Below are positions 1 through 64,000 of a stretch of DNA of 64,000 nucleotides, piece after piece. The DNA lies in assembly GCA_028688415.1 (NCBI GenBank), contig JAQTYF010000001.1, positions 577,895 through 641,894 on the forward strand, in the 5' to 3' direction. How positions within the stretch are numbered: position 1 is the stretch's first letter; each line of letters starts with the position of its first letter. Origin of the DNA: Candidatus Moraniibacteriota bacterium. GTDB taxonomy: Bacteria > Patescibacteriota > Minisyncoccia > Moranbacterales > UBA1568. Below the pieces are notes generated by a model, which saw only the letters and a program-made list of their open reading frames with translations, had not been told where the DNA came from and ran no database searches. The position numbers and the translations under genes were made by a program.

Positions 1-118
1 GGGCATCAGTGATGAAAACATCTTCTTTTTCCGCTGTTTCGATAGCCCTGTCAAAATACGCCCCAATTTTCGGATCAAGACGTTCTTTGAAAACCTTTAA
101 TTCATTCTCTATCTGCAT
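1..118 (-). CDS. Hypothetical protein; N-terminal 39 codons only, gene continues past the window start
   Basis: Reverse-complement ATG at 116-118 preceded by AAAGGGGA (SD-like); translation MQIENELKVFKERLDPKIGAYFDRAIETAEKEDVFITDA runs open to position 1. Not in the ORF track because it is truncated. Confidence 0.4.
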   Translation of the reverse strand, partial: MQIENELKVFKERLDPKIGAYFDRAIETAEKEDVFITDA

Positions 119-237
119 ATATTCCCCTTTTAGAGATAGTCAAACACGCTTGAAAGTATATCAAGAAAGAAAACCAAAAACAAGGGAAAAGTCTTCCACT
201 CTCATTTGAAGTACAATCCTCTTTTCTTTTTCAATAA

Positions 238-392
238 CCAAAAGAATTTTTCAGCATCCTTTCCACACTGACTGAGCAAGAGCTCTCAGATCGAAAAAAG
301 AAGTTATGATTGTGTAGATTGGGGACTACTTTTTTCGTAACACTGAAAGCTCTTGTGAGAGGTGGAACGATGATGAAAAATTGGCTTTTGGT
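238..392. repeat. Copy A of a ~155-bp imperfect palindromic (MITE/ERIC-like) intergenic element
   Basis: About 90 % identical to 41314..41470. Outer arms aaaagaatttttca(g)catcctttccac / gtggaacgatgatgaaaaattggctttt are reverse complements; internal arms gagcaagagctctcag / ctga(a)agctcttgtgagag; central hairpin cgaaaaaagaagt...actacttttttcg. Confidence 0.6.
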
Positions 393-457
393 TGTTGGAT
401 AGAAATATCCCTTCTATATGAGAGGTTACTTGTGAGAAAAAGATTTGAAAAAAGATA

Positions 458-1171
458 CTAAAATTGCAAAAAGTCTTTATATTTCTTGTAGAGCTCATGC
501 GTCGCTCGTACATCGCGAGCGTTATATCGTGCGATGTCTGATGATCTTCCATTTTCAAACAGTGTTTTCACATCATCACCATCGACTCCCTGTATTTTCG
601 GACTCTCGATGTCGAAAGCTCGACACCAGAGATGGAGGCTCCCCTTCTTTCTCATCGCGCCGTAAAATGTCAATTGATCAAAGAGGTCTATATGATGTGC
701 TCCTCTCGCCTGAGAATTCAGATACCGATTCGAGAGCAGATTTTTTGTCGGACGAATACCGTGTATAGCAGAACGCACCATGAGGAACGGCACATCGAAC
801 TGTCGACCATTGAATGTGACGAACGTATCGTACTTTCCAGCGATCTCCCAGAATCTCTGGAGCATTTCTTTTTCTGTCATCACGGTACACTTGCACTCTC
901 CTTCTTCGAAACTTTCTTCTACCTTCACTGATGAAGATTCAAAATATACCGCACTTTTTTCACGCTCACTATCATAAATACCGATAGCAACTATACGCCC
1001 TGTCAAAGGTGAGAATCCCATACCATTTTTCAGATCCGTCAATGCTCCGGCATATTCAGTCTCATTTTCTGATTCTCGTTTGATCCAACGAGTGAGTGCT
1101 TCCTGACTCGTCTCATCGAGCGTGTCAAAATCTTCTCCAACGGTTTCAATATCGAAAATGAGGGTGTGCAT
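458..1171 (-). CDS. Predicted 3'-5' exonuclease, RNase H-like/PolB-exonuclease-like (DnaQ superfamily)
   Basis: N-terminal IFDIETVG (Exo I-like DxE), FNGRQFDVPF (Exo II-like), YNARDV (Exo III-like Y..D); 237 aa. Confidence 0.6.
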   Translation of the reverse strand: MHTLIFDIETVGEDFDTLDETSQEALTRWIKRESENETEYAGALTDLKNGMGFSPLTGRIVAIGIYDSEREKSAVYFESSSVKVEESFEEGECKCTVMTEKEMLQRFWEIAGKYDTFVTFNGRQFDVPFLMVRSAIHGIRPTKNLLSNRYLNSQARGAHHIDLFDQLTFYGAMRKKGSLHLWCRAFDIESPKIQGVDGDDVKTLFENGRSSDIARYNARDVRATHELYKKYKDFLQF

Positions 1172-1179
1172 ACGCTTTC

Positions 1180-1524
1180 TTATAGTGGGTGTGTACGATT
1201 TCTGAAGGCGAGAAATGATTGAACGAGATTACTCATATCCTTTTCCTCTATAATTGCTTCGCTCTCATGTGTTTCGATATATGTGTTGAGAGCCTGCATA
1301 CCCTCCTTACTTTCATACCATTCTTCGAAAAGTGCTCCGTATTCCTCTACTTTTTTTTCCTGTTCTGATTCTGGAACCGTTTCTTCATCAGGATGGGTAT
1401 TTCTGTAATCCAATGAAGCAAAATAATACTGCACCAGATTCTTTGCTAAGAGGAATCTTTCTGCCCTTTCTTGTTCTTGCTCTTTCGATGGGAGAACGTA
1501 CTCTGGATGTTCGAGGATATTCAT
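1180..1524 (-). CDS. Hypothetical acidic protein
   Basis: 114-aa ORF, Glu-rich, no recognisable motif; tightly packed between the exonuclease and pyrE. Confidence 0.4.
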   Translation of the reverse strand: MNILEHPEYVLPSKEQEQERAERFLLAKNLVQYYFASLDYRNTHPDEETVPESEQEKKVEEYGALFEEWYESKEGMQALNTYIETHESEAIIEEKDMSNLVQSFLAFRNRTHPL

Positions 1525-1620
1525 AATAATTGTTTCTTTATCATTATCTCACCCATATTGTAGCATAAAAAAACAGGGCCCGTGGTGCATTTGCACTCGG
1601 TACCCTTTTGAACAAAAAAC

Positions 1621-2376
1621 TCAAGAGACGCCGTACTGCTCCCGGTAAGCAAGTATCTTCCTGAGTGCCTCAAATGGCGGTTCTGCGTTATTGTTGATGT
1701 CGCTTGGATCGTAGGAATCACAGTAGCACTGCAAAACCCCAATGAGATCAGAGAGTGTCGCAGCAGCACGAACAGGAATGCCGTAATTCTGTTCAAATTC
1801 CTGCACGGCCGACAAATTACCGTCTTTACTTCGTTCCTGCCGATCGAATGCAATCACACAACCGATAGGAGTACCACCATTGACACGAATAATTTCGACC
1901 GCTTCCCCAGAAGATGTTCCCGTCGTCATGACATCGTCGACGACAAGGACTTTTTTTCCTTGAAGCGATGTGCTACCGACAACAATACCACCTTCGCCAT
2001 GGTCTTTTTCTTCCTTGCGGTTAAAGGCGTACTCAATACTGTTGCCGAGAGTCGCCGCAACGGCAGCGACCAATGGAATGCCCTTATATGCTGGGCCGAA
2101 AATGACATCCGGACGACCATACTTGAGTTCGTCCTTATAGACATTGACAGCATACGCTTTGGCAAGTTCAGAGAGGGTGCCTCCGGTATTAAACAAACCA
2201 GAGTTGAAGAAGTAGGGCGAGGACCGCCCACTCTTCAGTTTGCGCCCCTCCGGAACCAACTCCAGAGCCCTGATGCGTAACGCGTAAGAAACGAATTCTT
2301 CAGCGGATGGGATAAGAGATTCTATCATGATAAGTCTTCTTTCTCTCGCGATGCGAGTTGGTTGGTTGAAATTCAA
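1621..2376 (-). CDS. pyrE: Orotate phosphoribosyltransferase
   Basis: PRTase motif VLVVDDVMTTGTS; OPRT-like layout; 4-nt overlap with the pyrF stop. Confidence 0.85.
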   Translation of the reverse strand: MNFNQPTRIARERRLIMIESLIPSAEEFVSYALRIRALELVPEGRKLKSGRSSPYFFNSGLFNTGGTLSELAKAYAVNVYKDELKYGRPDVIFGPAYKGIPLVAAVAATLGNSIEYAFNRKEEKDHGEGGIVVGSTSLQGKKVLVVDDVMTTGTSSGEAVEIIRVNGGTPIGCVIAFDRQERSKDGNLSAVQEFEQNYGIPVRAAATLSDLIGVLQCYCDSYDPSDINNNAEPPFEALRKILAYREQYGVS

Positions 2377-3344
2377 AATGGATACTTGCCAGCCCGTTTG
2401 AGACCAGCGTTCAGATCATCGCGTGAAAACTCGGCAGACTTCGCAGCTGCTTGTGCGAAATATTTCGAATCACAAGCAAATTGCCCCTTTGCCCAAGCGC
2501 CGGTCACACCACGTGATGAATTGATAACAGCACCAAAGCCATCGTCGTTGAACAGCGCTGCGCAGTCATTCGCCGTAGCGCCCTGACCACCATAACCCGG
2601 GCCAAGAAACAGTCCTTTCGGAAGAATTCTTCGCATTTTGACTGCGTCTTCAGGAAAAGTCGCTCCCATGACAACGCCCAAATTGCGATAGCCGTTCTGG
2701 CCCTCTGTACCTTCGCCCCACACACTAACGAGCTTGGCCAGCTCTTCCCAAACGGTAAAACAACTCTGTGTCACCAATTGCTCAACCGCAGAGTTAGGTG
2801 CAAACGATGTCTTGTCGACAACAAAAGCGCCCGTGCCATGAGTCTTGATTTGATTCACAAAATGCAGAACGCCAGCTTCGCCAATGTACCCGGCGCCAAC
2901 AGTCACAGCATCAGCACGAATTGAGGTTTCTTTTATTTCCCCATCGAAAAATGGGATTCCACCAATGTGTGCGCCCGCGTAGGCCTTTGCTGTTTCTCCG
3001 CCGTCAGTGCACTTAGCATCGTTGATGACGAGAAGGCCCTTGCTGTGAGCATAGGCGATAGTCGCCTCGAATGCCCAAGACAAAAAATGGCTGCCGGTGT
3101 AAAAAGCCAATTGCGGTTTCACGGCGACAGCAAATGGTTCAATGGCGTCGATGATTGCCACATTGGAATCATAGTACAAGTGCCCAAGAGCCTCCCATGT
3201 TTTCTCATGTTTGGCAACCACGACATCAACAAGATGCAATGGCATGAATTGAAACTGGGGATCGAGCCCGACGCAAAGTACGCTTTTTTTCGCAATCATT
3301 GCGGCTTGAAGCCGATCCACAAAAGTCGACGATTTGATATTCAT
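2373..3344 (-). CDS. pyrF: Orotidine 5'-phosphate decarboxylase (long, type 2)
   Basis: VGLDP and LVINDAK-type motifs of OMP decarboxylase; 323 aa; directly upstream of pyrE. Confidence 0.8.
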   Translation of the reverse strand: MNIKSSTFVDRLQAAMIAKKSVLCVGLDPQFQFMPLHLVDVVVAKHEKTWEALGHLYYDSNVAIIDAIEPFAVAVKPQLAFYTGSHFLSWAFEATIAYAHSKGLLVINDAKCTDGGETAKAYAGAHIGGIPFFDGEIKETSIRADAVTVGAGYIGEAGVLHFVNQIKTHGTGAFVVDKTSFAPNSAVEQLVTQSCFTVWEELAKLVSVWGEGTEGQNGYRNLGVVMGATFPEDAVKMRRILPKGLFLGPGYGGQGATANDCAALFNDDGFGAVINSSRGVTGAWAKGQFACDSKYFAQAAAKSAEFSRDDLNAGLKRAGKYPF

Positions 3345-3552
3345 TTTTAAATCTCCAGTTGTTAAGTTTACAAAAAATCAGCTCAAAGCTGATGTTACAG
3401 CATACAAATCTTCCCCGCTTTTGTCAAACGGGGAAATGGCCTCAAAAAGAGAAAATCCCCTACCAACAGGCGGAGAATTTTTACTAGACATGTGCCAAGC
3501 CCTGCCTGTCGGCAGACAGGAGTTGGCGTACTTTATGTCTTCAACTTCGTTG

Positions 3553-3624
3553 TAGCCCTAAGGGGAATCGGACCCCTGTTACCAGGATGAGAACCTGGTG
3601 TCCTAACCATTAGACGATAGGGCC
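3553..3624 (-). tRNA. tRNA-Glu (anticodon CTC)
   Basis: Reverse complement GGCCCTATCGTCTAATGGTTAGGACACCAGGTTCTCATCCTGGTAACAGGGGTCCGATTCCCCTTAGGGCTA folds as a cloverleaf. Anticodon stem CCAGG/CCTGG, loop TTCTCAT. Closely resembles E. coli tRNA-Glu. T-loop reads TCCGATT, i.e. C at the usually invariant U55. Confidence 0.6.
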
Positions 3625-3666
3625 GTAAAGAAACTTTTCCATAATAACTATGGAAAACCTTCTTAG

Positions 3667-3737
3667 CAGGAGCGGTAGGAATCGAACCTACGCAAGCGGA
3701 TTTGGAGGCCGCTGTACTACCATTATACGACGCTCCC
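3667..3737 (-). tRNA. tRNA-Trp (anticodon CCA)
   Basis: Reverse complement GGGAGCGTCGTATAATGGTAGTACAGCGGCCTCCAAATCCGCTTGCGTAGGTTCGATTCCTACCGCTCCTG. Acceptor GGGAGCG/CGCTCCT, anticodon loop CTCCAAA, T-arm GTAGG-TTCGATT-CCTAC. Confidence 0.75.
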
Positions 3738-3844
3738 GTGCCTTTTTTCTGAAAATTCAACAAACAAAAAACAGTTAACCATTTAACAAAAAGCAGATAC
3801 TATCATTCTATCGTGCTTACTGTTTTTTGTTAACTGTTGCTTGA

Positions 3845-4006
3845 TTATTTGCTCTCAGCGTGAGGAGTGTTCTTCTTACAAAAACGACAATATTTCGAAA
3901 GAGCAAGCTTTTCTTTCACCTTTTTCTTATTGCGCTTGGTGTAATGTGTGATACGACTACACAGAGAACACTTCAGTTTTACCATGGTATCTTTTATCTG
4001 TCCCAT
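3845..4006 (-). CDS. rpmG: 50S ribosomal protein L33
   Basis: Manual translation MGQIKDTMVKLKCSLCSRITHYTKRNKKKVKEKLALSKYCRFCKKNTPHAESK (53 aa) carries the L33 Cys4 zinc ribbon. Below the 60-aa ORF-track cutoff. Sits between tRNA genes, the usual tRNA/rpmG context. Confidence 0.8.
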   Translation of the reverse strand: MGQIKDTMVKLKCSLCSRITHYTKRNKKKVKEKLALSKYCRFCKKNTPHAESK

Positions 4007-4086
4007 AACACTCTTCTTTACTAGCTATTTACAAAGCCTTTCTACTCTACCTGAAAGAAGGCTATTCGTCAACCTGAGCCGTTGAT

Positions 4087-4159
4087 CGGGATTGAACCGA
4101 TGACCTCGTCATTACCAATGACGTGCTCTACCAACTGAGCTACAACGGCATACTTTCAA
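4087..4159 (-). tRNA. tRNA-Thr (anticodon GGT)
   Basis: Reverse complement GCCGTTGTAGCTCAGTTGGTAGAGCACGTCATTGGTAATGACGAGGTCATCGGTTCAATCCCGATCAACGGCT. Anticodon stem GTCAT/ATGAC, loop TGGTAAT. Confidence 0.8.
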
Positions 4160-4273
4160 AGCACTTTGTATAGACTATCAAGAAATGTGTGCTCTGGCAA
4201 GAAAAATCTTATGGACGAAGAGATTAATTCAGTTGTTTCATTCAGAGAAATATAGAAACTGATAATAAGTGTT

Positions 4274-4312
4274 TGAAAAAGAAAAAGGCCGATGAATGAT
4301 ATCATACGGCCT
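4274..4312 (-). terminator. Rho-independent terminator downstream of the GC-rich ORF
   Basis: Minus-strand transcript forms the hairpin ggccgtatgatatcattcatcggcc followed by tttttctttttc. Confidence 0.45.
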
Positions 4313-4348
4313 CAAGGCGAGTTTTCGCATGAAGGGAACAAGTGACGT

Positions 4349-4735
4349 CTACGCGTCATTGAAGCATTGCCAGAACTCCTGGCGGGTCTTGACCGGCTTC
4401 ACGACTTCCGCGGAGTTGTGATCAAAGAGAAACAGAGCGAATGCATGATTCGGAAAACCCTGTCTCATCCAGTACTCGGCCGCTTCAGGAGATTTTTGCT
4501 GAAGCGCTTCGATTGCGTGCGTCTGGAGCACGATGTAGCCGGGGTAGTCCAGGACTTCAAGTCCCGTCTCCACATCATGCATCGTGTCACCTGCGTTTGA
4601 TGGCACTCCGTCGTGTGAAAACAGACACGGCACCTCGACCCCGATCCACTGCTCACGGATCTGGAGTGGTGCTCCCCCGCGTGGGACGGAAATGAAGCGG
4701 ATCGTCCCCAGATCTTCCATTTGAATTTGGCGCAT
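4349..4735 (-). CDS. Hypothetical protein in an approximately 55 % GC islet (possible acquired gene; start uncertain, ORF open to 4795)
   Basis: The ~450 bp of coding sequence is about 55 % GC against ~38 % around it. Chosen start MRQIQMEDLG has gagagg 8 nt upstream. Has its own terminator. No recognised domain. Confidence 0.45.
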   Translation of the reverse strand: MRQIQMEDLGTIRFISVPRGGAPLQIREQWIGVEVPCLFSHDGVPSNAGDTMHDVETGLEVLDYPGYIVLQTHAIEALQQKSPEAAEYWMRQGFPNHAFALFLFDHNSAEVVKPVKTRQEFWQCFNDA

Positions 4736-4881
4736 GAAAAAACCTCTCATTCCAGAACACATGCCAACACAGGCAAGATGTAATAAGATAATCACGAATA
4801 AGACTAAGAGTCAATGGTCCATTCGAATCCTATCCTAAATAACAAAAACGAGGATTTTTAACCCATCATTATATATTATGG

Positions 4882-5046
4882 GATTCAGTCACAAATATTT
4901 TTCTTGCCGTCGCACTTCTCGAAAGCCAAACAAATTTGAAGAGGGATTCCTCCTCCACCATCGCTGTGCCGGAGGCACCGCGACTCCTCCAGAGCCTGGG
5001 TTTTTCAAAAGCCAAGCATATTTAGATTCGGTCACAAATATTTTTC
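4882..5046. repeat. Pair of 22-bp direct repeats gattc(a/g)gtcacaaatatttttc (4882..4903 and 5025..5046) in the non-coding stretch between the GC-rich ORF and tRNA-Tyr
   Basis: 21 of 22 positions identical, 143 bp apart. Additional hairpins ggaggcaccgcgactcctcc and gaaagccaagtagttggctttc. The overlapping ORF 4878..5315(+) runs across tRNA-Tyr and is judged spurious. Confidence 0.5.
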
Positions 5047-5165
5047 CTGACGGAAAAATTTCGCGTCCCCGTCTCACGGTATTCGCCTTGCTCTGCGAGC
5101 AAACTCATACATCGTTCCGACTTTCTCATCCCTCTCGAAAGCCAAGTAGTTGGCTTTCTCCTGCC

Positions 5166-5204
5166 AAAAATAAAAAAACTTCCTTTCGGAAGTTATTTTA
5201 TTTT
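5166..5204 (-). terminator. Intrinsic (bidirectional-type) terminator after tRNA-Tyr
   Basis: aaaaaaacttcctttcggaagttattttatttt: stem aacttcc/ggaagtt, A-run upstream, T-run downstream. Confidence 0.6.
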
Positions 5205-5205
5205 G

Positions 5206-5288
5206 TGGGCAGGGAGGGATTCGAACCCCCGAAGGCCGAAGCCGACAGATTTACAGTCTGTTGTAATAGACCACTCTACCACCTACCC
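5206..5288 (-). tRNA. tRNA-Tyr (anticodon GTA), long variable arm
   Basis: Reverse complement GGGTAGGTGGTAGAGTGGTCTATTACAACAGACTGTAAATCTGTCGGCTTCGGCCTTCGGGGGTTCGAATCCCTCCCTGCCCA. Anticodon stem ACAGA/TCTGT, loop CTGTAAA. Class II variable arm. Confidence 0.8.
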
Positions 5289-5314
5289 ATACCATATCTC
5301 TTGTCCTTCTTTTG

Positions 5315-5387
5315 AGCCACCTGTCAGACTTGAACTGACGACCCACGGTTTACAAAACCGTCGCTCTACCAACTGAGCTAAGGTGGC
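5315..5387 (-). tRNA. tRNA-Thr (anticodon TGT)
   Basis: Reverse complement GCCACCTTAGCTCAGTTGGTAGAGCGACGGTTTTGTAAACCGTGGGTCGTCAGTTCAAGTCTGACAGGTGGCT. Anticodon stem ACGGT/ACCGT, loop TTTGTAA. Confidence 0.8.
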
Positions 5388-5445
5388 ATCTCCTCTCTAA
5401 AACTCTACTCTGTAATCACATTTTTCCCACTTCATCTACCAACCC

Positions 5446-5495
5446 CGCCTGCATCGCTATGCGAAGCATTGCGGGCAGGTAAGCTAAGGTGGCAT
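5446..5495. repeat. Imperfect GC-rich hairpin plus a 14-bp duplicate of the tRNA-Thr(TGT) 5' end
   Basis: Hairpin cctgc-at-cgc-t-atgc-gaa-gcat-t-gcg-g-gcagg at 5446..5484. agctaaggtggcat at 5482..5495 repeats 5376..5389 (first 14 nt of the tRNA plus flank). Confidence 0.4.
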
Positions 5496-5539
5496 TTCAT
5501 TATTCTACTTCTTTTTTTCTTCCGAGACAAGTATAGCTT

Positions 5540-6352
5540 CTATACTTCTTTCTGAAGGAGAATTTTTTCCAAACGACGAATCTTGATTTTTGCCATGCGT
5601 TGGACAGGACTCAGTCGGAGCACTTGTCGGTAGCATTCTTTAGCATCTTTGATATTACCAATCTCGAGATAATAATCCCCGAGTTCTTCATACGCACTGA
5701 AGTCTTTTGGATTCACAGCGATATGTGCAATCAGGGTTTCTTCTTGTGCGACACTGACAGATTTTTTCTTGACAGATATTCTCTCAGGACGAACCATTGC
5801 CTCACTCACCATTGGGCGAAGAGCATCTTGTTCTTGTTCCTGTTCTACTGGAGCACTCAGCTGTATGTCCTTCACAACATCTGATTGCACATCGAGAGAA
5901 ACTCTGGTATTTTCCTGTTTTTCAAAAATACGAAAACGTTCAACTCGAGATCGTCTAATCACTGGGATTTCCGTATCATTTGTCTCGATCGTATCCCCAC
6001 TACCATCGGATACTTCTTCTTGTACCGATATTGGTTTCTGAAAATGTTTCTGCTTTTCTTTCAGAGACTGCGTCATATCACTTAGTGTATTGTGCATTCG
6101 AAGAGACATCACTTTGAAGCGATAGGTCATTTTTTCTAATAGATGTAGAGAAAAATGTTTTGTTCGAGAAAAAGCAATCTGCTCTCCTGCGGTACTTTCT
6201 AACTGAGAAATTTTGTCCACTACTACAGGATCAACACCCTTTCGAGAAAGATACCACAATGCAAACAGTACACTCAGCACGATGACAATTGGAGGGACAA
6301 TGAGATACCACATGAGAATTGAAGGACGAGGAGACGAGTTAAAGATTTTCAA
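5540..6352 (-). CDS. Membrane-anchored protein with C-terminal TPR-like repeat
   Basis: N-terminal hydrophobic segment WYLIVPPIVIVLSVLFALWYL; C-terminal YEELGDYYLEIGNIKDAKECYRQVLRLSP is TPR-like. Confidence 0.5.
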   Translation of the reverse strand: MKIFNSSPRPSILMWYLIVPPIVIVLSVLFALWYLSRKGVDPVVVDKISQLESTAGEQIAFSRTKHFSLHLLEKMTYRFKVMSLRMHNTLSDMTQSLKEKQKHFQKPISVQEEVSDGSGDTIETNDTEIPVIRRSRVERFRIFEKQENTRVSLDVQSDVVKDIQLSAPVEQEQEQDALRPMVSEAMVRPERISVKKKSVSVAQEETLIAHIAVNPKDFSAYEELGDYYLEIGNIKDAKECYRQVLRLSPVQRMAKIKIRRLEKILLQKEV

Positions 6353-6410
6353 CGAGGAAAGAGATGCGTATCTTGTATTCTTTTAGACAAAAAAGAGGTC
6401 AAACGAAACA

Positions 6411-6995
6411 TTATATTTCATATCGAACAAAACCACCTATCTGAATATTTTCCCCTATCTTATGGATTTTTTCAGTGAGCAATTCTCCGACGGTTTTGGT
6501 ACTATCTTTGATGAACACCTGGGTCAACAGTGCGTTTTCACTGCGGAATTTTGTTTCTTTACCCATCATAATCTTTTCCATCATTTCCTGTGGTTTGTTT
6601 TCTTTGATGAGCTGTTCTTTCCAGATATCACGTTCTTTCTTCACGAGTTCTTCCAGAACTTCTTCTGGTTTCACATACTGTGGAGCGGCGGCGGCGATAT
6701 GCATAGCGATATCATGACCCAACGAAAGGAATTCTTCATTGATAGCGACAAAATCTGTCTCGCAATACAATTTAAGAAGTACTCCGATACGATTATTGGA
6801 ATGAATATAAGAAATCACAATACCTTCGTGAGCTTCACGATCACTCTTGCCTTGTGCCTTTGATTGACCGCGTTTTCGAAGGAGAACAACTGCTTGTTCT
6901 TCATCGCCTTTTGCTTCATCCAGAGCTTTTTTTACATCGACAACACCTGCACCAGTCATTTCACGCAAGCGTTTTACTTGTTCCATTACACCCAT
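6411..6995 (-). CDS. tsf: Elongation factor Ts (short form)
   Basis: N-terminal UBA-like VKRLREMTGAGVVDVKKALDEA; directly downstream of rpsB. Confidence 0.85.
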   Translation of the reverse strand: MGVMEQVKRLREMTGAGVVDVKKALDEAKGDEEQAVVLLRKRGQSKAQGKSDREAHEGIVISYIHSNNRIGVLLKLYCETDFVAINEEFLSLGHDIAMHIAAAAPQYVKPEEVLEELVKKERDIWKEQLIKENKPQEMMEKIMMGKETKFRSENALLTQVFIKDSTKTVGELLTEKIHKIGENIQIGGFVRYEI

Positions 6996-7081
6996 AATTT
7001 TAGATGTTATTTTTGAGTTATTTCATTCTCAAAAAAAGAGTGTACTTTTTCTTGAGACATACAAGAATCATCTTGTTGCGA

Positions 7082-7915
7082 TTATGCCACTTGTGATTGA
7101 ACAGATCCTTTGACCATGTTTTTTGCCAATGCACTTTTTTCTTTTGTTTCGATCACCATCTTGCCAAGATAACCAAGCAAAATACGGAGAGAAGAAAGAG
7201 CATCATCATTTCCTGGAATAGGATAATCAACAAAACTCGGATCGGTATTTGTATCGACGATACCAATCACAGGAATATTCATTTTTCGAGCTTCAAAGAT
7301 AACCAAAGACGCTTCTTTGACATCAGCAATGACAATAGCCCCAGGCAACTGCCCCATACGCTTGATACCTCCGACTTTCTTCTCAAGCTTTTCAACTTCT
7401 TCATTTTTCTTTGCTTGTTCAAATTTGGTATATTTCTTGAAAGCACCCTGTTCCAACTTCTCATGAGTGTCATTCAAATATTTGGCACGAGAATTGATGC
7501 AAGAAAAGTTCGTGAGCGTACCTCCCAACCAACGATCGATCACATAGGATTCACCTAATCGAGTAGCGAGAGATTTCACTGTATCCTGAGTCTGGGTCTT
7601 CATCCCAACAAAAAGAATCGGTTTACCACTCTTGACCACTCCACTCAAAAATGTCCCTGCCGACTGAAGTTTCTCAGCAGTTCTCTCGAGATTGACGATA
7701 TTGATATTCTTGCGCGTCGTATAGATGTATTCTTCCATCTTCGGATGACGGCGAGATTTCAAATGTCCGAAATGGACACCTGCCTTGAGCAAATCTTCCA
7801 AACTCACGCTCACTTTCGAAAAATCAAATGAAGCGAAATAGGATTCACTTACTTGCTTTTCTGTCTCTTTCTTTACAACAACTGTACCTGTCTCTGCTAT
7901 AGCCGTTTCCGACAT
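7082..7915 (-). CDS. rpsB: 30S ribosomal protein S2, with ~35-aa N-terminal extension
   Basis: LLKAGVHFGHLKSRRHPKM is the S2 signature region; rpsB-tsf order conserved. Confidence 0.9.
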   Translation of the reverse strand: MSETAIAETGTVVVKKETEKQVSESYFASFDFSKVSVSLEDLLKAGVHFGHLKSRRHPKMEEYIYTTRKNINIVNLERTAEKLQSAGTFLSGVVKSGKPILFVGMKTQTQDTVKSLATRLGESYVIDRWLGGTLTNFSCINSRAKYLNDTHEKLEQGAFKKYTKFEQAKKNEEVEKLEKKVGGIKRMGQLPGAIVIADVKEASLVIFEARKMNIPVIGIVDTNTDPSFVDYPIPGNDDALSSLRILLGYLGKMVIETKEKSALAKNMVKGSVQSQVA

Positions 7916-8219
7916 AATATTACTTCCTTAAGAAATTAAGCTCTTCACAGAAAAGTGAAGATGCACATTTTGCTCACATGAGCCACCTATTTTCTCTTTT
8001 CTAAGCCTTGAAAGCACTGTAAGAACAGGCCAGGAACAGGCTCTTTGAGAAAATATGTCTGATTTTGTACTCCTGTTCGAAGAACAAGAGGAAAATACAG
8101 TTAGTATCGTATCAGAAGAAAAGCATTCTGACAACCCCCTTCTTTGGGGCTTGCCAATTCTACGAGCTCGTGATACACTCTTCCTACAACGCTCCATACG
8201 TAAATTTTATGCTGTTTTT

Positions 8220-8507
8220 ATGAAACAAGGAATACACCCAAACTATTTTGAAACCGCCACTATTACTTGCTCTTGCGGAGCAGTACTCGAGACTGGTTCA
8301 ACAACAGAAACGATGCACACAGAAATCTGTTCACAGTGCCATCCTTTTTATACTGGAAAAAAGAAGTTTATCGATGCTACAGGACGAGTTGATCGTTTCA
8401 AAAAACTTTCTCTCAAATCAGAAGAAAAACAAGCTCTCCGTCTCAAAGCTTCCAAAGCAAAAAAGGCAGAAACTCCTAAGAAAAAGAAAGAAGTTGCCGA
8501 AAAATAG
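8220..8507 (+). CDS. rpmE: 50S ribosomal protein L31 (Zn-ribbon type) with Lys-rich C-terminal tail
   Basis: [62 protein letters not shown] matches L31 from this internal Met. The track ORF (8055..) includes a spurious 55-aa N-terminal extension. Tail [20 protein letters not shown]. Confidence 0.85.
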
Positions 8508-8654
8508 CGTTCCTGGCGCTTCATTTGTGTTCCTTACTTTCTCTTCTTAACATGTGAAGCGTCATTTGATCCCATATCCGTTCTGCAATCAGTAGAAAAG
8601 AAATGGGATTTTTGCTTTTTTTACCGTATATGTTAGGCTTCAAGAAAGAAAACT

Positions 8655-9746
8655 ATGGAAAATCTCTTTCACGGAATTGAAAATGAATATCAGGAAATAA
8701 TGACGCTTCTCAGTGCGCCAGAAATTTTACATGACCAAAAAAAATATGCTGTTCTCGGAAGAAGAAAAACTGAACTCGAAATTATTATTGGTCATATCAC
8801 CCGTCTCCGTATCATAGAGAAGAATATGCGAGAGAATGCTGAACTCACACAGGGAGAAGATGATGCTGAACTCAAAGAAATGGCAATGAATGAGAATCTC
8901 GACCTTTCAGTTGAAAAAACAAAGCTCGAAGAAACACTCAAAAAACTCCTTCTCCCAAGAGACCCTTCGGATGAAAAAGATGTCATTGTAGAGATCCGTG
9001 GTGGTGCTGGAGGAGATGAATCAAGTCTCTTTGCTTCCGAACTCTTCCGTATGTATTCGCACTACACAGAGAAACAGGGTTGGAGAATTGTCATGCTCCA
9101 TTCTAATCAGACAGAGGTAGGTGGATTCAAAGAAGTAGTTTTTGAAATCAATCGTGGTTCGAGTGATATGCCTGTATATCAGAAAATGAAATACGAATCT
9201 GGAGTGCATCGAGTGCAACGCATCCCAGAAACAGAAAAATCTGGACGAATCCATACCTCGACTGCAACGGTCGTTGTTCTTCCGCAAGTCGAAGAAGTAG
9301 AAGTGGTTATTCGCAATGAAGATCTCCGTATTGATACATTTTGTTCATCTGGTCCTGGTGGACAATCCGTCAATACAACCTACAGTGCTGTTCGTATCAC
9401 TCATCTCCCTACAAATACCGTTGTTTCTTGTCAGGATGAGAAATCTCAAATCAAAAATAAAGAGAAGGCTCTCAAAGTCCTCCGTTCTCGCCTCTTTCAG
9501 CTTGAAGAAGACAAACAAAATCAAGCACTCGGGAATGCTCGTCGTACACAAATCGGCACAGGTGATCGAAGCGAAAAAATCCGTACATACAATTTCCCAC
9601 AAGATCGAATTACCGATCATCGAATAAAGATGTCTTGGAGTAATATTCCTCAGGTTCTCAGTGGAAACTTTGAACCAATTATCAATGCTCTCGAAACAGA
9701 AGATATGAGACTCAAACTCGAACAACAATCAGCCAACAACCAGTAA
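8655..9746 (+). CDS. prfA: Peptide chain release factor 1
   Basis: GGQ motif ([10 protein letters not shown]), PET (PxT) tripeptide, [13 protein letters not shown]. Confidence 0.9.
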
Positions 9747-9843
9747 TCACAAAACGTAAAATCTCAAAAAATTTTCAGAAGACCTGATGATAAAGTTTTA
9801 TCATCGTTTGATGAAAAATATTTGAGATTTTTTTTCAGAAAAT

Positions 9844-10752
9844 ATGACTATCAAAGAATTACAAAATGAATTTCTCTCTGCTGAGAAGAAATATATTGAT
9901 CCTATTGATTTTTTTCTCTTGATCGCTCATACGCTCAAGAAAGAAAAAATATTTATTCTTACTCATCCTGAATATGAAATAAATTCATCGGAAGAAAAAA
10001 ATATCAGAAACAACATACTCCGTAGAATACAACACGAACCCATAGCGTACATTACTGGATCCAAAGAATTCTATGGCTATGATTTTACTGTTACAAAAGA
10101 TACTCTCATACCGCGACCAGAAACAGAACAGATAGTTGAGTTAGTTATTGAATCAGTTCATAATCAACAATTAACAGAAAACAAGGAACAGAAAATTGCC
10201 ATTATCGATATTGGTACAGGAAGCGGAAACATTATTATTTCCATCGTAAAGGAAATAAAAAAACAATTCACCTCGTCTGTTTCAAATATATCCTTTTATG
10301 CTCTTGATATCTCTCTCCCTGCCCTTGTTGTCGCGAAAGAAAATGCGAAGAAACACGCTGTCGAGAACAATATAGAATTTTATACGAGTGATCTCCTCGA
10401 AGGAATGAAAGAAAAAATCCCTCAAACAGATATTCTCATTATCACTGCCAACCTCCCCTATGTCTCACATACTTTGTATGAGAATACGCCACCAGACGTA
10501 CATAACTTTGAACCAATGACCGCGCTTATAAGCGAAGAAGACGGTCTCGCTCATTATCATCGTCTCTTGAAAAAAATCAAACAACTCTCTTATACGAAAC
10601 AATCTTTTTTTCTTTTATTGGAGATGAGTCCTGAACAGTCGCTTCCTCTCTCACGTTTTATTTCCGATCTCTTTCCTCAAGCAACCGTACACATACACCA
10701 AGATCTTGCACAAAAAGATCGTATTGTTTCTATTATTCTCTCGCGTCTATAA
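9844..10752 (+). CDS. prmC: Release factor glutamine N5-methyltransferase (HemK/PrmC family)
   Basis: SAM-binding IDIGTGSGNI; NLPY variant of the NPPY motif; located immediately after prfA. Confidence 0.75.
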   Translation: MTIKELQNEFLSAEKKYIDPIDFFLLIAHTLKKEKIFILTHPEYEINSSEEKNIRNNILRRIQHEPIAYITGSKEFYGYDFTVTKDTLIPRPETEQIVELVIESVHNQQLTENKEQKIAIIDIGTGSGNIIISIVKEIKKQFTSSVSNISFYALDISLPALVVAKENAKKHAVENNIEFYTSDLLEGMKEKIPQTDILIITANLPYVSHTLYENTPPDVHNFEPMTALISEEDGLAHYHRLLKKIKQLSYTKQSFFLLLEMSPEQSLPLSRFISDLFPQATVHIHQDLAQKDRIVSIILSRL

Positions 10753-10785
10753 AATTTCCTTATTATAAGCTACACCACAAAAAAA

Positions 10786-10818
10786 CAAAAACTCCGATAA
10801 ACGGAGTTTTTGTTTTTT
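10786..10818. terminator. Bidirectional intrinsic terminator (prmC / lysine-rich gene)
   Basis: aaaaactccgataaacggagtttttgtttttt: stem actccg/cggagt flanked by A- and T-runs. Confidence 0.65.
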
Positions 10819-10847
10819 GAACCAAAAGAAATGGAACAGAAAAACGA

Positions 10848-11006
10848 TTATCGTTTCTTTGTTACTTTCTTAGCGGCCTTCTTGACTACTTTTTTTACAG
10901 CTTTTTTTGTAACTTTCTTAGCTACTTTTTTTACAGCTTTTTTTGTAACTTTCTTAGCTACTTTTTTTACAGCTTTTTTTACTGTTTTCTTTTTTGCTAC
11001 TGCCAT
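10848..11006 (-). CDS. Small lysine-rich repeat protein (52 aa), histone H1-like/basic nucleoid-protein-like composition
   Basis: Manual translation MAVAKKKTVKKAVKKVAKKVTKKAVKKVAKKVTKKAVKKVVKKAAKKVTKKR with strong SD aaggaggtga 5 nt upstream. The track ORF 10810..11025(+) is the opposite strand of the same repeats. Confidence 0.6.
   Translation of the reverse strand: MAVAKKKTVKKAVKKVAKKVTKKAVKKVAKKVTKKAVKKVVKKAAKKVTKKR
10861..10980. repeat. About 3.3 tandem copies of a 36-bp unit (gtaactttcttagctactttttttacagcttttttt) inside the lysine-rich CDS
   Basis: Two perfect units at 10909..10944 and 10945..10980, plus a diverged unit with a 12-nt insertion. Units keep the frame and encode KKAVKKVAKKVT. 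Not CRISPR-like. Confidence 0.6.
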
Positions 11007-11408
11007 AGTACTCACCTCCTTCTAACCACTCTTCTTTTGTTTCATATGTTTATGAAACAGAAAAAAGAAATATGGAATTATTTATTTTTGTTTCACACAA
11101 TAATTTTTGTGCGTATTACAGAAAATTATTTCTGCATACTTTTATTATACTCTTTTTTTAGAAATTGCAAAGGAAAAAAATATCTGTCAACCCCCTCATT
11201 CTCTTTTTTTGTAAAAATAATTTTTTATTTTTTCTTATAAAAATATTTCTTCTTTTATTCTGAAAAAATAAAAGAGAAAAATATTCATTCAATTATAAAA
11301 AAGAGTACACACTCATAAAAATAAAAAGAAGAAAAATAATTACCAAGAAAAATATTTTTCTATATTATCTTCCCTTTTATTACGCCAAAAATAGAATGAT
11401 TTGTCCAG

Positions 11409-11437
11409 TTGACAGCTGTTTTTCGAAGACGTAGTAT
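11409..11437 (+). promoter_or_regulatory. Consensus sigma70-type promoter TTGACA-17-TAGTAT upstream of the 11559 gene
   Basis: ttgaca at 11409-11414, 17-nt spacer, tagtat at 11432-11437; about 120 nt before the ATG; in a ~550-bp AT-rich divergent intergenic region. Confidence 0.5.
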
Positions 11438-11558
11438 GAGAGGCAGAGCGGTCGATTAACTTATCGATGACACAAAAGATAGGTAAGTTAAAAGAAGCTT
11501 CAACGTAAGCCAGTACCTTATTAATCTTCATAAAAACTAGAAAGAGGGGTGAAAAGAT

Positions 11559-12143
11559 ATGGAACAACAAGATCCTATGTTCGAAGAATCTCCTGCTGAT
11601 CAAGCAAAAGCTTGGGTGCAAGAAAATCTTCGTATCATTGTCAGCGTCTTCATTGTTGCGGCAATCGCTCTGGGCATTTACTCCTACTCACAACGTACGG
11701 CAGTAATCTCAGACGACGAGAATACCCTTCTCGAAACCAAGCAAGGTGAAACAAGTATTCTGACAGGAGATACGAAATCAGAAGGCTCCGTAAAAGCAGA
11801 TGTGAAAAACAACGTTATTGTCACTCCGGAACTTAGTCGAGAAACCGAAACATCTTTCGTGGAACAGGCGGAACTCGGAAACGGAACAACACATTTGGCT
11901 CGTCGAGCCCTTGCTCATTACCTGGAAAAGAATCAAGACTCATCACTCACAGCGGAACACAAAGTATATATCGAAGATTATCTTCGAAAAAATGTTCGCT
12001 TTGAAGGAGCGGTTATCCCTCAGACATCTCTCGAATTTTCGAAAGACTTGATCAAACAAGGCATTGAGAAATCAAAGATGTTGAATGAAAAACAATTACA
12101 GAACTTAAAAAAATATTCTTCTCGTGTCAGCGCTTACCGCTAA
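11559..12143 (+). CDS. Hypothetical membrane-anchored protein
   Basis: SD agaggggtga; single TM IIVSVFIVAAIALGIYSY; otherwise hydrophilic. Confidence 0.5.
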   Translation: MEQQDPMFEESPADQAKAWVQENLRIIVSVFIVAAIALGIYSYSQRTAVISDDENTLLETKQGETSILTGDTKSEGSVKADVKNNVIVTPELSRETETSFVEQAELGNGTTHLARRALAHYLEKNQDSSLTAEHKVYIEDYLRKNVRFEGAVIPQTSLEFSKDLIKQGIEKSKMLNEKQLQNLKKYSSRVSAYR

Positions 12144-12176
12144 TACATCAGGAAGAGTCAGTTGTTCTTTCTTTTC

Positions 12177-12214
12177 AAAAACACAGCCCCGTAACACGGG
12201 GCTGTGTTTTGTTT
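12177..12214. terminator. Bidirectional intrinsic terminator
   Basis: aaaaacacagccccgtaacacggggctgtgttttgttt: perfect 11-bp GC-rich stem. Confidence 0.65.
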
Positions 12215-12220
12215 ATCTCT

Positions 12221-13249
12221 TTAATTCCTTTGTTTGAGTCGTATACGCCAATCTACGAAAAGAAGAAACCCAAAAATAATTATTGCTACAATAAACAAAG
12301 CAAAGAATTTTCCTAGAGCCTGGGTGTTCAGAGCAATCACTGCTATAACGGAAGTAATAAAGAAAAAAAATACCGCTATCTGACGCTCAGACCAACCAAT
12401 TTCAAGCAATCGAAAATGCAAATGTCTTTTATCAGGTAAGAAAAGAGATGATCCTTCGCGAAAACGTTGCCAAATGACAAAGAGAGCATCCAAAATCGGT
12501 AGAGAAAGCACTAAAAGAGCAGTCGCGATCTTCGTTCCCGCAATTACTGCCAAAATAGCGATGAGAAAACCAAGAAACATAGAGCCTACCGTACCAGCAA
12601 GAATACGCGCTGGATAAAAATTGAAGAACAAGAACCCAATTGTTATCCCCATACCAACGACTGCGAGAATAGCGATTGGCGGTTGATATACTTCTGGTTT
12701 AAGACTGAGGAAAAAAATAGTGATAAACGTAATGAGCGAAATACTCCCGCAAAGCCCATCAAGCCCATCAAGCCAATTCAAAGCGTTCATTACAAGAAAC
12801 ATCCAAAAAAACAGAAGAAGAAATCCTGGTAGCACGAAAATTTCATAAGGAACAATCCATACTCCACCAAAAGGATTCGAGAGAGAGTGTATGTGAATAC
12901 CAAAAATAAAAACGAGGGCAGTAAGAGCAATTTGAAAAAATATCTGTACTTTCCACTCTATTTCTTTCAGATCATCCCAAAGACCAAAGAAAAGTATGAG
13001 CAAGCCTCCACACAACACTCCATACAATTCTCGCGTCAATACAAGATGCGAATCAAAAAAAAGGGTGAAGAGAAAAGCAAAAAGCATTGCCACTCCTCCT
13101 AAACGAGAAAGTGTTTTCCTCTGTGCATGACGGCTCTCTGTTCGCCATACAGATCGCTTAAAAAGAGGTACCAAGAGAAAAAGGAGAATACAGCCTACAG
13201 TCAGTGCAAACGCTATAAAAAAAGGGGTGAGGAAAAGATCTATCGTCAT
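12221..13249 (-). CDS. Polyprenyl-phosphate N-acetylhexosamine-1-phosphate transferase, MraY/WecA (GT4 PNPT) family
   Basis: About 10 TM helices; NALNWLDGLDGL (DDxxD-like); WecA-like HLHF region. Confidence 0.75.
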   Translation of the reverse strand: MTIDLFLTPFFIAFALTVGCILLFLLVPLFKRSVWRTESRHAQRKTLSRLGGVAMLFAFLFTLFFDSHLVLTRELYGVLCGGLLILFFGLWDDLKEIEWKVQIFFQIALTALVFIFGIHIHSLSNPFGGVWIVPYEIFVLPGFLLLFFWMFLVMNALNWLDGLDGLCGSISLITFITIFFLSLKPEVYQPPIAILAVVGMGITIGFLFFNFYPARILAGTVGSMFLGFLIAILAVIAGTKIATALLVLSLPILDALFVIWQRFREGSSLFLPDKRHLHFRLLEIGWSERQIAVFFFFITSVIAVIALNTQALGKFFALFIVAIIIFGFLLFVDWRIRLKQRN

Positions 13250-13261
13250 AAACAGAGCACT

Positions 13262-13681
13262 TCAGTAATTAATCACCGCGACACTGATACTGACTATTAC
13301 GATACCGAAAGAGAGAAGGCAACCACCAAGGAGCATGAGATACGAGGCAATACGTTCAGACTTCTGATAAAAATGATAGGAGAGGAAAGTATGCAGTAAA
13401 GTAAAAAAGATACTCGCCAGTGGAAAAAGATATGCTTGCCACCAAGATCCCTGGATATCTACCCCGAAATACACGTTGTAATGTAAGATAATAATATTCT
13501 CTTCTTGTCTAACAAAATATCCAAGCAGTCCGAGACTTAAAAGACAGAGAAGGATATTCGTGATGAGCAAAATTTGTACAATATCATTGGCAAAAAAAGA
13601 ATGCTTCGCTTCTGATTGCAGAGTAACAGCATCCCAAGACAATTCATTTGTATTTTCTTGATATGGCATAGAGAAAATCAA
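13262..13681 (-). CDS. Hypothetical integral membrane protein
   Basis: 139 aa with 3-4 hydrophobic segments; 4-nt overlap with rmuC. Confidence 0.45.
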   Translation of the reverse strand: MIFSMPYQENTNELSWDAVTLQSEAKHSFFANDIVQILLITNILLCLLSLGLLGYFVRQEENIIILHYNVYFGVDIQGSWWQAYLFPLASIFFTLLHTFLSYHFYQKSERIASYLMLLGGCLLSFGIVIVSISVAVINY

Positions 13682-14745
13682 TTTGGAGTATCGAGCAAAG
13701 CATCGGAATGTTCTTGTTCTACACCAAGACGAGCATGATCAAGTTGATTTGTTACTTTGAAAAGACGCTTCTCTACCTCATCATATTTTTTATGGGCATT
13801 GCCGATATGACCACCGAGCACAGCAAATTCTTGTTCAAATTTCTCATGCTCACGAGCTAATTTATCTAATTGCCCCATAATCTCTTTCGCTCTTTTTTCT
13901 ATTTGAAGACCCTGCAATCCAAAAAGAATCGTCCTCATATAGGCATAAAAAGAGTTCGGGGAAACAGGCATAATACGTCGCTGTGTCAGATAATCAAGCA
14001 ATCCTTGTTCGTCATCGTCTTTGATAATAATTTCATAATAAACATTTTCCGCAGGAACATACATCAATGCGAAATCAAGCGTCCCCTCTTCGGGAACAAT
14101 ATATTTGTTTGCTATAGCATCCACATGCTTCTTCACATCAGTATAAAACTGTTTTCGTGCGATACGCTTTTCATCATCAGTTTTTGCGGTAATAATCTTT
14201 TTGAAATTCTCTAAAGGAAATTTAGAATCCACACTGACTAATCCCCCTTTGAGCTTGATAATCGCATCTACCGCTTCACCACTCTTGAACATATATTGCA
14301 AAGCAAAATTTTCCTTAGGAAGCATCTGAGACAAGAGGTCTTGAAGCATCAATTCACCAAATCCACCACGAATTTTTGGAGCTTTCAAAATCTCTTGTAA
14401 TGAAGCCACCTCTTTTCCTACTTCAAGAATTTTTTCACTCGAATAACGCAATTGTTCCAAATCTTTCTGAACATCAGCATACGAACGAGCCGCTTTATCC
14501 AAACGATCATCGAGACGCTTCCCATTCTCTGAAAGACGATTATCGAGCATATGCTGAAAATTCGAAAGTTGCTGATTGAATGCATTGGCAATAGAATGAA
14601 TCTCCGAATCAAAATGACGACTCATGTTGATCATCTCTATTCGCGAAGCATCAGAATCAGTATTTTTCTTTTGCAAAGAAAAAACCAGCCATAAAACGAG
14701 ACTGGTTACAAAGAACAAAAGAAGAACGACTATCCAAGATATCAT
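13678..14745 (-). CDS. rmuC: DNA recombination protein RmuC
   Basis: N-terminal TM and coiled coil; PKIRGGFGELMLQDLL matches the RmuC signature; C-terminal nuclease-like region. Confidence 0.8.
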   Translation of the reverse strand: MISWIVVLLLFFVTSLVLWLVFSLQKKNTDSDASRIEMINMSRHFDSEIHSIANAFNQQLSNFQHMLDNRLSENGKRLDDRLDKAARSYADVQKDLEQLRYSSEKILEVGKEVASLQEILKAPKIRGGFGELMLQDLLSQMLPKENFALQYMFKSGEAVDAIIKLKGGLVSVDSKFPLENFKKIITAKTDDEKRIARKQFYTDVKKHVDAIANKYIVPEEGTLDFALMYVPAENVYYEIIIKDDDEQGLLDYLTQRRIMPVSPNSFYAYMRTILFGLQGLQIEKRAKEIMGQLDKLAREHEKFEQEFAVLGGHIGNAHKKYDEVEKRLFKVTNQLDHARLGVEQEHSDALLDTPN

Positions 14746-14775
14746 ATATGCTTATTGAAAAAAATTGTCTTTTTT

Positions 14776-15381
14776 TTATTTATTCAATCCAGAAATGAAT
14801 CGTTTCAGTTCAGGGACTTTGTTCGAAACTTCTTCATATGGTCCTTCAAGAAACTCAATAAAAAAACGATCCAGCATATTTAATCGATAGTGGAGTTCTT
14901 CGCTATTCATAAGTACAAAACGAATTTCCTTACCCACTTCTGCTTCCAAATGAGCGATAGCATGCTTGAGCTTAGTACGATTGATATTGTTCACCACAAG
15001 AATCATATCGACTTTGCTTTTTGGATAATTGAGAAATAAGCCACTAATGAGAATAAGTTTCACTTCACCTATAATCTTCAGTTTACGAAAAACCTGTGAT
15101 TGAGCATGGACATTGAGTTTCGAGACAAGACTTTTCAGTTCGGTATAGAAAGGAAAATCTTCATTGACTGAGAATTGTTTTTTCCCTTTACGTGAATGTT
15201 CAATAACCATCTTCATTTTCGTCAGACGTACTATCTCACGACTCACTTCTGGTCTCGAAATAAGTGTTTTCTCTGATATGGTAACAGTCCCAAACTCTAC
15301 TCCGGGATTGAGAATGAAAAATCGTATAAGTCGAGCGCGAGCCTTCGATCCAAACAGCGAGTCAAACAATGCAAGTGACAT
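14776..15381 (-). CDS. Hypothetical protein
   Basis: 201-aa ORF, first gene of the 14776-12221 minus-strand run; no motif recognised. Confidence 0.4.
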   Translation of the reverse strand: MSLALFDSLFGSKARARLIRFFILNPGVEFGTVTISEKTLISRPEVSREIVRLTKMKMVIEHSRKGKKQFSVNEDFPFYTELKSLVSKLNVHAQSQVFRKLKIIGEVKLILISGLFLNYPKSKVDMILVVNNINRTKLKHAIAHLEAEVGKEIRFVLMNSEELHYRLNMLDRFFIEFLEGPYEEVSNKVPELKRFISGLNK

Positions 15382-15647
15382 AGGAATACAATCGTTACGA
15401 ATAGAGCCAGAAAAGAGTTATTTTCCCCTTTTTTCCAGTATAGAAAGAAAAAGGCGAAAAGTCAAAAAGAGCTTTCTTCTTCCCAAAAAGAAAAGAGGCG
15501 TTGTTGAGTGCATAAAAGAGGCTGTATCTCACGAGATATGCTATAATAAGTATATTCTTTTTCTTTCTGACAAGATTTTTTCATCTTGATAAGAAAAGGT
15601 ACGTTATTCTTTATGTTTTCTCTTTCAAAACAAGCATCAAAAAAAGT

Positions 15648-18122
15648 ATGCTCAACAAAAAACAACAAGAAAAGGTTCAAGGAGTTCCCGATTTGAAAAA
15701 AATTATCACTGAAATTCCTGTTACCAAAGGACGCGGCACAGAGCCTTTTGTAAAAGTCTTCAACTATAGTGATCAAAACATCGCCAAAAGTTCTCTCGGG
15801 TCTCTTGTGGGTGTTTTTGAAATTTCCGATAAAGATGAAAATTCTGTCTTCATTGTCAATTTCCTTACTTCTGTAGCAAAAAAAGAATATTTCAGCAATC
15901 TCCGTCGTGGATCTATCGAAAGTTTCGAAGCATCTCTCCATAAAATCAATCTTGCACTAGCAGAACTCGTCAAAGACGGTCATATCGCATGGCTTGGTAA
16001 GTTTCATGGTGCTATCGGCGTACTCGAAAAAAATAATTTGCATTTTTCCGTTACTGGACAGGCACAGATACTCCTCTTACGGAACGGTAACCTTTCAGAA
16101 ATAAGTGATGGAATAACTTCTCCAGAGTCTAACACTCATCCTCTTAAAACGTTTATTGAAATATCGAGCGGACGACTCGTTCCCCAAGATAAAATCATAC
16201 TCACGTCTCCCGAACTTTTTGAACTTCTCTCTACCGAAGAGCTTGAGAAAAATGCTCTCCGTATGGACAACGAGCAGTTTTCTCAGTTTTTACGAACGGT
16301 ACTCGTAAATAAACTCGATATGGGAGGATCTCTTATCGTCGATTTTGAAGAAACTGAACAAATACAAGAAGTAAAGAAAGAGGTAAAAAAGGTTATTAAA
16401 ACGTCACAGAATTTTTTCAGTCAAGAGCCATTTGAAACTGCTCAAAAAGAAAAGAATGCTATCATCGTAAACGGCGTACTCAATAATCATGAAGTTTCTG
16501 ATGCCGAAAAAGAATATACCGATCCTCGTACTCGACATATTTATGTCCATGGCGACACTGAACAGATAGATGAAAGTCATCCATTTCAAGAAAATATGCA
16601 GTCCTTTTTGCAAGACATCGCTCATTCGTTGGAAGGCATACTTATTGCTCAAAAAAAATTACTCCGTAAATTTGGAAAGAGAATAACCCTTTCTTTTGTC
16701 TTCCTGACGGAAAGAACCCTTACAGCATTCTCTACTTTTTTCTCTCTCATTCATAAACAATGGATCAAAGGAAGCGCCGTTCTCGTATCCAAAATACGGT
16801 CTGTCCAAATCATATCACCTATCAAAAAGAAGATTCAGAAAACCTCTCCTATACATATAGAGTACAAACAATCCTTCCCAAGTGATATCAAAATCGTGCC
16901 AACACAAAAAATTTCCCCTGAAAATGAAGAGCCTTCCTCGGATCTTCCTCCGTTTATAAAGGAAAAATTGGTTGCTTTTTATAAGAAAAAAGAACTGTCT
17001 CATCCAGAACATCTCTTTTGGGAACGCTTTATTACTCTGTTTTCACCTCTTTTTTCTTTCTTTATATCATCGTTTACAAAAGTATCCCGAGCATTATTCA
17101 AATTTTTTGTCTTTATCATAGCATTCGCTAAACCAAAGATTCAGCGTCTTTTTGCCCTCTCATTTCTTTTTCTCAGAACGAAATTAAATCAGTATGAAAA
17201 AAAACAGATCATCCTTGCATCTGGTATTGTTGTCACCCTCATTCTGGGAAGTGTTTTTCTAGTGAAATTTTTCAATAAACAAGAAGCTTCCCCAGTGGTT
17301 GAGGTGCCAATTGAAAATGCTCTTCCCTTTTCCTCTTCTCTCGAAACAGAGAAAAATATCCACTTGGTGCAAGACATGCAATCCATCATGACCACGGAAG
17401 ACACCATTATTACTTCAGTACTACTCGATGATGAAATATACCTCATCACTCCCACTGCTGTTCTTAGTGTGAACGAAAAGAAAAGTTTTCTCTTACCAGA
17501 AAAAAGTGGTTCTGTGACACTCGCTACTCCGATGAATGACTTGCGCCTTATTTTCATCTCTACAGATACCAACGAGCTTTTCTCTTTTGCTCCAAGCAAT
17601 GGAAAATTCACAAAAAATACCCTCAATCTCTTGGACGGAACTATCATACAGTCTATCGGCACTTATCTGACATATCTTTATGTATTGGATGCCAATACCA
17701 ATCACATCTATCGTTTTCCACGTGCAGAAGGTGGTTTTGGAACAGGCTCTCTCTGGACCAAATCCCCCCTCGCTCTTGGAAACTCTCCTCAAATAGCAGT
17801 AAGCGAGACAATTTTTGTTGCTCCAGATACAACTCACATTTCAGCTTTTTTCCGTGGTATATCTACCAAGGATTTTGAATCGCCTCTCGCACCCCTTTCT
17901 CTTTCTTCTCTTCTCGCTTCACCTGATCTCGAGAATATCTATGCAATCGATACTAACGAGAAACGCATACTGATATGGAATCAGGAAGGAATGCTCATTG
18001 CTCAGTATTTCTCCGAACAATTTTCTACTCTCAAAAGTATTTCGGTTGATGAAAAAAAGAATACGGTGTTTATCACAACCGAGAAGGAACTTCTGTCATT
18101 CACCCTTGATTCAAAAAAATAA
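15648..18122 (+). CDS. Large membrane protein: PP2C/SpoIIE-like (apparently non-catalytic) N-terminal domain, two TM segments, extracytoplasmic repeat-rich C-terminal half
   Basis: Residues 1-230 show a PPM-fold-like alternation (LGSLVGVFEISD...ILLLRNGN...IILTSPELFELL) without the DGHGG metal motif. TMs FKFFVFIIAFA and IILASGIVVTLILGSVFLV. C-terminal YVLD/IYAID-type repeats. Confidence 0.55.
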   Translation: MLNKKQQEKVQGVPDLKKIITEIPVTKGRGTEPFVKVFNYSDQNIAKSSLGSLVGVFEISDKDENSVFIVNFLTSVAKKEYFSNLRRGSIESFEASLHKINLALAELVKDGHIAWLGKFHGAIGVLEKNNLHFSVTGQAQILLLRNGNLSEISDGITSPESNTHPLKTFIEISSGRLVPQDKIILTSPELFELLSTEELEKNALRMDNEQFSQFLRTVLVNKLDMGGSLIVDFEETEQIQEVKKEVKKVIKTSQNFFSQEPFETAQKEKNAIIVNGVLNNHEVSDAEKEYTDPRTRHIYVHGDTEQIDESHPFQENMQSFLQDIAHSLEGILIAQKKLLRKFGKRITLSFVFLTERTLTAFSTFFSLIHKQWIKGSAVLVSKIRSVQIISPIKKKIQKTSPIHIEYKQSFPSDIKIVPTQKISPENEEPSSDLPPFIKEKLVAFYKKKELSHPEHLFWERFITLFSPLFSFFISSFTKVSRALFKFFVFIIAFAKPKIQRLFALSFLFLRTKLNQYEKKQIILASGIVVTLILGSVFLVKFFNKQEASPVVEVPIENALPFSSSLETEKNIHLVQDMQSIMTTEDTIITSVLLDDEIYLITPTAVLSVNEKKSFLLPEKSGSVTLATPMNDLRLIFISTDTNELFSFAPSNGKFTKNTLNLLDGTIIQSIGTYLTYLYVLDANTNHIYRFPRAEGGFGTGSLWTKSPLALGNSPQIAVSETIFVAPDTTHISAFFRGISTKDFESPLAPLSLSSLLASPDLENIYAIDTNEKRILIWNQEGMLIAQYFSEQFSTLKSISVDEKKNTVFITTEKELLSFTLDSKK

Positions 18123-18134
18123 ATCCTGATTCCT

Positions 18135-18173
18135 AAAAAAGAGTAACAGTGATCCCGTTACTCTTTTTTGTTT
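18135..18173. terminator. Bidirectional terminator between convergent genes
   Basis: aaaaaagagtaacagtgatcccgttactcttttttg: stem gagtaac/gttactc. Confidence 0.65.
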
Positions 18174-18184
18174 CCTGATATTTT

Positions 18185-20677
18185 TTAGAGAGGTTTTTCT
18201 GCAAGCCTCATACGATTCATAATTTCACGATTGACAATAGTCGCATCACGACCATACCGGAGACGCGAGAGTTCTTTGAGAGCATTCGCTATCTCTTGAC
18301 TCCCATTCGTTGGAGCGTATGTTTTCATATTGAATGGCTTGGTAAGCTCATTGTTCATAAGGAGTCTCGCAAAACAATTCCGATTGTCGACATTCATCAG
18401 ATCGCGGGCTGAAAATACAGGAAGAAATTGCTTCTCAAGAAATTCAGCGTCTTCTGATCCGATACGGAACGAAACAAGCGATCCGACATTCCCAAACACT
18501 GCCTTGGAAATTTCTTCTTTGAGCTGAGCAATAAACTGATGCGCCATTGTGAGCACCAATCGATATTTACGAGCCTCTGAGAGGATTTGAGCAATAGAAT
18601 TTGTGGTTACATTCTGGAACTCATCCATATAGAGATAGAAGTCGGTCCGCTCCTCTTCTGGTGTGTCTACACGTGACAGCGCTGCCATCAAGATCTTTCC
18701 GACAATGACCATGCCGAGCAGTTTCGCATTGATTTCACCGATTTTTCCTTTGGAAAGATTGACGAGAAGAATCTTCTTTCCGTCCATAATTTCACGGAAA
18801 TTGAGCGTGCTTTTCTGCTGTCCAATGATTGGGCGCATCATATCATTGGAAATGAACGTTGTAAGCTTGGAAGTAATATACGGCACCATGTTGGCAAGCG
18901 CCGCTTCTCCACCTGCCTTCTCTGCTTCTTTGGTCCAAAAATCGTATGCGATAGGGTTATTACACTTGGAAAGTTTGTACTTGCGAAAATCTTCATCTGC
19001 TAATACTTTGGAAATTTCCATGAGCGTTGATCCGCTCTCAGGATCCTCCATGATAAGCAACATTGCATTACGCATATATTGTTCAAACATTGGTCCACCA
19101 GTGGCTTTCAGATCATAGAGTTGATCAAATATACCAATCATTTCATTGATAACGAACGTTTTTTGCTCTGGATGTTGTGCATCGTACTCGAGCATATTGA
19201 GCCCAATAGGACGTTCGGTATCCGAAGGATCAAAGAGAATGACGTCTTCTGCTCGTTCTTTGGGAATAGCGGTCAAAATATCTTCAATAGCATCTCCGTG
19301 AGGATCAATAAAACAAAAACCATGTCCCGCAAGAGCGTCTTTCTTGGCCATTTCCTGAAGATACACCGACTTACCAACACCCGTCTGTCCAATAACATAC
19401 ATATGACGTCGACGATCATTTTCAGTAATACGAATATCTGTCTTCGTACCGCGATAATCATTGTATCCGAGAAGCAGTCCTTCTTCTGGAATGTTCACTG
19501 GTGGAGGAGCAGCTCCTGCTTTGAGCCACTTGATTTTTGGTGTAGCCGTCGTCGAAATCGGGAAATGGAAAATACTCGCCAATTCTTCGACCGAAAGGAT
19601 CATCTGCTGTTCATCATTAAAGTTACGGAAAATAAAATCATACACTGCTTGTTTTTCACTGATGCGTTTTTTGATACGAAACGTATTTACTTCTGGATTC
19701 TCGAATTGACCAAAAGCATTTTCCAAATGACCCAGGATTTCTTCCGCACGCTCTTGAGTCCCTGCTGATGCAATCAGTCGTATATTGGCACGAAAAGCTC
19801 CTTTATTCGTTTTTTCATCGATAGATTTTACCAATTCTTGTTCTTCGGGAGTAAGGTTGACTTGTTTTTTATCATCTAGAATTGAATTCTTCTCTTTAGA
19901 ACTTGTCAGTGTCTTCATCATTTCTTTTCCAAACGAAGCAGAGGCCTCACGAAGCATTGATTGATGTTTAGCATCCTTGAGACGCTTCCCTTCTTGCATC
20001 CTCTGGGCAATCTTTTTCCCTTCACTACGCCACGCAGTATTCGTACGAGTGAGGAGTATCTGAAGCGAGATGCCTTCTTCGATAGAATTCAACTTACTTA
20101 AAGCATTGGAAATAACATTGAGTGGATCAACATCGAGTCCACGATAGGTACGAAGAGGAAGAGCATGGCTATGAACGAGATCGAGTACAGAAACTGCCGT
20201 ATAGCCACCCGGCGAAAAGATAGTGTATTCCGTCGCTTTTTCAATCACTGCATGAGGGAAAAAACTATGTATTTGTTTCTCTGCACTCTCCCTGAAACGC
20301 TTTGGAACAGAAAGGTAGAAAAATATTTCTTCACTCGAAGAAGGATTGGCAATTTCAAAAATGATTGTTGGAGTATCAAAAAAAAGTCCTTTGAAAAAAC
20401 CTCCCTTGGGCTTCAGAACAGTCAGTGAAGCAAGTAACTGCTCCATAGCAAAAATCTCTTCTTTCCATGCCTCAGCATTCGGAGCCTGTTGCGCTCCCTC
20501 TGGAATTTCTTTACGTGTCACGCGTATCATTTCCAGATCCATATTCATAGACTGATTGATCTGATAACGAAAACGAAAAAAACTTCGAATAACGAGAAAT
20601 GTTCCGCTGATGATAGCGACAGACGCCAAAAGATACACCAACGGTATCAAAAGGATATTCAAATCAAGACCGGTCAT
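18185..20677 (-). CDS. Membrane-anchored type IV secretion ATPase, VirB4/VirD4 (TraG/TraD)-like, FtsK-HerA superfamily
   Basis: N-terminal TM LIPLVYLLASVAIISGTFLVI; Walker A HMYVIGQTGVGKS; IDPHGD; Walker B FYLYMDEFQNV; RKY-type motif EARKYRLVLTMAHQFIAQL as in VirB4 motif C / TraG-D_C. Confidence 0.7.
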   Translation of the reverse strand: MTGLDLNILLIPLVYLLASVAIISGTFLVIRSFFRFRYQINQSMNMDLEMIRVTRKEIPEGAQQAPNAEAWKEEIFAMEQLLASLTVLKPKGGFFKGLFFDTPTIIFEIANPSSSEEIFFYLSVPKRFRESAEKQIHSFFPHAVIEKATEYTIFSPGGYTAVSVLDLVHSHALPLRTYRGLDVDPLNVISNALSKLNSIEEGISLQILLTRTNTAWRSEGKKIAQRMQEGKRLKDAKHQSMLREASASFGKEMMKTLTSSKEKNSILDDKKQVNLTPEEQELVKSIDEKTNKGAFRANIRLIASAGTQERAEEILGHLENAFGQFENPEVNTFRIKKRISEKQAVYDFIFRNFNDEQQMILSVEELASIFHFPISTTATPKIKWLKAGAAPPPVNIPEEGLLLGYNDYRGTKTDIRITENDRRRHMYVIGQTGVGKSVYLQEMAKKDALAGHGFCFIDPHGDAIEDILTAIPKERAEDVILFDPSDTERPIGLNMLEYDAQHPEQKTFVINEMIGIFDQLYDLKATGGPMFEQYMRNAMLLIMEDPESGSTLMEISKVLADEDFRKYKLSKCNNPIAYDFWTKEAEKAGGEAALANMVPYITSKLTTFISNDMMRPIIGQQKSTLNFREIMDGKKILLVNLSKGKIGEINAKLLGMVIVGKILMAALSRVDTPEEERTDFYLYMDEFQNVTTNSIAQILSEARKYRLVLTMAHQFIAQLKEEISKAVFGNVGSLVSFRIGSEDAEFLEKQFLPVFSARDLMNVDNRNCFARLLMNNELTKPFNMKTYAPTNGSQEIANALKELSRLRYGRDATIVNREIMNRMRLAEKPL

Positions 20678-20724
20678 TTTTTGTATGTGTTATATATTTT
20701 TTTGATATTTGCTGGGATAGATTC

Positions 20725-21150
20725 TCAGTCTTTCTTGATCAGACCTTTGGCGAGCAGTCCTTCATACAGATTATCTACGAGTTCATCATGCATCTTATCA
20801 AGTGCATAATAATCTCCGAGAGAACGGGCAACTTTCACCGCATAGACAACTCCTCTTGTCTCAGCGAGCTCAATAAGTTTCTGTACTTTACTCTCCTCAT
20901 CTATCGTCGCACTGATACTCTTTGCATCCAATTGATGATCCGTGTTGTCAGACGGTACTGATGATTGTGATTCGGGTGCCACCTGAGCGAGAATTTCATC
21001 GTATTTTCTTTCTTTCTGTTCACTCGAACCTTCAATGTGTGTATCGATCTGTTCCGATGGAACTGTCAATACATTCTCTGCTGATGTTTCTGAGGTACGT
21101 TCTGGCGTAATAGACATATTCTCCGTTCCAATCGTTTTTTCGTCGGCCAT
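20725..21150 (-). CDS. Hypothetical acidic protein
   Basis: Start taken at MADEKTIG. The longer track ORF reads through the upstream 21-bp repeats, giving an implausible YYLSSII-repeat N-terminus. Confidence 0.45.
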   Translation of the reverse strand: MADEKTIGTENMSITPERTSETSAENVLTVPSEQIDTHIEGSSEQKERKYDEILAQVAPESQSSVPSDNTDHQLDAKSISATIDEESKVQKLIELAETRGVVYAVKVARSLGDYYALDKMHDELVDNLYEGLLAKGLIKKD

Positions 21151-21172
21151 AATTATTGAAGATAAATAATAA

Positions 21173-21223
21173 AAGATAATTGATGATAGATAAGTAACTA
21201 AGAAGATAATTGATGATAGATAA
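21173..21223. repeat. Two 21-bp direct repeats aagataattgatgatagataa (21173..21193, 21203..21223), candidate regulator-binding site
   Basis: Exact copies 30 bp centre to centre, between the 101-aa and 141-aa genes inside the minus-strand operon. Confidence 0.5.
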
Positions 21224-21298
21224 TAGATACTCGATAAAAAAACATTCAACACCCCATCATTTATCACTCATCATGTATCCTGCATCTTCGGTATCTCT

Positions 21299-21604
21299 CT
21301 AGACTGCTCCTTCTGTGAGTTCTTCTTTGAATTTGTCGACAACACCACGTACAAATATATTGTACCCTGGAATCTTGTTTTCGAAAAACGATTCAAGTTC
21401 TTCTTGCTTCGCCTCTCTGTTAAGCAGAGATTCATACTCTGCGACATTTTCATCGCCCAACTTCTCCATCGTTTCAATAAAAATACGCTTCACCAAAGCT
21501 TCTCCTATCTTTGCGAGCAGTTCTTCTTTCTTGTCTTCTGGGACATTTTCCAAATGAAACGCCTCGATGAGTTCTGTCTTCAATGCTTCCTGGTCAAGTG
21601 CCAT
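21299..21604 (-). CDS. Hypothetical small acidic protein
   Basis: 101-aa ORF between the LysM-like protein and the 141-aa gene. Confidence 0.45.
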   Translation of the reverse strand: MALDQEALKTELIEAFHLENVPEDKKEELLAKIGEALVKRIFIETMEKLGDENVAEYESLLNREAKQEELESFFENKIPGYNIFVRGVVDKFKEELTEGAV

Positions 21605-21647
21605 AGATGTATGTAATAAATTGTATTAGTTCAAAAAAAATGAAAAA

Positions 21648-24614
21648 TTATTGAGTGGTCGTATAGAGACCGAGGCGTTGTCCTGGAGTAACCAGCGTCG
21701 ATATCTTCTTGAGATAATCCATGACCGTGACGTTCGGGTGTTCACGCAAAAATGCTATCCTATCGAAAGCAATCTTGTTATCCTCTACACCCTGAAAAAA
21801 TTGCGTAAAATTTTTGATTTGTTCGTGATTCAAACCTGTTTTGTATCCCGTAAAAGATCCTGCTTTGTAGAGTTTTGCATCTTTGAATATATCCATCAGC
21901 TTGATAGAACTCATTTCTTTTTTATCCACAATCCAGTCTTGGCCCAAAGCAGGGTTTTCCATTCGAAATATCTGCATATACCAATCATTCACACGAGGGA
22001 TGAGTTCTGCTGTAAATACTGGTTCACGCGAAACAGATGGTGATTCTACAGGAACAACATTGCTCACAGGAGACTCGGTGACCCGTTCCAATGGAGGAGT
22101 ATTTTCTCCAACAGATTGTGTGGCAATCTTTCCACTCAGAATTTCATCCACTTTGGCATTGGTCAGTGTCGTACCAGGATGCGAGGCGACATAGTCTGCT
22201 ATTTTTGCATCATTGGCAGTGATGGAAACTATCTGATCAGGAGAAAGAGACTGAGCTTGAGAAAGAGCATTCTCAACAAATGCTTTATCAATACCATGAT
22301 CAGAAAACTTAATTGTTTCGCCAGCCTTCAATTGTACGTCACCGTATTTATCTTTCAGCGCATCGATAAAATGAGTTTTTTCTGCCCCTTCGAGTTTCAG
22401 CGTGTCAGCTACCCCTCCTGCTATTTTCCACACTGAGTCACCTGGCTTCACGACATAATCCTGATTGAATACACCTGTGAGAGGGTCTGTATCTGGTTGA
22501 GGAACCTGAGGTGCTTCAATGGGCGCTTCTGATGGTACAGGAACAGACGGAATCGCTAGCGGTGACACTTCTCCAGGAGTCGGAATCTGTGCGGATGCCT
22601 GAGGAGTATTTCCTATTTGATCTTTCACCCAGTCCACTGCCTGATTGCCACCCAGATGATCCATAGCGACCTGAGTCAGCCAGCCAGATCCGACAAGTCC
22701 ACCGACACCCAGGGCCGATACCTTACGCCATGTCTTCGCTCGTTTCTCATTTTGCAATTTCGTATTGAGAGCATTGATATCTTGATCAAGGAGGGTATTG
22801 AGCGCATCAAAAGTAACTTCTGGTTTCATGCCAAGACTTTCTGTCTTGAGTCTCTCCATCTCTTGAGCTATTTCCCCTTCTGCTTGATCAACTCTTTTTC
22901 TCTCTCCGAAACTCTCGAGGAGCGCCTCTGTACCAACAGCCATACCCGCTCCACTGGCCACTTTGCGAATAACTGAAGCAAAAGCAAGTGCTCCTGCTGC
23001 GGTTCCGCTCCCACCAGACAAAGCAATTCCTGCGGTAATGCCCAAGAAAGCTGCTGTAATAGCGAGTTTTCTTGTAAGTGGGATGCGATTATAGGCACGG
23101 CCCAAGTTTCCTAACAGAACAGTTACTTTCTCGATACCACTCGCATCTTTCAGATGTTCTGACTTGTATTGTGTTCGTTCATTGATGAGATTGGTGGATT
23201 CATCGAGCTTGTAATAACGCATGATACGCTCTATCTCTTTTGTTCTTTCCTCTGGAGTCAGTTGTTCTTCATCGATTCTCTTTTGAAGCAGTGCCACTTC
23301 TGCATTCTGAAGATTCTTCACCGCTGTCTCATAATAAACCTGTGCGTCATCTTTTCTCGCATCTTGCTCAATACCAAACATACTCTTGAATTTCTTCCAA
23401 GCATCCCTATTCTTGACATCCGTCTCCACCCAACGAGCACGCATCTCACCAACCATCGTTCGAAGACTATCTATGTTTGCTTGTTCTGCTTCTCGATCTG
23501 TCTCTAATGTTTTTTCTTCGGATGTTTGTAACTCAATTATCGGTTCATTTTTGATAGTCTCAGAAGCTTTTATCTCTTTTGGTTCTTCTTTTTCATCTGT
23601 TGGCACTGTATCAAAACTTCCTTCTTCCTCTTGATCAAGAAGCTCTCGCAATCTGGCTTCATGTCCTGCTCTCACCGATGCCAATCGATCATTTTCTGCT
23701 TTTTTCTCTGTTTTTTGTCTTTCGAGTTCTTCTTGTTCCGCTTTCTGCCACGCTTCTGCAGATACAGAATCCACAACAGGGATTGAAGATATTTTTTGTC
23801 CCTGTGCCTCTCTGACATAACCCTCTGTAGAAAGTTTTTCCTGTAATGCTTCAATAGAGAGACTGTGCGCTGTCATATCGCCTTCATCCTCTTCTCGTGG
23901 TTCTGAAAGCAATTCCTCAGCATTTGCACCCTGTCGAACATCCATCATCCCTTCTGTAAGTGCGGTTACAAAAATTCTCGACTGAGTTCCATCTGCATTT
24001 GTCTTCACCCACATATCTCCCACTTGTGGCACGAAATCTTCAAGACCACCCTCATTGTCTGAAGGTGGAACTATCGGTGGCTCGTCCGGTGGAATCGATC
24101 CTCTACCTCCCCCATTATTTCTACCTCCACGATCGCTTCCGGTCTGTGTTTGTGGCTTGCTTGATGTTTCTGCGTTCTTTCCGCTAGATTTTTTCTTCTG
24201 TGCAGATTCTTGATCAGAGATATTTTTTCTCTTTTTTTCAAGTGTCCTCACCATTTCTTCTCTTGATATGACTTCGGCATCCTCGACTTTCTCTCCTTGT
24301 TTTGCTTTCAGTTCTAATGCTTGTATTTCCTTTCTTAAGAAAGTAATTCTCTCATTAAGATGCTCTTTCTCTTTTAAATCAAGTGATCTGAGCACTATAT
24401 CATTCCCATTATTCTGAGGCTCAGAAATGCCGATATTGTTTTCGTTGTTTCGCCTGCGTTGATTCACAATCTTTCCTGATGTGGTACCAGCATCAAGACT
24501 AGCTGATACTATCGGTTGACTCCTTTCGTTCGAAATGCCTTTTCGAGCCTCAATAGCTGCTGCATTAGCACCTGCCATTATTATTTTTTTTTGTACACTG
24601 AACCTTTCCGCCAT
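21648..24614 (-). CDS. Large membrane protein with coiled-coil N-terminal region, TM segments, Pro-rich linker and LysM-like domain
   Basis: Coiled-coil/low-complexity N-terminal ~500 aa; TMs LAITAAFLGITAGIALSGG and ALGVGGLVGSGWL; Pro-rich QIPTPGEVSPLAIPSVPVPSEAPIEAPQVPQP; LysM-like YVVKPGDSVWKIAGGVAD...AGETIKF. Confidence 0.55.
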   Translation of the reverse strand: MAERFSVQKKIIMAGANAAAIEARKGISNERSQPIVSASLDAGTTSGKIVNQRRRNNENNIGISEPQNNGNDIVLRSLDLKEKEHLNERITFLRKEIQALELKAKQGEKVEDAEVISREEMVRTLEKKRKNISDQESAQKKKSSGKNAETSSKPQTQTGSDRGGRNNGGGRGSIPPDEPPIVPPSDNEGGLEDFVPQVGDMWVKTNADGTQSRIFVTALTEGMMDVRQGANAEELLSEPREEDEGDMTAHSLSIEALQEKLSTEGYVREAQGQKISSIPVVDSVSAEAWQKAEQEELERQKTEKKAENDRLASVRAGHEARLRELLDQEEEGSFDTVPTDEKEEPKEIKASETIKNEPIIELQTSEEKTLETDREAEQANIDSLRTMVGEMRARWVETDVKNRDAWKKFKSMFGIEQDARKDDAQVYYETAVKNLQNAEVALLQKRIDEEQLTPEERTKEIERIMRYYKLDESTNLINERTQYKSEHLKDASGIEKVTVLLGNLGRAYNRIPLTRKLAITAAFLGITAGIALSGGSGTAAGALAFASVIRKVASGAGMAVGTEALLESFGERKRVDQAEGEIAQEMERLKTESLGMKPEVTFDALNTLLDQDINALNTKLQNEKRAKTWRKVSALGVGGLVGSGWLTQVAMDHLGGNQAVDWVKDQIGNTPQASAQIPTPGEVSPLAIPSVPVPSEAPIEAPQVPQPDTDPLTGVFNQDYVVKPGDSVWKIAGGVADTLKLEGAEKTHFIDALKDKYGDVQLKAGETIKFSDHGIDKAFVENALSQAQSLSPDQIVSITANDAKIADYVASHPGTTLTNAKVDEILSGKIATQSVGENTPPLERVTESPVSNVVPVESPSVSREPVFTAELIPRVNDWYMQIFRMENPALGQDWIVDKKEMSSIKLMDIFKDAKLYKAGSFTGYKTGLNHEQIKNFTQFFQGVEDNKIAFDRIAFLREHPNVTVMDYLKKISTLVTPGQRLGLYTTTQ

Positions 24615-24643
24615 AATCGTACTATATATAATTAAAGACTTTT

Positions 24644-26188
24644 TTATTGTATACGATCAGTAAAATACTTCTCGATAAACAGATGAGCAAACAATTGTTT
24701 CTCAGAGGCGTCCATCGGTAATTGGTCGAGGCGGATCATAATACTTAAAGAGAGTGCTTGTATAATATCGTTTTTGTTTTCTTCTATAAATTCGACGAGA
24801 TTTCGACCTTCTAACAAAGTATTCATTTCTTGCAGACCAGCCGCAAGAGTACTTTTGAGACGGTCTTCTTCGAATGCGATTTCTAGAGTATTCTTTCCAA
24901 GTTTTTGAAAGATTTTTTCATACACTTCGCCAGCATTTTCTGTTTTCGTCTTTTCTGGTGTTTTTGTGGTATCTACCACTGGTTCTGTAGATAGAGGCGA
25001 GACTTTTTTTGCTCGGGGCATTATTAATTTCCACTGAAACTCGTCATCCAGAAATTGCAAAAATTTCTTTACATATTTCGGCGTCACTTTCAAACCTTTC
25101 TTCTCGCCATAATGATACTTTATTTCCGTACCAGATTCAGAAATCTCTTCAATAACAAGTTCTTCTCCCTCTTTGTCTTTTCCAAACGGTCTCCGCTTGC
25201 TCCGTAAGGCTTCTACAAGCACAGCAAACAACTCTTCACCAGAATATTCTTTCTTTTTTTCTGATGCCACTTTCTTTCCTTCTCGTATAACAAATTTCGC
25301 TTCATTAACATCGGAAAGAGCTCGTTTGAGATCATCAATATTTCTTTTTTCAAAAGCGTCCTTGGCAGCACTCCGTAATGAGTAAAGATAAGAAGAAAAC
25401 TTACTAAAATTCCCTTGTTGTTTTCCTTTTTTATCGCCAGGGAGAACTTCGACAAGAATTTTGGCTTCTGATTCTTTTTCTTTGCATTTTTTCCTAATAG
25501 AATCCATCATATCTTGCAGTGGTTTGAGTAATTCTTCTCGTTTTTCTCGAATAACTCTATTCACAGCTTCCACACATTTTAAGAATTCAGTATCTGCTAT
25601 TCTTTTATCTATTCTTGCTTCTCTTTCCGGTATTTGATCCAAGAGAACATCACTCAATGTGTGGGTGATTTGTAATTTCTCTACTAACGCATCAAGATCC
25701 TTCTCATTTGTCACTGTATTAATTTCTGTTTCTCTATAATTAAACTGTATCAACAAATCAGTCCGAACAAGTTCATGCAATTTTTTTTGAACTGCTTGTT
25801 CAATCTCTCTTTTCAACTGACTTATCACAGTAACTTCATCATTAGTGAGGTCTCTCTGCAATGAATCCTTAATTTCGTCTAAAGGAAAAAATCGAATATC
25901 GGTCGGCCCTTCACCCTCCTTGGTCTTCTCGGTGATCACTATACTTTTTCGAAGGCGTACGTACTCTTCTGGCGTTTGAACCTTCTCAATAATAATCATC
26001 CAGTCTTTTTGAATTTCATCAAGAGCTCCTGAAAGATCAGCCGAAATCTCTGATTCTGCATTTTTTTCAGATCGAATATCAGCAGAACTATTTCTCTGTC
26101 CAGTATCAGCTGATGCTCTCAATTCTGCTACGACTTTATCTCCTGCTGTAGCAATTATATTTTCCAAGCTCGAATGAGGTTCTGCCAT
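24644..26188 (-). CDS. Hypothetical acidic protein, paralog of the 26199..27845 product over the C-terminal ~100 aa
   Basis: The C-terminus ...EKIFQKLGKNTLEIAFEEDRLKSTLAAGLQEM... aligns with ...ETLYQSLGHDDKEIFSEEQRLADALRDGLNDI... of the upstream gene. Confidence 0.5.
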   Translation of the reverse strand: MAEPHSSLENIIATAGDKVVAELRASADTGQRNSSADIRSEKNAESEISADLSGALDEIQKDWMIIIEKVQTPEEYVRLRKSIVITEKTKEGEGPTDIRFFPLDEIKDSLQRDLTNDEVTVISQLKREIEQAVQKKLHELVRTDLLIQFNYRETEINTVTNEKDLDALVEKLQITHTLSDVLLDQIPEREARIDKRIADTEFLKCVEAVNRVIREKREELLKPLQDMMDSIRKKCKEKESEAKILVEVLPGDKKGKQQGNFSKFSSYLYSLRSAAKDAFEKRNIDDLKRALSDVNEAKFVIREGKKVASEKKKEYSGEELFAVLVEALRSKRRPFGKDKEGEELVIEEISESGTEIKYHYGEKKGLKVTPKYVKKFLQFLDDEFQWKLIMPRAKKVSPLSTEPVVDTTKTPEKTKTENAGEVYEKIFQKLGKNTLEIAFEEDRLKSTLAAGLQEMNTLLEGRNLVEFIEENKNDIIQALSLSIMIRLDQLPMDASEKQLFAHLFIEKYFTDRIQ

Positions 26189-26198
26189 AATACTTCTT

Positions 26199-27845
26199 TT
26201 ATTTCACGAATTCCTCAACACATTTTCTGACAAATGTATTTGAAAAGAGATTCTTCTCTGATGCGGTCCAGGAAAATTTCTCCAAGCCATCGACAAATTT
26301 TTGAGAGAAAGCTGTAATAATCTTTTCTTTGTGTTCAATAATACTTTCAACTCCGATTTGATCTCTGATATCGTTCAGACCATCCCTGAGAGCGTCTGCT
26401 AATCTCTGTTCTTCAGAAAAGATTTCTTTGTCATCATGACCGAGACTCTGGTAGAGAGTTTCATACGATCGCTCTTCTGATTCTACACTATTATTCTGCA
26501 TTGAGGAAACGATTTGTTCGCTCTCATCCTGAAAAATGATTTGTTTTCCTCGTTTTGGTTTTTTTGTATCAAACTTTTTCTTTCCTTCTTCTGTTTTCTG
26601 TTCGGTATATCCTGATTTTTTTGGTGATATTTGTTTCACCCGACCGCCGATAGATTCATCATCTTCTCCGATGCCTCCATCGTTTTTGTCTTTTTTCCCG
26701 AGGAATATTCTTTTTTCGAATGCGTCCAATTTTTCCCAGACCTCCATAATTTCTGCGGATGATGAATGTTCATCTACTGATTGAGCCCATTCATCTACTT
26801 GTCTGACGAATTCTGGTGGACTCGGAGCATCGTCTGCTATATCGCCACTAAAGGCGATCGTCGATTGTTCACATTTCTTCTTCAGTGCATCTACTTTTCT
26901 GTCGAGAAGAACTTTTTGGTATCCTTTTTCTACCAATTCAATATCTGGTTTATCATCTCCCTGTTCGTTTTCCAACGACTTCAACTCTGATATTTTGAGT
27001 TCCAGGGCATAATCTGGCAAAGAAGCTTCAAGGGCATGGAGCTCAGCAAACAAAAGGAATCCTTGACGTCCCTGTTCTACAATATGATCATCAAGTTTGT
27101 TCCATTCTTCCCCAATTGTTTCAATCTTCTCGTGTATTGATTGAGATTGCTGTAATATTTCTTCTCCCTCTTTTTTCTTTTCTGGATCATCAATCTCTCC
27201 AGAGAGATATGGTCCATATTCTTCATCAACAAATGCATTCCATGATTCTATCATTGTACGACTTGCCTCGAATTCACGAATAAAAGCATTTTCCAGCTTC
27301 ATCATTTCTCCTTCATACAGGGCATAAAATTCTGGATACTGTTCTTTTATTGGATCCGTTTTTTCCATTCCCGCAACCAATACACGGAAGTTTTCCAGGT
27401 GTTTTTTCTCTCCCTGCGCCCTCCTGTTCTTCTCTATCCCGTGAATATCGGTTCTTGTGTAATAAATCTGTGGTTTTCCTCCTTTGGTCTTCGCTATTGT
27501 TCCTACGGCAATACGATCACCGCTTGTGGCATCCTGAAAAACGTCACCTTTCTGTGGAAACGGAAAATCTTCTTCTGGAATGACATCGTTATTTTGTTTT
27601 TTCGGCGGTTCGAGAACAGTCTGGGCGTCTGATTTGTCTCCGGCAACCGCTGTATCTGGAGGAATATTCGACTGAACAGACTCAGACTCCCTTTCCTTAT
27701 CAAGAATGATTGGTGGTTGTACAATCATTTCTTCACGAGGGAGCGACTGAAGAACAAACTGTCCATCTTTGAGCGGAGGGAGTGGTTTCTGTAAAAGGTT
27801 TCCGACCTGTTCAAAAAAAGGAAATTTCATAATTTTTCTTTTCAA
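26199..27845 (-). CDS. Hypothetical acidic protein, first gene of the T4SS-ATPase operon; shares a C-terminal domain with 24644..26188
   Basis: 548-aa soluble, Glu/Asp-rich; short divergent intergenic to the GT-C gene. Confidence 0.5.
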   Translation of the reverse strand: MKRKIMKFPFFEQVGNLLQKPLPPLKDGQFVLQSLPREEMIVQPPIILDKERESESVQSNIPPDTAVAGDKSDAQTVLEPPKKQNNDVIPEEDFPFPQKGDVFQDATSGDRIAVGTIAKTKGGKPQIYYTRTDIHGIEKNRRAQGEKKHLENFRVLVAGMEKTDPIKEQYPEFYALYEGEMMKLENAFIREFEASRTMIESWNAFVDEEYGPYLSGEIDDPEKKKEGEEILQQSQSIHEKIETIGEEWNKLDDHIVEQGRQGFLLFAELHALEASLPDYALELKISELKSLENEQGDDKPDIELVEKGYQKVLLDRKVDALKKKCEQSTIAFSGDIADDAPSPPEFVRQVDEWAQSVDEHSSSAEIMEVWEKLDAFEKRIFLGKKDKNDGGIGEDDESIGGRVKQISPKKSGYTEQKTEEGKKKFDTKKPKRGKQIIFQDESEQIVSSMQNNSVESEERSYETLYQSLGHDDKEIFSEEQRLADALRDGLNDIRDQIGVESIIEHKEKIITAFSQKFVDGLEKFSWTASEKNLFSNTFVRKCVEEFVK

Positions 27846-27888
27846 TGTATCTTTGTTATAATTCTATCATACAAAACAAAAAAAATAT

Positions 27889-29508
27889 ATGTCTCTCTTT
27901 CGTAAATATTCATCTCATCAGATTGCAACAGGATTTCTTCTTTTTGGTATTCTCGTACTCGCATTTTCTGTGAGAATATACCACATCGAAAGTATTCCGG
28001 CCGGTATCTATCCAGACGAAGCTGCGAACGGTGTCGATGCGCTCCATGCGCTCGAGACCGGAGTATATCAACTCTTCTACACAGCCAATTATGGACGGGA
28101 AGGGCTCTTCATCAACCTTCAGGCACTCTCGATATCTCTTTTCGGTAATACCATCCTCGGACTCAAGCTCTGGTCCATCATTTTTGGAACCCTCTCAGTA
28201 CTCGGCATCTACCTTCTTGGCAAAGAACTCTTCCACAGACGAATTGCTGGCTTATTTGCATCCTTCATGCTCGCGACATCCTACTGGGCAATCAATTTCT
28301 CCCGCATCGGATTTCGAGCCATCATGACTACATTCCTTCTCACTTTCTCATTTTATTACTTTTTTCGAGGTCTTCGCACGAGAAAATTCAGAGATTTTTT
28401 CATCTCTGGTATCCTTTTCGGAACTGGAATGCATACGTATATTGCATTCCGTGTTGCCCCTCTCATACTTCTTCTCCTCCTTCCAGCGCTGATACTTTCC
28501 TATGAACGTTTTTTCGCACGTTATTACAAACACGCACTCCTATTCATACTTGGTGCATTCATTTCTGCATTACCAATGTTCTATCATTTTTTTGTTTCTC
28601 ATCCAGAAAATTTCGAATCACGTTCTGATGAAATATCCATCTTTTCTCCGAAAATCAATCATGGCAGTATTTCACAAACACTCGCTCGTACATTCTCCCT
28701 TTCTCTCATAAAATACAATTTCTTTGGTGATCAGAATTGGCGTCACAACTATCCACCCTATCCGATACTCAGTCCTTTCGTTGGAACATTTTTCCTTGCC
28801 GGATTCCTTTTTGTTCTCTGGCAAACAGGAGCACTTCTCATACGTCGTATTCGTTATCATAATCGAGATACCAGGCTCGTTCTATATTTCTTTCTGCTTG
28901 GATCTTTTTTTACGATGCTTCTTCCGGAATTCCTCTCTGGAGAAGGGCTTCCTCACGCTCTCCGTTCGATCGGAACACAGATGCCAGTATTTCTCATCGC
29001 TACTCTCCCAGCGCTCTGGATATTTCATCAAGCTCTGCGTTCTCGAACAGGTTCGCGTATTGCACTGCTCTTCGTTCTGTTTATCGCTTTGAGTGGAAGT
29101 ATGGCATTTGATCTGACAAAATACTTTGTTTTCTTTGCAAAAAGTCCAAATGCTGGAGGATCATTCAACGAAAACTATACCAATATGGGACGATACCTCC
29201 TCACACTTTCTCCTGAAACAAAAAAATACGTACTCTTTTCTGATGAAGGAAACAATGACCGCTTCAGACTCCCTGTCTTTGCTCATCCTGTTTACTATCT
29301 TACTTATGGACGCGTCGCCAATATGGAAATTATCGGAGAAAACACTCTAATCCAAAGTCCAGCTATCTTTCTCATGGTGAATTACAACGAAGAAATAGCG
29401 AAAAAGATATTTGAGCGTGTGCCGAATACAAGGATAGAACGTATCGATATGAACGGACCTGATCGTACTGGTGGAGATTTCAATGTCATTTTTTTATCTG
29501 AAAACTAA
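27889..29508 (+). CDS. GT-C fold glycosyltransferase, PMT/ArnT-like (GT39/GT83)
   Basis: More than 10 TMs; first-loop motif YPDEAANG (DE motif); C-terminal soluble domain. Confidence 0.7.
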   Translation: MSLFRKYSSHQIATGFLLFGILVLAFSVRIYHIESIPAGIYPDEAANGVDALHALETGVYQLFYTANYGREGLFINLQALSISLFGNTILGLKLWSIIFGTLSVLGIYLLGKELFHRRIAGLFASFMLATSYWAINFSRIGFRAIMTTFLLTFSFYYFFRGLRTRKFRDFFISGILFGTGMHTYIAFRVAPLILLLLLPALILSYERFFARYYKHALLFILGAFISALPMFYHFFVSHPENFESRSDEISIFSPKINHGSISQTLARTFSLSLIKYNFFGDQNWRHNYPPYPILSPFVGTFFLAGFLFVLWQTGALLIRRIRYHNRDTRLVLYFFLLGSFFTMLLPEFLSGEGLPHALRSIGTQMPVFLIATLPALWIFHQALRSRTGSRIALLFVLFIALSGSMAFDLTKYFVFFAKSPNAGGSFNENYTNMGRYLLTLSPETKKYVLFSDEGNNDRFRLPVFAHPVYYLTYGRVANMEIIGENTLIQSPAIFLMVNYNEEIAKKIFERVPNTRIERIDMNGPDRTGGDFNVIFLSEN

Positions 29509-29678
29509 TAATCAAGAAAGATTTCCTCATAAGTAATCTTTCTCAGAACCAGTCGTTTGCTCCAGCGAGCAACTCCTTGCGTGAACTTTTTTTGATCTGA
29601 CGAAGCGTCGGAACCATGCTCAAAAAAACTTCAGGCCTCTGAGAAAAATTCTTATGAGAAACTCTCAAAAAAAACAGT

Positions 29679-31571
29679 ATGGACTTTTTGAAAAAACACG
29701 CATATCTCATTGTTGCAGGGATTCTCGTATCACATTTTGTTCTTGGTCTCGTGATTTCCAGTCAAGAATCGATGATCTATGATGAACGAGCGCATATCCC
29801 CGCTGCCTATAGCTATGTCCGTTACGGCGATATGCGTCTCAATCCCGAACACCCCCCTCTCCTCAAAGACCTCGCTGGGCTCCCACTTCTCGCATTCAAT
29901 CTTTCTTTCCCTCTCGCTTCTCCCGAATGGCAGACAGGCACCAATGAACAGTGGACTGTCGGTGATATGTTCGTCAACTGTTCCAATCCTGAAATGAGTT
30001 GCAACAATGCTGATACGATTCTTTTCTGGTCTCGTCTCCCTATTACGCTCGTCGCTGTATTACTCGGCATCGCGATCTTTCTTTGGACACGTGAACTTTC
30101 AGGAACGCTCGCAGGCCTCTTTGCAGTTACTCTCTACGCTTTTGACCCAAACATCATTGCTCACAACCATTATGTTACGACCGATATCGGTATCGCCACA
30201 TTCCTTTTCCTGGCATTCTATTTCTTTGTTCGTTTCTTGAAAAATCCTTCGTACACGAATATCATCACAGCCGGACTTTTCCTCGGATTCGCTGAAGTGA
30301 CCAAATTTTCTGCCGTACTTCTCTTTCCTCTTTTTGGACTCTTTGTCATTCTCTACGCTCTCACCAAAGAGAAGAGACCGACAGACAGACGAACCGTATC
30401 TCTCTTTAAAATGCAAACCTTATTCGAATATGTTCTCAAATTTGGAGGCAGTGTTGTTGTTTGTTTTATTCTTATCTGGTCCTTGTATGCCTGGAATACG
30501 ATCAATATGCCGGGTGAAAAAATCGTTGCCTCAGCTGATTTCTATCTCTCTCAACAAAATGCACCGGCGATATTCATCCACGACCTCATTGTAAATACGA
30601 GTGAGAATGCATTTCTCAAGCCACTCAGTCAATACATTCTCGGTGCTGGTATGATCTTTGCTCGTGTCGCCAGTGGTAATCCTCATTATTTCCTCGGCGA
30701 AGTGACTATGGATCCCTCACGCTGGTATTTTCCTGTCGTTTTCATCCTGAAAGAAACCCTGCCCTTTCTCATGCTTCTTTCCTTCGCTCTCATCTATACG
30801 CTCTCGCGTATTGGAAAAGTGCTCTTGCGAACAAAAAAACAAACTCTTTTTTCTTTCATATCTCAGTCTATCCAACAGAAGCCAGCACAATACCTCATTT
30901 TCGGATTTATTCTCCTCTATAGTGTGGTCAGTATCAATGGAAAATTGAATATCGGTTTCCGTCATCTCTTCCCTCTTCTTCCGTTCCTTTATATGCTTAT
31001 TGCAAAGACGGTATTTGATTTCTGGAGACATCTCAAGAAAAATGAATCGACTCAGAAACTCTTCTCAATTCTCTTTTCTGGTATCATCTTTTCTATTATT
31101 TCTATACCCATTCTCGCTTATCCGAACTATCTCTCGTATTTCAATATCGCTGTTGGTGGTCATAGCAATGGCTACAAATATGTGACTGATTCCAACTACG
31201 ATTGGGGACAAGATTTGAAAAGAGTACAACGATTCATCGATATTCACAATCGATGCAAAACAGGACAAGTGGACCTCTGGGAATCCAAAGAATGTATAGT
31301 CACGGTCGATTATCCTTCTATCAATAAGATCCGTATAGATTATTTTGGTGGGTCAAATCCTGGAACGATGTTTGATGATGTGTTCATCCCCTGGTGGGGT
31401 GAAAGGGAACCAGAAGCTGGCTGGTATGCCATCTCCTCATTCTTCTACCAAGAGAGTTTGTACAAGAAAAAACCCATCGGAACAAGAGATTATTCTTGGC
31501 TCGAAGATTATACTCCAGTGACTCGAGTCGGTGATTCTTTCTTCATCTATTATATTCCCGAAAAGAGATAA
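29679..31571 (+). CDS. GT-C fold glycosyltransferase, PMT_2-like
   Basis: YDERAHIPAAYSY...NPEHPPLLKDLAGLPL is the PMT_2 (bacterial GT39-like) signature; multi-TM; C-terminal soluble domain. Confidence 0.7.
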   Translation: MDFLKKHAYLIVAGILVSHFVLGLVISSQESMIYDERAHIPAAYSYVRYGDMRLNPEHPPLLKDLAGLPLLAFNLSFPLASPEWQTGTNEQWTVGDMFVNCSNPEMSCNNADTILFWSRLPITLVAVLLGIAIFLWTRELSGTLAGLFAVTLYAFDPNIIAHNHYVTTDIGIATFLFLAFYFFVRFLKNPSYTNIITAGLFLGFAEVTKFSAVLLFPLFGLFVILYALTKEKRPTDRRTVSLFKMQTLFEYVLKFGGSVVVCFILIWSLYAWNTINMPGEKIVASADFYLSQQNAPAIFIHDLIVNTSENAFLKPLSQYILGAGMIFARVASGNPHYFLGEVTMDPSRWYFPVVFILKETLPFLMLLSFALIYTLSRIGKVLLRTKKQTLFSFISQSIQQKPAQYLIFGFILLYSVVSINGKLNIGFRHLFPLLPFLYMLIAKTVFDFWRHLKKNESTQKLFSILFSGIIFSIISIPILAYPNYLSYFNIAVGGHSNGYKYVTDSNYDWGQDLKRVQRFIDIHNRCKTGQVDLWESKECIVTVDYPSINKIRIDYFGGSNPGTMFDDVFIPWWGEREPEAGWYAISSFFYQESLYKKKPIGTRDYSWLEDYTPVTRVGDSFFIYYIPEKR

Positions 31572-31611
31572 GGGACGAGAGATGAGTGATAATGGATAAA
31601 TGATAAAAAAG

Positions 31612-31655
31612 AAAAGAAAAAGATTCCGGATACTCTATCGGAATCTTTTTCGTTT
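31612..31655. terminator. Bidirectional terminator between GT-C #2 and the FtsQ-like gene
   Basis: aaaaagattccggatactctatcggaatctttttcgttt: stem gattccg/cggaatc. Confidence 0.6.
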
Positions 31656-31724
31656 CAGATCTTTTTACTTCCTTTTTATCTCTTATCGCTCATCCATTAT
31701 CATGTATCTTTCACCGTCCCCCAC

Positions 31725-32693
31725 TCACTTTTTCTTTTTCTCTTTCTTATCTTTTTCTGTCTGCTTTACAGTGCTCTGTTCTTTTTCGGTTACATACTCC
31801 TCTGGAAGATTGTCACGAAAAGTATAATAGATACGATTCTCGACACGCATATCAATATACTCGAGCTTCTCACGTTTTGATGCCGATAACTCTTTGTCAA
31901 AAAGAAGACGGAGTGTTCTCAAAGATTTTTCCAGAGGAAAGGACGTGCTGAAATATACTTCCCAGCCATCTGTTGTTCTCACTCGAAGTTCATCGGAAAA
32001 TTGAGAAACAACACTGTATTGTGGCAAGAGGTCAATATTCAATTGCTGAGAAAACTTCTGATCAAGATCGAGGAGAAATGCCATGAAATCTGTATCCATA
32101 ACCCTACTCCCTTCATTGACAGCAGTATGACTCATATCACTGATCGTCAAAGCAAACTTTTGATATGCCTCTGTCGTCGCAACAGCATTTATTTTGAGTG
32201 CACCTTGTTCATCAATCATATACGTCGTCTCTGGAGTCGCCCAAAGGAGAATTTTCTTCTTTTCATGAAGAGAGAGGGTGAGCGTATTTGGAAAAGAACG
32301 AATGAGAGAAGCTTCAGAAACAAGAGGAAATGATTCATATACATCACGTACTATAGTCGCCATTGGAATGACGGGATACGCTCGTTTTGGAAAGATCCCC
32401 CAGTATTTCCCCATAATTCTTTCTTCCACAAACTGCTCCACGTCTTGCTGGGATAGTGTCTCTGTCCCGAGCACGAGAGGGTGCTCTACTAAAACAAACG
32501 ATGAGAAGAAAAAAAGATAAAATAATGTACCTGCAAATACGAACCAGAGCAACAATACTCCATTGGTTATTTTTGTTGGTTGATTCTTCTTTTCTATCCG
32601 TTGTCTGCGTTTTTCTGGTAACGCTTTCCGAAGAAAAGGAGTGTGTTGTTTTTCTCCCTTTTTTCTTTTATTGTATTTTGAAAAAAACCACAT
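31725..32693 (-). CDS. Cell division protein FtsQ/DivIB-like (TM plus POTRA-like region)
   Basis: Basic N-terminus, single TM LLLWFVFAGTLFYLFFF; FPNTLTLSLHEKKKILLW...YMIDEQGAL resembles the FtsQ POTRA/beta region. Confidence 0.5.
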   Translation of the reverse strand: MWFFSKYNKRKKGEKQHTPFLRKALPEKRRQRIEKKNQPTKITNGVLLLWFVFAGTLFYLFFFSSFVLVEHPLVLGTETLSQQDVEQFVEERIMGKYWGIFPKRAYPVIPMATIVRDVYESFPLVSEASLIRSFPNTLTLSLHEKKKILLWATPETTYMIDEQGALKINAVATTEAYQKFALTISDMSHTAVNEGSRVMDTDFMAFLLDLDQKFSQQLNIDLLPQYSVVSQFSDELRVRTTDGWEVYFSTSFPLEKSLRTLRLLFDKELSASKREKLEYIDMRVENRIYYTFRDNLPEEYVTEKEQSTVKQTEKDKKEKKKK

Positions 32694-32704
32694 AATAAAA
32701 GATA

Positions 32705-33616
32705 TTACAATGAAAGAAAGAGTTTTTCGAGAAGTAATCGGGCATTACTTTGCGTATTTCTCAAGAGAGAAAGAGCTTGTTCTACTGTTTCCAGTAGCAA
32801 AAAAAATCGTTTCGTCTGAGGAATATTTTCACCCTTCAATGCCTGCCTATACAGTCCTGGCAACCACCATTCGAGAAGATGTATGGTCTCAGGGACATTT
32901 TTTGCCAACTCTTCCGCAAGCACGAGTCGCTCACCAAGCGAGAGTGAGGTCAAACGAAAGAGTCGACTCAATTTCTCTTGTTCTCCTACAAATTTCTCAG
33001 GATGAGAAAGTAAACGCAAGATCATCCCTGGGCGACCGAGAGTGAAGAAAAATGGTGCAATCACTGTTTCCTTGTTTCTCTCCACTACTGAAGCAAGGCC
33101 AGACTGCATATCTTCTGGTGAAACATAGCTGAATCGTACACGCTCAATACGAGAAAGAATAGTTGGTATGATATTTCCTATCTGATGTGTCACCAGAATA
33201 ATAACAGCACTCGGGTTCGGTTCTTCAAGCGTTTTTAGAAGAACGTTCTGAGCTGATGATGAGAGTTTATGAGCATCTTCTATAATAATCACGCGATACT
33301 TTCCATGAATCGGAAATTGTCCCAAAAACAACAATGCTTCTCGTATCTCGTCTACACCAATATTTTTTTGTTTAGTCACGCTACGTTTCGTCTCTTCTTG
33401 TGGAGTAATCACTCGCACATCAAAAGGATATGGTTTATCTGTGGTAGGCACAAAGTCAGGCTCAGAAACAAGCTCTGATGCAAATGCGAGTGCACAGAAA
33501 CTTTTTCCGACAGATTCTGGTCCGACAAAAAGATATCCCTGAGAGATAGAGTCTTCTCGGACGAGTCTCTCAAGTCGTTTTCTTTCTTTGTGGTGACCAA
33601 TAATATGCATAGGCAA
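32705..33616 (-). CDS. holB: DNA polymerase III delta' subunit
   Basis: YLFVGPESVGKS Walker-like motif; IIEDAHKL; SRIERVRF sensor 2 region. Confidence 0.8.
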   Translation of the reverse strand: MPMHIIGHHKERKRLERLVREDSISQGYLFVGPESVGKSFCALAFASELVSEPDFVPTTDKPYPFDVRVITPQEETKRSVTKQKNIGVDEIREALLFLGQFPIHGKYRVIIIEDAHKLSSSAQNVLLKTLEEPNPSAVIILVTHQIGNIIPTILSRIERVRFSYVSPEDMQSGLASVVERNKETVIAPFFFTLGRPGMILRLLSHPEKFVGEQEKLSRLFRLTSLSLGERLVLAEELAKNVPETIHLLEWWLPGLYRQALKGENIPQTKRFFLLLETVEQALSLLRNTQSNARLLLEKLFLSL

Positions 33617-33699
33617 GGAATTTTCAATTTCTAATTTTCAATTTTCAAAGAATGATTTAGTTTTAAAAATTTCAAAATTGTTTAAAAACGAGAAGTGTA

Positions 33700-34857
33700 T
33701 CAAATATATTTTTCAATCACTGTTTGCAATTCATTCTGAAAATGTTGTTTTGTGAAATGTGCTACTGATTGTCGCATCAAAGATTCATCATACTGACCTT
33801 CGTGTTCAAGAAACCTCCTCACTCCTTCTGCGATGATTTCTGGTGTTTGTGCATGAAACAATTCCCCTGTTTTTCTTTCTTGTATGATTTCTTTGATACC
33901 ACCATATTCATACGCGATCACTGGCGTACCAAATGAAAGTGCTTCGACGGCCACCATACCAAAATCTTCTTCTGACGGAAGAATGATCGCTCGGGCACTA
34001 CGATACAGTTCGACAAGCTCATCGTCTCTAACAAACCCTCGAAAAGAAATATTCTTCTCTGCTCTTTCTTCGAGTGCATGTTGTTCTGGTCCACAACCAA
34101 CAATGACGAGAGGCAGATCGAGTTTATTGAATGCTTCAACCACTCTATCAATTTTTTTGGATCGAGTCAGTCGAGAAACAACAAGAAAAAAGGATCGTTT
34201 GGATGGAGCTGTAAGGACACCCTCTGTAGTACTTGCTTTTTCAGACAAATCGAGAGCTCCTGGATACAAGAGCGTGCTTTCTCTTCGATAATATTTTCTC
34301 ACTCGTTCTTGCGTGAATCGCGAATTGACGAGGAGAAAATCTGGGCGATCAGCTGATTGTCTATCCCATATACGGAGATAACTCATCACCATTCGTAAAA
34401 AAATATTCCTTTTCCCTTGTGCACCAAGTTCTCCGAGATACTGCTCATGATAATCCCACGCATACCGCATTGGGGAATGAATATAGGCAATGTGCTTTGT
34501 ATGAAGACGTGTGATAATTCCCTTGCTCCACGCACCAGAAGAAGAAATGACGATATCAAAATCACGCAAATCAAATGATTCCACAGCAACCGGAAAAAAT
34601 GGCAGAAAAAATCGATAGCGTTTCTTCAGAAAATTCGGCAACCGAGACAACCATGACACACGAATATCTCGTTTCACAAAGTGCTCTCCTATCTGTTTCT
34701 GATCATACAACAGTGTATAAATCGGCGCTTCTGGGAAAAGCTCTGCCATTGATTCGAAAACCCGTTCCGCTCCTCCGTATGACACCAAGAAATCATGCAC
34801 CAAAGCTACTTTTTTCTTTGTTCTTTCTGATGATTTGTCTACATTTTGTTCTTGCAT
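33700..34857 (-). CDS. Glycosyltransferase family 4 (GT-B), RfaG-like
   Basis: C-terminal EDFGMVAVEALSFGTPVIAYEYGGIKEII (EX7E-type region). Start set at MQEQN to avoid a 59-nt overlap; the track ORF extends to 34917. Confidence 0.75.
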   Translation of the reverse strand: MQEQNVDKSSERTKKKVALVHDFLVSYGGAERVFESMAELFPEAPIYTLLYDQKQIGEHFVKRDIRVSWLSRLPNFLKKRYRFFLPFFPVAVESFDLRDFDIVISSSGAWSKGIITRLHTKHIAYIHSPMRYAWDYHEQYLGELGAQGKRNIFLRMVMSYLRIWDRQSADRPDFLLVNSRFTQERVRKYYRRESTLLYPGALDLSEKASTTEGVLTAPSKRSFFLVVSRLTRSKKIDRVVEAFNKLDLPLVIVGCGPEQHALEERAEKNISFRGFVRDDELVELYRSARAIILPSEEDFGMVAVEALSFGTPVIAYEYGGIKEIIQERKTGELFHAQTPEIIAEGVRRFLEHEGQYDESLMRQSVAHFTKQHFQNELQTVIEKYI

Positions 34858-34858
34858 A

Positions 34859-36076
34859 TCAGGAAAATAATACATGTATATCATCTGCGCATTTCTGCCA
34901 ACTGAAACGACGTACATTCTCAGTCGCTTTTGCTATTATATCATCTCTTTGCTGTTTGTCCGAAATTACACGATATATGCCCTCTGCGAGAGATTCTGCA
35001 TTCAGAGGATCGATATATATCGCCCCTGCTCCGCCCACTTCGGGAAGAGAAGCAATATCCGATGTCACCACAGGTACGCCGACAGACTGTGCTTCGAGTA
35101 CTGGGATACCAAACCCCTCGTAGAGAGATGGAAAAAGAAACACATCGGCATTTTTGAACAATGCCCATTTTTCTTCTTCTGAAATATACCCTAATTCTTT
35201 GATATCAAGCTTGTGGCTTGTAGCTTGTAGCTTATAGCGAATTTGATCATAGCCGTATCCAGGCTTCCCTGCAAGTACAAGTATATGAGGAATCACATAT
35301 TTCTTTTTCAATATTTCAAATGCCTCAATCATTCTCACGATATTTTTCCTTTCTTCCAATCTCCCTATGAACAAAAGATATGGCGATGTCTGTTTTTTTG
35401 TTCTTTGTTGACTGTTCTCTGTTGACTGCTGTTCGTATCCCTCATAAATCACCTGTATTTTTTTCTCTGGGACGCTATAGAGTTTCATTACATCACGTTT
35501 GGTATTTTCTGAAACACAAATCACCGTACTAGCAACGCGACACGAAAAACGAATAGACAACCGCATGTAGAGACGATCCAGAAATGCATAACTCTCTTTG
35601 CAAAACTCATATTCAAGACCGTGAATCGTCACGATTGTTTTCTTGGGCCCGCCTGCAACGCTATGCTCGAATGTACAAGAAGAAGCTTTGTGAAAAATTT
35701 TCCTCACAAATAGAGCTACACTACTATACAAAAACGTAGCATTGTGGGCAGGATGGATCAAGGGCACAGTGTGTGCTGGTACGAAAAGAACATCAGGAGT
35801 GTGAAAGAGCATTTCGAGAGAAAGTGCTATTTGTGTCCAGAAACGCGGTGCCCAGACACCTCTCACGTGCCAATTGTTTGGCAAAGAAAAGTCAATCTCT
35901 GGAACGACGAAACGTATTCTTCCTTTTTCCCAGGAGATTTTCCGTCGGACATAAAGAATTACCGTATCTGTCGGGCTGATACATGTACGCAGATGTTTGA
36001 TTGTTTGATATGCATATTCCTCAATTCCTGTCCGTCTCTTGAGGAAGGCTCTCGATGCATCAATACCTATGATCAT
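34859..36076 (-). CDS. Glycosyltransferase family 4 (GT-B)
   Basis: FPSLYEGFGIPVLEAQSVGVPVVTSDIASLPEVGG. Confidence 0.8.
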   Translation of the reverse strand: MIIGIDASRAFLKRRTGIEEYAYQTIKHLRTCISPTDTVILYVRRKISWEKGRIRFVVPEIDFSLPNNWHVRGVWAPRFWTQIALSLEMLFHTPDVLFVPAHTVPLIHPAHNATFLYSSVALFVRKIFHKASSCTFEHSVAGGPKKTIVTIHGLEYEFCKESYAFLDRLYMRLSIRFSCRVASTVICVSENTKRDVMKLYSVPEKKIQVIYEGYEQQSTENSQQRTKKQTSPYLLFIGRLEERKNIVRMIEAFEILKKKYVIPHILVLAGKPGYGYDQIRYKLQATSHKLDIKELGYISEEEKWALFKNADVFLFPSLYEGFGIPVLEAQSVGVPVVTSDIASLPEVGGAGAIYIDPLNAESLAEGIYRVISDKQQRDDIIAKATENVRRFSWQKCADDIHVLFS

Positions 36077-36122
36077 AAAGTTTCAGTGGGTAGAAATTCT
36101 TATCAGAAATATTTTCTTTTTT

Positions 36123-36265
36123 CATTCTTCGTATTTCTCGAACATTTCTGACTCGTTCTGTCGAACAGGGAGCTGTCCTGTCGAGACCATCCGTCACGCT
36201 CTCCGCCAGCTGGCGGATGTTACCGACTCACTTATCACAAATGTGACCGATAAATACGAAGAATG
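36123..36265 (-). other. Candidate structured RNA/leader in the mreB-GT4 intergenic region
   Basis: 14-bp closing inverted repeat cattcttcgtattt (36123..36136) / aaatacgaagaatg (36252..36265) encloses a perfect palindrome ccgccagctggcgg (36203..36216) and further imperfect helices. Local GC is higher than the surroundings. Confidence 0.3.
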
Positions 36266-36309
36266 AAAAAAGGAAATATTCCTGATATCACACTTCTTTA
36301 TGACTAACA

Positions 36310-37326
36310 CTACTTCGCCAACATAATACTCCGCTTATAGAGTTCGAGGTTTTCGAGCACAATGCCAGTTCCCTTCACAACGCAAAATGCAGGATCTTCC
36401 GCTACATAACATGGGACATTGATCGTCCTTGAAATCAATTGATCGAGATATTTGAGCTGAGCTGTTCCTCCAGAAAGCACCATCCCCTTGTCCATGATAT
36501 CAGCCGACAATTCTGGTGGCGTTTCCTGAAGCACTTGCTTGATGACGTTGATGATTTCACGAAGCTCGTCTTGGATAGCTTCTGTCACTTCATTTGAAGA
36601 AACGACGATCGTTTTTGGCAATCCTCCCATCAAGTCTCGTCCATGAATATCCATATGCTCTTCTTTTACCTGAGCAATAGCAGAGCCGATTTTCATTTTT
36701 ATTTCTTCTGCTGTCCGATCACCTATAGAGAGGCTGTATTTGCGCTTGATGTAATCCGATATAGCCTGATCGATACGATTGCCTCCGACGCGAGCACTAT
36801 GAGCAGAGACGATACCTCCAAGTGAAATCACAGCAATTTCTGATGTGCCTCCTCCAATATTGATAATCATATTCCCCTGCGCCGCATGAATTGGGATTCC
36901 TGCTCCTATCGCTGCAAGTATCGGCTCTTTCACGACATACGCGGATTTGGCACCCGCCTTGAGGGCAGCATCGATCACAGCACGACGCTCGGTCGATGTC
37001 ACTCCCGCAGGAATAGAAAGTACTACTTCAGGTCGAAAAAATCGGACACGTCCACTGACTCGATTGAGAAAATATCGGAGCATCGCTTCTGTCACACGAT
37101 AATCAGCGATAGCACCATCTTTGAGTGGTTGGCTCGCGACGATGGTGTCTGGGGTACGTCCCAACATTTCTCTCGCTTCATTACCGACAGCGATCACCTT
37201 GTTTTCGAGAAGTGAAATAGCTACCACGGAAGGCTCGTTCACTACCACACCTTTCCCAGGAACGAACACGAGTGTATTTTTCGTCCCGAGATCAATGCCT
37301 ATTTTTCGTAAAAACATTCCTTTCAT
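36310..37326 (-). CDS. mreB: Rod shape-determining protein MreB
   Basis: IGIDLGTKNTLVFVPGKGVVVNEPSVVA; actin-fold motifs throughout. Confidence 0.85.
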   Translation of the reverse strand: MKGMFLRKIGIDLGTKNTLVFVPGKGVVVNEPSVVAISLLENKVIAVGNEAREMLGRTPDTIVASQPLKDGAIADYRVTEAMLRYFLNRVSGRVRFFRPEVVLSIPAGVTSTERRAVIDAALKAGAKSAYVVKEPILAAIGAGIPIHAAQGNMIINIGGGTSEIAVISLGGIVSAHSARVGGNRIDQAISDYIKRKYSLSIGDRTAEEIKMKIGSAIAQVKEEHMDIHGRDLMGGLPKTIVVSSNEVTEAIQDELREIINVIKQVLQETPPELSADIMDKGMVLSGGTAQLKYLDQLISRTINVPCYVAEDPAFCVVKGTGIVLENLELYKRSIMLAK

Positions 37327-37359
37327 ATTTCTTCAATATATATTTTATCTCTTTCTTCT

Positions 37360-38637
37360 CTAGATCACACAATTTTCCACTGTCACTCTTTTGATCCGTG
37401 CTCCTATCTTTTGCAAGCGTTCCTCTATTCGTTCATATCCGCGATCGACTTGGTAAATATCTTCGATCACGGTCTTGCCTGACGCACAGAGCGCTGCGAT
37501 GATAAGCGCTGCACCTGCCCGCAAATCGAAACTCTTGATAAGTGTTCCTCGAAGAGGTGTCTTGCCATTGACGATTACCTGATGAGGATTGAGGACAGTT
37601 GCCCGAGCCCCCATCTTGATAAGTTCTGATACATAATTAAATCTTCCTTCAAAAATAGTATCGAAAAGAAGCGTGTCTCCGACTGCTTGCGAAGCAAGCA
37701 CTCCAAATGGAGCCTGGACATCAGTCGGGATACCTGGGTACGTTCTCGTATCGAGTTTGACAATCGCTTTCAATTTCTTCGCAGGAACAACAGTGATAGT
37801 ATTTTTTTCTATCACAAAATCAGCACCAAATTCTCGTAATTTTTCTAAAACAATATCAAGATGTTCTTCCCGGGCATTTTTGACAGTGATCGGACTTCCG
37901 GTAGCGACACCGAGAATAAGGAAGGTTCCCGCTTCATTGTGATCAGGAATAATCGTATGCTTTGCACCACGAAGCGTACCTGACCCAATAATCTCAAGTG
38001 TATGTGTACCAAGACCTTTGATCTTTGCTCCGAGAGCAATCAGGAATTTTCCCAAGTCTTCTACATGCGGTTCGGTTGCAGCAATCTTGATAATCGTTTT
38101 CCCTGGCATACTCGCAGCGAGCATCATCGCATTTTCAGTTGCAGTCACGGAAAATTCTTTGAGGATGATTTCAGCCGAATGTCGTTTGCTTGCATCGACA
38201 CGATACACTTTTCCATCGCTTTTGATATCAATACCCATTTTCTGTAGAGCGTCAAAATGTGTCCCTACTGGTCGAGCTCCGATAACACAGCCGCCAGGAT
38301 GATGGAAAGTAAATTTTGCAAAACGTGCTGACAGTGATCCAAGAAGGAGAATCGATGAACGGATTTTCTTCACGGCTTCGATATCTATTTTTGATGGATC
38401 GATATCTCGAGTAGTGATCGCCACCGTGCGCTTTCCTCGCCACTCTATCAGAGCACCCATACTCTCGAGAATCTCGATCATTCGAAAGACATCTTCGATC
38501 AGCGGAAGATTTGAGATGACGCAGGTTTCCTCGGTCAAGAGTGTTGCTGCAAGTATTGGTGTCGTTGCATTCTTGGATCCGCTCACAGTGATTTCTCCAC
38601 GCATTTTTTTCCCTCCCTCAATTTCAAAAAGTTCCAT
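37360..38637 (-). CDS. murA: UDP-N-acetylglucosamine 1-carboxyvinyltransferase
   Basis: N-terminal GEITVSGSKNATTPILAATLL; EPSP-synthase fold; 425 aa. Confidence 0.9.
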   Translation of the reverse strand: MELFEIEGGKKMRGEITVSGSKNATTPILAATLLTEETCVISNLPLIEDVFRMIEILESMGALIEWRGKRTVAITTRDIDPSKIDIEAVKKIRSSILLLGSLSARFAKFTFHHPGGCVIGARPVGTHFDALQKMGIDIKSDGKVYRVDASKRHSAEIILKEFSVTATENAMMLAASMPGKTIIKIAATEPHVEDLGKFLIALGAKIKGLGTHTLEIIGSGTLRGAKHTIIPDHNEAGTFLILGVATGSPITVKNAREEHLDIVLEKLREFGADFVIEKNTITVVPAKKLKAIVKLDTRTYPGIPTDVQAPFGVLASQAVGDTLLFDTIFEGRFNYVSELIKMGARATVLNPHQVIVNGKTPLRGTLIKSFDLRAGAALIIAALCASGKTVIEDIYQVDRGYERIEERLQKIGARIKRVTVENCVI

Positions 38638-39045
38638 AAACTCCGTTCAATAAAAAATAAATATCTCTCTGTGCTACGTTCTGGTTCTTATACACTTACA
38701 GAGTACATACCACATGAGTATAGCCCAAAAGAGCCTAAGAATCAATAAAGACCATATCAATACGAGGTATCGGTATGGTCTCTTATGCTTCTTTACTGAG
38801 AAGCGAAGGCAAAGGAATTTGCCTTATGTAAATACAAGAAAACATTGTTTGTTTTTCTTTTTGTTTTGATTTTGATTTTTAAAGAGCATTTTTCCTTTTT
38901 TTAGAGAAGAATCATCTTTTGAATGATTTTCTCTCCCAAAAAAAGAAAACGGGCACTTCCCGAAGGAAACACCCGTCTTAATTCACTACCTTACTAGTAT
39001 AGCACGCTTTTCCCCTTTTGTCAAAGGTTTTTTTTGGTTTACTTA

Positions 39046-39078
39046 GCGGTTGAACCGCTAAGTAAACCATTAGATAAA
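39046..39078. repeat. Perfect 14-bp-stem palindrome ggtttacttagcgg-ttgaa-ccgctaagtaaacc, downstream of the trxB stop
   Basis: T-run lies 5' of the hairpin on + and an A-run 3' of it on -, the reverse of a canonical terminator for either strand. Core resembles the motif at 48830..48854. Confidence 0.5.
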
Positions 39079-39090
39079 CAATCTGGAATA

Positions 39091-40011
39091 TTACCTCTGC
39101 TTCTTGATATATTCATACACAGCAAGAGCTGCGACGACACCGTCACCAGCAGAAATGTTATTTTGTTTGTAGGGAGCATCAGTAGCATCCCCAACTGCAA
39201 AGATTCCTACTTTCGATGTCGCTTTGGTTCGATGATCGAGGACGATTTCTCCTCGTTCATTGAGAGTGATAAGATCTTTGATAAATTCTGTATTCGGTAC
39301 CATTCCGATTTCCACGAAGACACCATCAGTTGACAGTGTTTTTTCTTCGCCAGTGAGAGCATCTTTGTAGAGGACGCCTGTGACGGCCGTTTCTCCGAGT
39401 ATCACTTGTGGTACAGCGTTATAGAGAGTATGTACTTTTTCATTCGTGAGAATTCTGTCTTGGGTCACGGCATCTCCACGAAGAACATCCGAACGAATCA
39501 TGAGGGTGATGGATGAAGCATATGGCAAGAGATCTTCTACTGCTTCGAGTCCAGCATTACCTCCTCCAACCACCACCACATTTTTATTACGGAAGAATGG
39601 TGCATCACAGGTCGAACAATACACGACACCCTTGCCATTGAATGTTTCTTCTCCAGGAATATCGAGATGACGATGTCGTCCGCCGGTAGCCACGATCACT
39701 GCTTTGGTCTCATGTTGTGTCCCATCAGAGAGTACAATAGTATAGCGTCCATCCTGTTCTGTCACAGCAGTTGCTTTCACTCCTGTCAAAATCTCGATCC
39801 CCTCTTGTGCACGGAGATGTCTCTCGAGTGACTGAGCGAATTCAAATCCAGGGATAGTCACCGTACCAATCCAATTTTCGATACTTGCAGAGACCGTCGA
39901 CTGACTGAGGAAATTTTCTGTCACAAAAAGCGTCTTCATTTGTTTGCGAGCAGAATATACTCCTGCAGCCACTCCACCCGGACCTCCACCGATGATGATC
40001 ACATCGTACAT
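39091..40011 (-). CDS. trxB: Thioredoxin-disulfide reductase
   Basis: MYDVIIIGGGPGG FAD motif; redox-active CSTCDAPFF; second GGGNAG NADPH motif. Start set at MYDV; the track ORF adds 21 aa. Confidence 0.85.
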   Translation of the reverse strand: MYDVIIIGGGPGGVAAGVYSARKQMKTLFVTENFLSQSTVSASIENWIGTVTIPGFEFAQSLERHLRAQEGIEILTGVKATAVTEQDGRYTIVLSDGTQHETKAVIVATGGRHRHLDIPGEETFNGKGVVYCSTCDAPFFRNKNVVVVGGGNAGLEAVEDLLPYASSITLMIRSDVLRGDAVTQDRILTNEKVHTLYNAVPQVILGETAVTGVLYKDALTGEEKTLSTDGVFVEIGMVPNTEFIKDLITLNERGEIVLDHRTKATSKVGIFAVGDATDAPYKQNNISAGDGVVAALAVYEYIKKQR

Positions 40012-40088
40012 ATTTTTTTTCTTATTGAAATTATTTTTGAAAAAAGAAAGGGTCTTGTATTTTTTCAAACACAAAACCCTCTTTTACA

Positions 40089-40898
40089 TCAGCCTCGATA
40101 ACCACCATCCACCAGAATATTCTGGCCCGTGATATACGATGCTCCAGATCCAAGGAGAAATACAACAACCGTCGCCACTTCACTCGGCTCTGCGAAATGT
40201 CCGAGCCAAATCTTGGCACATTCACTTTCATACTCACCGTCTGGCAAGGTATCATTCATACCCGTATTGATCCACCCTGGAGCAACACCGTTCACGCGGA
40301 TGCCATACTTGGCATAATGAGAGGCAAACCCGAGTATCTGCATCGCCATTGCCGCCTTGGACGAATCGTAATGCATCGAATACTCTGCCCACGAATTGAT
40401 ACCGTTCGTCGAAGTAATGAGAACAACAGCGCCTTTTACTTCTTTGGCTTTCATACGCTCGAGGACGGCACGAGTGGAAATAAATGATCCCATCACATTC
40501 ACCGCATAGACATCGTTCCAACCAGGGATTTTTTTTCTATCGGCATCAATACGTGTCTTGAGTGTTTGTTCTGTCAAATCAGTGTTCGGTGAAATACCAA
40601 TACTGTCGACTAACAGTGTAATTTCTTCTCCAAGTGTCGTCACAGATTCTTCGAGCATTTGCTCAAATGATGATTTTGTCTCATCGGTACGGTCCGAGAC
40701 CTGTGCAAGAAAGATGTCCGCACCAAGCGTTTTGAGTTCTTCGGCGACCGCTTCTGCTTTAGAACGATTACCGCTGTAGGTCAGCGTGAGCTTCTTCACA
40801 CCATGTACTACAAGTGCACGAGCAATCTCAGATCCGATACCACCACTGCCACCCAAGACGAGTGCGTGACCAGATACATTGAAAAGGTACTTATTCAT
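40089..40898 (-). CDS. Short-chain dehydrogenase/reductase (SDR) family oxidoreductase
   Basis: N-terminal LVLGGSGGIGSEIA Rossmann motif; YDSSK (YxxxK) catalytic motif. Confidence 0.75.
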   Translation of the reverse strand: MNKYLFNVSGHALVLGGSGGIGSEIARALVVHGVKKLTLTYSGNRSKAEAVAEELKTLGADIFLAQVSDRTDETKSSFEQMLEESVTTLGEEITLLVDSIGISPNTDLTEQTLKTRIDADRKKIPGWNDVYAVNVMGSFISTRAVLERMKAKEVKGAVVLITSTNGINSWAEYSMHYDSSKAAMAMQILGFASHYAKYGIRVNGVAPGWINTGMNDTLPDGEYESECAKIWLGHFAEPSEVATVVVFLLGSGASYITGQNILVDGGYRG

Positions 40899-40934
40899 AA
40901 ATTTCTCCTCTATTGGTTTAGATAAACAAAAGAA

Positions 40935-41183
40935 CTACTGCATTTTGAAAAGGGATTTCAGATATGCTTCGCTGATTTTTTTCTTGCCATCCCATTTGCA
41001 AGATATATCATCCTTGAGAAGCTCTACTCCGAGCATCGCCACCGCTTCGCGAATAGCGGTGATCTGCGTGATGACAGCGAGACAATCTTTTTCTTCTTCC
41101 ACCATACGACGTACGCCTTTCAATTGTCCTTCGATGCGCGCAATACGCGAGAGCACCGGCGATGTTTTCTTCGGAATCGTCAT
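40935..41183 (-). CDS. CsoR/RcnR/FrmR-family (DUF156) transcriptional repressor, two-Cys, no-His (CstR-like) variant
   Basis: LSRIARIEGQLKGVRRMVEEEKDCLAVITQITAIREAVAML fits the DUF156 helix bundle. Cys34 and Cys62 present, but residue 58 is Asp rather than the His of Cu-CsoR. Confidence 0.75.
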   Translation of the reverse strand: MTIPKKTSPVLSRIARIEGQLKGVRRMVEEEKDCLAVITQITAIREAVAMLGVELLKDDISCKWDGKKKISEAYLKSLFKMQ

Positions 41184-41202
41184 AATGATTGTTTCAGAAA
41201 AA

Positions 41203-41247
41203 TATACCCTACAGGGGTATATTATATCTTTTACGAAAATGTGTCAA
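41203..41247 (-). promoter_or_regulatory. CsoR-type operator TATACCCTACAGGGGTATA (41203..41221) overlapping a -35/-10 promoter of the csoR-SDR-trxB operon
   Basis: Palindrome 20 nt upstream of the csoR start, near-identical to the B. subtilis CsoR operator TACCCTACGGGGGTA. Minus-strand TATAAT at 41221..41226 and TTGACA at 41242..41247 with a 15-nt spacer. Confidence 0.6.
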
Positions 41248-41313
41248 CCCTGCGCATTCAATTCCATTCTAAAGCGCGACATTCAGACAGAATGAATGTT
41301 TTTTTTCAACGAA

Positions 41314-41470
41314 CAAAAGAATTTTTCATCATCCTTTCCACTCTGACTGAGCAAGAGCTCTCAGATCGAAAAAAGAAGCTAAGAGTGTGTTGATTGGAGG
41401 CTTCTTTTTTCGTTTTACTGAGAGCTCTTGTGAGAGGTGGAACGATGATGAAAAATTGGCTTTTGGTTGT
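41314..41470. repeat. Copy B of the ~155-bp palindromic MITE/ERIC-like element
   Basis: About 90 % identical to 238..392. Central hairpin cgaaaaaagaagc / gcttcttttttcg is perfect here. Lies between the csoR promoter and the stop of the giant surface-protein gene. Confidence 0.6.
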
Positions 41471-41509
41471 TGAAAAGAGAAAGCTTCATTTCAAGAGAGA
41501 CTGTAGTCC

Positions 41510-44500
41510 TTAAAACTTCGCCCATCCAAACATATCATTGAAGTTCCCGATAATCATCTGTACAACATTTTCAGTTTGTTGTGGAGTAATAATCATTTTT
41601 TCTCTTGAGATGCTTTCATTACCTGCTTTATCGATAGACTTGGCCTTGAGAAAATAGACAGAACCAATCTTGAATGATGTGAGCACTATCACGTGTGAAG
41701 TCGATGGATCGGTCGGCATATCAATCGTCTTTTCTTCTCCATTCGATCCTTCTTTGTAAGCAATGGAAGTGGTGGCTGGTTCATCAGTGTACCACGAAAC
41801 AATAGCCTGGACTTTGCCATCTTGAGCGAGAGCCATATCAGTTTTGAGTTGGTCAATTTCTGGAGCAGTGGTATCTTGACTCGTTGTGAAGTTTTTGGCA
41901 TCCTGAGTCACCTTGTTCCCTGCTTCATCTGTCGCAACGATCTTGGCATTGTACACCGACCCTGGTTTCAGTCCCTTGAGGACGACAGTGTGCGAGAGGG
42001 AAAGATCAGGCTTACCCTGAGACCCGGTATCAGAACTCTCCTTGGTATTCGTATAGGAGACGGATGCATCGGTCGGAACGCTCGTATTGAAACTCACTTC
42101 GACTTCCGTATCAGAAAGTACTTTGGTCGTGACATTACTAATTCCCGGAAGAGAACGGGGCGAGAATGTGTAATCAGAAGAAGCGAAAAGGTTGTTTAAT
42201 TTATCCTTACCTTTGACACGAAAATGATAAAGTTGATTGCTCTCGAGCTTGTTGACAGTCATTGTGTGCGTCTTCGTTTGGGTATTACTTTCTTGTTTGT
42301 CTCCGTACGTTTCTGAGAGACCGTATTCCACAATAGAAGACATAAGTGTACTCGTTTTCCAAGCGAGAACTGCTTCGCCGATTTTGTTCGAAACGATATT
42401 GATAGAAGAAATGGTCGAAGGAGAAGTAGTAGTGAAAGAGGATTCGGAGGAAGTAGTGAGATTGCCTCTCGCATCGGAAGAAAGGACGACAAAATAATAT
42501 TTGGTACTCGGGATGAGATTCTTGAGAAAAATCGTATGTTCGACAGCGTACGTCTCGATAGCTGAATTGATCACATCTTCTCCGGACATATCTCCATAAT
42601 CCGTCGTGATGCCGTACCTCACGTACCCATTACTGACCTCATCCGTACTCCATGTCACCGTTGCATTCTCTCCTGTCACATCTGACACATTCACACTCGA
42701 GATTGTCGGGGATATCAGATCACCCCCTTCGCTTCCGCTGTCTACCTGTATCGGTTTGGTCGTGAAACTCGCTTCATCAGAAACAACCACTGTGTCGAGA
42801 TTATCGATACAGGTTGCCTGGTAATAATAAATCGTCGAAAAGAGAAGTGATGGAAGCGTGATAGAGTGGCGCTTGTTTTCGAGAGTCTCAGTGACTGGAG
42901 TGGCTGCATAATTGCTCGGGGCAGTGCCGTACTCGATCGTACAGAGAGCAGGCTGGTCTGTAACAAGTGAGATGACGGCATTCGTATCAGTGATAAGTAC
43001 CGTATTCATCCCTGTGATACTCGTCAGTGGATCGTGCTGGAAACTCGGATCCGGAAGTGTCTTGAAAGAGTTTTGTGAGGAAAGTGTCGTATTTCCAGAA
43101 AGATCAGCAGAGTAGGCTTTGAAATAATAAGTAGTGTCAGCGACGAGAGAGGGAAGGATAACAAAATGATCCTGTCCATAAGTGACAGTTTCTGTAGTAC
43201 TGGTATACGGTCCTCCTCCAGTAGTAGCATATCGTATCTGACTCGTACTTTGTTCATCGGTGAGCCAAGTGATAGCTACTCGATCATACGTGATGACAGA
43301 AGCTCCGAGAGTGGAAATGACAGGACTTGTATTGTCCGTGGTAGTAGTGAATTGATAGAAAACGCCTCCATTGGTATCGAGAGCCATATTACTATCCGTA
43401 TCTTCTGATTTCACAAAGAAATAGTAAACCGTACCAGGTTGCAATCCTGATATTGTCTGAATATGACTCGTCGTGAGTGGAGTGGTACCGACTTCGGTAG
43501 GAGCGACGAGAGCAGTTTCTGATTTTTCTGTTGAGTAAGAAATATAAGTAGAGGCAGGAATATCCGTGTTCCAACCTATTGTTGCCTGAGTATTCGCGGC
43601 GCTCGAGAGAGCAACATTGGAAATAGCTGGACCTGGATTGGTAGTGAACGTATATCCTGTTCCCCCGTTATTATCAGTACCTTCGTTGCCTGCTGGATCA
43701 GAAGATTTGACCTGATAGAAATACGTTGTAGCAGGAGTGAGACCGGTAAGTACGACGCTATGGATACCACTTCCTCCAGTGTTATCCGCATAGTTGAACA
43801 CGCCGATTTCATCAGTGAAAAATCCACTGTTAACGGAAAAACCGACCGTCGAAGTAGAGAGTTCGTTGGTATCCCAAGTGATAGTGACTTGAGTTGTCGA
43901 AACTGCAGAATGAATAACATTGGAAATAGCAGGCGGAGTGGTCTCTGATCCCCCTCCTCCTTCTCCAGAATCTTGAGTACCATTTGGCTTTCCTTGAAGA
44001 GTCGACGACATCCAAGAAACGTTTCCGACGTTGTCTGTCATCTTGACCTTGTAGTAACGAATCGTGTCAAAAGTGACAGTCTCATCAATATAGTAATTAG
44101 TACTTCTGGAATTGATAGTAGCGACGAGAGAAAAATTGACATTGTCTCCTGACGCATAAAGTTTGTAATTGGCGAATCCATAAAAAGGTTCGGCAACCGT
44201 TCTCCAAGAGATGAAGAGTTTCCAATCATTATTCAGAGCATTCGACACATCTTGAATAATCATAAGAGTCGGAGTTTCTGTCGAAGTGACAGAGGAAATG
44301 ATTGTTTCATTGTTGTAGACATCTCGATACTGAACATAGACGATGTCTGGATTGGTAGCGAGTGTGAGGAGCTTCGTTCCATTATAGGCTTCGTAGGTGG
44401 ATCCAGAGAGATCAGAATTCAATCCAACTTTCATTTCAATCGTGGAATCATCAGTCGCAGAGAGAGTGACACTCGCTGGAGTGAGCGATGCATCAACCAA

Positions 44501-46927
44501 AACAGGATAGGATCCGAGCGTTGGCGCCTTGGAATCAAATGTGATGGTATCAGTCGCTGTGGCAGTATTGTTGGCAGCTTCATTGTCATTCACGGTCACT
44601 TTCACTGAAAGAGTCGTGCTATAGGTATTGGTAATATCAGTCTTCGCGTCCCAGATAGCTTCGTACTGTGTGTAGTTTGCAATATCGACACTCTTGTTAG
44701 CTGTGGCATTGATAGAAAGATTGGCACTATTGATGGTAACGAAACCAGACCCATTGTCATAGGCAAAGGAAGGAGTGATGTATCCAGGAGTGTTCGTTCC
44801 ATCGGTAGTATCGAAATCTTTCACTCGATAGATGATACGGATTTTTCCCCAGTCAGAATCGAGATTATCAGAAATCTGTGAGACTGCGAGACCATTAGTA
44901 TTGTAAGCAGTGTCAAATTCTGGAGCAGCATTCACCACATATTGTGATGTCACACTTGTGAGGATCGGGGTGATAGCACCGCCTGAGGTAAGAGTCACTC
45001 GGTATTGGAAATATTGATCATCCGATCCTGTCATGAGTGGATGCGTCGGAGAGAGTGTCACCCCATTGTCACTCTCGGTGAAATATGTAGATCCTGAACA
45101 ATCAGTGTATCCACACCAGGAAGCAGATGTGAGACCTCCGAGAGTAGACGCAGAACGCACTTGAAGTTTCACAGTATCACTGGCACTCGTATTTGTCGCT
45201 GTCCAACTCATTTTGGAGAGAAGATTGGCATTCGAGGAAGAGTCGTACGGAGAAGAAAGAATCTCTCCTGATGTGTACTGGGAGTAGTCGATGGTAACAG
45301 AGTCAAGAGTGGGTGAAACAGACGGATCAGTTGTCGAAAAATTCGCACGATACTGCATGTATTGATTGCCTGATAATGATGAGATGTCTCCACCATTCGC
45401 GACACCAGTTGTCCAGGAAGTCCACGAACCATCTGGCGTCGCAGTATTACCCGCCCGGACGTCCATCGTTATGGTTTGTCCGTTGAGTGTCGTAGCATAA
45501 CCAAAAGTGGAAAAGGAGGCAGACGCTCCGAGGTTAATAACGGCAGAAGTGAAAGTACCAGAAGCTACTTCGGGAAAACGATTATATTGAGATACAGTAA
45601 CATTACCATAATTAGTCACGTAGACCGATGTTCCATCAGGAGAAATCGTTATACCGATAGGACTTGCTCCTGCCGATATTGTTTCGGGGGTAAGTGGAGT
45701 AAGAATTCCAGTACTGGTATTTCTGTTGTATTGAGATACATTTGAGCTTGATAAATTGGCAGTGTAAGCCGATGCTCCAGACGAAGAGATAACAATACCA
45801 TACGGACTATTAGATGTATTTATAGTATCTACATATGTAAGCAAACCAGTACCTATATTTCTGTTATATTGAAAAATGCGTTGATAATCATAATTAGTTA
45901 CATAGACCGATGTTCCATCAGGAGAAATTGTAATACTATAGGAACCATTCATTGTGGATATCGTTGCAGGGGTAAGTTGAGTAAGGAGGCCAGTGCTGGT
46001 ATTTCTGCTGTATTGAGATACTTCATTATAATTATTTACATAAACTGACATCCCATCGGAAGAAATTATAACATTATTCGGTTGGATTCCTGTAGATATC
46101 GTTGCGGGGGTAAGCGGAGTGAGGAGGCCAGTGCTGGTATTTCTACTGTATTGAGATAATGTATTACTACCATAATTAGCCACATAGACTGATGTTCCAT
46201 CAGAAGAAATTGTGATACCACGAGGACTCGTTTCTGCCGATATTGTTGCGGGGGTAAGCGGAGTGAGGAGGCCAGTGCTGGTATTTCTGCTGTATTGAGA
46301 TACGGTAGTGTTACCAGAATTAGTTACATAAACTGATATTCCATCGGGAGAAATCGTAATACCGATAGGATTTGCTCCTGCCGATATTGTTGCGGGGGTA
46401 AGCGGAGTGAGGAGGCCAGTGCTGGTATTTCTGCTGTATTGAGATAATGTATTACTACCATAATTAGCCACATAGACTGATGTTCCATCAGAAGAAATTG
46501 TGATATCACGAGGCTGTGTTCCTGTAGGTCTCGTTGCGGGACTGAGTGCTGTAAGCAATCCACTCTTTACAAATTCTACTCTCGCTCCACTGCCGCTTCC
46601 CGTCACCTGTGTTATATTATTCGTTCCATTCCCAAATCCCCCACCTGTTGCCAGTCCTTGTGGTATCGTCGTCCCATCATCGGTGAAAGTATAACCGGTA
46701 GCAGGGAGTTTCACATCAGTCCCAACCGTCAGTCCACTCTGACTCGTATACTCATTCCAGTTCGTCTGATTGCCAGGATGCACGGCAGTATTCACCGTCA
46801 CTCCACCACTCCAGCTATTCTGGGTAAATGTATATGTCGCTCCCTGTGAACCGAGTGGCAAGAGATAGGTACCACTGACGATCACAATGACGAGCAAGGC
46901 CGATACCTGTGCTTTCCAGCTGCCCAT
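41510..46927 (-). CDS. Giant surface protein (~1,806 aa): signal/TM anchor, ~8-9 YVTN-type beta-propeller repeats, multiple fibronectin type III-like domains
   Basis: Start taken at MGSWKAQVSALLVIVIVSGTYLL; the preceding 124 track codons are AT-rich, K/R-rich leader. Repeats SQYSRNTSTGLLTPLTPATISAGANPIGITISPDGTSVYVTN. FN3-like AISNVIHSAVSTTQVTITWDTNELSTSTV and similar. Confidence 0.75.
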   Translation of the reverse strand: MGSWKAQVSALLVIVIVSGTYLLPLGSQGATYTFTQNSWSGGVTVNTAVHPGNQTNWNEYTSQSGLTVGTDVKLPATGYTFTDDGTTIPQGLATGGGFGNGTNNITQVTGSGSGARVEFVKSGLLTALSPATRPTGTQPRDITISSDGTSVYVANYGSNTLSQYSRNTSTGLLTPLTPATISAGANPIGITISPDGISVYVTNSGNTTVSQYSRNTSTGLLTPLTPATISAETSPRGITISSDGTSVYVANYGSNTLSQYSRNTSTGLLTPLTPATISTGIQPNNVIISSDGMSVYVNNYNEVSQYSRNTSTGLLTQLTPATISTMNGSYSITISPDGTSVYVTNYDYQRIFQYNRNIGTGLLTYVDTINTSNSPYGIVISSSGASAYTANLSSSNVSQYNRNTSTGILTPLTPETISAGASPIGITISPDGTSVYVTNYGNVTVSQYNRFPEVASGTFTSAVINLGASASFSTFGYATTLNGQTITMDVRAGNTATPDGSWTSWTTGVANGGDISSLSGNQYMQYRANFSTTDPSVSPTLDSVTIDYSQYTSGEILSSPYDSSSNANLLSKMSWTATNTSASDTVKLQVRSASTLGGLTSASWCGYTDCSGSTYFTESDNGVTLSPTHPLMTGSDDQYFQYRVTLTSGGAITPILTSVTSQYVVNAAPEFDTAYNTNGLAVSQISDNLDSDWGKIRIIYRVKDFDTTDGTNTPGYITPSFAYDNGSGFVTINSANLSINATANKSVDIANYTQYEAIWDAKTDITNTYSTTLSVKVTVNDNEAANNTATATDTITFDSKAPTLGSYPVLVDASLTPASVTLSATDDSTIEMKVGLNSDLSGSTYEAYNGTKLLTLATNPDIVYVQYRDVYNNETIISSVTSTETPTLMIIQDVSNALNNDWKLFISWRTVAEPFYGFANYKLYASGDNVNFSLVATINSRSTNYYIDETVTFDTIRYYKVKMTDNVGNVSWMSSTLQGKPNGTQDSGEGGGGSETTPPAISNVIHSAVSTTQVTITWDTNELSTSTVGFSVNSGFFTDEIGVFNYADNTGGSGIHSVVLTGLTPATTYFYQVKSSDPAGNEGTDNNGGTGYTFTTNPGPAISNVALSSAANTQATIGWNTDIPASTYISYSTEKSETALVAPTEVGTTPLTTSHIQTISGLQPGTVYYFFVKSEDTDSNMALDTNGGVFYQFTTTTDNTSPVISTLGASVITYDRVAITWLTDEQSTSQIRYATTGGGPYTSTTETVTYGQDHFVILPSLVADTTYYFKAYSADLSGNTTLSSQNSFKTLPDPSFQHDPLTSITGMNTVLITDTNAVISLVTDQPALCTIEYGTAPSNYAATPVTETLENKRHSITLPSLLFSTIYYYQATCIDNLDTVVVSDEASFTTKPIQVDSGSEGGDLISPTISSVNVSDVTGENATVTWSTDEVSNGYVRYGITTDYGDMSGEDVINSAIETYAVEHTIFLKNLIPSTKYYFVVLSSDARGNLTTSSESSFTTTSPSTISSINIVSNKIGEAVLAWKTSTLMSSIVEYGLSETYGDKQESNTQTKTHTMTVNKLESNQLYHFRVKGKDKLNNLFASSDYTFSPRSLPGISNVTTKVLSDTEVEVSFNTSVPTDASVSYTNTKESSDTGSQGKPDLSLSHTVVLKGLKPGSVYNAKIVATDEAGNKVTQDAKNFTTSQDTTAPEIDQLKTDMALAQDGKVQAIVSWYTDEPATTSIAYKEGSNGEEKTIDMPTDPSTSHVIVLTSFKIGSVYFLKAKSIDKAGNESISREKMIITPQQTENVVQMIIGNFNDMFGWAKF
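45500..46540. repeat. Near-identical ~140-bp tandem DNA repeats encoding the YVTN blades inside the giant gene
   Basis: cgttgcgggggtaagcggagtgaggaggccagtgctggtatttct(g/a)ctgtattgagata recurs near 46103, 46240 and 46383; a further ~60-bp exact duplicate lies at 46158..46217 and 46447..46505. Confidence 0.6.
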
Positions 46928-47409
46928 CAATACTTGTCCTACTTCTTTAATTGATTTGGAAGCAAGGCTTCCAAAAGATGGAAACAAGCTTCCAAATCTC
47001 CTCTGTTTCTTATGCGATATGACATCAGAAAGTACTCTCTTCTTTTTCTTGGAGAGGAGAGCGACAAAAAAACCAGTTGTTTTTTTTATTGTTTCTAGGA
47101 GTACTACGAAGAAATTTTTCTTCCATTCCGAAAAATGACGTCTGAAGAAAGTGCTTCTTTTTCTCTGCATTCTCTGCGGTGCAACACTATCAAAACACCC
47201 TTTCTTTCTCTGAATGAGGGTTTGATATGGTTTTCTTTTTTCTTCTACAAAAGACACTCTTCGCATAGTGTTTCTTTTTGTTTCTTCGCGCTCAAACATG
47301 GGTGTTCAAAAAAGAAACATCCATTGAAAGTATACCATAGAAATCTTCTTTTTGAAGAGAAAAAAGCCGTCTCTCGAAAAGAGATAACGGCTTATAGGAA
47401 AAATGAGGG

Positions 47410-48813
47410 CTATAATGATTGGACTATTCGTCTGAATTGTTCACCACGATCGAATTCATTCTTGAAAACACCGAAACTCGCTGATCCCGGAGAAAGAAGG
47501 ACAATATCTCCCGGCTCCGCTGATCGGGACGCGATTTCTACTGCTTTATCCATACTGTCTACTACTGTGAATATCTGGTTTTTTTCTGTATCTGGGAGAT
47601 ACTTTCGAAGCGAAAGAATGAGTTTGTCGGTTGCTGTCCCTCGGAACAAAATGAGTCCTTTCACACGTGTCGCTATGGCTTCTGCAAATGCATCAAACTG
47701 AAGATTCTTGTCACTTCCTCCAGCGAGAAGGATGATCGGTTCGGAGAACGAACGGAGAGCGGAGAGAGATGCTTCAGGAATAGTCGCGGTGGTGTCATTG
47801 AAATACTGCACGCCTCGACTCTCCCCTACATATTCGAGACGATGCTCGACACCAGGGAAACTCTCGATACCTGACACAATCTGTTTCGCAGATAATCCAG
47901 AAGCGAGAACTGTAGAAACTGCAGAAAGAATATTACTTTGGTTGTGTTCTCCTCGAAGGGTACGATGTTTTATAGGCATGAGTTCGTGAGATTCACCTTG
48001 TTTACGAATCCATATCATCCCATCTTTGAGCCAGACTCCATCTCCATCGATTTCATCTCGTTCAGAAAACCAAACAATTGATCCAGGAGCATCTTGTACC
48101 ATATCACGCACCGCTTCATTGTCGAAATTAGCAATCACCACATCATTTTTTTTCTGAAAAAGAAAAATGTTTTTCTTATCCTCGATATAGTCAGCCATCG
48201 TCTTGTAATAATTGAGGTGATCAGGATAGATATTGGTAAGCACAGCAATATGAGGACTTTTCTTCATATATCGTAAAGCAGAGAGTCTCCAAGAAGAAAG
48301 TTCAAACACTACTGTGGTATCTGAAGTGATTTTTTTGAGCGAGGAAAGCACACCGACTTGTCCAATACCGATTCTCATCACTTTTTTTCCACTTTTTTCG
48401 AGTATGTGTGCGATCAGTGTCGATGTCGTTGTTTTTCCTTTACTTCCAGTAATGCCAATAATTGGCGCCTTACACAACGCAAAAAAAATACTCGAGTCCA
48501 TTTCGACTGGTATATTGTTCTTCTGTGCGAGCCTGATATATTCATTCGTCCAGGATATGACCGGGTTCTTTATCACCATATCGACATGGGAAAAATCTTC
48601 CGGACGATGTTGTCCGAGTATATAGGTGATATTCTTGTATTTGGCAAGTTTTTCTAAGGCAGGGCCAAGCTCTTCTCGTTTTTTGATATCGGTAACAATC
48701 ACTTCACGCACACCGTGCTCGAGAAGAAACACTACCGTACCAACACCGCCCATATTGAGACCAAGACCAAACACCGTCACTCGCTTGTTCTTGAAAAAAG
48801 ATTCTTGCAACAT
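47410..48813 (-). CDS. murD: UDP-N-acetylmuramoylalanine--D-glutamate ligase
   Basis: N-terminal VTVFGLGLNMGGVG; GITGSKGKTTTSTLIAHIL (Mur ligase P-loop); 467 aa. Confidence 0.85.
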   Translation of the reverse strand: MLQESFFKNKRVTVFGLGLNMGGVGTVVFLLEHGVREVIVTDIKKREELGPALEKLAKYKNITYILGQHRPEDFSHVDMVIKNPVISWTNEYIRLAQKNNIPVEMDSSIFFALCKAPIIGITGSKGKTTTSTLIAHILEKSGKKVMRIGIGQVGVLSSLKKITSDTTVVFELSSWRLSALRYMKKSPHIAVLTNIYPDHLNYYKTMADYIEDKKNIFLFQKKNDVVIANFDNEAVRDMVQDAPGSIVWFSERDEIDGDGVWLKDGMIWIRKQGESHELMPIKHRTLRGEHNQSNILSAVSTVLASGLSAKQIVSGIESFPGVEHRLEYVGESRGVQYFNDTTATIPEASLSALRSFSEPIILLAGGSDKNLQFDAFAEAIATRVKGLILFRGTATDKLILSLRKYLPDTEKNQIFTVVDSMDKAVEIASRSAEPGDIVLLSPGSASFGVFKNEFDRGEQFRRIVQSL

Positions 48814-48829
48814 ATTCTTAGGAAATGTC

Positions 48830-48854
48830 TACTGAGCGGTTGGACCGCCAAGTA
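48830..48854. repeat. Second copy of the agcggttg(a/g)accgc(t/c)aagta motif (diverged relative of the 39046..39078 palindrome)
   Basis: tactgagcggttggaccgccaagta versus tacttagcggttgaaccgctaagta (22 of 25 positions); sits between the murD start and the stop of the downstream gene. Confidence 0.35.
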
Positions 48855-48889
48855 CATAACAGAGGAAACAACGATGAATTATATATTCT

Positions 48890-50488
48890 CTACCATCCAA
48901 ACCAGTGTTTGTTTTTCTTTCGAAGAACCATGCCATATCGAGCATCTGGAATCAAGGTATCGTTAGCGAGAGCAAACTGTCCATTGATAATCACAAAAGA
49001 AATGCCCGTTGAGTATTGATATGGTTCTTCTATAGTGGCACGATCAGCAATATTGTCTGGCTGAAATATGACTATATCAGCGAAATACCCTTCCTGCAAG
49101 AGTCCTCTCTTCTCCAACTGAAATTGCTTAGCTGGTTTCCCGGTCATTTTGTGCACTGCCTCTTCCCAGCTGAGGGCTTTCTGATTACGGACATATTCTG
49201 CAAACACTTTAGGGAAAGTACCAAAATTACGTGGGTGCACAAGATTGCCAGACTTGGCATACTCGGTACTGTATCCAACGCCATTGCTACTAATAATAGA
49301 AAATGGATGTTGGATGGATTTCAAGACATTCTTCTCGGACAATGCTTCAAAAGAAACGATAGCCTGTCCTTCGCTCGCTATGAGAAAATCAAGCACTGTT
49401 TCTTCGGGCGTCTTCCCTTGAAGGAGAGCAATTTCAGAAATTTTTCGTCGCGAGAGCATTTTATTTAAGTGAGACGAAGAAATGGTAATCTGTGAATAAT
49501 CCGTATCGTTTTGCTTCATATCACGAAGTACCGTGCTTCGCACTCCAGCATCTTTGAGACGAGCAAGCATCATTTTGCGACCTTCTCCCGTAATCCATTC
49601 CGGAAGAAGAGTGTAGAGGACAGATCCTGTTGTTGTATACGGATAGACATCGAAACTTATCGGCACTTCATCGAGCGCGGCGGTTTCTATAAGATGAAAA
49701 ACATCGTCCATATAGTGCCAATTCTTCTTGCCGACAACTTTCAAATGAGAAATATGGAGAGAAGATTCCGCTTCACGAGCAACGAGAATAGCTTCTTCAA
49801 CCGCTTTGACGACATCTGCGCCTTCATCACGCACGTACGTTGCATAGATTCCCTGATGAGAGACAGCTGTTTTGGCAAGTGTCGACAATTCTCTCGTACG
49901 AGCACCTCTGGCGTGAGTATAAGCAAGTCCTGTCGAAAGCCCTATAGCACCTTCTTCTAGGGCTTTTTCGAGCATTGCATCCATTGCGTGGATTTCATCG
50001 GGTGTGATGGTACGCGTCTTGTCATCCATCGCTCCACGTCTCAGTGTTCCATGTCCGACAAGCGTCGCAAAATTGACCCCGATACGACGACGCTCTGTTT
50101 CTTTGAGAAAATCCTGCATCGATAACCAATTGAAATTTATTTTTTCGACATTGGTCCATTTCTGAATCGCACGGATATTTTCTGGAGAAAAAAGTGGCGC
50201 AAGCGATGCTCCTGAATTCCCACCGATGATTGTCGTCACGCCCTGAGAGACGAGACTCTCCATGCCCGGTTCGTTGAAAATTTGCCAATACGTATCAGAA
50301 TGATTGTTCACATCCACAAAACCTGGCGCCACATACTGTCCGTCTGCATCAATGATTCGCTCGGCCTGTGCTGATGCCAGATCTCCTATCGATGCAATAA
50401 TTCCTTCCTTGATAGCAATATCGGCACGAAACATCGGACGGCCACTTCCGTCGATGATAGTGCCATTTTTTATCACGATATCATACAT
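48890..50488 (-). CDS. N-acyl-D-amino-acid deacylase (D-aminoacylase), amidohydrolase superfamily
   Basis: IIDADGQYVAPGFVDVNNHSD metal-binding HxH region; 532 aa, typical of Amidohydro_3 D-aminoacylases. Confidence 0.75.
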   Translation of the reverse strand: MYDIVIKNGTIIDGSGRPMFRADIAIKEGIIASIGDLASAQAERIIDADGQYVAPGFVDVNNHSDTYWQIFNEPGMESLVSQGVTTIIGGNSGASLAPLFSPENIRAIQKWTNVEKINFNWLSMQDFLKETERRRIGVNFATLVGHGTLRRGAMDDKTRTITPDEIHAMDAMLEKALEEGAIGLSTGLAYTHARGARTRELSTLAKTAVSHQGIYATYVRDEGADVVKAVEEAILVAREAESSLHISHLKVVGKKNWHYMDDVFHLIETAALDEVPISFDVYPYTTTGSVLYTLLPEWITGEGRKMMLARLKDAGVRSTVLRDMKQNDTDYSQITISSSHLNKMLSRRKISEIALLQGKTPEETVLDFLIASEGQAIVSFEALSEKNVLKSIQHPFSIISSNGVGYSTEYAKSGNLVHPRNFGTFPKVFAEYVRNQKALSWEEAVHKMTGKPAKQFQLEKRGLLQEGYFADIVIFQPDNIADRATIEEPYQYSTGISFVIINGQFALANDTLIPDARYGMVLRKKNKHWFGW

Positions 50489-50514
50489 ATTGCTTGTGTT
50501 TTTTTAACAGTCGT

Positions 50515-51678
50515 CTATTGTGTTTCATTTTTCTTAATATGTTCCTTCAACTCTGTCATAAATTGTCTGTTCTGCTGAAGTATCTTGGGGATAAGCAAAT
50601 CAATATCCGCTGATTCTTTCAAATCATCGATTTTCTGTAAAGCACTTTTTTTGGCGATAGTCATCATTTCATCATAATCTGACATCTGCGACTCAATAAA
50701 TTTGATATTACGATAATCTCTTTTTACTGCGACAAGGAGTACTTTGGATGTCCGAGCATTGGGTAACATTTCAGCAAGTGCATTCCCAGAATTCCTTGGA
50801 TTATCGAGACTCGCAATACGCATATTGAAATCTTCATCTATCTTGAGTGTATCTGGATCAGCATAGTGCATCGCATACGCAGGGTCGATCTCTGCAACCT
50901 TGAGCATAAAGGCTTTATTTTGTTTTGCATCAACCGGAAGTTGTTGCAAGAACTCACCAAGAGAACCCGTGTTGTTATTGAGTTGGTCGAGATAACGTGA
51001 GAACTGACTATTCTTGTGTATACCCGTATCTTGAATAGATTCCATACCAAACTCATCATCTCGTTTTTTCGCAAGAGCAGGAGGGAAAGCATCCACAATA
51101 TCTTCTTTTTTGATTTCTTGTTTTTCCTCTTGTTTTTGTGGGACCACTACTTCTTCTTTCAAAGGTACTGAGGGGGTGATGATCGGTTCTGCCTGAGAAA
51201 TCAATTCCTCGGTAGGTACTTCTTGAGAAGTCTCTCCCGATGGTATTTCTTCCCCTTCTTCATCGCTGTCTTGTTTATCCAACGAGGCGATTTCATCCTC
51301 GAGAGCACGACGTTCCTGAATGAGTACCAACAAATCTTCATCCTTCTTCTCCGGAGAAATAGATTCATTCAATGCTTCAATTTTTTGTTTGATCAGTTTC
51401 TTCTTCTCATGACGAATTCTTGCCTCAGAAGCTTGTTGTTCTTTTTTCGCTTTCTCTTCGGCTTCTCTTTTTGCTTGCAACACCTTCTCTTCAGATTCTT
51501 GTTTTTCTTGAGTCAGACGTTCTTGTTCGTGTTCTTCCATCAACATGATTTCTTTTCGTTCTGCAAGAGTATGCAAAATATCATCATCAGAGAGTGATCC
51601 GAATTTCGTTTCGGAAATCTCTTGCAGACGTTTTCTATATTGTTCGATATCTTGCTTTTTTTGTGTTGTTTTCTTCAT
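50515..51678 (-). CDS. Coiled-coil protein with C-terminal DUF4116-like repeats
   Basis: About 130-aa E/K/Q-rich coiled coil; C-terminal AMHYADPDTLKIDEDFNMRIAS...LLVAVKRDYRNIKFIESQM resembles the DUF4116 pattern (AVkqnG.aLqyAs..Lk.D). Low-confidence family call. Confidence 0.45.
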   Translation of the reverse strand: MKKTTQKKQDIEQYRKRLQEISETKFGSLSDDDILHTLAERKEIMLMEEHEQERLTQEKQESEEKVLQAKREAEEKAKKEQQASEARIRHEKKKLIKQKIEALNESISPEKKDEDLLVLIQERRALEDEIASLDKQDSDEEGEEIPSGETSQEVPTEELISQAEPIITPSVPLKEEVVVPQKQEEKQEIKKEDIVDAFPPALAKKRDDEFGMESIQDTGIHKNSQFSRYLDQLNNNTGSLGEFLQQLPVDAKQNKAFMLKVAEIDPAYAMHYADPDTLKIDEDFNMRIASLDNPRNSGNALAEMLPNARTSKVLLVAVKRDYRNIKFIESQMSDYDEMMTIAKKSALQKIDDLKESADIDLLIPKILQQNRQFMTELKEHIKKNETQ

Positions 51679-51689
51679 AACCTTGTACG

Positions 51690-52697
51690 CTATTGTTTAC
51701 CGATAACAGTGACGAGTTCTACGAGACGATTCGAATATCCCCATTCATTATCATACCACGCAACAATCTTCACGAGATCACCATCGATTACTTTCGTCAG
51801 AGAGAGATCTATTGTACTCGAGTGTGGATCACCGATGAAATCAGAAGAGACAAGTGGTTCACGAGTCACTGCCAATACCTGACGATACCTAGCATCTTGA
51901 CTGGCCCGCTCAAGTACGGCATTGATTTCTTCGACGGTTGTTTTCTTCTTGAGAACAAACGTGAAATCAGTCAAAGAGACAACAATAGTCGGAACACGAA
52001 GTGAGAGCCCATCAAATAATCCAGAAAGTTCCGGGATGACTTGTGTCACAGCGATAGCCGCTCCGGTCGTCGTCGGAACGATATTGGACGCGGCTGCTCT
52101 CGCACGACGGAGATCTTTGTGTGGGCCATCCTGGAGATTCTGATCAGCGGTGTACGAATGTATTGTTGTCATCAATGCTTTGGCAATACCAAACTCTTCA
52201 TGAATGATTTTTGCAACTGGAGCAAGAGAATTTGTCGTACATGAAGCGTTGGAAATCACTTCTTCAGACTGATACGAAGATTCGTTGACGCCAACAAGAA
52301 TGGAAGGCACAACGTCTCCTGTCTTGGCAGGTGCTGAGAGAATTACTTTTTTGGCTCCGGCAGCGATGTGTTGTGAAGCAGAGACGCTATCCGTAAATCG
52401 ACCCGTGCACTCGAGTACGACATCAATCGCCAATTCTTTCCACGGCAGTTTCTTCGGATCAGGTTCAGCAAATACGAGACATTCTTTCCCATCGACGATA
52501 AGCTTCCCTTCACTCACTTCTATCCGTTTTCGGTATTGTCCGTACGCAGTATCGTATTTCAACAGGTGTGCCAAGATATCGACACTCGTCAAATCATTGA
52601 GAGCAACAATCTCGATATCTTTTTTCTCGAAAGCTATTTTGAACGCTGACCGTCCGATACGACCGAATCCATTGATGGCAATTCTCTGTTTTTGCAT
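51690..52697 (-). CDS. gap: Glyceraldehyde-3-phosphate dehydrogenase
   Basis: INGFGRIGR NAD motif; active-site SCTTNSLAP. Confidence 0.9.
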   Translation of the reverse strand: MQKQRIAINGFGRIGRSAFKIAFEKKDIEIVALNDLTSVDILAHLLKYDTAYGQYRKRIEVSEGKLIVDGKECLVFAEPDPKKLPWKELAIDVVLECTGRFTDSVSASQHIAAGAKKVILSAPAKTGDVVPSILVGVNESSYQSEEVISNASCTTNSLAPVAKIIHEEFGIAKALMTTIHSYTADQNLQDGPHKDLRRARAAASNIVPTTTGAAIAVTQVIPELSGLFDGLSLRVPTIVVSLTDFTFVLKKKTTVEEINAVLERASQDARYRQVLAVTREPLVSSDFIGDPHSSTIDLSLTKVIDGDLVKIVAWYDNEWGYSNRLVELVTVIGKQ

Positions 52698-52726
52698 ATT
52701 TGTATTTCTGTATATAAATAAATTTT

Positions 52727-53587
52727 TTATAAGGCTTTATGATCACTCCCAAAAGAAAGTATCTTTTGTTTTACCGCTTCCTTCGTCTGATTTCGTGCTT
52801 TGGTCAATATTTTACGAAGGTCAGTTTCATCTTCTGATAACAATGCTTCCCGAAGTCCACCAATGAAAGAAAGACGAAGAGCGGTATCAACATTGAAGCA
52901 ACTCACTCCTCGACGGATGACTTCAGCGACTCGATCACTCCCCCAGTCCGATGCTCCGTGCATCACAAGTGGAAGTGTCACACGCTCTCGTATAGCCGTC
53001 AGACGTTCATAATCAGGTGTTTCACGTTCCTGGAAAAATCCGTGAGCGTTTCCGATAGCAACCGCGAGAGTATCAATACCTGTTTCATTGACAAATTCTA
53101 CTGCCTGATCAGGATCGGTCATATAATTATTCCAATCGATATTTTCCATCTGTATTTCTCCGAGATATGGAACATTACCGAGTTCGGCTTGCACTACAAC
53201 GTTCTTGCTGTGAGCAATTTCCACAATTTTTTTGGTAGCGATGAGGTTGTCTGGATATTCCTTGCGTGATCCATCATACATCACCGAAAGAAAACCTATA
53301 CCCATGGCTCGTTCAACAACCTCAAAGTTCTTACCATGATCGAGATGAATACCGACAGGGATATCTTTGGAATAAAATTCAGCAAGATTTTTGATGAGAT
53401 GAAAAATAGCGCGACCACCCGCATAATCAAATGTTTTTTCGGTCAACTGAATAACAACAGGAGAGGACAGTTCTCGTGCTGTTTCGAGAATAGCCTGTGT
53501 CGTCTCGAGATTGATCGTATTGAAAGCGCCAATCGCATAGTGATTCGCTTGTGCTTCTTCAAGCATCGTTTTTACATTTGCCAACAT
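52727..53587 (-). CDS. fba: Class II fructose-bisphosphate aldolase
   Basis: AIGAFNTINLETTQAILETA; HLDHG Zn-binding motif; 286 aa. Confidence 0.85.
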   Translation of the reverse strand: MLANVKTMLEEAQANHYAIGAFNTINLETTQAILETARELSSPVVIQLTEKTFDYAGGRAIFHLIKNLAEFYSKDIPVGIHLDHGKNFEVVERAMGIGFLSVMYDGSRKEYPDNLIATKKIVEIAHSKNVVVQAELGNVPYLGEIQMENIDWNNYMTDPDQAVEFVNETGIDTLAVAIGNAHGFFQERETPDYERLTAIRERVTLPLVMHGASDWGSDRVAEVIRRGVSCFNVDTALRLSFIGGLREALLSEDETDLRKILTKARNQTKEAVKQKILSFGSDHKAL

Positions 53588-53608
53588 AATTTTCGTGCTA
53601 TCAAATTA

Positions 53609-54421
53609 TTATTGAGTTTTTCGTAATCGTCGTTTTGCTTCTTCTTCAAAGAGTCCCATCATTTTTATCAACTCATAAGGAAAGAGACTTTCTCTTCCTA
53701 CCAATACTCCATCCATTCCTGCCTCAAAAGAAACTGGTCCCAGAAGGGCGCTCTTCACCGATCCTCCATAGAGGAGACTGATCCTCTCTGCTGTCTGCAT
53801 ATCAAACATCTCTTTCAATATTTTTCGGAAGAGAATGCTGACACCGAGGATATCCTGCGTTGTAGGAAGTGCATCGGTACCGATAGCCCAACGTGGCTCG
53901 TAAGCAATAATAATTTTCTCAGCTTGCAACTTGGAAAGGTCAGAAAAAATTGTACGTATCTGACGGGATAAAACTTGTTCGGTATTTCCTGCCTGTTTGT
54001 CTTCTTCTGTTTCTCCAATACAGACAATCGGAGTCAGATAGTATTTGATAGCAAATATTGCTTTCTCACGTACTTTCTCATCCGTTTCTCCTGCGTATCG
54101 TCGCCGTTCACTATGACCAAGGATGACATATTCCACTCCATCATTTTTGAGCATCAAAGGTGAGATTTCTCCGGTATACGCACCACTTTTTTCTGGAAAA
54201 AAATTCTGTGCGCCTTTTTTTATTCCCTGAGGCAAACGATCAAATTGTGCGAGATACAAAAACGAAGGGCAAATCACCCCGAGAACGTGTTCGTAGTTCC
54301 TCTGCCCAGCTTCTCGATGAAGCACCGTAAGATACTGTGATACTTCTTCACGTGAGAGCATATTCATTTTGAGATTTCCGATCACATAAAATTTCCGCAT
54401 AGAAGTTTCATTTGTTTTCAT
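53609..54421 (-). CDS. tpiA: Triosephosphate isomerase
   Basis: GNLKMNM; ILGHSERR; 4-nt ATGA overlap with the galT stop. Confidence 0.85.
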   Translation of the reverse strand: MKTNETSMRKFYVIGNLKMNMLSREEVSQYLTVLHREAGQRNYEHVLGVICPSFLYLAQFDRLPQGIKKGAQNFFPEKSGAYTGEISPLMLKNDGVEYVILGHSERRRYAGETDEKVREKAIFAIKYYLTPIVCIGETEEDKQAGNTEQVLSRQIRTIFSDLSKLQAEKIIIAYEPRWAIGTDALPTTQDILGVSILFRKILKEMFDMQTAERISLLYGGSVKSALLGPVSFEAGMDGVLVGRESLFPYELIKMMGLFEEEAKRRLRKTQ

Positions 54422-55479
54422 GAATTCAGATGTCCTCGTAAATATTCTGCTGCCTTTTCTGGTTCTATGGTCGATATTTCTATTCCCGTAGAGAGTTCAA
54501 AACCAGCCCAAACAGATGTCCTCGGTAAAATCTCTATATGCCACTGGTAATGAGGGTAGTCTTTGCCATCACACGGAGCTGTATGAATATAGAAATTATA
54601 CGCTGGATCATTCAGACCGCTATAAAGGGCAAAAAGAGCTTTCTGCATCGCTTCCGCAAGGGCGAACTTTTCTTCATCGGTAATGCGTTCAAAATACGGA
54701 TTAGGACGCTTACCAATCACCCATATTTCGAAGGCGACACGGGAGGCAAAAGGGCAAAATACAATGAAATGTTCATTTTCGTAGAGTATCCGCTTTTTAA
54801 ATTTCTGCTCCGCTTTGATGACGATATCGTATACATTGCAGTGATTGCTTCTGTAATACCGTTCTGCTCCAGAGAGCTCAAGGTTGATATACGGGGAAAT
54901 AGCTGGAAGCGCAATAAGCTGAGAATGGGGATGCTCGATAGATGCACCTGCTTCTTTTCCATGATTATGGAAAATCTGAATGTAATTGATATCTGGTTTA
55001 CCCATGAGTGATAGATATCGTTCTTGATACGCATCAAAGAGCTCCGCTCCTTGCCATGTCTCAAGTAATGCCAGCGGTTTCTCTGCATCACGTGTCACAA
55101 AGAGTTCATGGTACCCGAAACCAGTCATCGAAAAATAAGGTCCCTCAGAGAGGTCTCGCACTTTTTCCTCCGAAGAGAAGGCTGGATATTTATTCGGAAA
55201 AACACGGAGACTCCACTCTCCGTCTTCCTGACGATACACAAGAATATCATCTTGTTCATTCGTTTTCTCTGGATCGACGAAAGGATCTTCAGGATTATCT
55301 GCACGGACACGTTCCAATGAAGCAAAAGCATCAGGACGCTTGGCACGGCCCGTCGCTATCACAACCCAATCTCCCGTAACAATGTCTTGACGAAGTTCTG
55401 AGGGAGTAGTATGTATTTTTTTTTCTGCTTGTGTCATTTTGTTTTGTTTTTTTATTGACGATAGATATTCAAGAAGCAT
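54418..55479 (-). CDS. galT: Galactose-1-phosphate uridylyltransferase-like (HIT superfamily, GalT family)
   Basis: HNHGKEAGASIEHPHSQLIALP (HPH.Q nucleotidyl-transfer motif); two-half GalT architecture. Start may be the internal MTQAEKK. Confidence 0.75.
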   Translation of the reverse strand: MLLEYLSSIKKQNKMTQAEKKIHTTPSELRQDIVTGDWVVIATGRAKRPDAFASLERVRADNPEDPFVDPEKTNEQDDILVYRQEDGEWSLRVFPNKYPAFSSEEKVRDLSEGPYFSMTGFGYHELFVTRDAEKPLALLETWQGAELFDAYQERYLSLMGKPDINYIQIFHNHGKEAGASIEHPHSQLIALPAISPYINLELSGAERYYRSNHCNVYDIVIKAEQKFKKRILYENEHFIVFCPFASRVAFEIWVIGKRPNPYFERITDEEKFALAEAMQKALFALYSGLNDPAYNFYIHTAPCDGKDYPHYQWHIEILPRTSVWAGFELSTGIEISTIEPEKAAEYLRGHLNS

Positions 55480-56248
55480 TGGCAGTTATTTTCTTCTTAG
55501 CATACTCACTAATATGATATGCACCCGTGATGAGACGCCATTTCGTTTTGAAAAGATCGATTAATACTTGAATAAATCCATTCGGACCAGTCAATTTCAC
55601 AGTAGACCCTTCTTCATTCATCCAGCGAACTGGCAATTGTTTCACCTGAAACCCGAGTCTCAGTGCCAATACTACCAACTCAAAATCAAATCCGAATCGA
55701 TCGACAACCATGCGTGAAGCGATCTCGTTGGAAGCTTTTTCTGAAAGCACCTTGAAACCACATTGTGTATCAGGATAATTCCATAAACCAAGAATGATAC
55801 GAATGAGCCAATTCCCTCCTTCACCCAAAATTTCTCGATGCTTGGGCTGATGTATCTGAACGAACGATCCTGCTATCTTACGTGAACCGATAATAACATC
55901 ATATTCTGACTTGAAATGTTCTTCGCAGGCATCGAGATGAGTGATAGAGGTCGAACCATCAGCATCGAGGAAAAGTCGCCACTTCCCTACCGCTTCGAGT
56001 AAACCCTGACGGACAACATACCCCTTGCCGTGATTTTCTGTATTCTCGATGACACGAATATGAGGTATCTGCAGTGCATAATTACGAGAAACGAGAGCAG
56101 TATTGTCAGGAGAACCATCTACGATCACCAGTATCTCATACGAATAATTCTTCCCTTTAAGATATTTGTCTATTTCGAGAAGATTCCGTCCGATACGCTC
56201 ACCTTCCTTATATGCAGGGATAATCACTGATAGAAAGATTTGTTCCAT
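55469..56248 (-). CDS. GT2 polyprenyl-phosphate glycosyltransferase, dolichyl-phosphate mannose synthase (DPM1/GtrB)-like
   Basis: LSVIIPAYKE; DGSPDNT; LDADGS (DxD); C-terminal QCGFK...FGFDFEL typical of DPM synthases. Confidence 0.8.
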   Translation of the reverse strand: MEQIFLSVIIPAYKEGERIGRNLLEIDKYLKGKNYSYEILVIVDGSPDNTALVSRNYALQIPHIRVIENTENHGKGYVVRQGLLEAVGKWRLFLDADGSTSITHLDACEEHFKSEYDVIIGSRKIAGSFVQIHQPKHREILGEGGNWLIRIILGLWNYPDTQCGFKVLSEKASNEIASRMVVDRFGFDFELVVLALRLGFQVKQLPVRWMNEEGSTVKLTGPNGFIQVLIDLFKTKWRLITGAYHISEYAKKKITANAS

Positions 56249-56333
56249 AAAAAAAATGAAGAATAGTAAACATCCTGTTAATTACGCTTCCACTATATCA
56301 CAAAACAGAGAAACCTGCACATCAGAAAAAGCA

Positions 56334-57647
56334 CTATTGAAAGAGAAGTTTATAATTTTTTGACCAATAGACGATACCTTCGTAGTAATTTTTATTGAAA
56401 GTACCAAGATAATTGATAGAAGCGCTCTTGATGACTGACTCTTTACTCGAGGTAGCGCCAGCGACACGAAGCTTGAGAGCCATCGCCATCACCCCATCCG
56501 TGATATTCCATGGATCAGGATTCTTATGTCCTGTATTGGCTGTAATGCGAGATTTATACCCCATCCATACATCAGACATAAACTGAGGTATACCCATCGC
56601 CCCGCCCTGCCCGATATACGCACTCGGAGAAGGAGAACAAGAGACTTTCTTGTCCTTACTGTACCCGAGAACATCGACAATATCATAGAAGAGAGCCTTT
56701 CGTTTATACAAAAGATCAATCGATTTTTGCCAATTCTTATTTTTCTTCAAGAGGGATTTGTATCGTGCAACAGAGACACTTTCTACTTGTTTATAGGTAC
56801 ACTGTCCCGTATTGACACCGATGTTCGTTTCTTTTTTCAAGAAACCATACAGCACTCCTACAGGCACTCCTGTTTTTTTGCTGGCAAACTCTACTGCTTC
56901 ACGGATATCTTTGGCATCATATGATTTCCCCGACAAAATATCCAAATCGCCCTGCAATTGATCCAGTTCTTTCTTGAGACGACTGATAATTGTTTGTTGA
57001 TCTTCTATATCACCCTGCGTGTCTACCTTATCCAATACCAAATTTTTCTTCTGCTGATTCTTGAGAGCGAGCAGTCGTTCCTGATCCTTTTTCATATCCT
57101 CCAATGTTTCTTTTTCACCAGTCACTTTTTCTTTCATGGTGTTGATCTCACCAATCACTCCCTGTATCTTTTCCTGTACCGAAAACAACGTATCATATTC
57201 ATGAAAAAAACGCATATCACTCTTTTCTGCAACAATGATTTCAGAAAAAGGGATACTGCTACTTTCATAAAGCTCTCGAAGGAGTCCTTTGAGAACAGAT
57301 TTTTCGAGGGTCAATTGTTGCTCCAGTCCAGCTACTTCTTTTTCTTTTTGTTCGATGGTTTGTGTGGACTCATTGAGAAGCACCTGTGTACGCTGAATCA
57401 CCTGCTGGGTAGAGGTGAGCGATGTATTGATCTGGTTTAAGTTCTTTTCCAACTCACTTTTTTTCTTACTTGCGTCTTTGAGTTTTTTCTCCAGACTATC
57501 GATACGATCATTGATACATCCAGTGTCTGTATCGTCACAATCCGACTGAGCCAAGACAACAGAAGACTCTGTTGGCACAACAAAACACAGCGCAGAGAAC
57601 GCGCCGAAAGAGAACAAAAGAAATAAGATGCGAATTTGTTTGTACAT
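56334..57647 (-). CDS. Secreted coiled-coil protein with C-terminal lytic transglycosylase (MltB/SLT_2-like) domain
   Basis: Start set at the signal peptide MYKQIRILFLLFSFGAFSALC; long coiled coil; C-terminal GQGGAMGIPQFMSDVW matches the MltB GAMG.QFMP.tW motif. Confidence 0.65.
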   Translation of the reverse strand: MYKQIRILFLLFSFGAFSALCFVVPTESSVVLAQSDCDDTDTGCINDRIDSLEKKLKDASKKKSELEKNLNQINTSLTSTQQVIQRTQVLLNESTQTIEQKEKEVAGLEQQLTLEKSVLKGLLRELYESSSIPFSEIIVAEKSDMRFFHEYDTLFSVQEKIQGVIGEINTMKEKVTGEKETLEDMKKDQERLLALKNQQKKNLVLDKVDTQGDIEDQQTIISRLKKELDQLQGDLDILSGKSYDAKDIREAVEFASKKTGVPVGVLYGFLKKETNIGVNTGQCTYKQVESVSVARYKSLLKKNKNWQKSIDLLYKRKALFYDIVDVLGYSKDKKVSCSPSPSAYIGQGGAMGIPQFMSDVWMGYKSRITANTGHKNPDPWNITDGVMAMALKLRVAGATSSKESVIKSASINYLGTFNKNYYEGIVYWSKNYKLLFQ

Positions 57648-57747
57648 ACACACAGTATAGCATATTTTTTTACTCCTATTGAACACAAAAATGCCCAAAA
57701 GAAAAAACTCCCGAAAGAGTCTTTTCTTTTTTGAAGAATGATTTGAT

Positions 57748-58800
57748 TTATTCTTCTGTTTCCGTTTTTCCACTGACTTTTTGAATTTCAGCCTTCCCGT
57801 CTTTTGATTGTGCGAGGATAGATTTTTCGATTTCTTTTGCCACTTTTGGATTTTCTTTCAGAAACACTTTAGCGGATTCACGTCCTGCGCCAAGCTTCAC
57901 TTCACCAAAAAGGAACGAGTTTCCTGATTTTTTGAGCGTTCCATAGATAACACCAGAGTCAAGGAGGTCTCCTGCAAGTGAAATACCTTCATTGTACATA
58001 ATATCAAATTCAGCAGTACGAAATGGTGCTGCGACCTTGTTCTTCACCACTTTGGCCTTCACACGATTCCCTACCACTTCTTCTCCTCGTTTGATCTGAG
58101 CACTCCGTCTCACTTCGATACGAACGGAAGAATAAAATTTGAGCGCCTGTCCTCCGGTAGTCGTCTCCGGATTACCAAACATCACACCAATCTTCATACG
58201 AATCTGATTGATAAAAATAACCACGACATTGGAACGAGCAATAATAGCGGTCAATTTTCGAAGAGCCTGCGACATAAGCCTCGCTTGACGGCCGACATGA
58301 TGATCGCCCATCTCACCTTCGATTTCTGCTTTTGGAACGAGGGCTGCGACAGAATCGACAACAATCACATCCACCATATTAGAACGAACGAGTGTTTCCA
58401 CGATATCGAGTGCCTGTTCGCCATTGTCTGGTTGAGAAATGAGGAGATCGTTGATATTCACCCCGATACGCTTGGCGTATTCTGGATCGAGTGCATGTTC
58501 TGCGTCGACAAAGGCAGCAATACCACCTGACTTCTGCGCATTGGCGATAATATGAAGCGACAGTGTCGTTTTACCAGATGATTCTGGACCATACACTTCT
58601 ACGACACGACCGCGTGGTACACCTCCGATACCGAGAGCGATATCGAGTGACACCGATCCCGTCGGAATCACCTCGACATCGACCTTACGGACGTCGCCAA
58701 GTTTCATCATCATTCCTTCACCAAATTTCTCTTGGATCGCATCCAAGACAGTATTGATTTTATCTTTCCCCTCACTTTTTGTCGTTTTGATCTTCGCCAT
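57748..58800 (-). CDS. recA: Recombinase RecA
   Basis: GPESSGKTT Walker A; IVVDSVAAL; GGQALKFY; full-length RecA pattern. Confidence 0.95.
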
Positions 58801-58886
58801 ATGAGTTATTACAATGATTTATATTTTTGAATTATGTCCTCTGTTGTTTACTTCTCTTACAGAATAACATACACAAAGAAATACGT

Positions 58887-59876
58887 CTAGAGCTGTCTCC
58901 CAAGTGGAGTAAAAACAACCGCGTCTTCGATTTTTTTCTCGATAGAAAGGGACTCTTCTTCTGCATCATTCCATCGGATGAATGTCTGTGATGGCTTATC
59001 AGAAAAAACTGTTACTCGCTCTTTTGATATGACACTCTGTGGCGTATCTTGACGTAGGATTCCATCAAATACTTTCTCATCATCTACTTCGATCATCACT
59101 TGTGCGGGATTTTCACGTACCGACACTTCGACACGGAACATCTGAGATTCCATATCAAGAGACACTGGTACTGCTTCTGGTATTGGCTGTATATGAGAAG
59201 ACTCTATTACAAGCACTTCGACTTTCTGTTTTTCGAAACGATCGACTGCCATCACTGTCAGCGTATTGATCCCTGACTGTAGAGGAAGAGTACTAGAGAA
59301 ATTTCCCTCTCCATCGACAAAGATTGATTGGTCATTGATAGACACCCGTGCTCCCTTGTCCGTCTTTCCTTGTATAACAGCCGTATCTGTGTCTACGACT
59401 GTGCCGTTCATCGGACTCAGTATGACGAGACGAGGAACGAGAGCGAACGTCTGAAATTCACGGAAAACGTATATAAAAGCACCAAAAACAAGCAATACAA
59501 CAAACGTGATAACAATCGATTGTGGAGTGATAACGAGCGAAGCAATGTTGATATGTTTTTTATGAACGGGCTGTTCCTTGGGTTTTTGATGGAGATTTTC
59601 TTGGATATGACGCTCACGTTCGTAGAGCTTCATAAACACACCTTCATCAATATTGAGATACAGTGCATAACTCTTGAGGAAACCACGGACATAGACATCC
59701 GCCGGCAGTTTTTCATATTCTCCGTTTTCGAGATGTTCGAGATATTTCACCTGTATTCTCGTCGCCTTGGAAATCTCTGTGAGACTCATACGAAAATCTC
59801 CGCGAAGTTTTTTCAACTTCTCTCCCAGTGTCAGTGATTCAACCTTTTTCCGTGTAAAACCTTCACTCATAAACAT
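58887..59876 (-). CDS. RodZ-like cytoskeleton protein (XRE HTH + TM + DUF4115-like C-terminus)
   Basis: LGEKLKKLRGDFRMSLTEISKATRIQVKYLEHLENGEY is an XRE HTH; TM IVITFVVLLVFGAFIYVF; beta-rich C-terminal domain. Confidence 0.65.
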   Translation of the reverse strand: MFMSEGFTRKKVESLTLGEKLKKLRGDFRMSLTEISKATRIQVKYLEHLENGEYEKLPADVYVRGFLKSYALYLNIDEGVFMKLYERERHIQENLHQKPKEQPVHKKHINIASLVITPQSIVITFVVLLVFGAFIYVFREFQTFALVPRLVILSPMNGTVVDTDTAVIQGKTDKGARVSINDQSIFVDGEGNFSSTLPLQSGINTLTVMAVDRFEKQKVEVLVIESSHIQPIPEAVPVSLDMESQMFRVEVSVRENPAQVMIEVDDEKVFDGILRQDTPQSVISKERVTVFSDKPSQTFIRWNDAEEESLSIEKKIEDAVVFTPLGRQL

Positions 59877-59902
59877 CCTTCATCTCTTATCAATTACTTT
59901 CC

Positions 59903-62290
59903 TTACAACTGCCATTTATTCCGTTCTGATTGCTCTGCGATCGGATCATCGCCGTATTGTCTTTCTTCATCTTCTGCAGAAGCAGAGGTGATATCACCTT
60001 TACCAATCAGTACTGTTTTCTTGCCATCCACCATACCAACAACTCCATTGTCTTCGAGAAGACGCATCAGTCTGGCCGCTCTTGGATACCCGACACTAAA
60101 CGCTGTCTGAAAAGAAGTGGTCGAGGCTCGTCCGGACTGAATAGTCATCGCCTTGGCCTGTTCATACAAAGCATCTTCTTTCGCACCTTCATCGATGAGA
60201 CTGAGTGCCTCTGTGATATCGTCCGATTCTCCTTCTATCACTCCTTCAATATCATCACCGATACCGTCCTCCTCCTCATGCGCTTTTTTCTGTGCACAAA
60301 GAAACGACGTTACCGCATTGATTTCTGCTTCAGAGACGAGTACGCCCTGTATACGACGCATTTCTTTGCCATCAGCAGCCGAGTAAAGCATATCGCCATT
60401 GCCGAGCAATTTCTCAGCGCCACTCGTATCGAGGATAGTACGGGAGTCGATCTGTGATTTCAATTGAAAAGAAATACGAGCTGGAATGTTTGCTTTGATA
60501 AGTCCCGTGATGACGGTTGCTTCCGGTCGCTGTGTCGCGAGCACGAGATGAATACCGATAGCACGCGAAAGAGAAGCAAGACGCACAATGAGTGGCTCCA
60601 CTTCTTTCTGATGAGTCACCATGAGATCCGCCATTTCATCGATCATAATCACGATATATGGCATAGCAGGATAGGGTTCTTGTTTCACGGTACCAGCTTC
60701 TGTATTGACGACCGTACGCTTCTCTCCTTTGGCGATCATTTCGTGATACCCTTGGATATCTTGTTTGCCTGCTTCTTCGAGGATTTTGTATCGGTGTTCC
60801 ATCTGACCGACTGCCCAACGAAGTACGTTGACAACTTTTTTGTTCTCAACGATAACATCCGCTTTCAAATGAGGGATGCCTTTGTAGCGTGCAAAAGAAA
60901 CTCTCTTCGGATCAATCAAAATGAGTTGCAACTCTTCAGGCGTATTTTGGTAGAGTAGTGAAAGAAGAAAAGTATTCATACACACACTTTTCCCTGAACC
61001 TGTGCGACCAGCGATAAGAATGTGAGGCATCTTGGCAAGATTGGCCATTACTTTTTTTCCATTCACATCTTGACCAAGAGCGACCATGAGATCGGAAGTA
61101 CGAGACTTGTATGTATCGCTCTCGAGCATTGATCGGAGACGGACAGTAGCTACAGATTCATTCGGCACTTCGATACCGATGAGCGCTTGCCCAGGAATAG
61201 GTGCTTCAATACGAATTGATTTGGCAGAGAGTGCAAGAGCGAGATTATCAGAGAGCGCTGTAATACGAGAGAGCTTGACTCCAGAAGCCGGATGAAACGT
61301 ATACTGAGCGACAGTCGGACCGAGACGGACGTCTCCTGGTTCCACTTCAATACCAAAATGTTTGAGCGTATTCTGAATAATATGTTTTTTTGCCTCTATG
61401 TCACCTCCTGTTGCATGACCCGTTGCCTGTTCCAAGAGACTTACATCCGGAACTTCCCACGGTGTCGTTCCTGAATTTTTCTTTTTCAGACTGAGTTTCT
61501 TGATCAATACGGTCTCTCCTTCTCGAAACTTCAGATTACTAATGTTATTCTCTGCGAGTTTTGCTGTATCTTCTGGAGAAAGAGCTGAGGACACCTCTGA
61601 TGATTCTTCTGTTTCTTCTGGTATTTCTTGTTTTTCTGCCTCTCCCTGTGGTGCGACTGATACCATCTCTGCTACAACAGGATCGACAGAAGGAGATGCT
61701 TCTGGTGATTCTGGTGTTTCTTCTTTGCTCGGAAATAGTCTCCTCTGCAACCGCTCGAATGATGCGATGAGAGAAACATTGAATGAAGCAATCACACCGA
61801 TAATAAAAAATGTGAGAAGAATAATCGTTCCAGCAACCATCCCAGTAAACTTGATGAGAACAGAGGCAAAAGCAAAACCAACATACCCACCACCCTGTCC
61901 ATTACTCGCTACCTTGAGAAGCTCCTTGGTCGTATCTCCACTGTAGAGATGGAACAATCCGAGCACGGAAAAAAACGCGGTAATAAGACCGATAAATTTC
62001 ACCGCATCCGAGAGCGTGGTCTTACGTCCCTTGAGAAACATGAGTCCTGCAATAACAAGAAGGAGAGGGAAGAGCCATTTGCCCCATCCGAGCATCATCC
62101 CGAGACCCGTATTGATCCATACACCTAAGAGTCCGGCTGAACGGAAATAGGCAAGGAGAAAAAGCAGTGAGAGCGCAAACAAAAAAACCGCTGCGATACT
62201 TCGCTTGGCATCACTGTGTAAAATAGTTTCAATGGTGAAATCATCTTCTTCTGATTCTTCTACGACTTTTTTCTTTCGTCCCATAAGCAA
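59903..62290 (-). CDS. ftsK: DNA translocase FtsK/SpoIIIE
   Basis: Four or more N-terminal TMs, acidic linker, motor domain with HILIAGRTGSGKSVCMN Walker A, C-terminal gamma wHTH. Confidence 0.9.
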   Translation of the reverse strand: MLMGRKKKVVEESEEDDFTIETILHSDAKRSIAAVFLFALSLLFLLAYFRSAGLLGVWINTGLGMMLGWGKWLFPLLLVIAGLMFLKGRKTTLSDAVKFIGLITAFFSVLGLFHLYSGDTTKELLKVASNGQGGGYVGFAFASVLIKFTGMVAGTIILLTFFIIGVIASFNVSLIASFERLQRRLFPSKEETPESPEASPSVDPVVAEMVSVAPQGEAEKQEIPEETEESSEVSSALSPEDTAKLAENNISNLKFREGETVLIKKLSLKKKNSGTTPWEVPDVSLLEQATGHATGGDIEAKKHIIQNTLKHFGIEVEPGDVRLGPTVAQYTFHPASGVKLSRITALSDNLALALSAKSIRIEAPIPGQALIGIEVPNESVATVRLRSMLESDTYKSRTSDLMVALGQDVNGKKVMANLAKMPHILIAGRTGSGKSVCMNTFLLSLLYQNTPEELQLILIDPKRVSFARYKGIPHLKADVIVENKKVVNVLRWAVGQMEHRYKILEEAGKQDIQGYHEMIAKGEKRTVVNTEAGTVKQEPYPAMPYIVIMIDEMADLMVTHQKEVEPLIVRLASLSRAIGIHLVLATQRPEATVITGLIKANIPARISFQLKSQIDSRTILDTSGAEKLLGNGDMLYSAADGKEMRRIQGVLVSEAEINAVTSFLCAQKKAHEEEDGIGDDIEGVIEGESDDITEALSLIDEGAKEDALYEQAKAMTIQSGRASTTSFQTAFSVGYPRAARLMRLLEDNGVVGMVDGKKTVLIGKGDITSASAEDEERQYGDDPIAEQSERNKWQL

Positions 62291-62436
62291 ATATATATTT
62301 TTATCTTACTTTTTGAGTATACCACAAAACAGATTTTTCTGGAGTTTCAAGCATTTGTCGACAGAAATCAAGACAAATAAAAAAAGGTCTTTCGACCCGT
62401 TTCTATATTATAGCACATTTTTCTCTTTCTGTCAAT

Positions 62437-62468
62437 GCACAAAAGAAGGGGCATTCCTTCTTTTGTGC
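62437..62468. terminator. Hairpin downstream of the Cys-rich gene (possible terminator)
   Basis: gcacaaaagaagg-ggcatt-ccttcttttgtgc, a perfect 13-bp stem containing A/T runs. Confidence 0.4.
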
Positions 62469-62477
62469 TCAAGATTT

Positions 62478-63536
62478 CTACTGACCAGGAGCTGTCTCCT
62501 TCCAGTTAAGATCACAATAACGAGTACCTCTACAGTTATTCACGCCACAACCTTTTATGTCATTGTATCGTTTTCCATCACACACATTGTTCGTGTCTCC
62601 ACAAGCTGGAATACCGGAACAATCATTCTGAATTTTGACATATACCGTTCTGTTGGTTACTCCTGAGGCATTCGAACAGGAGATGGTGAAGGAAGTGGTA
62701 GGAGCCGTAACAGAGACAGAAGTAGAGCCGTCTGCAGGATCGATTGGTGCATTAGTCCAGCTAGCCGTAGAACTACTATCATCACTCGAATGACGACAAC
62801 TCGTTGCATTGGCAATGGTCCATGTGAGAATGGTAGATCTTTCTGATGTAAGTACGAGTGGATTTGCTTTCAGTGATACTGTTGGTTTATTGGTGTTGTA
62901 TGCAGAGCAGGAAGCTGGTGAGGGAGTGAGTGCGGCACACGTACCACTACAATTGTAAGTTCCCAGATTCTGCTTTCCACACTGATTCGGAGCAGAGAGA
63001 CAGGTTACACCGGCAACTCTGTACCAACGTTCTTGAGCATTGGTAGGAGCTGGTGCATCGCACGTTCCATTGCACACAATCACACCCGAGGTAGTCGTTC
63101 CAGAATCTCCACAGGAGTTCACACTCCCTGTTTTCTGACAGGCAGTACCGTATCCTGTAGGGAGAGCGGGAGGAGTAGCACTACAAACACCTGCACAATT
63201 GTATGTACCAGAAGTGGTACCACAAGCATTGGCAACAGAAGTACAAGTTCTACCATTCAATGCGGAGCAAGGAGGAACGACTGGTCTCGAATTGCCACCA
63301 CCGCCGCTTCGAGCCCCAGATGTTGATCCTCCTACAGCATTACCGCAGTTATTATTATTTCCACGATTACCACTACCATCACGACTGCCACTTGTACCAC
63401 TACTACTACTCGTACCACTCGAACCATCACTCCATGCCATTGATCTTTCTATATGAAAGAATCTACCATTGCCCATCCCGAAAGAAACACCGATGCTAAC
63501 AATGAAAATTATGAGAAAAGTTTTAATAGTATTCAT
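62478..63536 (-). CDS. Secreted Cys/Gly/Ser/Thr-rich repeat protein of unknown function (composition about 50 % GC, above local background)
   Basis: Signal peptide MNTIKTFLIIFIVSIGVSFG; repeated C.(n)GTYNC.G.C modules (GTTSGTYNCAGVCSA, GKQNLGTYNCSGTCAA, GVIVCNGTCDA); 32 Cys. Confidence 0.55.
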   Translation of the reverse strand: MNTIKTFLIIFIVSIGVSFGMGNGRFFHIERSMAWSDGSSGTSSSSGTSGSRDGSGNRGNNNNCGNAVGGSTSGARSGGGGNSRPVVPPCSALNGRTCTSVANACGTTSGTYNCAGVCSATPPALPTGYGTACQKTGSVNSCGDSGTTTSGVIVCNGTCDAPAPTNAQERWYRVAGVTCLSAPNQCGKQNLGTYNCSGTCAALTPSPASCSAYNTNKPTVSLKANPLVLTSERSTILTWTIANATSCRHSSDDSSSTASWTNAPIDPADGSTSVSVTAPTTSFTISCSNASGVTNRTVYVKIQNDCSGIPACGDTNNVCDGKRYNDIKGCGVNNCRGTRYCDLNWKETAPGQ

Positions 63537-63539
63537 ATG

Positions 63540-64000
63540 TTATTTCCAATCATCTACAAATAAACTCAATTGATCAAATGAAGTAAGATCCAAGAGATTT
63601 CTTTTTTCCTGTGTTGCAAGATTCATAATAACAAGTCGAGCTTGGGTCGGAGGATCAGTCCAATCCACTTCTTCAAAGGCTATATATTTTTCATCTGGCG
63701 AGAAAATTGGCCAAAAAGCATGTGATTTAATATCATACATAAAAGTCGCTTCAAACGGACTCCAGGAAGAAACTTCAAAGACATAAATGTCTCCTCCATC
63801 TGGATATGACCAAGCAATATATTTCCCATTCGGAGAGAGAGAAAATTGTTGATTAAAACTCACACCATCAGATTCCGTCTTCCAAATATGCTCACTTGAT
63901 TTATCTTCTAAATCAATTTTATACAATCCATCATTTCGTAAAACAACAACTGATCTGCCATCCGGAGTCAATATCGGCATAGCACCTTGTGCAATTTTTT
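63540..64000 (-). CDS. PD40/TolB-like beta-propeller repeat protein, C-terminal part (gene continues past the window end)
   Basis: SPNGKYIAWSYPDGGDIYVF and SPDEKYIAFEEVDW PD40-type blades; reading frame stays open to position 64000. Confidence 0.55.
   Translation of the reverse strand, partial: KIAQGAMPILTPDGRSVVVLRNDGLYKIDLEDKSSEHIWKTESDGVSFNQQFSLSPNGKYIAWSYPDGGDIYVFEVSSWSPFEATFMYDIKSHAFWPIFSPDEKYIAFEEVDWTDPPTQARLVIMNLATQEKRNLLDLTSFDQLSLFVDDWK

What the first reader, a model, noticed from the sequence alone, without database searches (positions are those of the whole stretch)
24644..27845. Tandem acidic paralogs sharing a C-terminal domain
The 514-aa and 548-aa products are soluble, highly acidic and coiled-coil-rich and are unalike except at their C-termini. 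Those align well: EKIFQKLGKNTLEIAFEEDRLKSTLAAGLQEMNTLLEGRNLVEFIEENKNDIIQAL... against ETLYQSLGHDDKEIFSEEQRLADALRDGLNDIRDQIGVESIIEHKEKIITAF..., and LFAHLFIEKYF against LFSNTFVRKCV. A shared docking or secretion-signal domain on divergent passenger regions is what one expects for substrates or adaptors of the downstream T4SS-like ATPase.
Basis: seen in the sequence. Interest (0 to 1): 0.5.

Follow-up and report, generated by a model that had tools for sequence, protein, structure and literature searches.

The report
Shared C-terminal domain, orphan-T4CP operon
Two neighbouring genes of an uncultured Moranbacteria (CPR) bacterium really do end in the same ~92-residue five-helix domain, an undescribed and rare domain found only on mosaic cytoplasmic proteins that head a conserved operon ending in a VirD4-like ATPase, where it most likely acts as an attachment tag, although nothing shows directly what it binds.

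Summary
A (24644-26188, 514 aa) and B (26199-27830, probably 543 aa rather than 548) align only at their C-termini: 38% identity over 85 aa, E 3e-10, and z = 18.8 against shuffles.

The shared part is a confidently folded five-helix bundle (pLDDT 92). It has no match in Pfam, NCBIfam or the PDB.

A profile search of 1.84 billion proteins finds 33 clusters. The domain is always at the extreme C-terminus, and the host proteins are mosaic with no recognisable enzyme domain.

In all nine loci whose downstream gene could be read, a gene with this domain lies directly upstream of a large three-TM protein. Where the contig reaches further, DUF5663, a ~141-aa protein and a DUF8128/VirD4-type ATPase follow.

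In other genomes B's core module and A's M2 module sit in one polypeptide with a single copy of the domain. A and B are therefore two halves of one functional unit.

Close relatives with a 72-77% identical ATPase lack the domain entirely, so it is a lineage-specific accessory.

My best reading is an assembly or docking tag for adaptor/scaffold proteins of an orphan coupling-ATPase machine (0.45). Rivals are a secretion signal (0.25) and a dimerisation domain (0.2). It is not XVIPCD or BID.

The parts
26199..27830 (-). Gene B, the first gene of the operon. Probably 543 aa (ATG at 27830); the finding's 548-aa form starts at the TTG at 27845. Soluble, acidic, modular.
   Evidence: ORF list. NCBI and P0004 start. 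No TM segment. pI 4.77.
26952..27566 (-). B-specific modules: a small beta-rich 'Bn' module (FPFPQKGDVFQD...) followed by the helical 'B-core' (DPIKEQYPEFYA...NKLDDHIVEQGRQ).
   Evidence: Iterated HMM searches find Bn in 12 family proteins and B-core in 15. None is A-like.
26202..26477 (-). C-terminal domain of B (C-dom, subtype I, 92 aa). It ends at the stop codon.
   Evidence: BLASTP. Profile hits. Subtype clustering.
24644..26188 (-). Gene A, 514 aa, starting 10 nt after B's stop. Soluble. Consists of an N-terminal helical region, the M2 module, a disordered linker and the C-dom.
   Evidence: AlphaFold2 model with mean pLDDT 80. Gap sizes.
25025..25252 (-). M2 module of A (residues 313-388), with an alpha-beta3-alpha arrangement.
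   Evidence: Secondary structure from the model. HMM finds M2 in 20 family proteins, including four that also carry B-core. BLASTP of P0008 against A gives E 6e-5.
24647..24934 (-). C-terminal domain of A (C-dom, subtype I, residues 419-514): a five-helix bundle preceded by a disordered linker (389-418).
   Evidence: AlphaFold2 on the 33-sequence alignment gives pLDDT 92.4 and pTM 0.82, with helices 2-15, 19-43, 49-55, 57-72 and 79-98 of the 99-aa construct. Full-length model.
21648..24614 (-). 988-aa envelope-spanning protein, starting 29 nt after A's stop. It has an acidic cytoplasmic N-terminal half that contains an M3 module (196-285), a hydrophobic region at about 511-655, and an extracytoplasmic C-terminal half with a weak LysM-like motif at 720-732.
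   Evidence: Hydrophobic segments. LysM E 0.027, below the Pfam cut-off. M3 is shared with the C-dom protein P0005, E 1.6e-21. Orthologues follow the C-dom gene in other loci.
21299..21604 (-). DUF5663 protein, 101 aa, pI 4.5.
   Evidence: Pfam PF18908, 25.7 bits against a cut-off of 23.7. Conserved position in L001, L004, L006, L007, L008, L012 and L013.
20725..21150 (-). 141-aa acidic protein with no family assignment. Its real start is MADEK; the 180-aa ORF in the list is an over-extension. The C-terminal ~60 aa are nearly invariant between loci.
   Evidence: Alignment A5. Orthologues of 139-145 aa in seven loci.
18185..20677 (-). 830-aa VirD4/TrwB-type coupling ATPase with one N-terminal TM helix, a DUF8128 region, Walker A GQTGVGKS (430-437) and Walker B LYMDEFQ (682-688).
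   Evidence: Pfam TraG-D_C and TrwB_AAD_bind above cut-off. NCBIfam TraD/VirD4-like hits, all far below their cut-offs. PDB hits to TrwB and DotL. DUF8128 in the precomputed Pfam annotation and more than 5540 homologues. Motif positions.

Best explanation
A and B are cytoplasmic, largely helical, modular proteins that open a six-gene operon: B, A, a 988-aa three-TM envelope protein, DUF5663, a 141-aa protein, and a DUF8128/VirD4-type ATPase.

Shown:
- Their common C-terminus is a ~92-residue five-helix bundle from a previously undescribed family.
- The domain occurs only at the extreme C-terminus of proteins built from one shared set of modules.
- In every locus where the downstream gene could be read, except P0013's, a gene with this domain lies immediately upstream of the large membrane protein.
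- In other genomes the hallmark modules of B and of A are in one chain that ends in a single copy of the domain.

Inferred:
- A and B are two halves of one functional unit, and each separate polypeptide needs its own copy of the domain.
- The domain is therefore a protein-protein 'address' that attaches each polypeptide to the membrane complex encoded downstream.
- The most likely partner is the fast-evolving cytoplasmic N-terminal half of the membrane protein, or the small-protein/ATPase coupling complex.
- A and B then act as adaptor or scaffold parts of this orphan coupling-ATPase machine rather than as its cargo.
For: 1. Homology is beyond chance: E 3e-10 and z 18.8. There are 33 real clusters in 1.84e9 proteins, with 0-8 residues after the domain.
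2. It is an autonomous fold (pLDDT 92.4) behind a disordered linker.
3. Rosetta-stone evidence: P0008, P0020, P0030 and P0031 carry B-core, M2 and one C-dom. A single gene fills the slot in L001 and L004.
4. Position is fixed in ten loci: the window, L001-L004, L006, L008, L009, L010 and L014. Gaps to the next gene are 10 and 29 nt in the window and 15 nt or less elsewhere.
5. Modules are shared with the cytoplasmic half of the membrane protein: the M3 module of the 988-aa protein matches P0005 at E 1.6e-21.
6. No enzymatic domain was found in 12 members tested. I saw no immunity-like partner genes.
7. The ATPase is 70-86% identical across Moranbacteria, whereas C-dom subtypes are only 12-47% identical. 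Lineages with a 72-77% identical ATPase have no C-dom. The domain is thus an accessory that probably co-evolves with a variable partner.
8. A's orthologue P0002 is 52% identical over the N-terminal 79% but carries a different C-dom subtype, 12% identical to A's. The domain behaves as an exchangeable cassette.
Against: - No interaction was tested, because no multimer prediction was available.
- The partner is unidentified.
- A putative N-terminal helix shared by A-like proteins and the membrane proteins, which would fit head-to-tail docking, is not statistically supported.
- A strict extreme-C-terminal position, fast evolution and mosaicism also fit secreted T4SS substrates.
- Some subtype II members end in a short basic tail (KEKPKK), reminiscent of bipartite T4SS signals.
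- One member, P0013 (an ORF cut by a contig end), is followed by a P-type ATPase fragment instead of the membrane protein.
- The loci are phylogenetically related, so the co-occurrence counts are not independent.
Confidence: 0.45

Rival explanations
1. The C-dom is a translocation signal recognised by the VirD4-like coupling ATPase, directly or through the small acidic DUF5663 and 141-aa proteins. On this reading A and B are exported substrates.
For: - The domain is always at the extreme C-terminus, as T4SS signals are.
- It is in an operon with a true T4CP-type ATPase that retains a region matching TrwB's AAD-containing domain.
- Two small acidic proteins lie next to the ATPase, recalling the DotL adaptors.
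- The N-terminal parts are fast-evolving and mosaic.
- Some subtype II members have basic tails.
- Patescibacteria hold thousands of T4CPs that are not next to virB4 and whose role is unknown (PMC12102498).
Against: - The 64-kb window has no VirB4 or channel component.
- There are only one or two C-dom genes per locus, always in one slot, with no catalytic domain.
- The B and A modules are fused in other genomes, and a module is shared with the cytoplasmic part of the membrane protein.
- Nearly identical ATPases work without any C-dom protein.
- The fold and sequence are unlike XVIPCD or BID.
Confidence: 0.25
2. The C-dom is a homo- or heterodimerisation domain. Two C-doms pair, joining A to B (or two copies of the single-gene form) without needing any other operon product.
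For: - Both halves of the split protein keep a C-dom, so C-dom pairing would rebuild the fused architecture.
- Pairs often carry different subtypes, such as I with II in L002 and L003, as expected for co-evolving heterodimers.
Against: - In L006, L008 and L010 only the second gene has a recognisable C-dom (hhalign probability 0.6% for the first gene's C-terminus), so heterodimerisation cannot be general.
- Dimerisation does not explain the invariant position directly upstream of the membrane protein.
Confidence: 0.2
3. The similarity is a chance or low-complexity effect between two charged helical proteins.
For: Both proteins are rich in E, K and L and are mostly helical.
Against: - Composition-corrected BLASTP gives E 3e-10, and the shuffle test gives z 18.8.
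- The profile retrieves only proteins with the domain at the C-terminus, down to E 1e-29.
- The structure prediction is highly confident.
Confidence: 0.01

Closest known systems
XVIPCD (Xanthomonas VirD4-interacting protein conserved domain) of X-Tfe effectors
   Same: A conserved domain of about 100 residues at the C-terminus of otherwise different proteins, genetically linked to a VirD4-type coupling ATPase. XVIPCD binds the all-alpha domain of VirD4 (PMC8740702).
   Different: - XVIPCD has two helices packed on a three-stranded sheet plus a glutamine-rich tail (PMC8740702). The C-dom is an all-alpha five-helix bundle with no tail.
- There is no sequence match to any PDB chain.
- X-Tfes carry toxin domains and work with a complete VirB machine. 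Neither is seen here.
BID domain plus basic tail of Bartonella Bep effectors
   Same: A helical C-terminal domain of about 100 residues on modular proteins. A few subtype II members end in a short basic tail.
   Different: [quoted passage not shown]
- A and B have no basic tail.
- No VirB system or relaxase-derived ancestry is visible.
Type IV coupling complex of Legionella (DotL with the small adaptors IcmS, IcmW and LvgA)
   Same: A T4CP encoded with small acidic partner proteins that could mediate client recognition. DotL is one of only three PDB relatives of the ATPase.
   Different: - DUF5663 and the 141-aa protein show no homology to IcmS or IcmW.
- The window has no Dot/Icm channel genes.
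- The match of the ATPase to DotL is weak (E 0.006).
Inter-subunit docking domains of PKS/NRPS assembly lines (from my own knowledge, not tested against structures)
   Same: Short C-terminal domains on consecutive gene products that fix the order in which separately encoded modules assemble. The parallel is that split and fused forms of the same module set coexist.
   Different: - These proteins contain no enzymology.
- The expected N-terminal partner motif on the next gene product is not statistically supported.
- The C-dom is much larger than typical docking domains.
Orphan VirD4-like T4CPs of Patescibacteria (PMC12102498)
   Same: The ATPase is one of the many Patescibacterial VirD4 homologues that are not encoded near virB4. 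The paper counts 5,713, of which only 148 are near virB4, and suggests exaptation.
   Different: In the sections I read, the paper does not describe the operon partners (membrane protein, DUF5663, 141-aa protein) or the C-dom proteins.

Membership tests
XVIPCD | Fold: two N-terminal antiparallel helices packed on a three-stranded antiparallel beta-sheet | tested here: not met
   The C-dom model is five helices with no strand (pLDDT 92.4). The XVIPCD fold is as described in PMC8740702.
XVIPCD | Conserved sequence motifs and a glutamine-rich C-terminal tail | tested here: not met
   A profile of the C-dom against all PDB sequences gives no hit better than E 0.016 (IpgB2, unrelated). The C-dom ends 0-8 residues before the stop codon and has no Q-rich tail.
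XVIPCD | Binds the all-alpha domain of VirD4 and is needed for translocation | not testable with these tools
   No multimer prediction or experiment was available.
XVIPCD | Carried by toxins that have cognate immunity genes and a full VirB/VirD4 system | tested here: not met
   No Pfam domain was found in A, B or ten other members. The window has no VirB4 or other VirB components.
BID domain | Four-helix bundle with a hook, followed by a positively charged tail | tested here: not met
Type IV coupling protein (VirD4/TrwB/TraD), for the downstream ATPase | N-terminal membrane anchor followed by an FtsK/HerA-type NTPase with Walker A and Walker B motifs and an inserted all-alpha domain | tested here: met
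   One TM helix at 6-24. Walker A 430-437 and Walker B 682-688. Pfam TrwB_AAD_bind 23.4 bits (cut-off 20.5) and TraG-D_C 28.2 bits (cut-off 22). TrwB is the best PDB hit.
Type IV coupling protein (VirD4/TrwB/TraD), for the downstream ATPase | Works with a VirB4-containing T4SS channel and/or a relaxase | tested here: not met
   I found no VirB4, VirB6, VirB8 or relaxase among the annotated ORFs of the 64-kb window. A distant locus in the genome cannot be excluded. The NCBIfam equivalog scores are far below their cut-offs.
DotL-type coupling complex adaptors (IcmS/IcmW) | Small acidic proteins homologous to IcmS, IcmW or LvgA that bind the T4CP tail | tested here: not met
   DUF5663 (pI 4.5) and the 141-aa protein (pI 4.5) are small and acidic but match no IcmS/IcmW family. 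Binding is not testable here.
Head-to-tail docking pair (C-terminal domain of gene n binds the N-terminal helix of gene n+1) | A conserved N-terminal partner motif on the product of the next gene | tested here: inconclusive
   By eye, A-like proteins and seven membrane proteins start with an Ala/Lys-rich helix. This helix is absent from three membrane proteins in loci without a C-dom. However, an HMM of it does not separate A-like N-termini from the background.
Spidroin-type C-terminal dimerisation domain | A five-helix bundle at the extreme C-terminus that forms a dimer | tested here: inconclusive

The most novel reading that the evidence does not exclude
The C-dom could be the recognition handle of a VirB-independent machine. 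On this reading, an orphan VirD4-type ATPase, a PG-binding three-TM protein and two small acidic adaptors in CPR bacteria recruit modular client proteins through a new five-helix C-terminal domain. The complex is then either assembled head-to-tail or the clients are exported across the CPR envelope towards the host. That would give the thousands of 'orphan' Patescibacterial T4CPs a first mechanistic handle.
Probability: 0.15. Interest if true: 0.7.

Novelty: new variant of a known kind. Interest (0 to 1): 0.42.

Why it matters
Patescibacteria encode thousands of VirD4-like coupling ATPases away from any VirB4, and their role is unknown (PMC12102498).

This locus shows that, in Moranbacteria, one such ATPase sits in a stable chromosomal operon with a large envelope-spanning protein and two small acidic proteins. 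One sub-lineage has added modular cytoplasmic proteins that all carry the same undescribed C-terminal domain.

If that domain is the tag that connects clients or adaptors to the machine, it provides a concrete pair of partners to test. It would also be a way to find out what the orphan ATPases move or assemble.

If it is only a lineage-specific scaffold domain, the finding is a small addition to the list of CPR-specific protein families.

Tried and rejected
- Family searches: Pfam, NCBIfam, PADLOC and PHROGs scans of A and B gave no hit.
- PDB sequence search: a profile of the C-dom gave nothing meaningful.
- Fold searches:
  - Foldseek of full-length A against the PDB: best E 0.67.
  - Foldseek of the C-dom against viral structures: best E 1.7.
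  - The afdb50 library was not available.
- Relationship to neighbouring genes: profile-profile comparison of the C-dom with DUF5663 and with the 141-aa protein shows none.
- Divergent C-termini: comparison with the C-termini of the first-gene products of L006, L008 and L010 gives probability 0.6%, so they are not demonstrably homologous.
- Collection scans:
  - GTDB species genomes, C-dom patterns: nothing.
  - GTDB species genomes, B-core patterns: nothing.
  - JGI metagenomes, C-dom subtype II patterns: nothing.
  - JGI metagenomes, B-core patterns: one locus, L014.
  - One alignment was too variable to be used for a scan.
- N-terminal helix: an HMM test for a motif shared by A-like proteins and the membrane proteins was not significant.
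- Promoter and terminator scan of the operon: at chance level.
- Rfam: nothing in 17500-28500.
- Rejected ideas:
  - Defence system: only generic ATPase hits in PADLOC.
  - Prophage or mobile element: synteny with holB, ftsQ, PMT_2, RmuC and prfA is stable across Moranbacteria.
  - Toxin effectors: no catalytic domain and no immunity-like genes.
Full report
**1. What is in the sequence**

The finding covers two co-directional minus-strand ORFs, A (24644-26188, 514 aa) and B (26199-27845).

- B's exact product, starting at the ATG at 27830 (543 aa), is an NCBI protein of a 'Candidatus Moranbacteria bacterium' MAG on a 939-kb contig. The 80%-identical orthologue P0004 has the same start. I therefore take B as 543 aa.
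- BLASTP of A against B gives a single significant segment at the C-termini: 38% identity over 85 residues, E 3e-10. Nothing else is below E = 1.
- The Smith-Waterman score is 123. Shuffled controls give 27.8 +/- 5.1 with a maximum of 51, so z = 18.8. Composition does not explain the match.
- Neither protein has a hydrophobic segment.
- B has pI 4.8 and A has pI 5.4. All cytoplasmic products of the operon are acidic.
- An HMM of the two C-termini finds no third copy in the six-frame translation of the window.

**2. The operon**

The minus-strand genes follow each other in this order:

| Gene | Coordinates | Gap to next gene | Main evidence |
|---|---|---|---|
| B | 26199-27830 | 10 nt | |
| A | 24644-26188 | 29 nt | |
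| 988-aa protein | 21648-24614 | 43 nt | |
| DUF5663 protein, 101 aa | 21299-21604 | 148 nt | |
| 141-aa protein | 20725-21150 | 47 nt | |
| 830-aa ATPase | 18185-20677 | (last gene) | |

- The 988-aa protein has an acidic N-terminal half, a hydrophobic region at about 511-655, and a C-terminal half with a sub-threshold LysM-like motif.
- The 141-aa protein has a nearly invariant C-terminal 60 residues.
- The ATPase has one N-terminal TM helix, a DUF8128 region, Walker A and B motifs, and Pfam TrwB_AAD_bind and TraG-D_C above their cut-offs. TrwB and DotL are its only PDB relatives.

So the 'T4SS-like ATPase' is a real VirD4/TrwB-type coupling protein. However, the rest of the window is housekeeping: prfA, prmC, a Glycos_transf_4 (MraY-type) glycosyltransferase, RmuC, holB, ftsQ, PMT_2 glycosyltransferases, MreB, an EPSP_synthase-family enzyme (MurA-like), glycolysis genes, RecA and FtsK. 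It holds no VirB4 or other channel gene.

This matches the published observation that 5,713 VirD4 homologues occur in Patescibacteria and only 148 are near virB4 (PMC12102498).

**3. The shared domain is a family**

*Sequence searches.* Word-indexed searches found only two relatives of A and six of B, none annotated. All of them end with the same motif pattern, ERTYE.L...SWT.SEK.LF...F.

A profile of eight C-termini was searched against 1.84 billion representative proteins. It returned 35 hits at E <= 1e-3:
- Two are TPR-like false positives.
- The other 33 carry the domain with only 0-8 residues after it.
- Their lengths range from 96 to 960 aa.

*Structure.*
- With a 33-sequence alignment, AlphaFold2 folds the 99-residue C-terminus of A as a five-helix bundle (pLDDT 92.4, pTM 0.82).
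- In the full-length model (mean pLDDT 80) the bundle follows a disordered linker at 389-418. Upstream of the linker are the alpha-beta3-alpha module M2 (313-388) and a long-helix region (50-296).

*Comparison with known structures and families.*
- The domain matches nothing in Pfam, NCBIfam, PADLOC or PHROGs.
- It matches no PDB sequence.
- Foldseek against viral models gives nothing.

*Subtypes.* The domains cluster into three subtypes. A and B both have subtype I but belong to different sub-clusters.

**4. The N-terminal parts are mosaic and complementary**

Iterated HMMs define four modules:

| Module | Where it occurs |
|---|---|
| Bn | 12 proteins |
| B-core | 15 proteins |
| M2 | 20 proteins |
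| M3 | the 988-aa membrane protein (196-285) and the C-dom protein P0005, E 1.6e-21 |

- Four proteins (P0008, P0020, P0030, P0031) combine B-core and M2 in one chain with one C-dom. A and B therefore correspond to a split form of what is a single polypeptide elsewhere.
- A's orthologue P0002 is 52% identical over the N-terminal 79% but carries a subtype II C-dom that is only 12% identical to A's. The domain has been exchanged as a cassette.
- None of 12 members tested has a Pfam domain.

**5. Genomic contexts**

Synteny is holB, ftsQ, two divergent PMT_2 genes, then a variable slot, then the large membrane protein, DUF5663, a ~141-aa protein and the ATPase. Beyond the ATPase lie a convergent ~800-aa TM protein, a 201-aa protein and RmuC. 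The slot varies as follows:

| Slot content | Loci |
|---|---|
| B-like plus A-like, both with a C-dom | window, L002, L003 |
| B-like (C-dom) plus the start of an A-like gene; contig ends before its C-terminus | L014 |
| First gene with an unrelated C-terminus, second gene with a C-dom | L006, L008/L009, L010 |
| A single C-dom gene | L001, L004 |
| No C-dom at all | L007 (178 aa plus a 1581-aa membrane protein), L012 and L013 (slot empty) |

- The ATPases of the loci without a C-dom are 72-77% identical to the window's.
- A six-frame search of these loci confirms one C-dom in each of L001, L004, L006 and L008, and none in L007, L012 or L013.
- The only deviant context is P0013. Its ORF is cut by a contig end and is followed by a P-type ATPase fragment.
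- Scans of GTDB species representatives found no relative, so the family is rare.

**6. Interpretation**

*Shown:*
- A homologous, autonomous C-terminal domain.
- Restriction to one operon slot.
- Split and fused forms of the same module set.
- A module shared with the cytoplasmic half of the membrane protein.
- Accessory status relative to a highly conserved ATPase.

*Inferred:* because each separately encoded half keeps its own copy, the domain most plausibly supplies what covalent linkage supplies in the fused forms, namely attachment to the same complex.

- Its divergence (12-47% identity between subtypes), set against 70-86% for the ATPase, argues for a variable partner. The candidates are the N-terminal half of the membrane protein, or another C-dom, rather than a conserved ATPase surface.
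- I therefore favour an assembly or docking tag on adaptor/scaffold proteins (0.45).
- The secretion-signal reading (0.25) keeps the extreme-C-terminal position, the T4CP linkage and the small acidic neighbours in its favour. It lacks a channel, multiple clients and catalytic cargo.
- An attractive head-to-tail model has the C-dom of gene n binding an N-terminal Ala/Lys-rich helix of gene n+1. It fits by eye but failed a statistical test, so it is recorded only as a lead.

**7. Comparison with known systems**

Functionally the nearest analogues are the C-terminal T4CP-recognition domains XVIPCD and BID, and the adaptor-based DotL coupling complex.

Membership in XVIPCD or BID is rejected on fold, motifs, tail and context. 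The ATPase meets the sequence criteria of a T4CP but has no associated T4SS in the window.

I class the finding as a new variant of a known kind: a shared C-terminal module on proteins linked to a coupling ATPase. Its function has not been demonstrated.

**8. Limits**

- No multimer prediction or whole-genome census could be run.
- All contexts come from related Moranbacteria, so the counts are not independent.
- B was not modelled.
- The afdb50 library was unavailable.

Noticed in passing
window 21158-21237: The 148-nt gap between the DUF5663 gene and the 141-aa gene holds two or three direct copies of AAGATAATTGATGATAGATAA. Translating the repeat produces the spurious 'YYLSSIIF' N-terminus of the 180-aa ORF in the ORF list. 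It may be a regulatory site inside the operon.
   Followed up: partly
window 18185-20677: The ATPase, including its DUF8128 region, has full-length distant homologues (about 22% identity over 86% of its length) annotated as hypothetical proteins in Bacillus phages such as SP-10, phage G gp156 and Goe26. It also matches phrog_5156 at E 1.5e-87.
   Followed up: partly
window 20725-21150: The C-terminal ~60 residues of the 141-aa protein (DEESKVQKLIELA..GV..AVKVARSL.DYYALD.MHDELVD.LYEGLLAKGLI) are almost invariant between loci whose slot proteins are under 30% identical. It matches no family.
   Followed up: partly
window 27830 region; proteins P0006-P0009, P0012, P0015, L006:1201-3252, L008:7928-9946: First-gene (B-like) proteins share an N-terminal motif, M..(F/L)EK(V/I)FG..P...EKSSGGS. 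B itself (MKFPFFEQ...) keeps only the first part. The 1581-aa membrane protein of L007, which has no C-dom partner, carries a GEKSS motif near its N-terminus.
   Followed up: no
window 15648-18122 (+): An 824-aa protein with one TM helix (521-539) and no family match lies convergent with the ATPase. It is conserved in the same position in L006, L007, L012 and L013.
   Followed up: no
window 41510-47299 (-): A 1929-aa protein with a lactonase-type beta-propeller followed by five purple-acid-phosphatase-N/FN3-like repeats. It is probably a giant surface protein.
   Followed up: no
L012:5564-9025 and L013:6860-9157: In Moranbacteria-like genomes with a 73-77% identical ATPase the slot is empty, and the membrane protein directly follows the divergent PMT_2 genes. 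The C-dom proteins are therefore a lineage-specific addition.
   Followed up: yes
L011:1-326: P0013 (96 aa, C-dom only) is an ORF that is open to the contig edge. It is followed by a P-type ATPase fragment rather than the membrane protein, which makes it the only context that deviates from the operon rule.
   Followed up: partly

Follow-up and report, generated by a model that had tools for sequence, protein, structure and literature searches.

The CsoR family has come to serve as a model for the evolution of ligand specificity on a single small scaffold, whose members respond to Cu, Ni/Co, formaldehyde or persulfide. The Cu(I)-sensing CsoR proteins of M. tuberculosis, B. subtilis, S. lividans and G. 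thermodenitrificans have an x-C-H-C sensor site in which the first Cys, at the X position, is preceded by a Tyr (Y35 of MtCsoR, a second-shell residue); they are autoregulated from an operator lying over their own promoter, and their genes have copA and copZ as neighbors. CstR is known from S. aureus, E. faecalis, S. pneumoniae and S. mitis, and CstR clusters have been defined by their sulfur-gene neighborhoods (PMC8643695). Disulfide-crosslinked CstR does not bind DNA, and the protein reacts fast with H2O2 in vitro (PMC8643695). At the Y position CstR carries an Asn 'wedge' (SSN clusters 4 and 10) and its second Cys is found at X+29; its cargo consists of rhodaneses, persulfide dioxygenase, SQR and CoA-persulfide reductase, and its hosts are Firmicutes and Actinobacteria.

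Thiol-based control of thioredoxin genes is familiar from OxyR (trxC, grxA), Spx (trxA, trxB) and RsrA-SigR (trxBA). In Nostoc, the ArsR-family H2O2 sensor RexT upregulates thioredoxin expression (PMC8960804). Common to these regulators and to the scheme proposed below is a Cys sensor governing a thioredoxin system able to reset it, but their folds and DNA-binding modes are unrelated to those considered here, and all of them lie outside the CsoR family. According to a 2024 review, no H2O2-specific sensor of the CsoR family has been characterized, a gap that precludes comparing oxidant specificities side by side within the scaffold (PMC11672702). Our own literature search for trx regulators of the CsoR family, or for any CsoR-family regulator in Patescibacteria, returned nothing relevant.

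Here we analyze a CsoR-family gene and its surroundings in a 64-kb stretch (64,000 nucleotides, referred to below as the window) of the genome of a Candidatus Moranbacteria member of the Patescibacteria. An earlier note on this DNA had described, in order, an operator, a CsoR-family gene, an SDR gene and trxB, an arrangement that recomputation confirmed overall; the interpretation that it placed on the locus is partly supported, as detailed below.

Results

The repressor gene (40935..41183, on the minus strand as are all features of the locus) encodes an 82-residue member of the CsoR/RcnR family, matching PF02583 (DUF156) with an E-value of 2e-18 and 66.9 bits against a cut-off of 22.8. All PDB sequences matched at E<0.01 were CsoR, FrmR, InrS or CstR, the best matches among solved structures being to CsoR 4m1p (1e-9) and 4adz. 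The AF2 model, which is that of a single chain, consists of three helices (residues 7-29, 34-57 and 72-78), and the best 20 matches returned when it was compared to the PDB with Foldseek were all CsoR-family structures. Cys34 is the first residue of helix 2, and the second Cys lies in a loop modeled with low confidence (pLDDT about 62-80).

The sensor residues of the protein are C34 (X), D58/D59 in the Y region, and C62 (X+28), which is followed by K63 and W64. Both of the cysteines reported previously are thus present, and the replacement of the metal-ligand His by an Asp was borne out by ungapped alignments with S. lividans CsoR and E. coli FrmR, in which the His falls on D59. The residue singled out before was D58 where the alignments give D59, both being Asp.

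To place these residues in context, we assembled a comparison set of 80 species-level Patescibacteria loci, amounting to 555 kb of related sequence, and scored the sensor site in 79 of them. The X Cys was found in 79/79 loci (100%). The Y position was occupied by Asp in 76 and Glu in 3, and never by His. The second Cys was at X+28 in 77 loci and at X+27 in the other 2, with none at X+29, and was directly followed by Lys or Arg in 76/79. The residue preceding the X Cys was Asp or Glu in 69/79 loci and otherwise Gln, Gly or Ala; Tyr was never found there, whereas the canonical C-H-C relatives included in the comparison almost all carry Tyr-Cys at X. Asn near Y was seen solely at X+24, in 19 loci. 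Repressor N-termini were variable, differing in length by up to 15 residues; Pro2 was present in 3 of 36 aligned members, and the alignment revealed no conserved N-terminal His (W position). On sequence grounds, we assign the sensor site to an x-C-D-C' type, the second Cys of which stands one residue before the family Z position.

Three described sensor types were considered for this site and rejected. Cu sensing calls for a His at Y (X+25), a Cys at Z (X+29), a Tyr before the X Cys and copA/copZ neighbors, all of which are absent; Ni/Co sensing of the RcnR/InrS type (H-C-H-H or H-C-H-C) relies on an N-terminal His and a Y His, neither of which is found; and aldehyde sensing of the FrmR type (P-C-H-x) depends on a Pro2 that forms a methylene bridge to the X Cys, here not conserved, and on a His at Y, where these loci have Asp or Glu.

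Upstream of the repressor gene, a promoter scan identified a -35 hexamer TTGACA (41242..41247, minus strand) separated by a 17-nt spacer from a -10 hexamer TAATAT (41219..41224, minus strand), the final three nucleotides of which are the first three of the operator. The operator is a perfect inverted repeat, TATACCC-N5-GGGTATA (7-nt arms, 5-nt spacer), that reads TATACCCTACAGGGGTATA at 41203..41221 and extends from the -10 box to about +12. The TTGACA and the promoter overlap noted earlier are thus as described; the accompanying TATAAT is also present, but at a 15-nt spacing, the -10 box assigned here being the TAATAT. Because the operator overlaps the -10 box, autoregulation, as had been suggested, is the natural reading.

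The description of this operator as canonical for the CsoR family also stood up to comparison. It displays the hallmark of the family, namely an inverted repeat of G/C tracts with AT flanks that overlaps the promoter of the regulated operon, and its half-sites are identical to those of the S. mitis cst operator, ATATACCC-N4-GGGGTATAT, from which it differs only at the four central positions (PMC8643695). The window contains a single exact copy. Allowing up to 3 mismatches, three sites were found in the 64 kb against 0.53 expected by chance; the two besides the operator itself fit chance, and there was no further good copy in the window.

The first gene downstream of the repressor (40089..40898, minus strand) encodes a classical SDR oxidoreductase of 269 residues (adh_short_C2, E=8e-42). 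The 36-nt spacer between the two genes carries an AGAGGAG ribosome-binding site. The NCBIfam matches of the SDR (FabG, glucose 1-dehydrogenase and others) all fall below their cut-offs, and among solved structures it is closest to generic enzymes of the FabG or glucose 1-dehydrogenase type. Between the SDR gene and trxB, folding revealed an intrinsic-terminator-like hairpin of 16 bp followed by a U-run (about 40037..40082, minus strand; -20.9 kcal/mol, z=-4.97). In each of the 16 SDR-type loci that reach trxB, the SDR gene is followed by an equivalent hairpin, which is absent from loci where trxB comes directly after GDH or the repressor gene. A scan of the minus strand from 40089 to 40011 found no sigma-70-like promoter for trxB, inspection by eye yielding an AATAAT lacking a -35 box, and an Rfam search of 38500-41600 returned only sub-threshold chance matches. 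The proposed co-transcription of SDR and trxB with the repressor gene is therefore supported for the SDR gene and doubtful for trxB, from which the terminator-like hairpin separates it. Given this hairpin and the lack of a trxB promoter, the repressor of the window may control mainly its own gene and the SDR gene.

The trxB product (39091..40011, minus strand; ATG at 40011, a start codon fixed by homologs and the NCBI gene call) is a low-Mr flavoprotein of the TrxR family, 306 residues in length (Pyr_redox_2, E=3e-40). It scores 306.9 bits against the AhpF model TIGR03140, over model positions 212-512, and 271.9 bits against the TRX_reduct model TIGR01292, below the equivalog cut-off of 343; against PDB 1hyu (AhpF) the E-value was 1e-61. 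The part of AhpF to which the protein aligns most closely is the TrxR-like C-terminal half; the two have a PYKQ motif in common, and the N-terminal double-thioredoxin domain of AhpF is missing. The redox motif is CSTC. IRSDVLRG stands where the TrxB2 paralog has IYRGEKLRC, in the region of the classical HRRDxFRA NADPH motif; neither AhpF nor the window reductase has an HRRD-type sequence there. Among known proteins, the closest are truncated AhpF or NADH-dependent TrxR-like reductases such as Cp34 of Clostridium pasteurianum. We therefore refer to the window enzyme, as judged from its sequence, as a TrxR-family member, any assignment of electron donor and substrate being putative. Neither a peroxiredoxin nor a glutaredoxin that might partner the reductase is encoded in the 64 kb, which also lack trxA, a second CsoR-family gene and any gene with a DKTGT (P-type ATPase) or HMA motif.

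Scored as present when at least 12 of 14 motif positions matched, the operator was found in 76 of the 80 Patescibacteria loci, in 69 of which it lay at most 200 nt upstream of the repressor gene. When these 76 loci were aligned on the operator, the promoter layout proved conserved (TTGAC-17-TAATAT, with the operator overlapping the -10 box to +1), as was the consensus TAATATACCCC at the -10 box. About 7 other operator sites occur in the 555 kb of related loci, none of them in front of trxA, trxB or GDH; in one locus (L048) extra operator-like sites precede a shikimate-dehydrogenase-like gene. As there are no extra copies in the window, nor before trxA, trxB or GDH in the relatives, the regulon is probably a single operon per genome region.

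Seventy-six loci had downstream sequence from which gene linkage could be counted. TrxR lies downstream of the repressor in 68 of these; the remainder have TrxA or GDH, L069 alone having none. The arrangements found were csoR>GDH>trxB1 (24 loci), csoR>SDR>trxB1 (15 loci, plus 2 incomplete), csoR>trxB1 (11 loci), csoR>trxA>trxB2 (8 loci) and Trx arrangements with GDH in varying positions (8 loci), and malic enzyme was present in 3 loci. On a TrxB tree, the GDH, SDR and empty-slot types are intermixed. The SDR, presented earlier as a partner of the repressor, is thus not conserved in this role, being one of several interchangeable occupants (GDH, SDR or nothing) of a single slot. The thioredoxin system, represented by TrxR alone or together with TrxA, is the partner that is conserved with the repressor and its operator, and the 80-locus comparison in this respect strongly backs the thiol/redox regulon that had been proposed. 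Synteny (murD ... murA) accounts for part of the linkage inside Moranbacteria, and independent support for it comes from the rearranged and the more distant loci. Among the latter, four more distant acid-Y relatives (P0149, P0152, P0154 and P0173) are directly followed by a thioredoxin with a WCGPC motif.

Genes of the other known CsoR-family regulons were sought around the repressor. No cop, cst, rcn or frm genes were found near it across the 80 loci, and CopA/HMA, rhodanese, ETHE1, SQR, RcnA and FrmA were absent from 139 flanking proteins and from the window. In the source genome, no rhodanese, persulfide dioxygenase, SQR or CoAPR was encoded within 10 kb on either side. A metal transporter, chaperone or storage gene was not linked to the repressor in any of the 80 loci. 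One ATPase motif was encountered, in L073 only and on the opposite strand. The earlier statement that no copper exporter adjoins the repressor is supported. In L063, a further repressor, of the canonical x-C-H-C CsoR type, is encoded separately at a distance of 3 kb.

Discussion

The best reading of the repressor is that it is mechanistically CstR-like and yet no CstR. It resembles CstR in its fold family, in having two Cys residues, predicted to lie on opposite subunits, in the lack of a Y His, in the acidic residue before the X Cys and in its nearly identical operator; release of DNA through inter-subunit Cys-Cys bridging would, by analogy, be a further likeness. It differs from CstR in having an acidic residue (Asp or Glu) at Y, where CstR has the Asn wedge, a second Cys at X+28 rather than X+29, set in a distinct C-terminal motif (C-K-W-D-G-K-K ... 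LFKMQ), a cargo of TrxR/TrxA and an NAD(P)-dehydrogenase in place of sulfur genes, and Patescibacteria as hosts. The likeness to CstR claimed by the earlier note thus holds for the general dithiol logic, and fails for the Y residue, the position of the second Cys and the cst genes. Since in about 80 Patescibacteria species this repressor and operator stand in front of genes of the thioredoxin system, the protein is likely a thiol-oxidation sensor, of a kind so far undescribed in the CsoR family.

We consider it reasonably probable that the locus is an autoregulated redox operon under a CsoR-family repressor whose thiol-based sensor site acts as a dithiol switch for the thioredoxin system. The reduced dithiol form, presumably a dimer-of-dimers tetramer with a sensor site that bridges two subunits, like other members of the family, would bind the single TATACCC-N5-GGGTATA operator. 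It would thereby block transcription, because in the promoter of the repressor gene this site overlaps both the -10 box and the point where transcription starts. Thiol-oxidizing stress, be it peroxide, disulfide stress or sulfane sulfur (an inducer that we infer from the cargo genes and the sensor residues), would strike Cys34 at the N-terminus of helix 2, which could then react with the Cys62 of its partner subunit, the outcome being a disulfide or polysulfide bridge between the two chains. By analogy with CstR, for which this has been demonstrated experimentally, the bridged form would lose DNA binding. Derepression would lead to expression of the repressor and the SDR and, through read-through of the hairpin, of the TrxR-like enzyme, and the restored thioredoxin system may in turn re-reduce the sensor, closing a feedback loop. 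The slot gene, whether GDH, SDR, malic enzyme or shikimate-dehydrogenase-like, is a candidate supplier of NAD(P)H reducing equivalents.

It is conceivable, if unlikely, that the protein is instead a true functional CstR, that is, a sensor of persulfide or sulfane sulfur whose Cys pair would be converted to a di-, tri- or tetrasulfide, with Trx/TrxR serving as a protein-persulfide reductase and not as a general antioxidant defense. Many Patescibacteria inhabit sulfidic or anoxic groundwater, a habitat that would suit such a sensor. The x-C-x-C pattern, in which the X Cys follows an Asp or Glu, recalls the 'KDC' or 'RDC' of CstR, the half-sites are those of the S. mitis cst operator, and thioredoxin-like proteins are reported to reduce protein persulfides in S. 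aureus (PMC6196236). Against this stand the Asp in place of the Asn wedge, the second Cys at X+28 and not X+29, and the absence of rhodanese, persulfide dioxygenase, SQR, CoA-persulfide reductase and TauE-type genes among the 139 flanking proteins and in the window.

Quite improbable, in our judgment, is that a thiophilic metal, such as Zn(II), Fe(II) or Ni(II), or an Fe-S cluster is bound at a Cys2-carboxylate site made up of Cys34, Asp58/Asp59 and Cys62', in which case the signal would be either metal occupancy or the redox lability of the metal or cluster (precedents being the Zn of RsrA and the NsrR and RsrR clusters). Most CsoR-family proteins characterized so far do sense metals, with ligands at these very positions. 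The acidic Y residue of all 79 loci goes beyond the need of a mere spacer, and a carboxylate present without exception next to the two Cys residues is at least as compatible with a metal or cluster ligand as with a pure dithiol switch; the invariant Trp64 and the Lys63 next to Cys62 also suggest a structured site. A metal sensor would nonetheless lack any linked gene for metal transport, delivery by a chaperone or storage in the 80 loci, the N-terminal His (W) used by Ni/Co sensors and the Cu-type His or Tyr, and the thioredoxin cargo points to thiol redox and not to metal homeostasis.

We hold it for less probable still that S-alkylation of Cys by electrophiles such as aldehydes or quinones frees the repressor from DNA, the SDR acting as a detoxifying carbonyl reductase. 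The SDR gene is the one most securely co-transcribed with the repressor in the window, and FrmR is among the nearest solved relatives, but no more than 15-17 of the 80 loci have an SDR in the slot, and near-identical relatives vary there between SDR, GDH and nothing. Nor do the repressors, with N-termini so variable in length, conserve the Pro2 that defines FrmR, which speaks against the aldehyde option raised earlier, and FrmA- or FrmB-type genes are absent nearby. That the protein is an ordinary Cu(I)-sensing CsoR with its exporter elsewhere in the genome, its redox neighbors being inherited synteny, is very improbable indeed and largely refuted by the residues: some members are labeled 'CsoR family ... 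copper-sensing' in public annotation, the operator is of the CsoR type and the genome scan covers 64 kb only, but the His ligand is missing from 79/79 loci, the second Cys is displaced, no Tyr precedes the X Cys, L063 has its separate canonical CsoR nearby, and the Trx linkage persists through changes of gene order and in distant lineages.

Returning to the thiol-oxidation sensor that we favor, a more far-reaching version can be put forward tentatively, according to which the repressor would be the founding general thiol-oxidation sensor (peroxide or disulfide stress) of the CsoR family and the main thioredoxin regulator of Patescibacteria, its Cys...Asp...Cys(X+28)-Lys-Trp site, possibly assisted by a metal or cluster, would be new, and the slot gene would be a plug-in module for NAD(P)H supply. 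The thioredoxin-tied clade, spanning about 80 species, is in this regard an obvious candidate for the missing H2O2-type CsoR sensor, and the altered sensor site is directly testable in vitro with a protein of 82 residues and an operator of 19 bp. The repeated exchange of GDH and SDR in one operon slot further makes for a tidy case of modular operon evolution. Patescibacteria are mostly uncultured and have very few transcription factors. If true, the scheme proposed here would be among the first predicted sets of regulator, operator and regulon for these bacteria, and would hint at how they control their main thiol-reducing system.

Results

The repressor gene (82 aa; minus strand, 41183-40935) is preceded on the same strand by a promoter comprising a -35 hexamer TTGACA (41247-41242), a 17-nt spacer and a -10 hexamer TAATAT (41224-41219), the latter overlapping by 3 nt (the operator's first three) a perfect 7+5+7 inverted repeat, TATACCC-N5-GGGTATA, at 41203-41221. 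Judging from this layout, transcription should start near 41212, inside the operator. A 36-nt spacer containing AGAGGAG leads to the SDR gene (269 aa; minus strand, 40898-40089), followed by a 16-bp hairpin and U-run (minus strand, 40082-40037) and by the gene of a TrxR-family flavoprotein (306 aa; minus strand, 40011-39091, ATG at 40011). The arrangement of repressor, operator, promoter, SDR and reductase reported in the earlier note was thus confirmed. The palindrome occurs as a single exact copy in the 64-kb window, where three sites lie within three mismatches of it versus a chance expectation of 0.53. A very long, stable, imperfect hairpin (minus strand, 41300-41460; -62.3 kcal/mol, z=-8.7), probably a terminator or insulator though of unusual size, separates the stop of the upstream gene, coding for a 1929-aa protein, from the repressor promoter; the latter thus appears to be where a transcription unit genuinely begins.

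The 1929-aa protein (minus strand, 41510-47299) displays lactonase-type beta-propeller repeats with reiterated 'SQYSRNTSTGLLTPLTPATIS' units and many FN3 and Pur_ac_phosph_N domains. Its gene is flanked by murD on one side and the repressor gene on the other; since the place next to the repressor gene on its upstream side is taken by murD in most of the related Moranbacteria (47/71 upstream neighbours), the gene has the look of an insertion. The interval from the trxB stop to murA (minus strand, 38936-39024) holds a near-consensus promoter (TTGACA-17-TATACT with a TG extension, 11/12 matches) and, about 15 nt beyond the -10 box of this promoter, a strong GC hairpin with a U-run (38979-38946, -19.8 kcal/mol). 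As read from the sequence, this element, for which no Rfam match was found, would either give rise to a very short RNA (about 50 nt) or serve as a leader/attenuator some 300 nt before murA.

The repressor matched PF02583 at 66.9 bits (cut-off 22.8), and the closest solved structures upon PDB sequence comparison were CsoR, CstR, FrmR and InrS. Its AlphaFold model (pLDDT 83) has three helices (residues 7-29, 34-57 and 72-78), and the best 20 Foldseek matches in the PDB were all CsoR-family structures. An identical protein is present in a Candidatus Moranbacteria MAG. The SDR is a classical one to which family and PDB comparisons gave no specific assignment. The reductase, a low-Mr TrxR-family member with a CSTC redox motif and a PYKQ motif, scored best against the AhpF C-terminal half (TIGR03140, 306.9 bits), fell under the cut-off of 343 for TIGR01292 (271.9 bits) and matched PDB 1hyu at 1e-61. 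Its sequence around the classical HRRDxFRA NADPH motif is IRSDVLRG, as against IYRGEKLRC in the TrxB2 paralog of other loci. The window's reductase and its Moranbacteria counterparts at loci L001-L060 (TrxB1, 'thioredoxin reductase') are closer to the AhpF C-terminal half than to canonical TrxB and share the CSTC, PYKQ and IRSDVLRG sequences; more distant Patescibacteria carry TrxB2 (CATC, about 35% identical to TrxB1) at the same operon position.

The sensor positions X, Y and Z (Cys, His and Cys in Cu-sensing CsoR) were assigned from ungapped alignments of the repressor with S. lividans CsoR and E. coli FrmR. C34 aligns with the X Cys, D59 rather than D58 with the Y His, and K63 with Z, so that the second Cys, C62, falls at X+28 and not X+29. 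All of 79 species-level homologs have the X Cys; at Y, 76 carry Asp, three Glu and none His. The second Cys occupies X+28 in 77 homologs and X+27 in the other two; it is followed by Lys or Arg in 76, and the X Cys is preceded by Asp or Glu in 69, never by Tyr. W64 is also invariant in the alignment of close relatives, and D58, D59, C62 and W64 map in the AlphaFold model to the loop following helix 2. A profile search over 1.84 billion representatives retrieved 6441 superfamily members; the combination of this sensor site with a C-terminal ...LFK ending is confined to about 25 clusters, and most neighbouring matches were canonical Tyr-Cys...His(+25)...Cys(+29) proteins. Lacking the residues that define Cu-CsoR, RcnR/InrS and FrmR, the repressor classifies with none of these types. 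With regard to the CstR label proposed earlier, it has two conserved Cys and no His, the second Cys being at X+28 versus X+29 for the family Z position, and the Asn wedge and flanking genes of the CstR regulon are both absent.

Scanning one genome per species yielded 80 loci, all from Patescibacteria (including Moranbacteria, Wolfebacteria, Uhrbacteria, Falkowbacteria and the Parcubacteria group) or syntenic with Patescibacteria loci. Numerous MAGs within L003-L079 bear the title 'uncultured Bdellovibrionales' or 'uncultured Gammaproteobacteria' yet are syntenic with Moranbacteria loci and encode repressors 85-94% identical, and these labels look like placeholders or misassignments. Counted as present at ≥12/14 positions, the operator was found in 76/80 loci, 69 of which have it ≤200 nt ahead of the repressor gene. 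Alignment on the operator revealed a conserved TTGAC-17-TAATAT-operator array. Only about seven other sites occurred in 555 kb of related loci, none of them before a downstream gene. Four more distant relatives with an acidic Y residue, from the representative search, have diverged, TATACT-type operators and each a WCGPC thioredoxin gene directly downstream.

On the repressor's strand, the downstream genes are glutamate dehydrogenase (GDH; NF040817 at 1e-154) then TrxB1 in 24 loci, SDR then TrxB1 in 15 plus two truncated ones, TrxB1 directly in 11, TrxA then TrxB2 in eight, permutations of TrxA, GDH and TrxB2 in eight, and a single gene in seven (TrxA in three, TrxB2 in two, GDH in two). One locus, L069, lacks a Trx gene or GDH although downstream sequence is present; its order (2920-5994) is operator, YgaP-like TM (DUF2892) membrane protein, repressor, unknown 419-aa protein and RNHCP-domain protein. 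In locus L066, the repressor gene and trxA are followed by a gene for a 430-aa thioredoxin-TrxR fusion (4598-5890), and a DUF302 gene (3555-3992) intervenes between operator and repressor gene. Pfam annotation of 139 flanking proteins returned MurD, MurA, UppP, methyltransferases and malic enzyme, and nothing of the cop, cst, rcn or frm type; the 64-kb window holds no P-type ATPase, trxA, GDH or second CsoR-family gene. Locus L063 encodes an additional canonical C-H-C CsoR 3 kb from its repressor gene; in this stretch (3021-4365), the gene lies 120 nt past the Trx operon, and the proteins encoded after it are DsbA-like (membrane-anchored) and SHOCT-like (a small membrane protein) rather than a copper ATPase.

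GDH, SDR and empty locus types are intermixed on the TrxB1 tree, with almost identical TrxB1 proteins in L012 (GDH) and L013 (SDR). Thus, the slot gene has been repeatedly swapped, and the SDR is one of several interchangeable genes, not the repressor's conserved partner. L012 and L013, like L004 and L016, have near-identical repressors and TrxB1 and differ in a slot filled by GDH in one and by SDR plus terminator in the other, which indicates recent cassette-like replacement. Malic enzyme lies in or beside the slot in L068, L070 and L073. In L048, a shikimate-dehydrogenase-like gene stands behind two extra operator-like sites (2373-2417), 26 nt apart and 1.6 kb before the repressor gene, also ahead of an unannotated 145-aa ORF; both genes may be extra regulon members. 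Because these other occupants and neighbours are likewise NAD(P)-dependent dehydrogenases, we infer that the slot gene supplies reducing equivalents.

In all 16 SDR-type loci that reach trxB, a strong hairpin and T-rich run separates the two genes (-20.9 kcal/mol, z=-5 in the window); in loci with GDH or the repressor gene immediately before trxB, the usual spacer measures 9-50 nt and has no hairpin. A promoter scan found no sigma-70-like promoter between hairpin and trxB in the window. Of the proposed SDR-trxB operon, then, repressor and SDR clearly form one unit, but co-transcription of trxB is doubtful given the terminator-like hairpin, and trxB would be expressed either via read-through or via some unseen signal.

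Discussion

The window's operator is that of the S. mitis cst system, used in CstR binding assays, except for four central bases (PMC8643695). In vitro, CstR is quick to react with H2O2 and, once crosslinked by a disulfide, does not bind DNA (PMC8643695). Three features taken together, a conserved dithiol site, an operator lying over the promoter and a cargo of thioredoxin-system genes, best support a thiol switch, a model that we hold with moderate confidence. The reduced repressor would shut off its own operon, thiol oxidation would link C34 to C62' and release it, and the induced thioredoxin system would bring it back to the reduced state. As to the signal, peroxide or disulfide stress and sulfane sulfur are the candidates; as sulfur-detoxification genes are never linked, the gene content leads us to favour general thiol oxidation. 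A sensor site assisted by a metal or a cluster would also be compatible with the invariant Asp and with Trp64. Overall, the interpretation in the earlier note is partly supported: its thiol/redox reading is strengthened by the thioredoxin-system cargo across related loci, while its account of the SDR, of trxB co-transcription (the main correction) and of the CstR label is corrected.

Clusters 6-9 of the family SSN are uncharacterised, and the main text of that study describes no thioredoxin-linked cluster (PMC8643695); according to a 2024 review, the CsoR family has no characterised sensor specific for H2O2 (PMC11672702). Full-text searching found no literature linking the CsoR family to trx genes or to Patescibacteria. 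Thus, scaffold and operator being already known, we rate the sensor-site pattern, the regulon and the lineage as new.

Follow-up and report, generated by a model that had tools for sequence, protein, structure and literature searches.

How CPR bacteria recognize a host or substrate is largely unknown. One gene in a 64,000-nucleotide window from an uncultured Moranbacteria bacterium (the window being the whole stretch of DNA analyzed) bears on the question, as an initial annotation described its product as a large surface protein in which repeated DNA encodes the blades of a propeller. If those repeats recombine, the protein might vary in blade number and present a changing surface. Here, we ask what the protein is, what history its repeats record, and by which route proteins of this kind vary.

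RESULTS

The gene is longer than first called

A very large minus-strand open reading frame had been reported at the locus, and both the frame and its end at 41510 were confirmed. Its start was misplaced, however. The initial annotation began the gene at 46927 and gave it 1,806 aa, but the gene occupies 41510..47266 and encodes 1,918 aa plus a stop codon from an ATG at 47266. The 372 nt upstream of 46927 contain no in-frame stop codons, whereas the other two frames have 5 and 6, the upstream translation is kept in relatives, and the NCBI gene call is likewise 1,918 aa. The product is identical (100%) to [quoted passage not shown] a 1,918-aa sequence that is filed under two NCBI accessions, MDD2766713.1 and MDD3965135.1, and carried on a contig of 939 kb. 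Its parts run from a basic 113-aa N-terminal tail through a hydrophobic segment, a short conserved N-terminal domain, a 7-bladed propeller, and 13 beta-sandwich domains (4 Ig-like and 9 FN3) to an amphipathic C-terminal motif (Table 1).

The shorter call had left what appeared to be an AT-rich leader of approximately 480 bp (46928..47409) ahead of the gene. That stretch proved to be mostly coding (36% GC), and the tail it encodes is conserved in relatives, reading MRRVSFVEEKRKPYQTLIQRKKGCFDSV in the window protein, MRKVLFAQEKRKPYRTLIQKKKGSFDSV in the relative L001, and MRRISFAHKKR...FDGV in L083. A ttggaagc hairpin attributed to the leader does exist, as TTTGGAAGC-CTT-GCTTCCAAA, but it sits within the coding sequence, where its core at 46955..46975 encodes FGS..ASK; an equivalent palindrome is retained in L001, in two copies. 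The true intergenic gap is 47267..47409 and contains a terminator-like hairpin of murD and an extended -10 promoter, the promoter-like site TTCAAA-16-TGgTATACT. In relatives from other genomic contexts, the promoter-like site and the initial portion of the gene retain 75 to 83% DNA identity.

The signal sequence or membrane anchor suspected near the N terminus was borne out as a single strong hydrophobic segment, VSALLVIVIVSGTYLLPLG. A signal-peptidase-like site, SQG/ATYTF (G142/A143, between 46841 and 46840), follows it, and in all 18 relatives that have the motif, the residue at -1 before ATY.F is a conserved alanine. As predicted from sequence, a signal peptide may be cleaved at SQG/ATYTF. 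The first reading of the product as a Sec-targeted, multidomain, surface-exposed protein is supported.

TABLE 1 Features of the gene and its flanks, in window coordinates
Feature	Position	Strand	Basis
Whole gene, 1,918 aa plus stop	41510..47266	minus	NCBI identity; start codon from frame analysis and relatives
Promoter-like site, TTCAAA-16 nt-TATACT with TG (extended -10)	47329..47356	minus	Sequence and conservation
Basic N-terminal tail CDS, aa 1-113 (29 K+R versus 7 D+E)	46928..47266	minus	Frame analysis, relatives
Palindrome/hairpin within tail CDS	46953..46998	minus	Folding, -26 kcal/mol, z = -3.8
Sole strongly hydrophobic segment, aa 121-139, signal-peptide h-region or membrane anchor	46850..46906	minus	Hydrophobicity
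Conserved N-terminal domain of mature protein, ATYTFTQNSWSGG...GGGFGNGTN	46586..46840	minus	Relatives; structure prediction of low confidence
7-bladed YVTN/lactonase-type beta-propeller, B1-B7 of 46-48 aa each plus short closing segment	45566..46585	minus	Profiles, AlphaFold, Foldseek
72-nt exact repeat, copy 1 (blade 3 tail into blade 4 head)	46146..46217	minus	Exact-repeat search
72-nt exact repeat, copy 2 (blade 1 tail into blade 2 head)	46434..46505	minus	Exact-repeat search
69-nt exact repeat, copy 1 (blade 3 head)	46234..46302	minus	Exact-repeat search
69-nt exact repeat, copy 2 (blade 2 head)	46378..46446	minus	Exact-repeat search
Two beta-sandwich domains adjoining propeller (GTFTSAVINLG...QYMQYRANFS and a second alike)	44930..45562	minus	In all family members
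Two further Ig-like beta-sandwich domains	44261..44929	minus	Structure model, domain comparison
Nine FN3-type domains of ~100 aa each (PF00041, PF16656)	41588..44260	minus	Profiles, model
Family-wide C-terminal motif ITPQQTENVVQMIIGNFNDMFGWAKF, predicted amphipathic	41513..41587	minus	Conservation in relatives
~180-nt noncoding palindromic element just 3' of gene, long hairpin	41300..41475	minus	Repeat search, folding

The head is one closed propeller of seven blades

The protein had been described as a YVTN-type propeller of about 8 or 9 blades followed by FN3-like domains. That order of parts is supported, but the blades number 7, each of 46 to 48 aa, and form one closed ring. The seven units span 46585..45590, and an AlphaFold model of the head contained 28 strands at a pLDDT of 95 to 98. 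PF10282 (Lactonase, 7-bladed beta-propeller) scored 110.2 bits against a gathering cutoff of 21.7. The YVTN profile TIGR02276, which had been suggested as a check, reached 23.3 bits, under its cutoff of 27.85, and was set aside as a route to YVTN kinship. We note that the blades are approximately 6 aa longer than the 42-aa TIGR02276 unit. Kinship was established instead through 1L0Q, as 1l0q_A (a YVTN/PKD S-layer protein) was the top Foldseek match at 26% identity and gave an E value of 2.6e-29 by phmmer.

The propeller could act at the cell surface as an enzyme, either a lactonase or a related hydrolase, with the FN3 array holding its substrate. Pfam Lactonase and SGL matches, and Foldseek matches to 6-phosphogluconolactonases and PpgL, are what such an enzyme would give, but all NCBIfam enzyme models fell far under their cutoffs (for 6-phosphogluconolactonase, 42 versus 370 bits), and identity to the enzymes was 16 to 20%, versus 26% to the nonenzymatic S-layer YVTN domain. 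Moreover, the same slot in relatives holds nonenzymatic Kelch, glycine-rich, or NHL modules, and near-identical blades are a usual trait of binding scaffolds. Judged from these matches, a catalytic head appears very unlikely. Variable columns of the blades cluster in the D-A and B-C loops, with 3.5 to 4.25 different residues versus 1.5 to 2.0 elsewhere, and the variable loops may form a top face that would be a putative binding surface.

Behind the head, a domain search bore out the FN3-like domains (PF16656, 118 bits against a cutoff of 30; PF00041, 58.4 against 25), and a second structure model, at a pLDDT of 87, comprised five beta-sandwich domains matching FN3/Ig arrays. Neither an LPXTG motif nor a terminal membrane segment was found at the C terminus (...ITPQQTENVVQMIIGNFNDMFGWAKF), and the protein is not of the sortase-anchored type. 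The palindromic element 3' of the gene has a second copy at window positions 224-403; the element was also sought at the loci of relatives and was absent from all. A gathering-level Rfam scan of the whole window returned only five tRNAs, with none of its matches in the 5' region or the 3' palindrome.

The blades are a mosaic of exact, probably converted tracts

How the blades came to resemble one another can be read in part from their DNA. Tandem units of approximately 140 bp had been proposed, and TRF recovered them at 45889..46540 with a period of 144 nt (4.6 copies, 78% matches) and a second period of 288 nt (2.2 copies, 84% matches). The units were said to be almost identical in DNA, but pairwise identity is 49 to 85% in DNA and 39 to 85% in protein, with a median of 65% over the 21 pairwise blade protein identities. 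Exact duplication goes further than the one block of approximately 60 bp first seen, as exact blocks of 72, 69, and 44 nt were found, the 44-nt block in three copies. Blade 3 is a mosaic that joins the 5' half (head) of blade 2 to the 3' half (tail) of blade 1. The claim of recent recombination held: long exact tracts lie within otherwise diverged blades, with a permutation P value of ≤5e-5 for B1/B3 and for B2/B3 under a model that leaves uneven constraint along the blade outside its scope. Because the tracts are identical even at synonymous sites, their shared ancestry appears recent. The mosaic of exact tracts points to gene conversion between blades.

Blades of the head showed no positional orthology, as their identity to blades of homologues was equal on and off the diagonal (0.53 versus 0.54 and similar; 7 comparisons). 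Under the definition of highly repetitive propellers (at least 2 consecutive blades with a median identity of >60%; PMC9218822), the head is one of them. New propellers of this type keep arising from single blades by amplification, in the Lactonase-like and Kelch lineages among others (PMC9218822). Propeller building by blade copying is already known, and the head described here appears to be an instance. We suggest that the head was amplified from a single blade and then partly homogenized by gene conversion between blades.

Alternatively, the array might have been collapsed or expanded during assembly, and repeat arrays in a sister cluster do often break contigs. However, exact repeats here reach no more than 72 nt, which should be shorter than ordinary reads and the final assembly k-mers, and the array is in frame, complete, and confidently closed as a 7-blade fold. 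Moreover, it lies on a 939-kb contig, and the identical protein appears under two accessions. Assembly collapse of the window array was rejected on the exact repeats of at most 72 nt and the complete fold, and an artifact at this locus is extremely unlikely.

Blade number in the window gene and in its relatives

Whether recombination changes the number of blades is at the heart of the initial annotation, which proposed a contingency-type locus where slipped or unequal recombination alters blade number and varies the surface. Recombination could use the exact direct repeats of 44 to 72 nt, which are offset by 144 and 288 nt, and the mosaic pattern shows that blades recombined in the past. The window gene, however, holds exactly one complete 7-blade propeller, its blades are only 49 to 85% identical in DNA with exact tracts of 44 to 72 nt only, and the same sequence appears under two accessions. 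No variant allele was present in any collection searched: a protein search for a near-identical strain returned only the identical protein and then proteins of 62 to 64% identity, and the best match in a JGI metagenome scan was 53% identical. Lactonase-type relatives also argue against a contingency locus, as their blade counts cluster at approximately 7 or 14 (7 in 13 of 25 and 14 in two of 25); some were counted at 6, 8, 10, 11, or 12 blades, values that may reflect missed, partial, or spurious blades. Because lactonase-type relatives mostly have approximately 7, 14, or more blades, blade number is probably limited by fold closure, an argument made from the fold and the family for one genotype. 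The need to close the fold would hold the count at 7. We find no evidence of blade-number variation in the window gene.

Heterogeneous blade counts were seen only in a Kelch-headed relative. In the P0002 cluster (≥90% identical), which comprises the closest relatives, called proteins have 3, 4, 5, 9, 14, 14, and 16 Kelch blades, and their 1,367-aa tail has only 0 to 7 differences. No exact repeat in these arrays exceeds 56 nt, far short of the contig k of 141, and simple collapse should not come easily. An array of 3 to 5 blades is unable to close alone, however, and the array is a point at which many sister-cluster contigs break; for these reasons mixed-population assembly effects may contribute. 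The 3-to-16 series reflects either true polymorphism or assembly. If the series is real, incomplete arrays might fold by oligomerization, by analogy with designed constructs that have differing numbers of identical blades and fold in that way (PMC6805158). For the window gene, we consider a contingency locus unlikely.

Heads are exchanged on a conserved stalk

If blade number is not the source of variation, the family points to another. The nearest relatives are 60 to 70% identical in the stalk, and their head slot is filled by unrelated modules, namely, Kelch, Gly_rich_2 (glycine-rich), LVIVD, NHL, and another propeller type. DNA of the window aligned with that of the relative L002 over 47341-47183, 46918-46619, and 45316-41516, and the head was left unaligned. 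The sister head is a Kelch propeller (Kelch_4, 58.5 bits; Kelch models above cutoffs). The possibility that its blades are diverged YVTN blades was rejected on an hhalign probability of 0.4% and on the same Kelch models. Variation in the family runs mainly via exchange of whole heads, and specificity may have diversified mainly through such exchange of head modules on the conserved stalk.

Members of the family occur in many Patescibacteria lineages. None of the 11 neighbors of the window gene occurred near the homologues in L001, L083, or L084, and because no neighbors are shared, the relatives may be paralogues or relocated genes. Around the window gene lie housekeeping genes (MurD, an amidohydrolase, a CsoR-like repressor, an SDR, and TrxB), which offer no hint of its function.

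A widespread protein of this kind could be a structural component of the envelope, an S-layer protein or an associate of one, with the propeller and beta-sandwiches assembled into a lattice of the kind that the Methanosarcina surface-layer protein forms. An archaeal S-layer YVTN/PKD fragment (1l0q) is the top match in sequence and in structure and the sole S-layer link, and both the spread of the family across Patescibacteria lineages and its own conserved promoter and termini would suit a structural role. Free exchange of unrelated heads among close relatives, however, fits recognition better than lattice contact, and 13 beta-sandwich domains in a row point to a long filament instead of a sheet. 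We regard a lattice role as improbable.

DISCUSSION

What the protein does is best explained, we think, by recognition. On balance, the 1,918-aa product is probably a cell-surface filament protein of an uncultured Moranbacteria (Patescibacteria/CPR) bacterium, in which an amplified, gene-converted 7-blade head is borne on a secreted filament with an adhesin or receptor-binding role, within a family of swapped heads. We infer the adhesin role from architecture and analogy; the filament may attach to a host cell, a glycan, or a particle. Epibiotic Patescibacteria require several adhesins, including an FN3 protein (PMC10633639). Cleavage at SQG/ATYTF would place the propeller at the far tip and make the C-terminal motif the attachment end, and this is the least certain step. 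Some features count against this reading. The long conserved basic N-terminal tail is atypical for a cleaved signal peptide, and the propeller adjoins the hydrophobic segment, which as an uncleaved anchor would leave the head near the membrane with the FN3 array pointing outward, an odd design for an adhesin.

For the window gene itself, the outcome was mostly a set of corrections: to its length, to a "leader" that is coding, to a count of 7 blades, and to gene conversion in place of demonstrated copy-number variation. The wider interest lies in the family, as its common stalk and swapped heads make it a tangible candidate for determining specificity, and a Kelch-headed population apparently differing only in blade number adds to that case. 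We speculate, with considerable doubt, that the family is a retargetable attachment device. Its promoter, N-terminal tail, N-terminal domain, 13-domain stalk, and C-terminal motif would stay constant, recombination would bring unrelated modules (YVTN, Kelch, NHL-like, LVIVD, RCC1, and glycine-rich) into the head slot, and blade arrays would truly expand and contract (3 to 16) within a population. If so, ultra-small episymbionts could rapidly change their host or ligand range.

Comparison with known systems

Streptococcal alpha C/Rib and mycoplasma Vlp are surface proteins that vary by tandem repeat number. The window gene is like them in its in-frame tandem DNA repeats, exported product, and recombination between repeats, but their repeats are open-ended and nearly identical, whereas those here are 49 to 85% identical and close a 7-fold ring.

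Among filaments, EsrA of oral Actinobacteria likewise has a Sec signal, an N-terminal propeller head, and a long Ig-like filament without LPXTG, and its head is also the most diverse part of its family (PMC13622651). EsrA differs in having a WD40 head and in belonging to the host side of an epibiont interaction (PMC13622651). An Esr-type system was rejected for this locus, as the MoxR, vWA, kinase, and FHA genes of EsrA are absent among the neighbors of the window gene. Closer in lineage are the essential envelope proteins of Southlakia epibionticum with FN3, VCBS, and dockerin domains, which are also patescibacterial, exported, and multidomain and have been proposed to bind host surface glycans (PMC10633639). 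Their domain makeup is different.

For the head, the Methanosarcina mazei surface-layer protein (PDB 1L0Q) is alike in being exported and in having a 7-bladed YVTN-type propeller directly before beta-sandwich (PKD) domains. Its YVTN unit is 42 aa, however, versus blades of 46 to 48 aa here, and the window protein is bacterial (CPR), with a far longer 13-domain stalk, a basic N-terminal tail, and a distinct C-terminal motif. Highly repetitive propellers (Pereira and Lupas 2022; PMC9218822) share with the head a median blade identity of >60% and the lack of positional orthology; Lactonase-like and Kelch lineages are listed among them, and DNA identity between blades is still visible. Compared with the WRAP domain of Nostoc Npun_R6612 (PMC9218822), the window head is much less symmetric, with a median of 65% and synonymous differences present. 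Its blades form a mosaic of probably converted tracts and do not reflect one uniform recent amplification.

The start codon and the 5' region

A very long minus-strand open reading frame with its stop end at 41510 encodes a product identical (100%) to a 1,918-aa NCBI protein, "beta-propeller fold lactonase family protein," encoded in a metagenome-assembled genome of Candidatus Moranbacteria (939-kb contig, two accessions). The initial annotation started the gene at ATG 46927, giving 1,806 aa, and took 46928..47409 for an AT-rich leader. In the 372 nt on the 5' side of 46927, however, this frame has 0 stops versus 5 and 6 in the other two, and relatives keep a sequence similar to the translation of this stretch (MRRVSFVEEKRKPYQTLIQRKKGCFDSV): MRKVLFAQEKRKPYRTLIQKKKGSFDSV at two relatives' loci, L001 and L002, where it lies 5' of the called start, and MRRISFAHKKR...FDGV at a third, L083. 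The conserved ATG is 47266, also the NCBI start. Because the frame is stop-free and both its translation and that ATG are conserved, we conclude that this region codes for a 113-aa basic tail at the N-terminus (K+R 29 versus D+E 7). Thus, the proposed start is not supported, most of the supposed leader is coding, and the intergenic gap is 47267..47409 only.

A promoter-like site in this gap and the 5' end of the gene share 75 to 83% DNA identity with their counterparts in L001, L002, L083, and a fourth relative locus, L084, even though the genomic contexts of the four differ. Promoter and first codons align with L002 1534-1691 (also with L083 and L084) at 83%, and the 3.8-kb stalk-coding body lies below that at 71%; the contexts are unrelated.

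The hairpin noted in the supposed leader does exist (TTTGGAAGC-CTT-GCTTCCAAA; wider fold, -26 kcal/mol, z = -3.8), within coding sequence for FGS..ASK. It is a 9-bp perfect palindrome, TTTGGAAGC-N3-GCTTCCAAA, retained twice in L001 (about 1780-1800 and 1892-1915) by codon choices that preserve it. Such choices at two sites suggest selection on DNA or RNA structure, and the palindrome may act as an operator or, in the mRNA, as a hairpin about 45 nt ahead of the codons for the membrane segment.

Features of the window and of the surface gene
Feature	Position	Strand	Remarks
Surface protein gene	41510..47266	minus	propeller head, beta-sandwich stalk
Upstream neighbors			MurD, amidohydrolase, GAPDH; housekeeping
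Downstream neighbors			MreB, MurA, TrxB, SDR, CsoR-like repressor; housekeeping
murD hairpin and T-run	within 47267..47409		after murD; direct sequence reading
Promoter-like site	47356..47329	minus	extended -10, TTCAAA-16-TGgTATACT
Conserved promoter and first codons	47183-47341		
9-bp palindrome	46953-46998		in N-tail coding sequence
Putative mature N-terminus motif	46838-46849		
Blades 1 to 7	46585..45590	minus	
C-terminal motif	41513-41587		
Palindromic element, copy 1	41300-41475		directly 3' of surface gene
Palindromic element, copy 2	224-403		directly 3' of PolB-exonuclease-like gene
PolB-exonuclease-like gene	458..1171	minus	
Tandem repeat	10854-10982		12- and 36-nt units, TTTCTTTGCAAC-like
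tRNA cluster	3552-5387	minus	five genes: Glu-CTC, Trp-CCA, Thr-GGT, Tyr-GTA, Thr-TGT

Protein architecture

The single strong hydrophobic segment (aa 121-139) is followed by SQG|ATYTF, where signal peptidase may cut; alanine precedes ATY.F, in an AXA-like setting, in 18/18 relatives carrying the motif. Across family members P0004-P0032 the putative mature N-terminus reads A|ATY(T/N)F.Q.SW.GG. A short conserved domain comes next, where structure prediction is poor, and then the propeller. In an AlphaFold model built from a 17-sequence alignment, the propeller has 28 strands at pLDDT 95-98 and is followed by two beta-sandwich domains. The count is seven blades of 46 to 48 aa each, not the 8 to 9 first proposed.

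The top Foldseek match is 1l0q_A, a tandem YVTN propeller with PKD domains from an archaeal surface-layer protein. Pfam Lactonase (PF10282) scores 110 bits (cut-off, 21.7). The suggested YVTN profile, TIGR02276, stays below its cut-off (23.3 versus 27.85), probably because the blades exceed its 42-aa unit, but YVTN kinship is upheld by a PDB sequence search that also finds 1l0q_A (E = 2.6e-29). FN3-like domains do follow the propeller: in a second model, which covers aa 566-1115 at pLDDT 87, five beta-sandwich domains match FN3/Ig arrays, and with FN3-type units further on nine of 13 beta-sandwich domains are FN3. The C-terminal 25 residues (...TENVVQMIIGNFNDMFGWAKF) are a family-conserved motif and lack an LPXTG signal. 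In P0004-P0032 this motif reads TP.Q..S(I/V).D(I/V)I.KNF...F(K/G)(F/W).

Mosaic identity among blades

The blade-coding DNA is tandemly repeated as annotated (TRF: 144-nt period, 4.6 copies, 78% matches; 288-nt period, 2.2 copies, 84% matches), but "almost identical" overstated the likeness of the units: blade pairs share 49 to 85% of DNA and 39 to 85% of protein sequence (protein median, 65%). The array does contain exact tracts, of 72 nt (offset 288), 69 nt (offset 144), and 44 nt (three copies). Blades 1 and 3 have unrelated 5' halves and identical last 64 nt, in a tract running on into the following blade for 72 nt in total; blades 2 and 3 match exactly for their first 64 nt and at about 70% thereafter (permutation p <= 5e-5 for each pair). 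Blades 2 and 7, by contrast, reach 85% identity, and their differences are scattered evenly. To judge from sequence, the exact tracts form the mosaic that gene conversion or unequal exchange among blades would leave.

Differences between blades cluster in two loops (3.5 and 4.25 different residues per column versus 1.5 to 2.0 elsewhere), which by strand order in the predicted model are the D-A and B-C loops. In propellers, these loops make the top face, where binding usually occurs.

Head exchange among relatives

The nearest relatives are 60 to 90% identical in protein outside the head, and their DNA aligns at 69 to 83% on either side of the head and not at all across it. In the P0002/P0003 cluster of Moranbacteria proteins the slot is occupied by 46-aa Kelch blades (Kelch_4, 58.5 bits; Kelch_3, 52.6; Kelch_1, 40.1; all above cut-off), for which profile-profile comparison found no relationship to the window blades (probability, 0.4%). 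The slot holds a glycine-rich domain in L083 and about 14 blades of another type in L084. Other members of the family, which is distributed over many Patescibacteria lineages, carry Gly_rich_2, LVIVD, or NHL heads, or RCC1 according to precomputed domains.

Blade number

The initial annotation further proposed that blade number varies. In the collections searched, no near-identical strain of the gene was found, and the sole other copy is identical. Assembly collapse is unlikely in this array because its exact repeats do not exceed 72 nt and the fold is complete. Among lactonase-type relatives, counts group near 7, 14, or more (exactly 7 in 13/25, exactly 14 in 2/25), with a few at 6, 8, 10, 11, or 12, and a blade resembles the same-position blade of a homolog no more than that homolog's other blades. 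Both patterns fit the repeated amplification of propellers from single blades described in PMC9218822, where Lactonase-like and Kelch lineages are named and the identity criterion is 60%. Judged by fold and family, the blade number of this gene is probably fixed at seven.

The best support for variation comes from another gene, the Kelch-headed Moranbacteria relative (L001, L002; P0002, P0003, P0123, P0126, P0127, P0130-P0133), whose called proteins have 3, 4, 5, 9, 14, 14, and 16 blades in assemblies of different samples. Arrays of differing length share prefixes and suffixes, and the 1,367-aa tail differs at just 0 to 7 positions. Simple collapse does not easily explain this series, since exact repeats in two arrays are <=56 nt, far below the contig k of 141. 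Several or many contigs end within the array, and a mixed population could have given chimeric assembly paths.

Other features of the window

The two copies of a noncoding palindromic element, about 89% identical over 180 nt, belong to a sequence that as RNA forms a single long hairpin (-79.6 kcal/mol, z = -10.4). The element is absent from the loci of the relatives, and no Rfam family matches it. Candidate identities are a MITE-like repeat and a shared 3' structure. Elsewhere, a tandem repeat (36-nt unit, 2.8 copies, 96% matches) would give a lysine/alanine-rich repeat on the opposite strand.

Discussion

The initial annotation is borne out in part, both in what it observed and in how it interpreted it. 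The analysis establishes domain order, a closed seven-blade YVTN-type head, mosaic identity, loop-focused variation, and head exchange among relatives. We infer an exported protein that forms a long filament; if the conserved A|ATY.F site is cut, the head would lie at the tip. The top face may bind a ligand on a host cell, a glycan, or a particle. Conversion would preserve a uniform framework across blades that differ in their loops, and head replacement may be the main source of new specificities. The long conserved basic tail argues for an N-terminus with a role of its own.

By analogy only, epibiotic Patescibacteria require several adhesins, an FN3 protein among them (PMC10633639), and the actinobacterial sensor EsrA likewise combines a propeller head with a filament of Ig domains (PMC13622651). 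The gene is a further example of a known design: a repetitive YVTN propeller, putatively homogenized by conversion, on a predicted FN3 filament.
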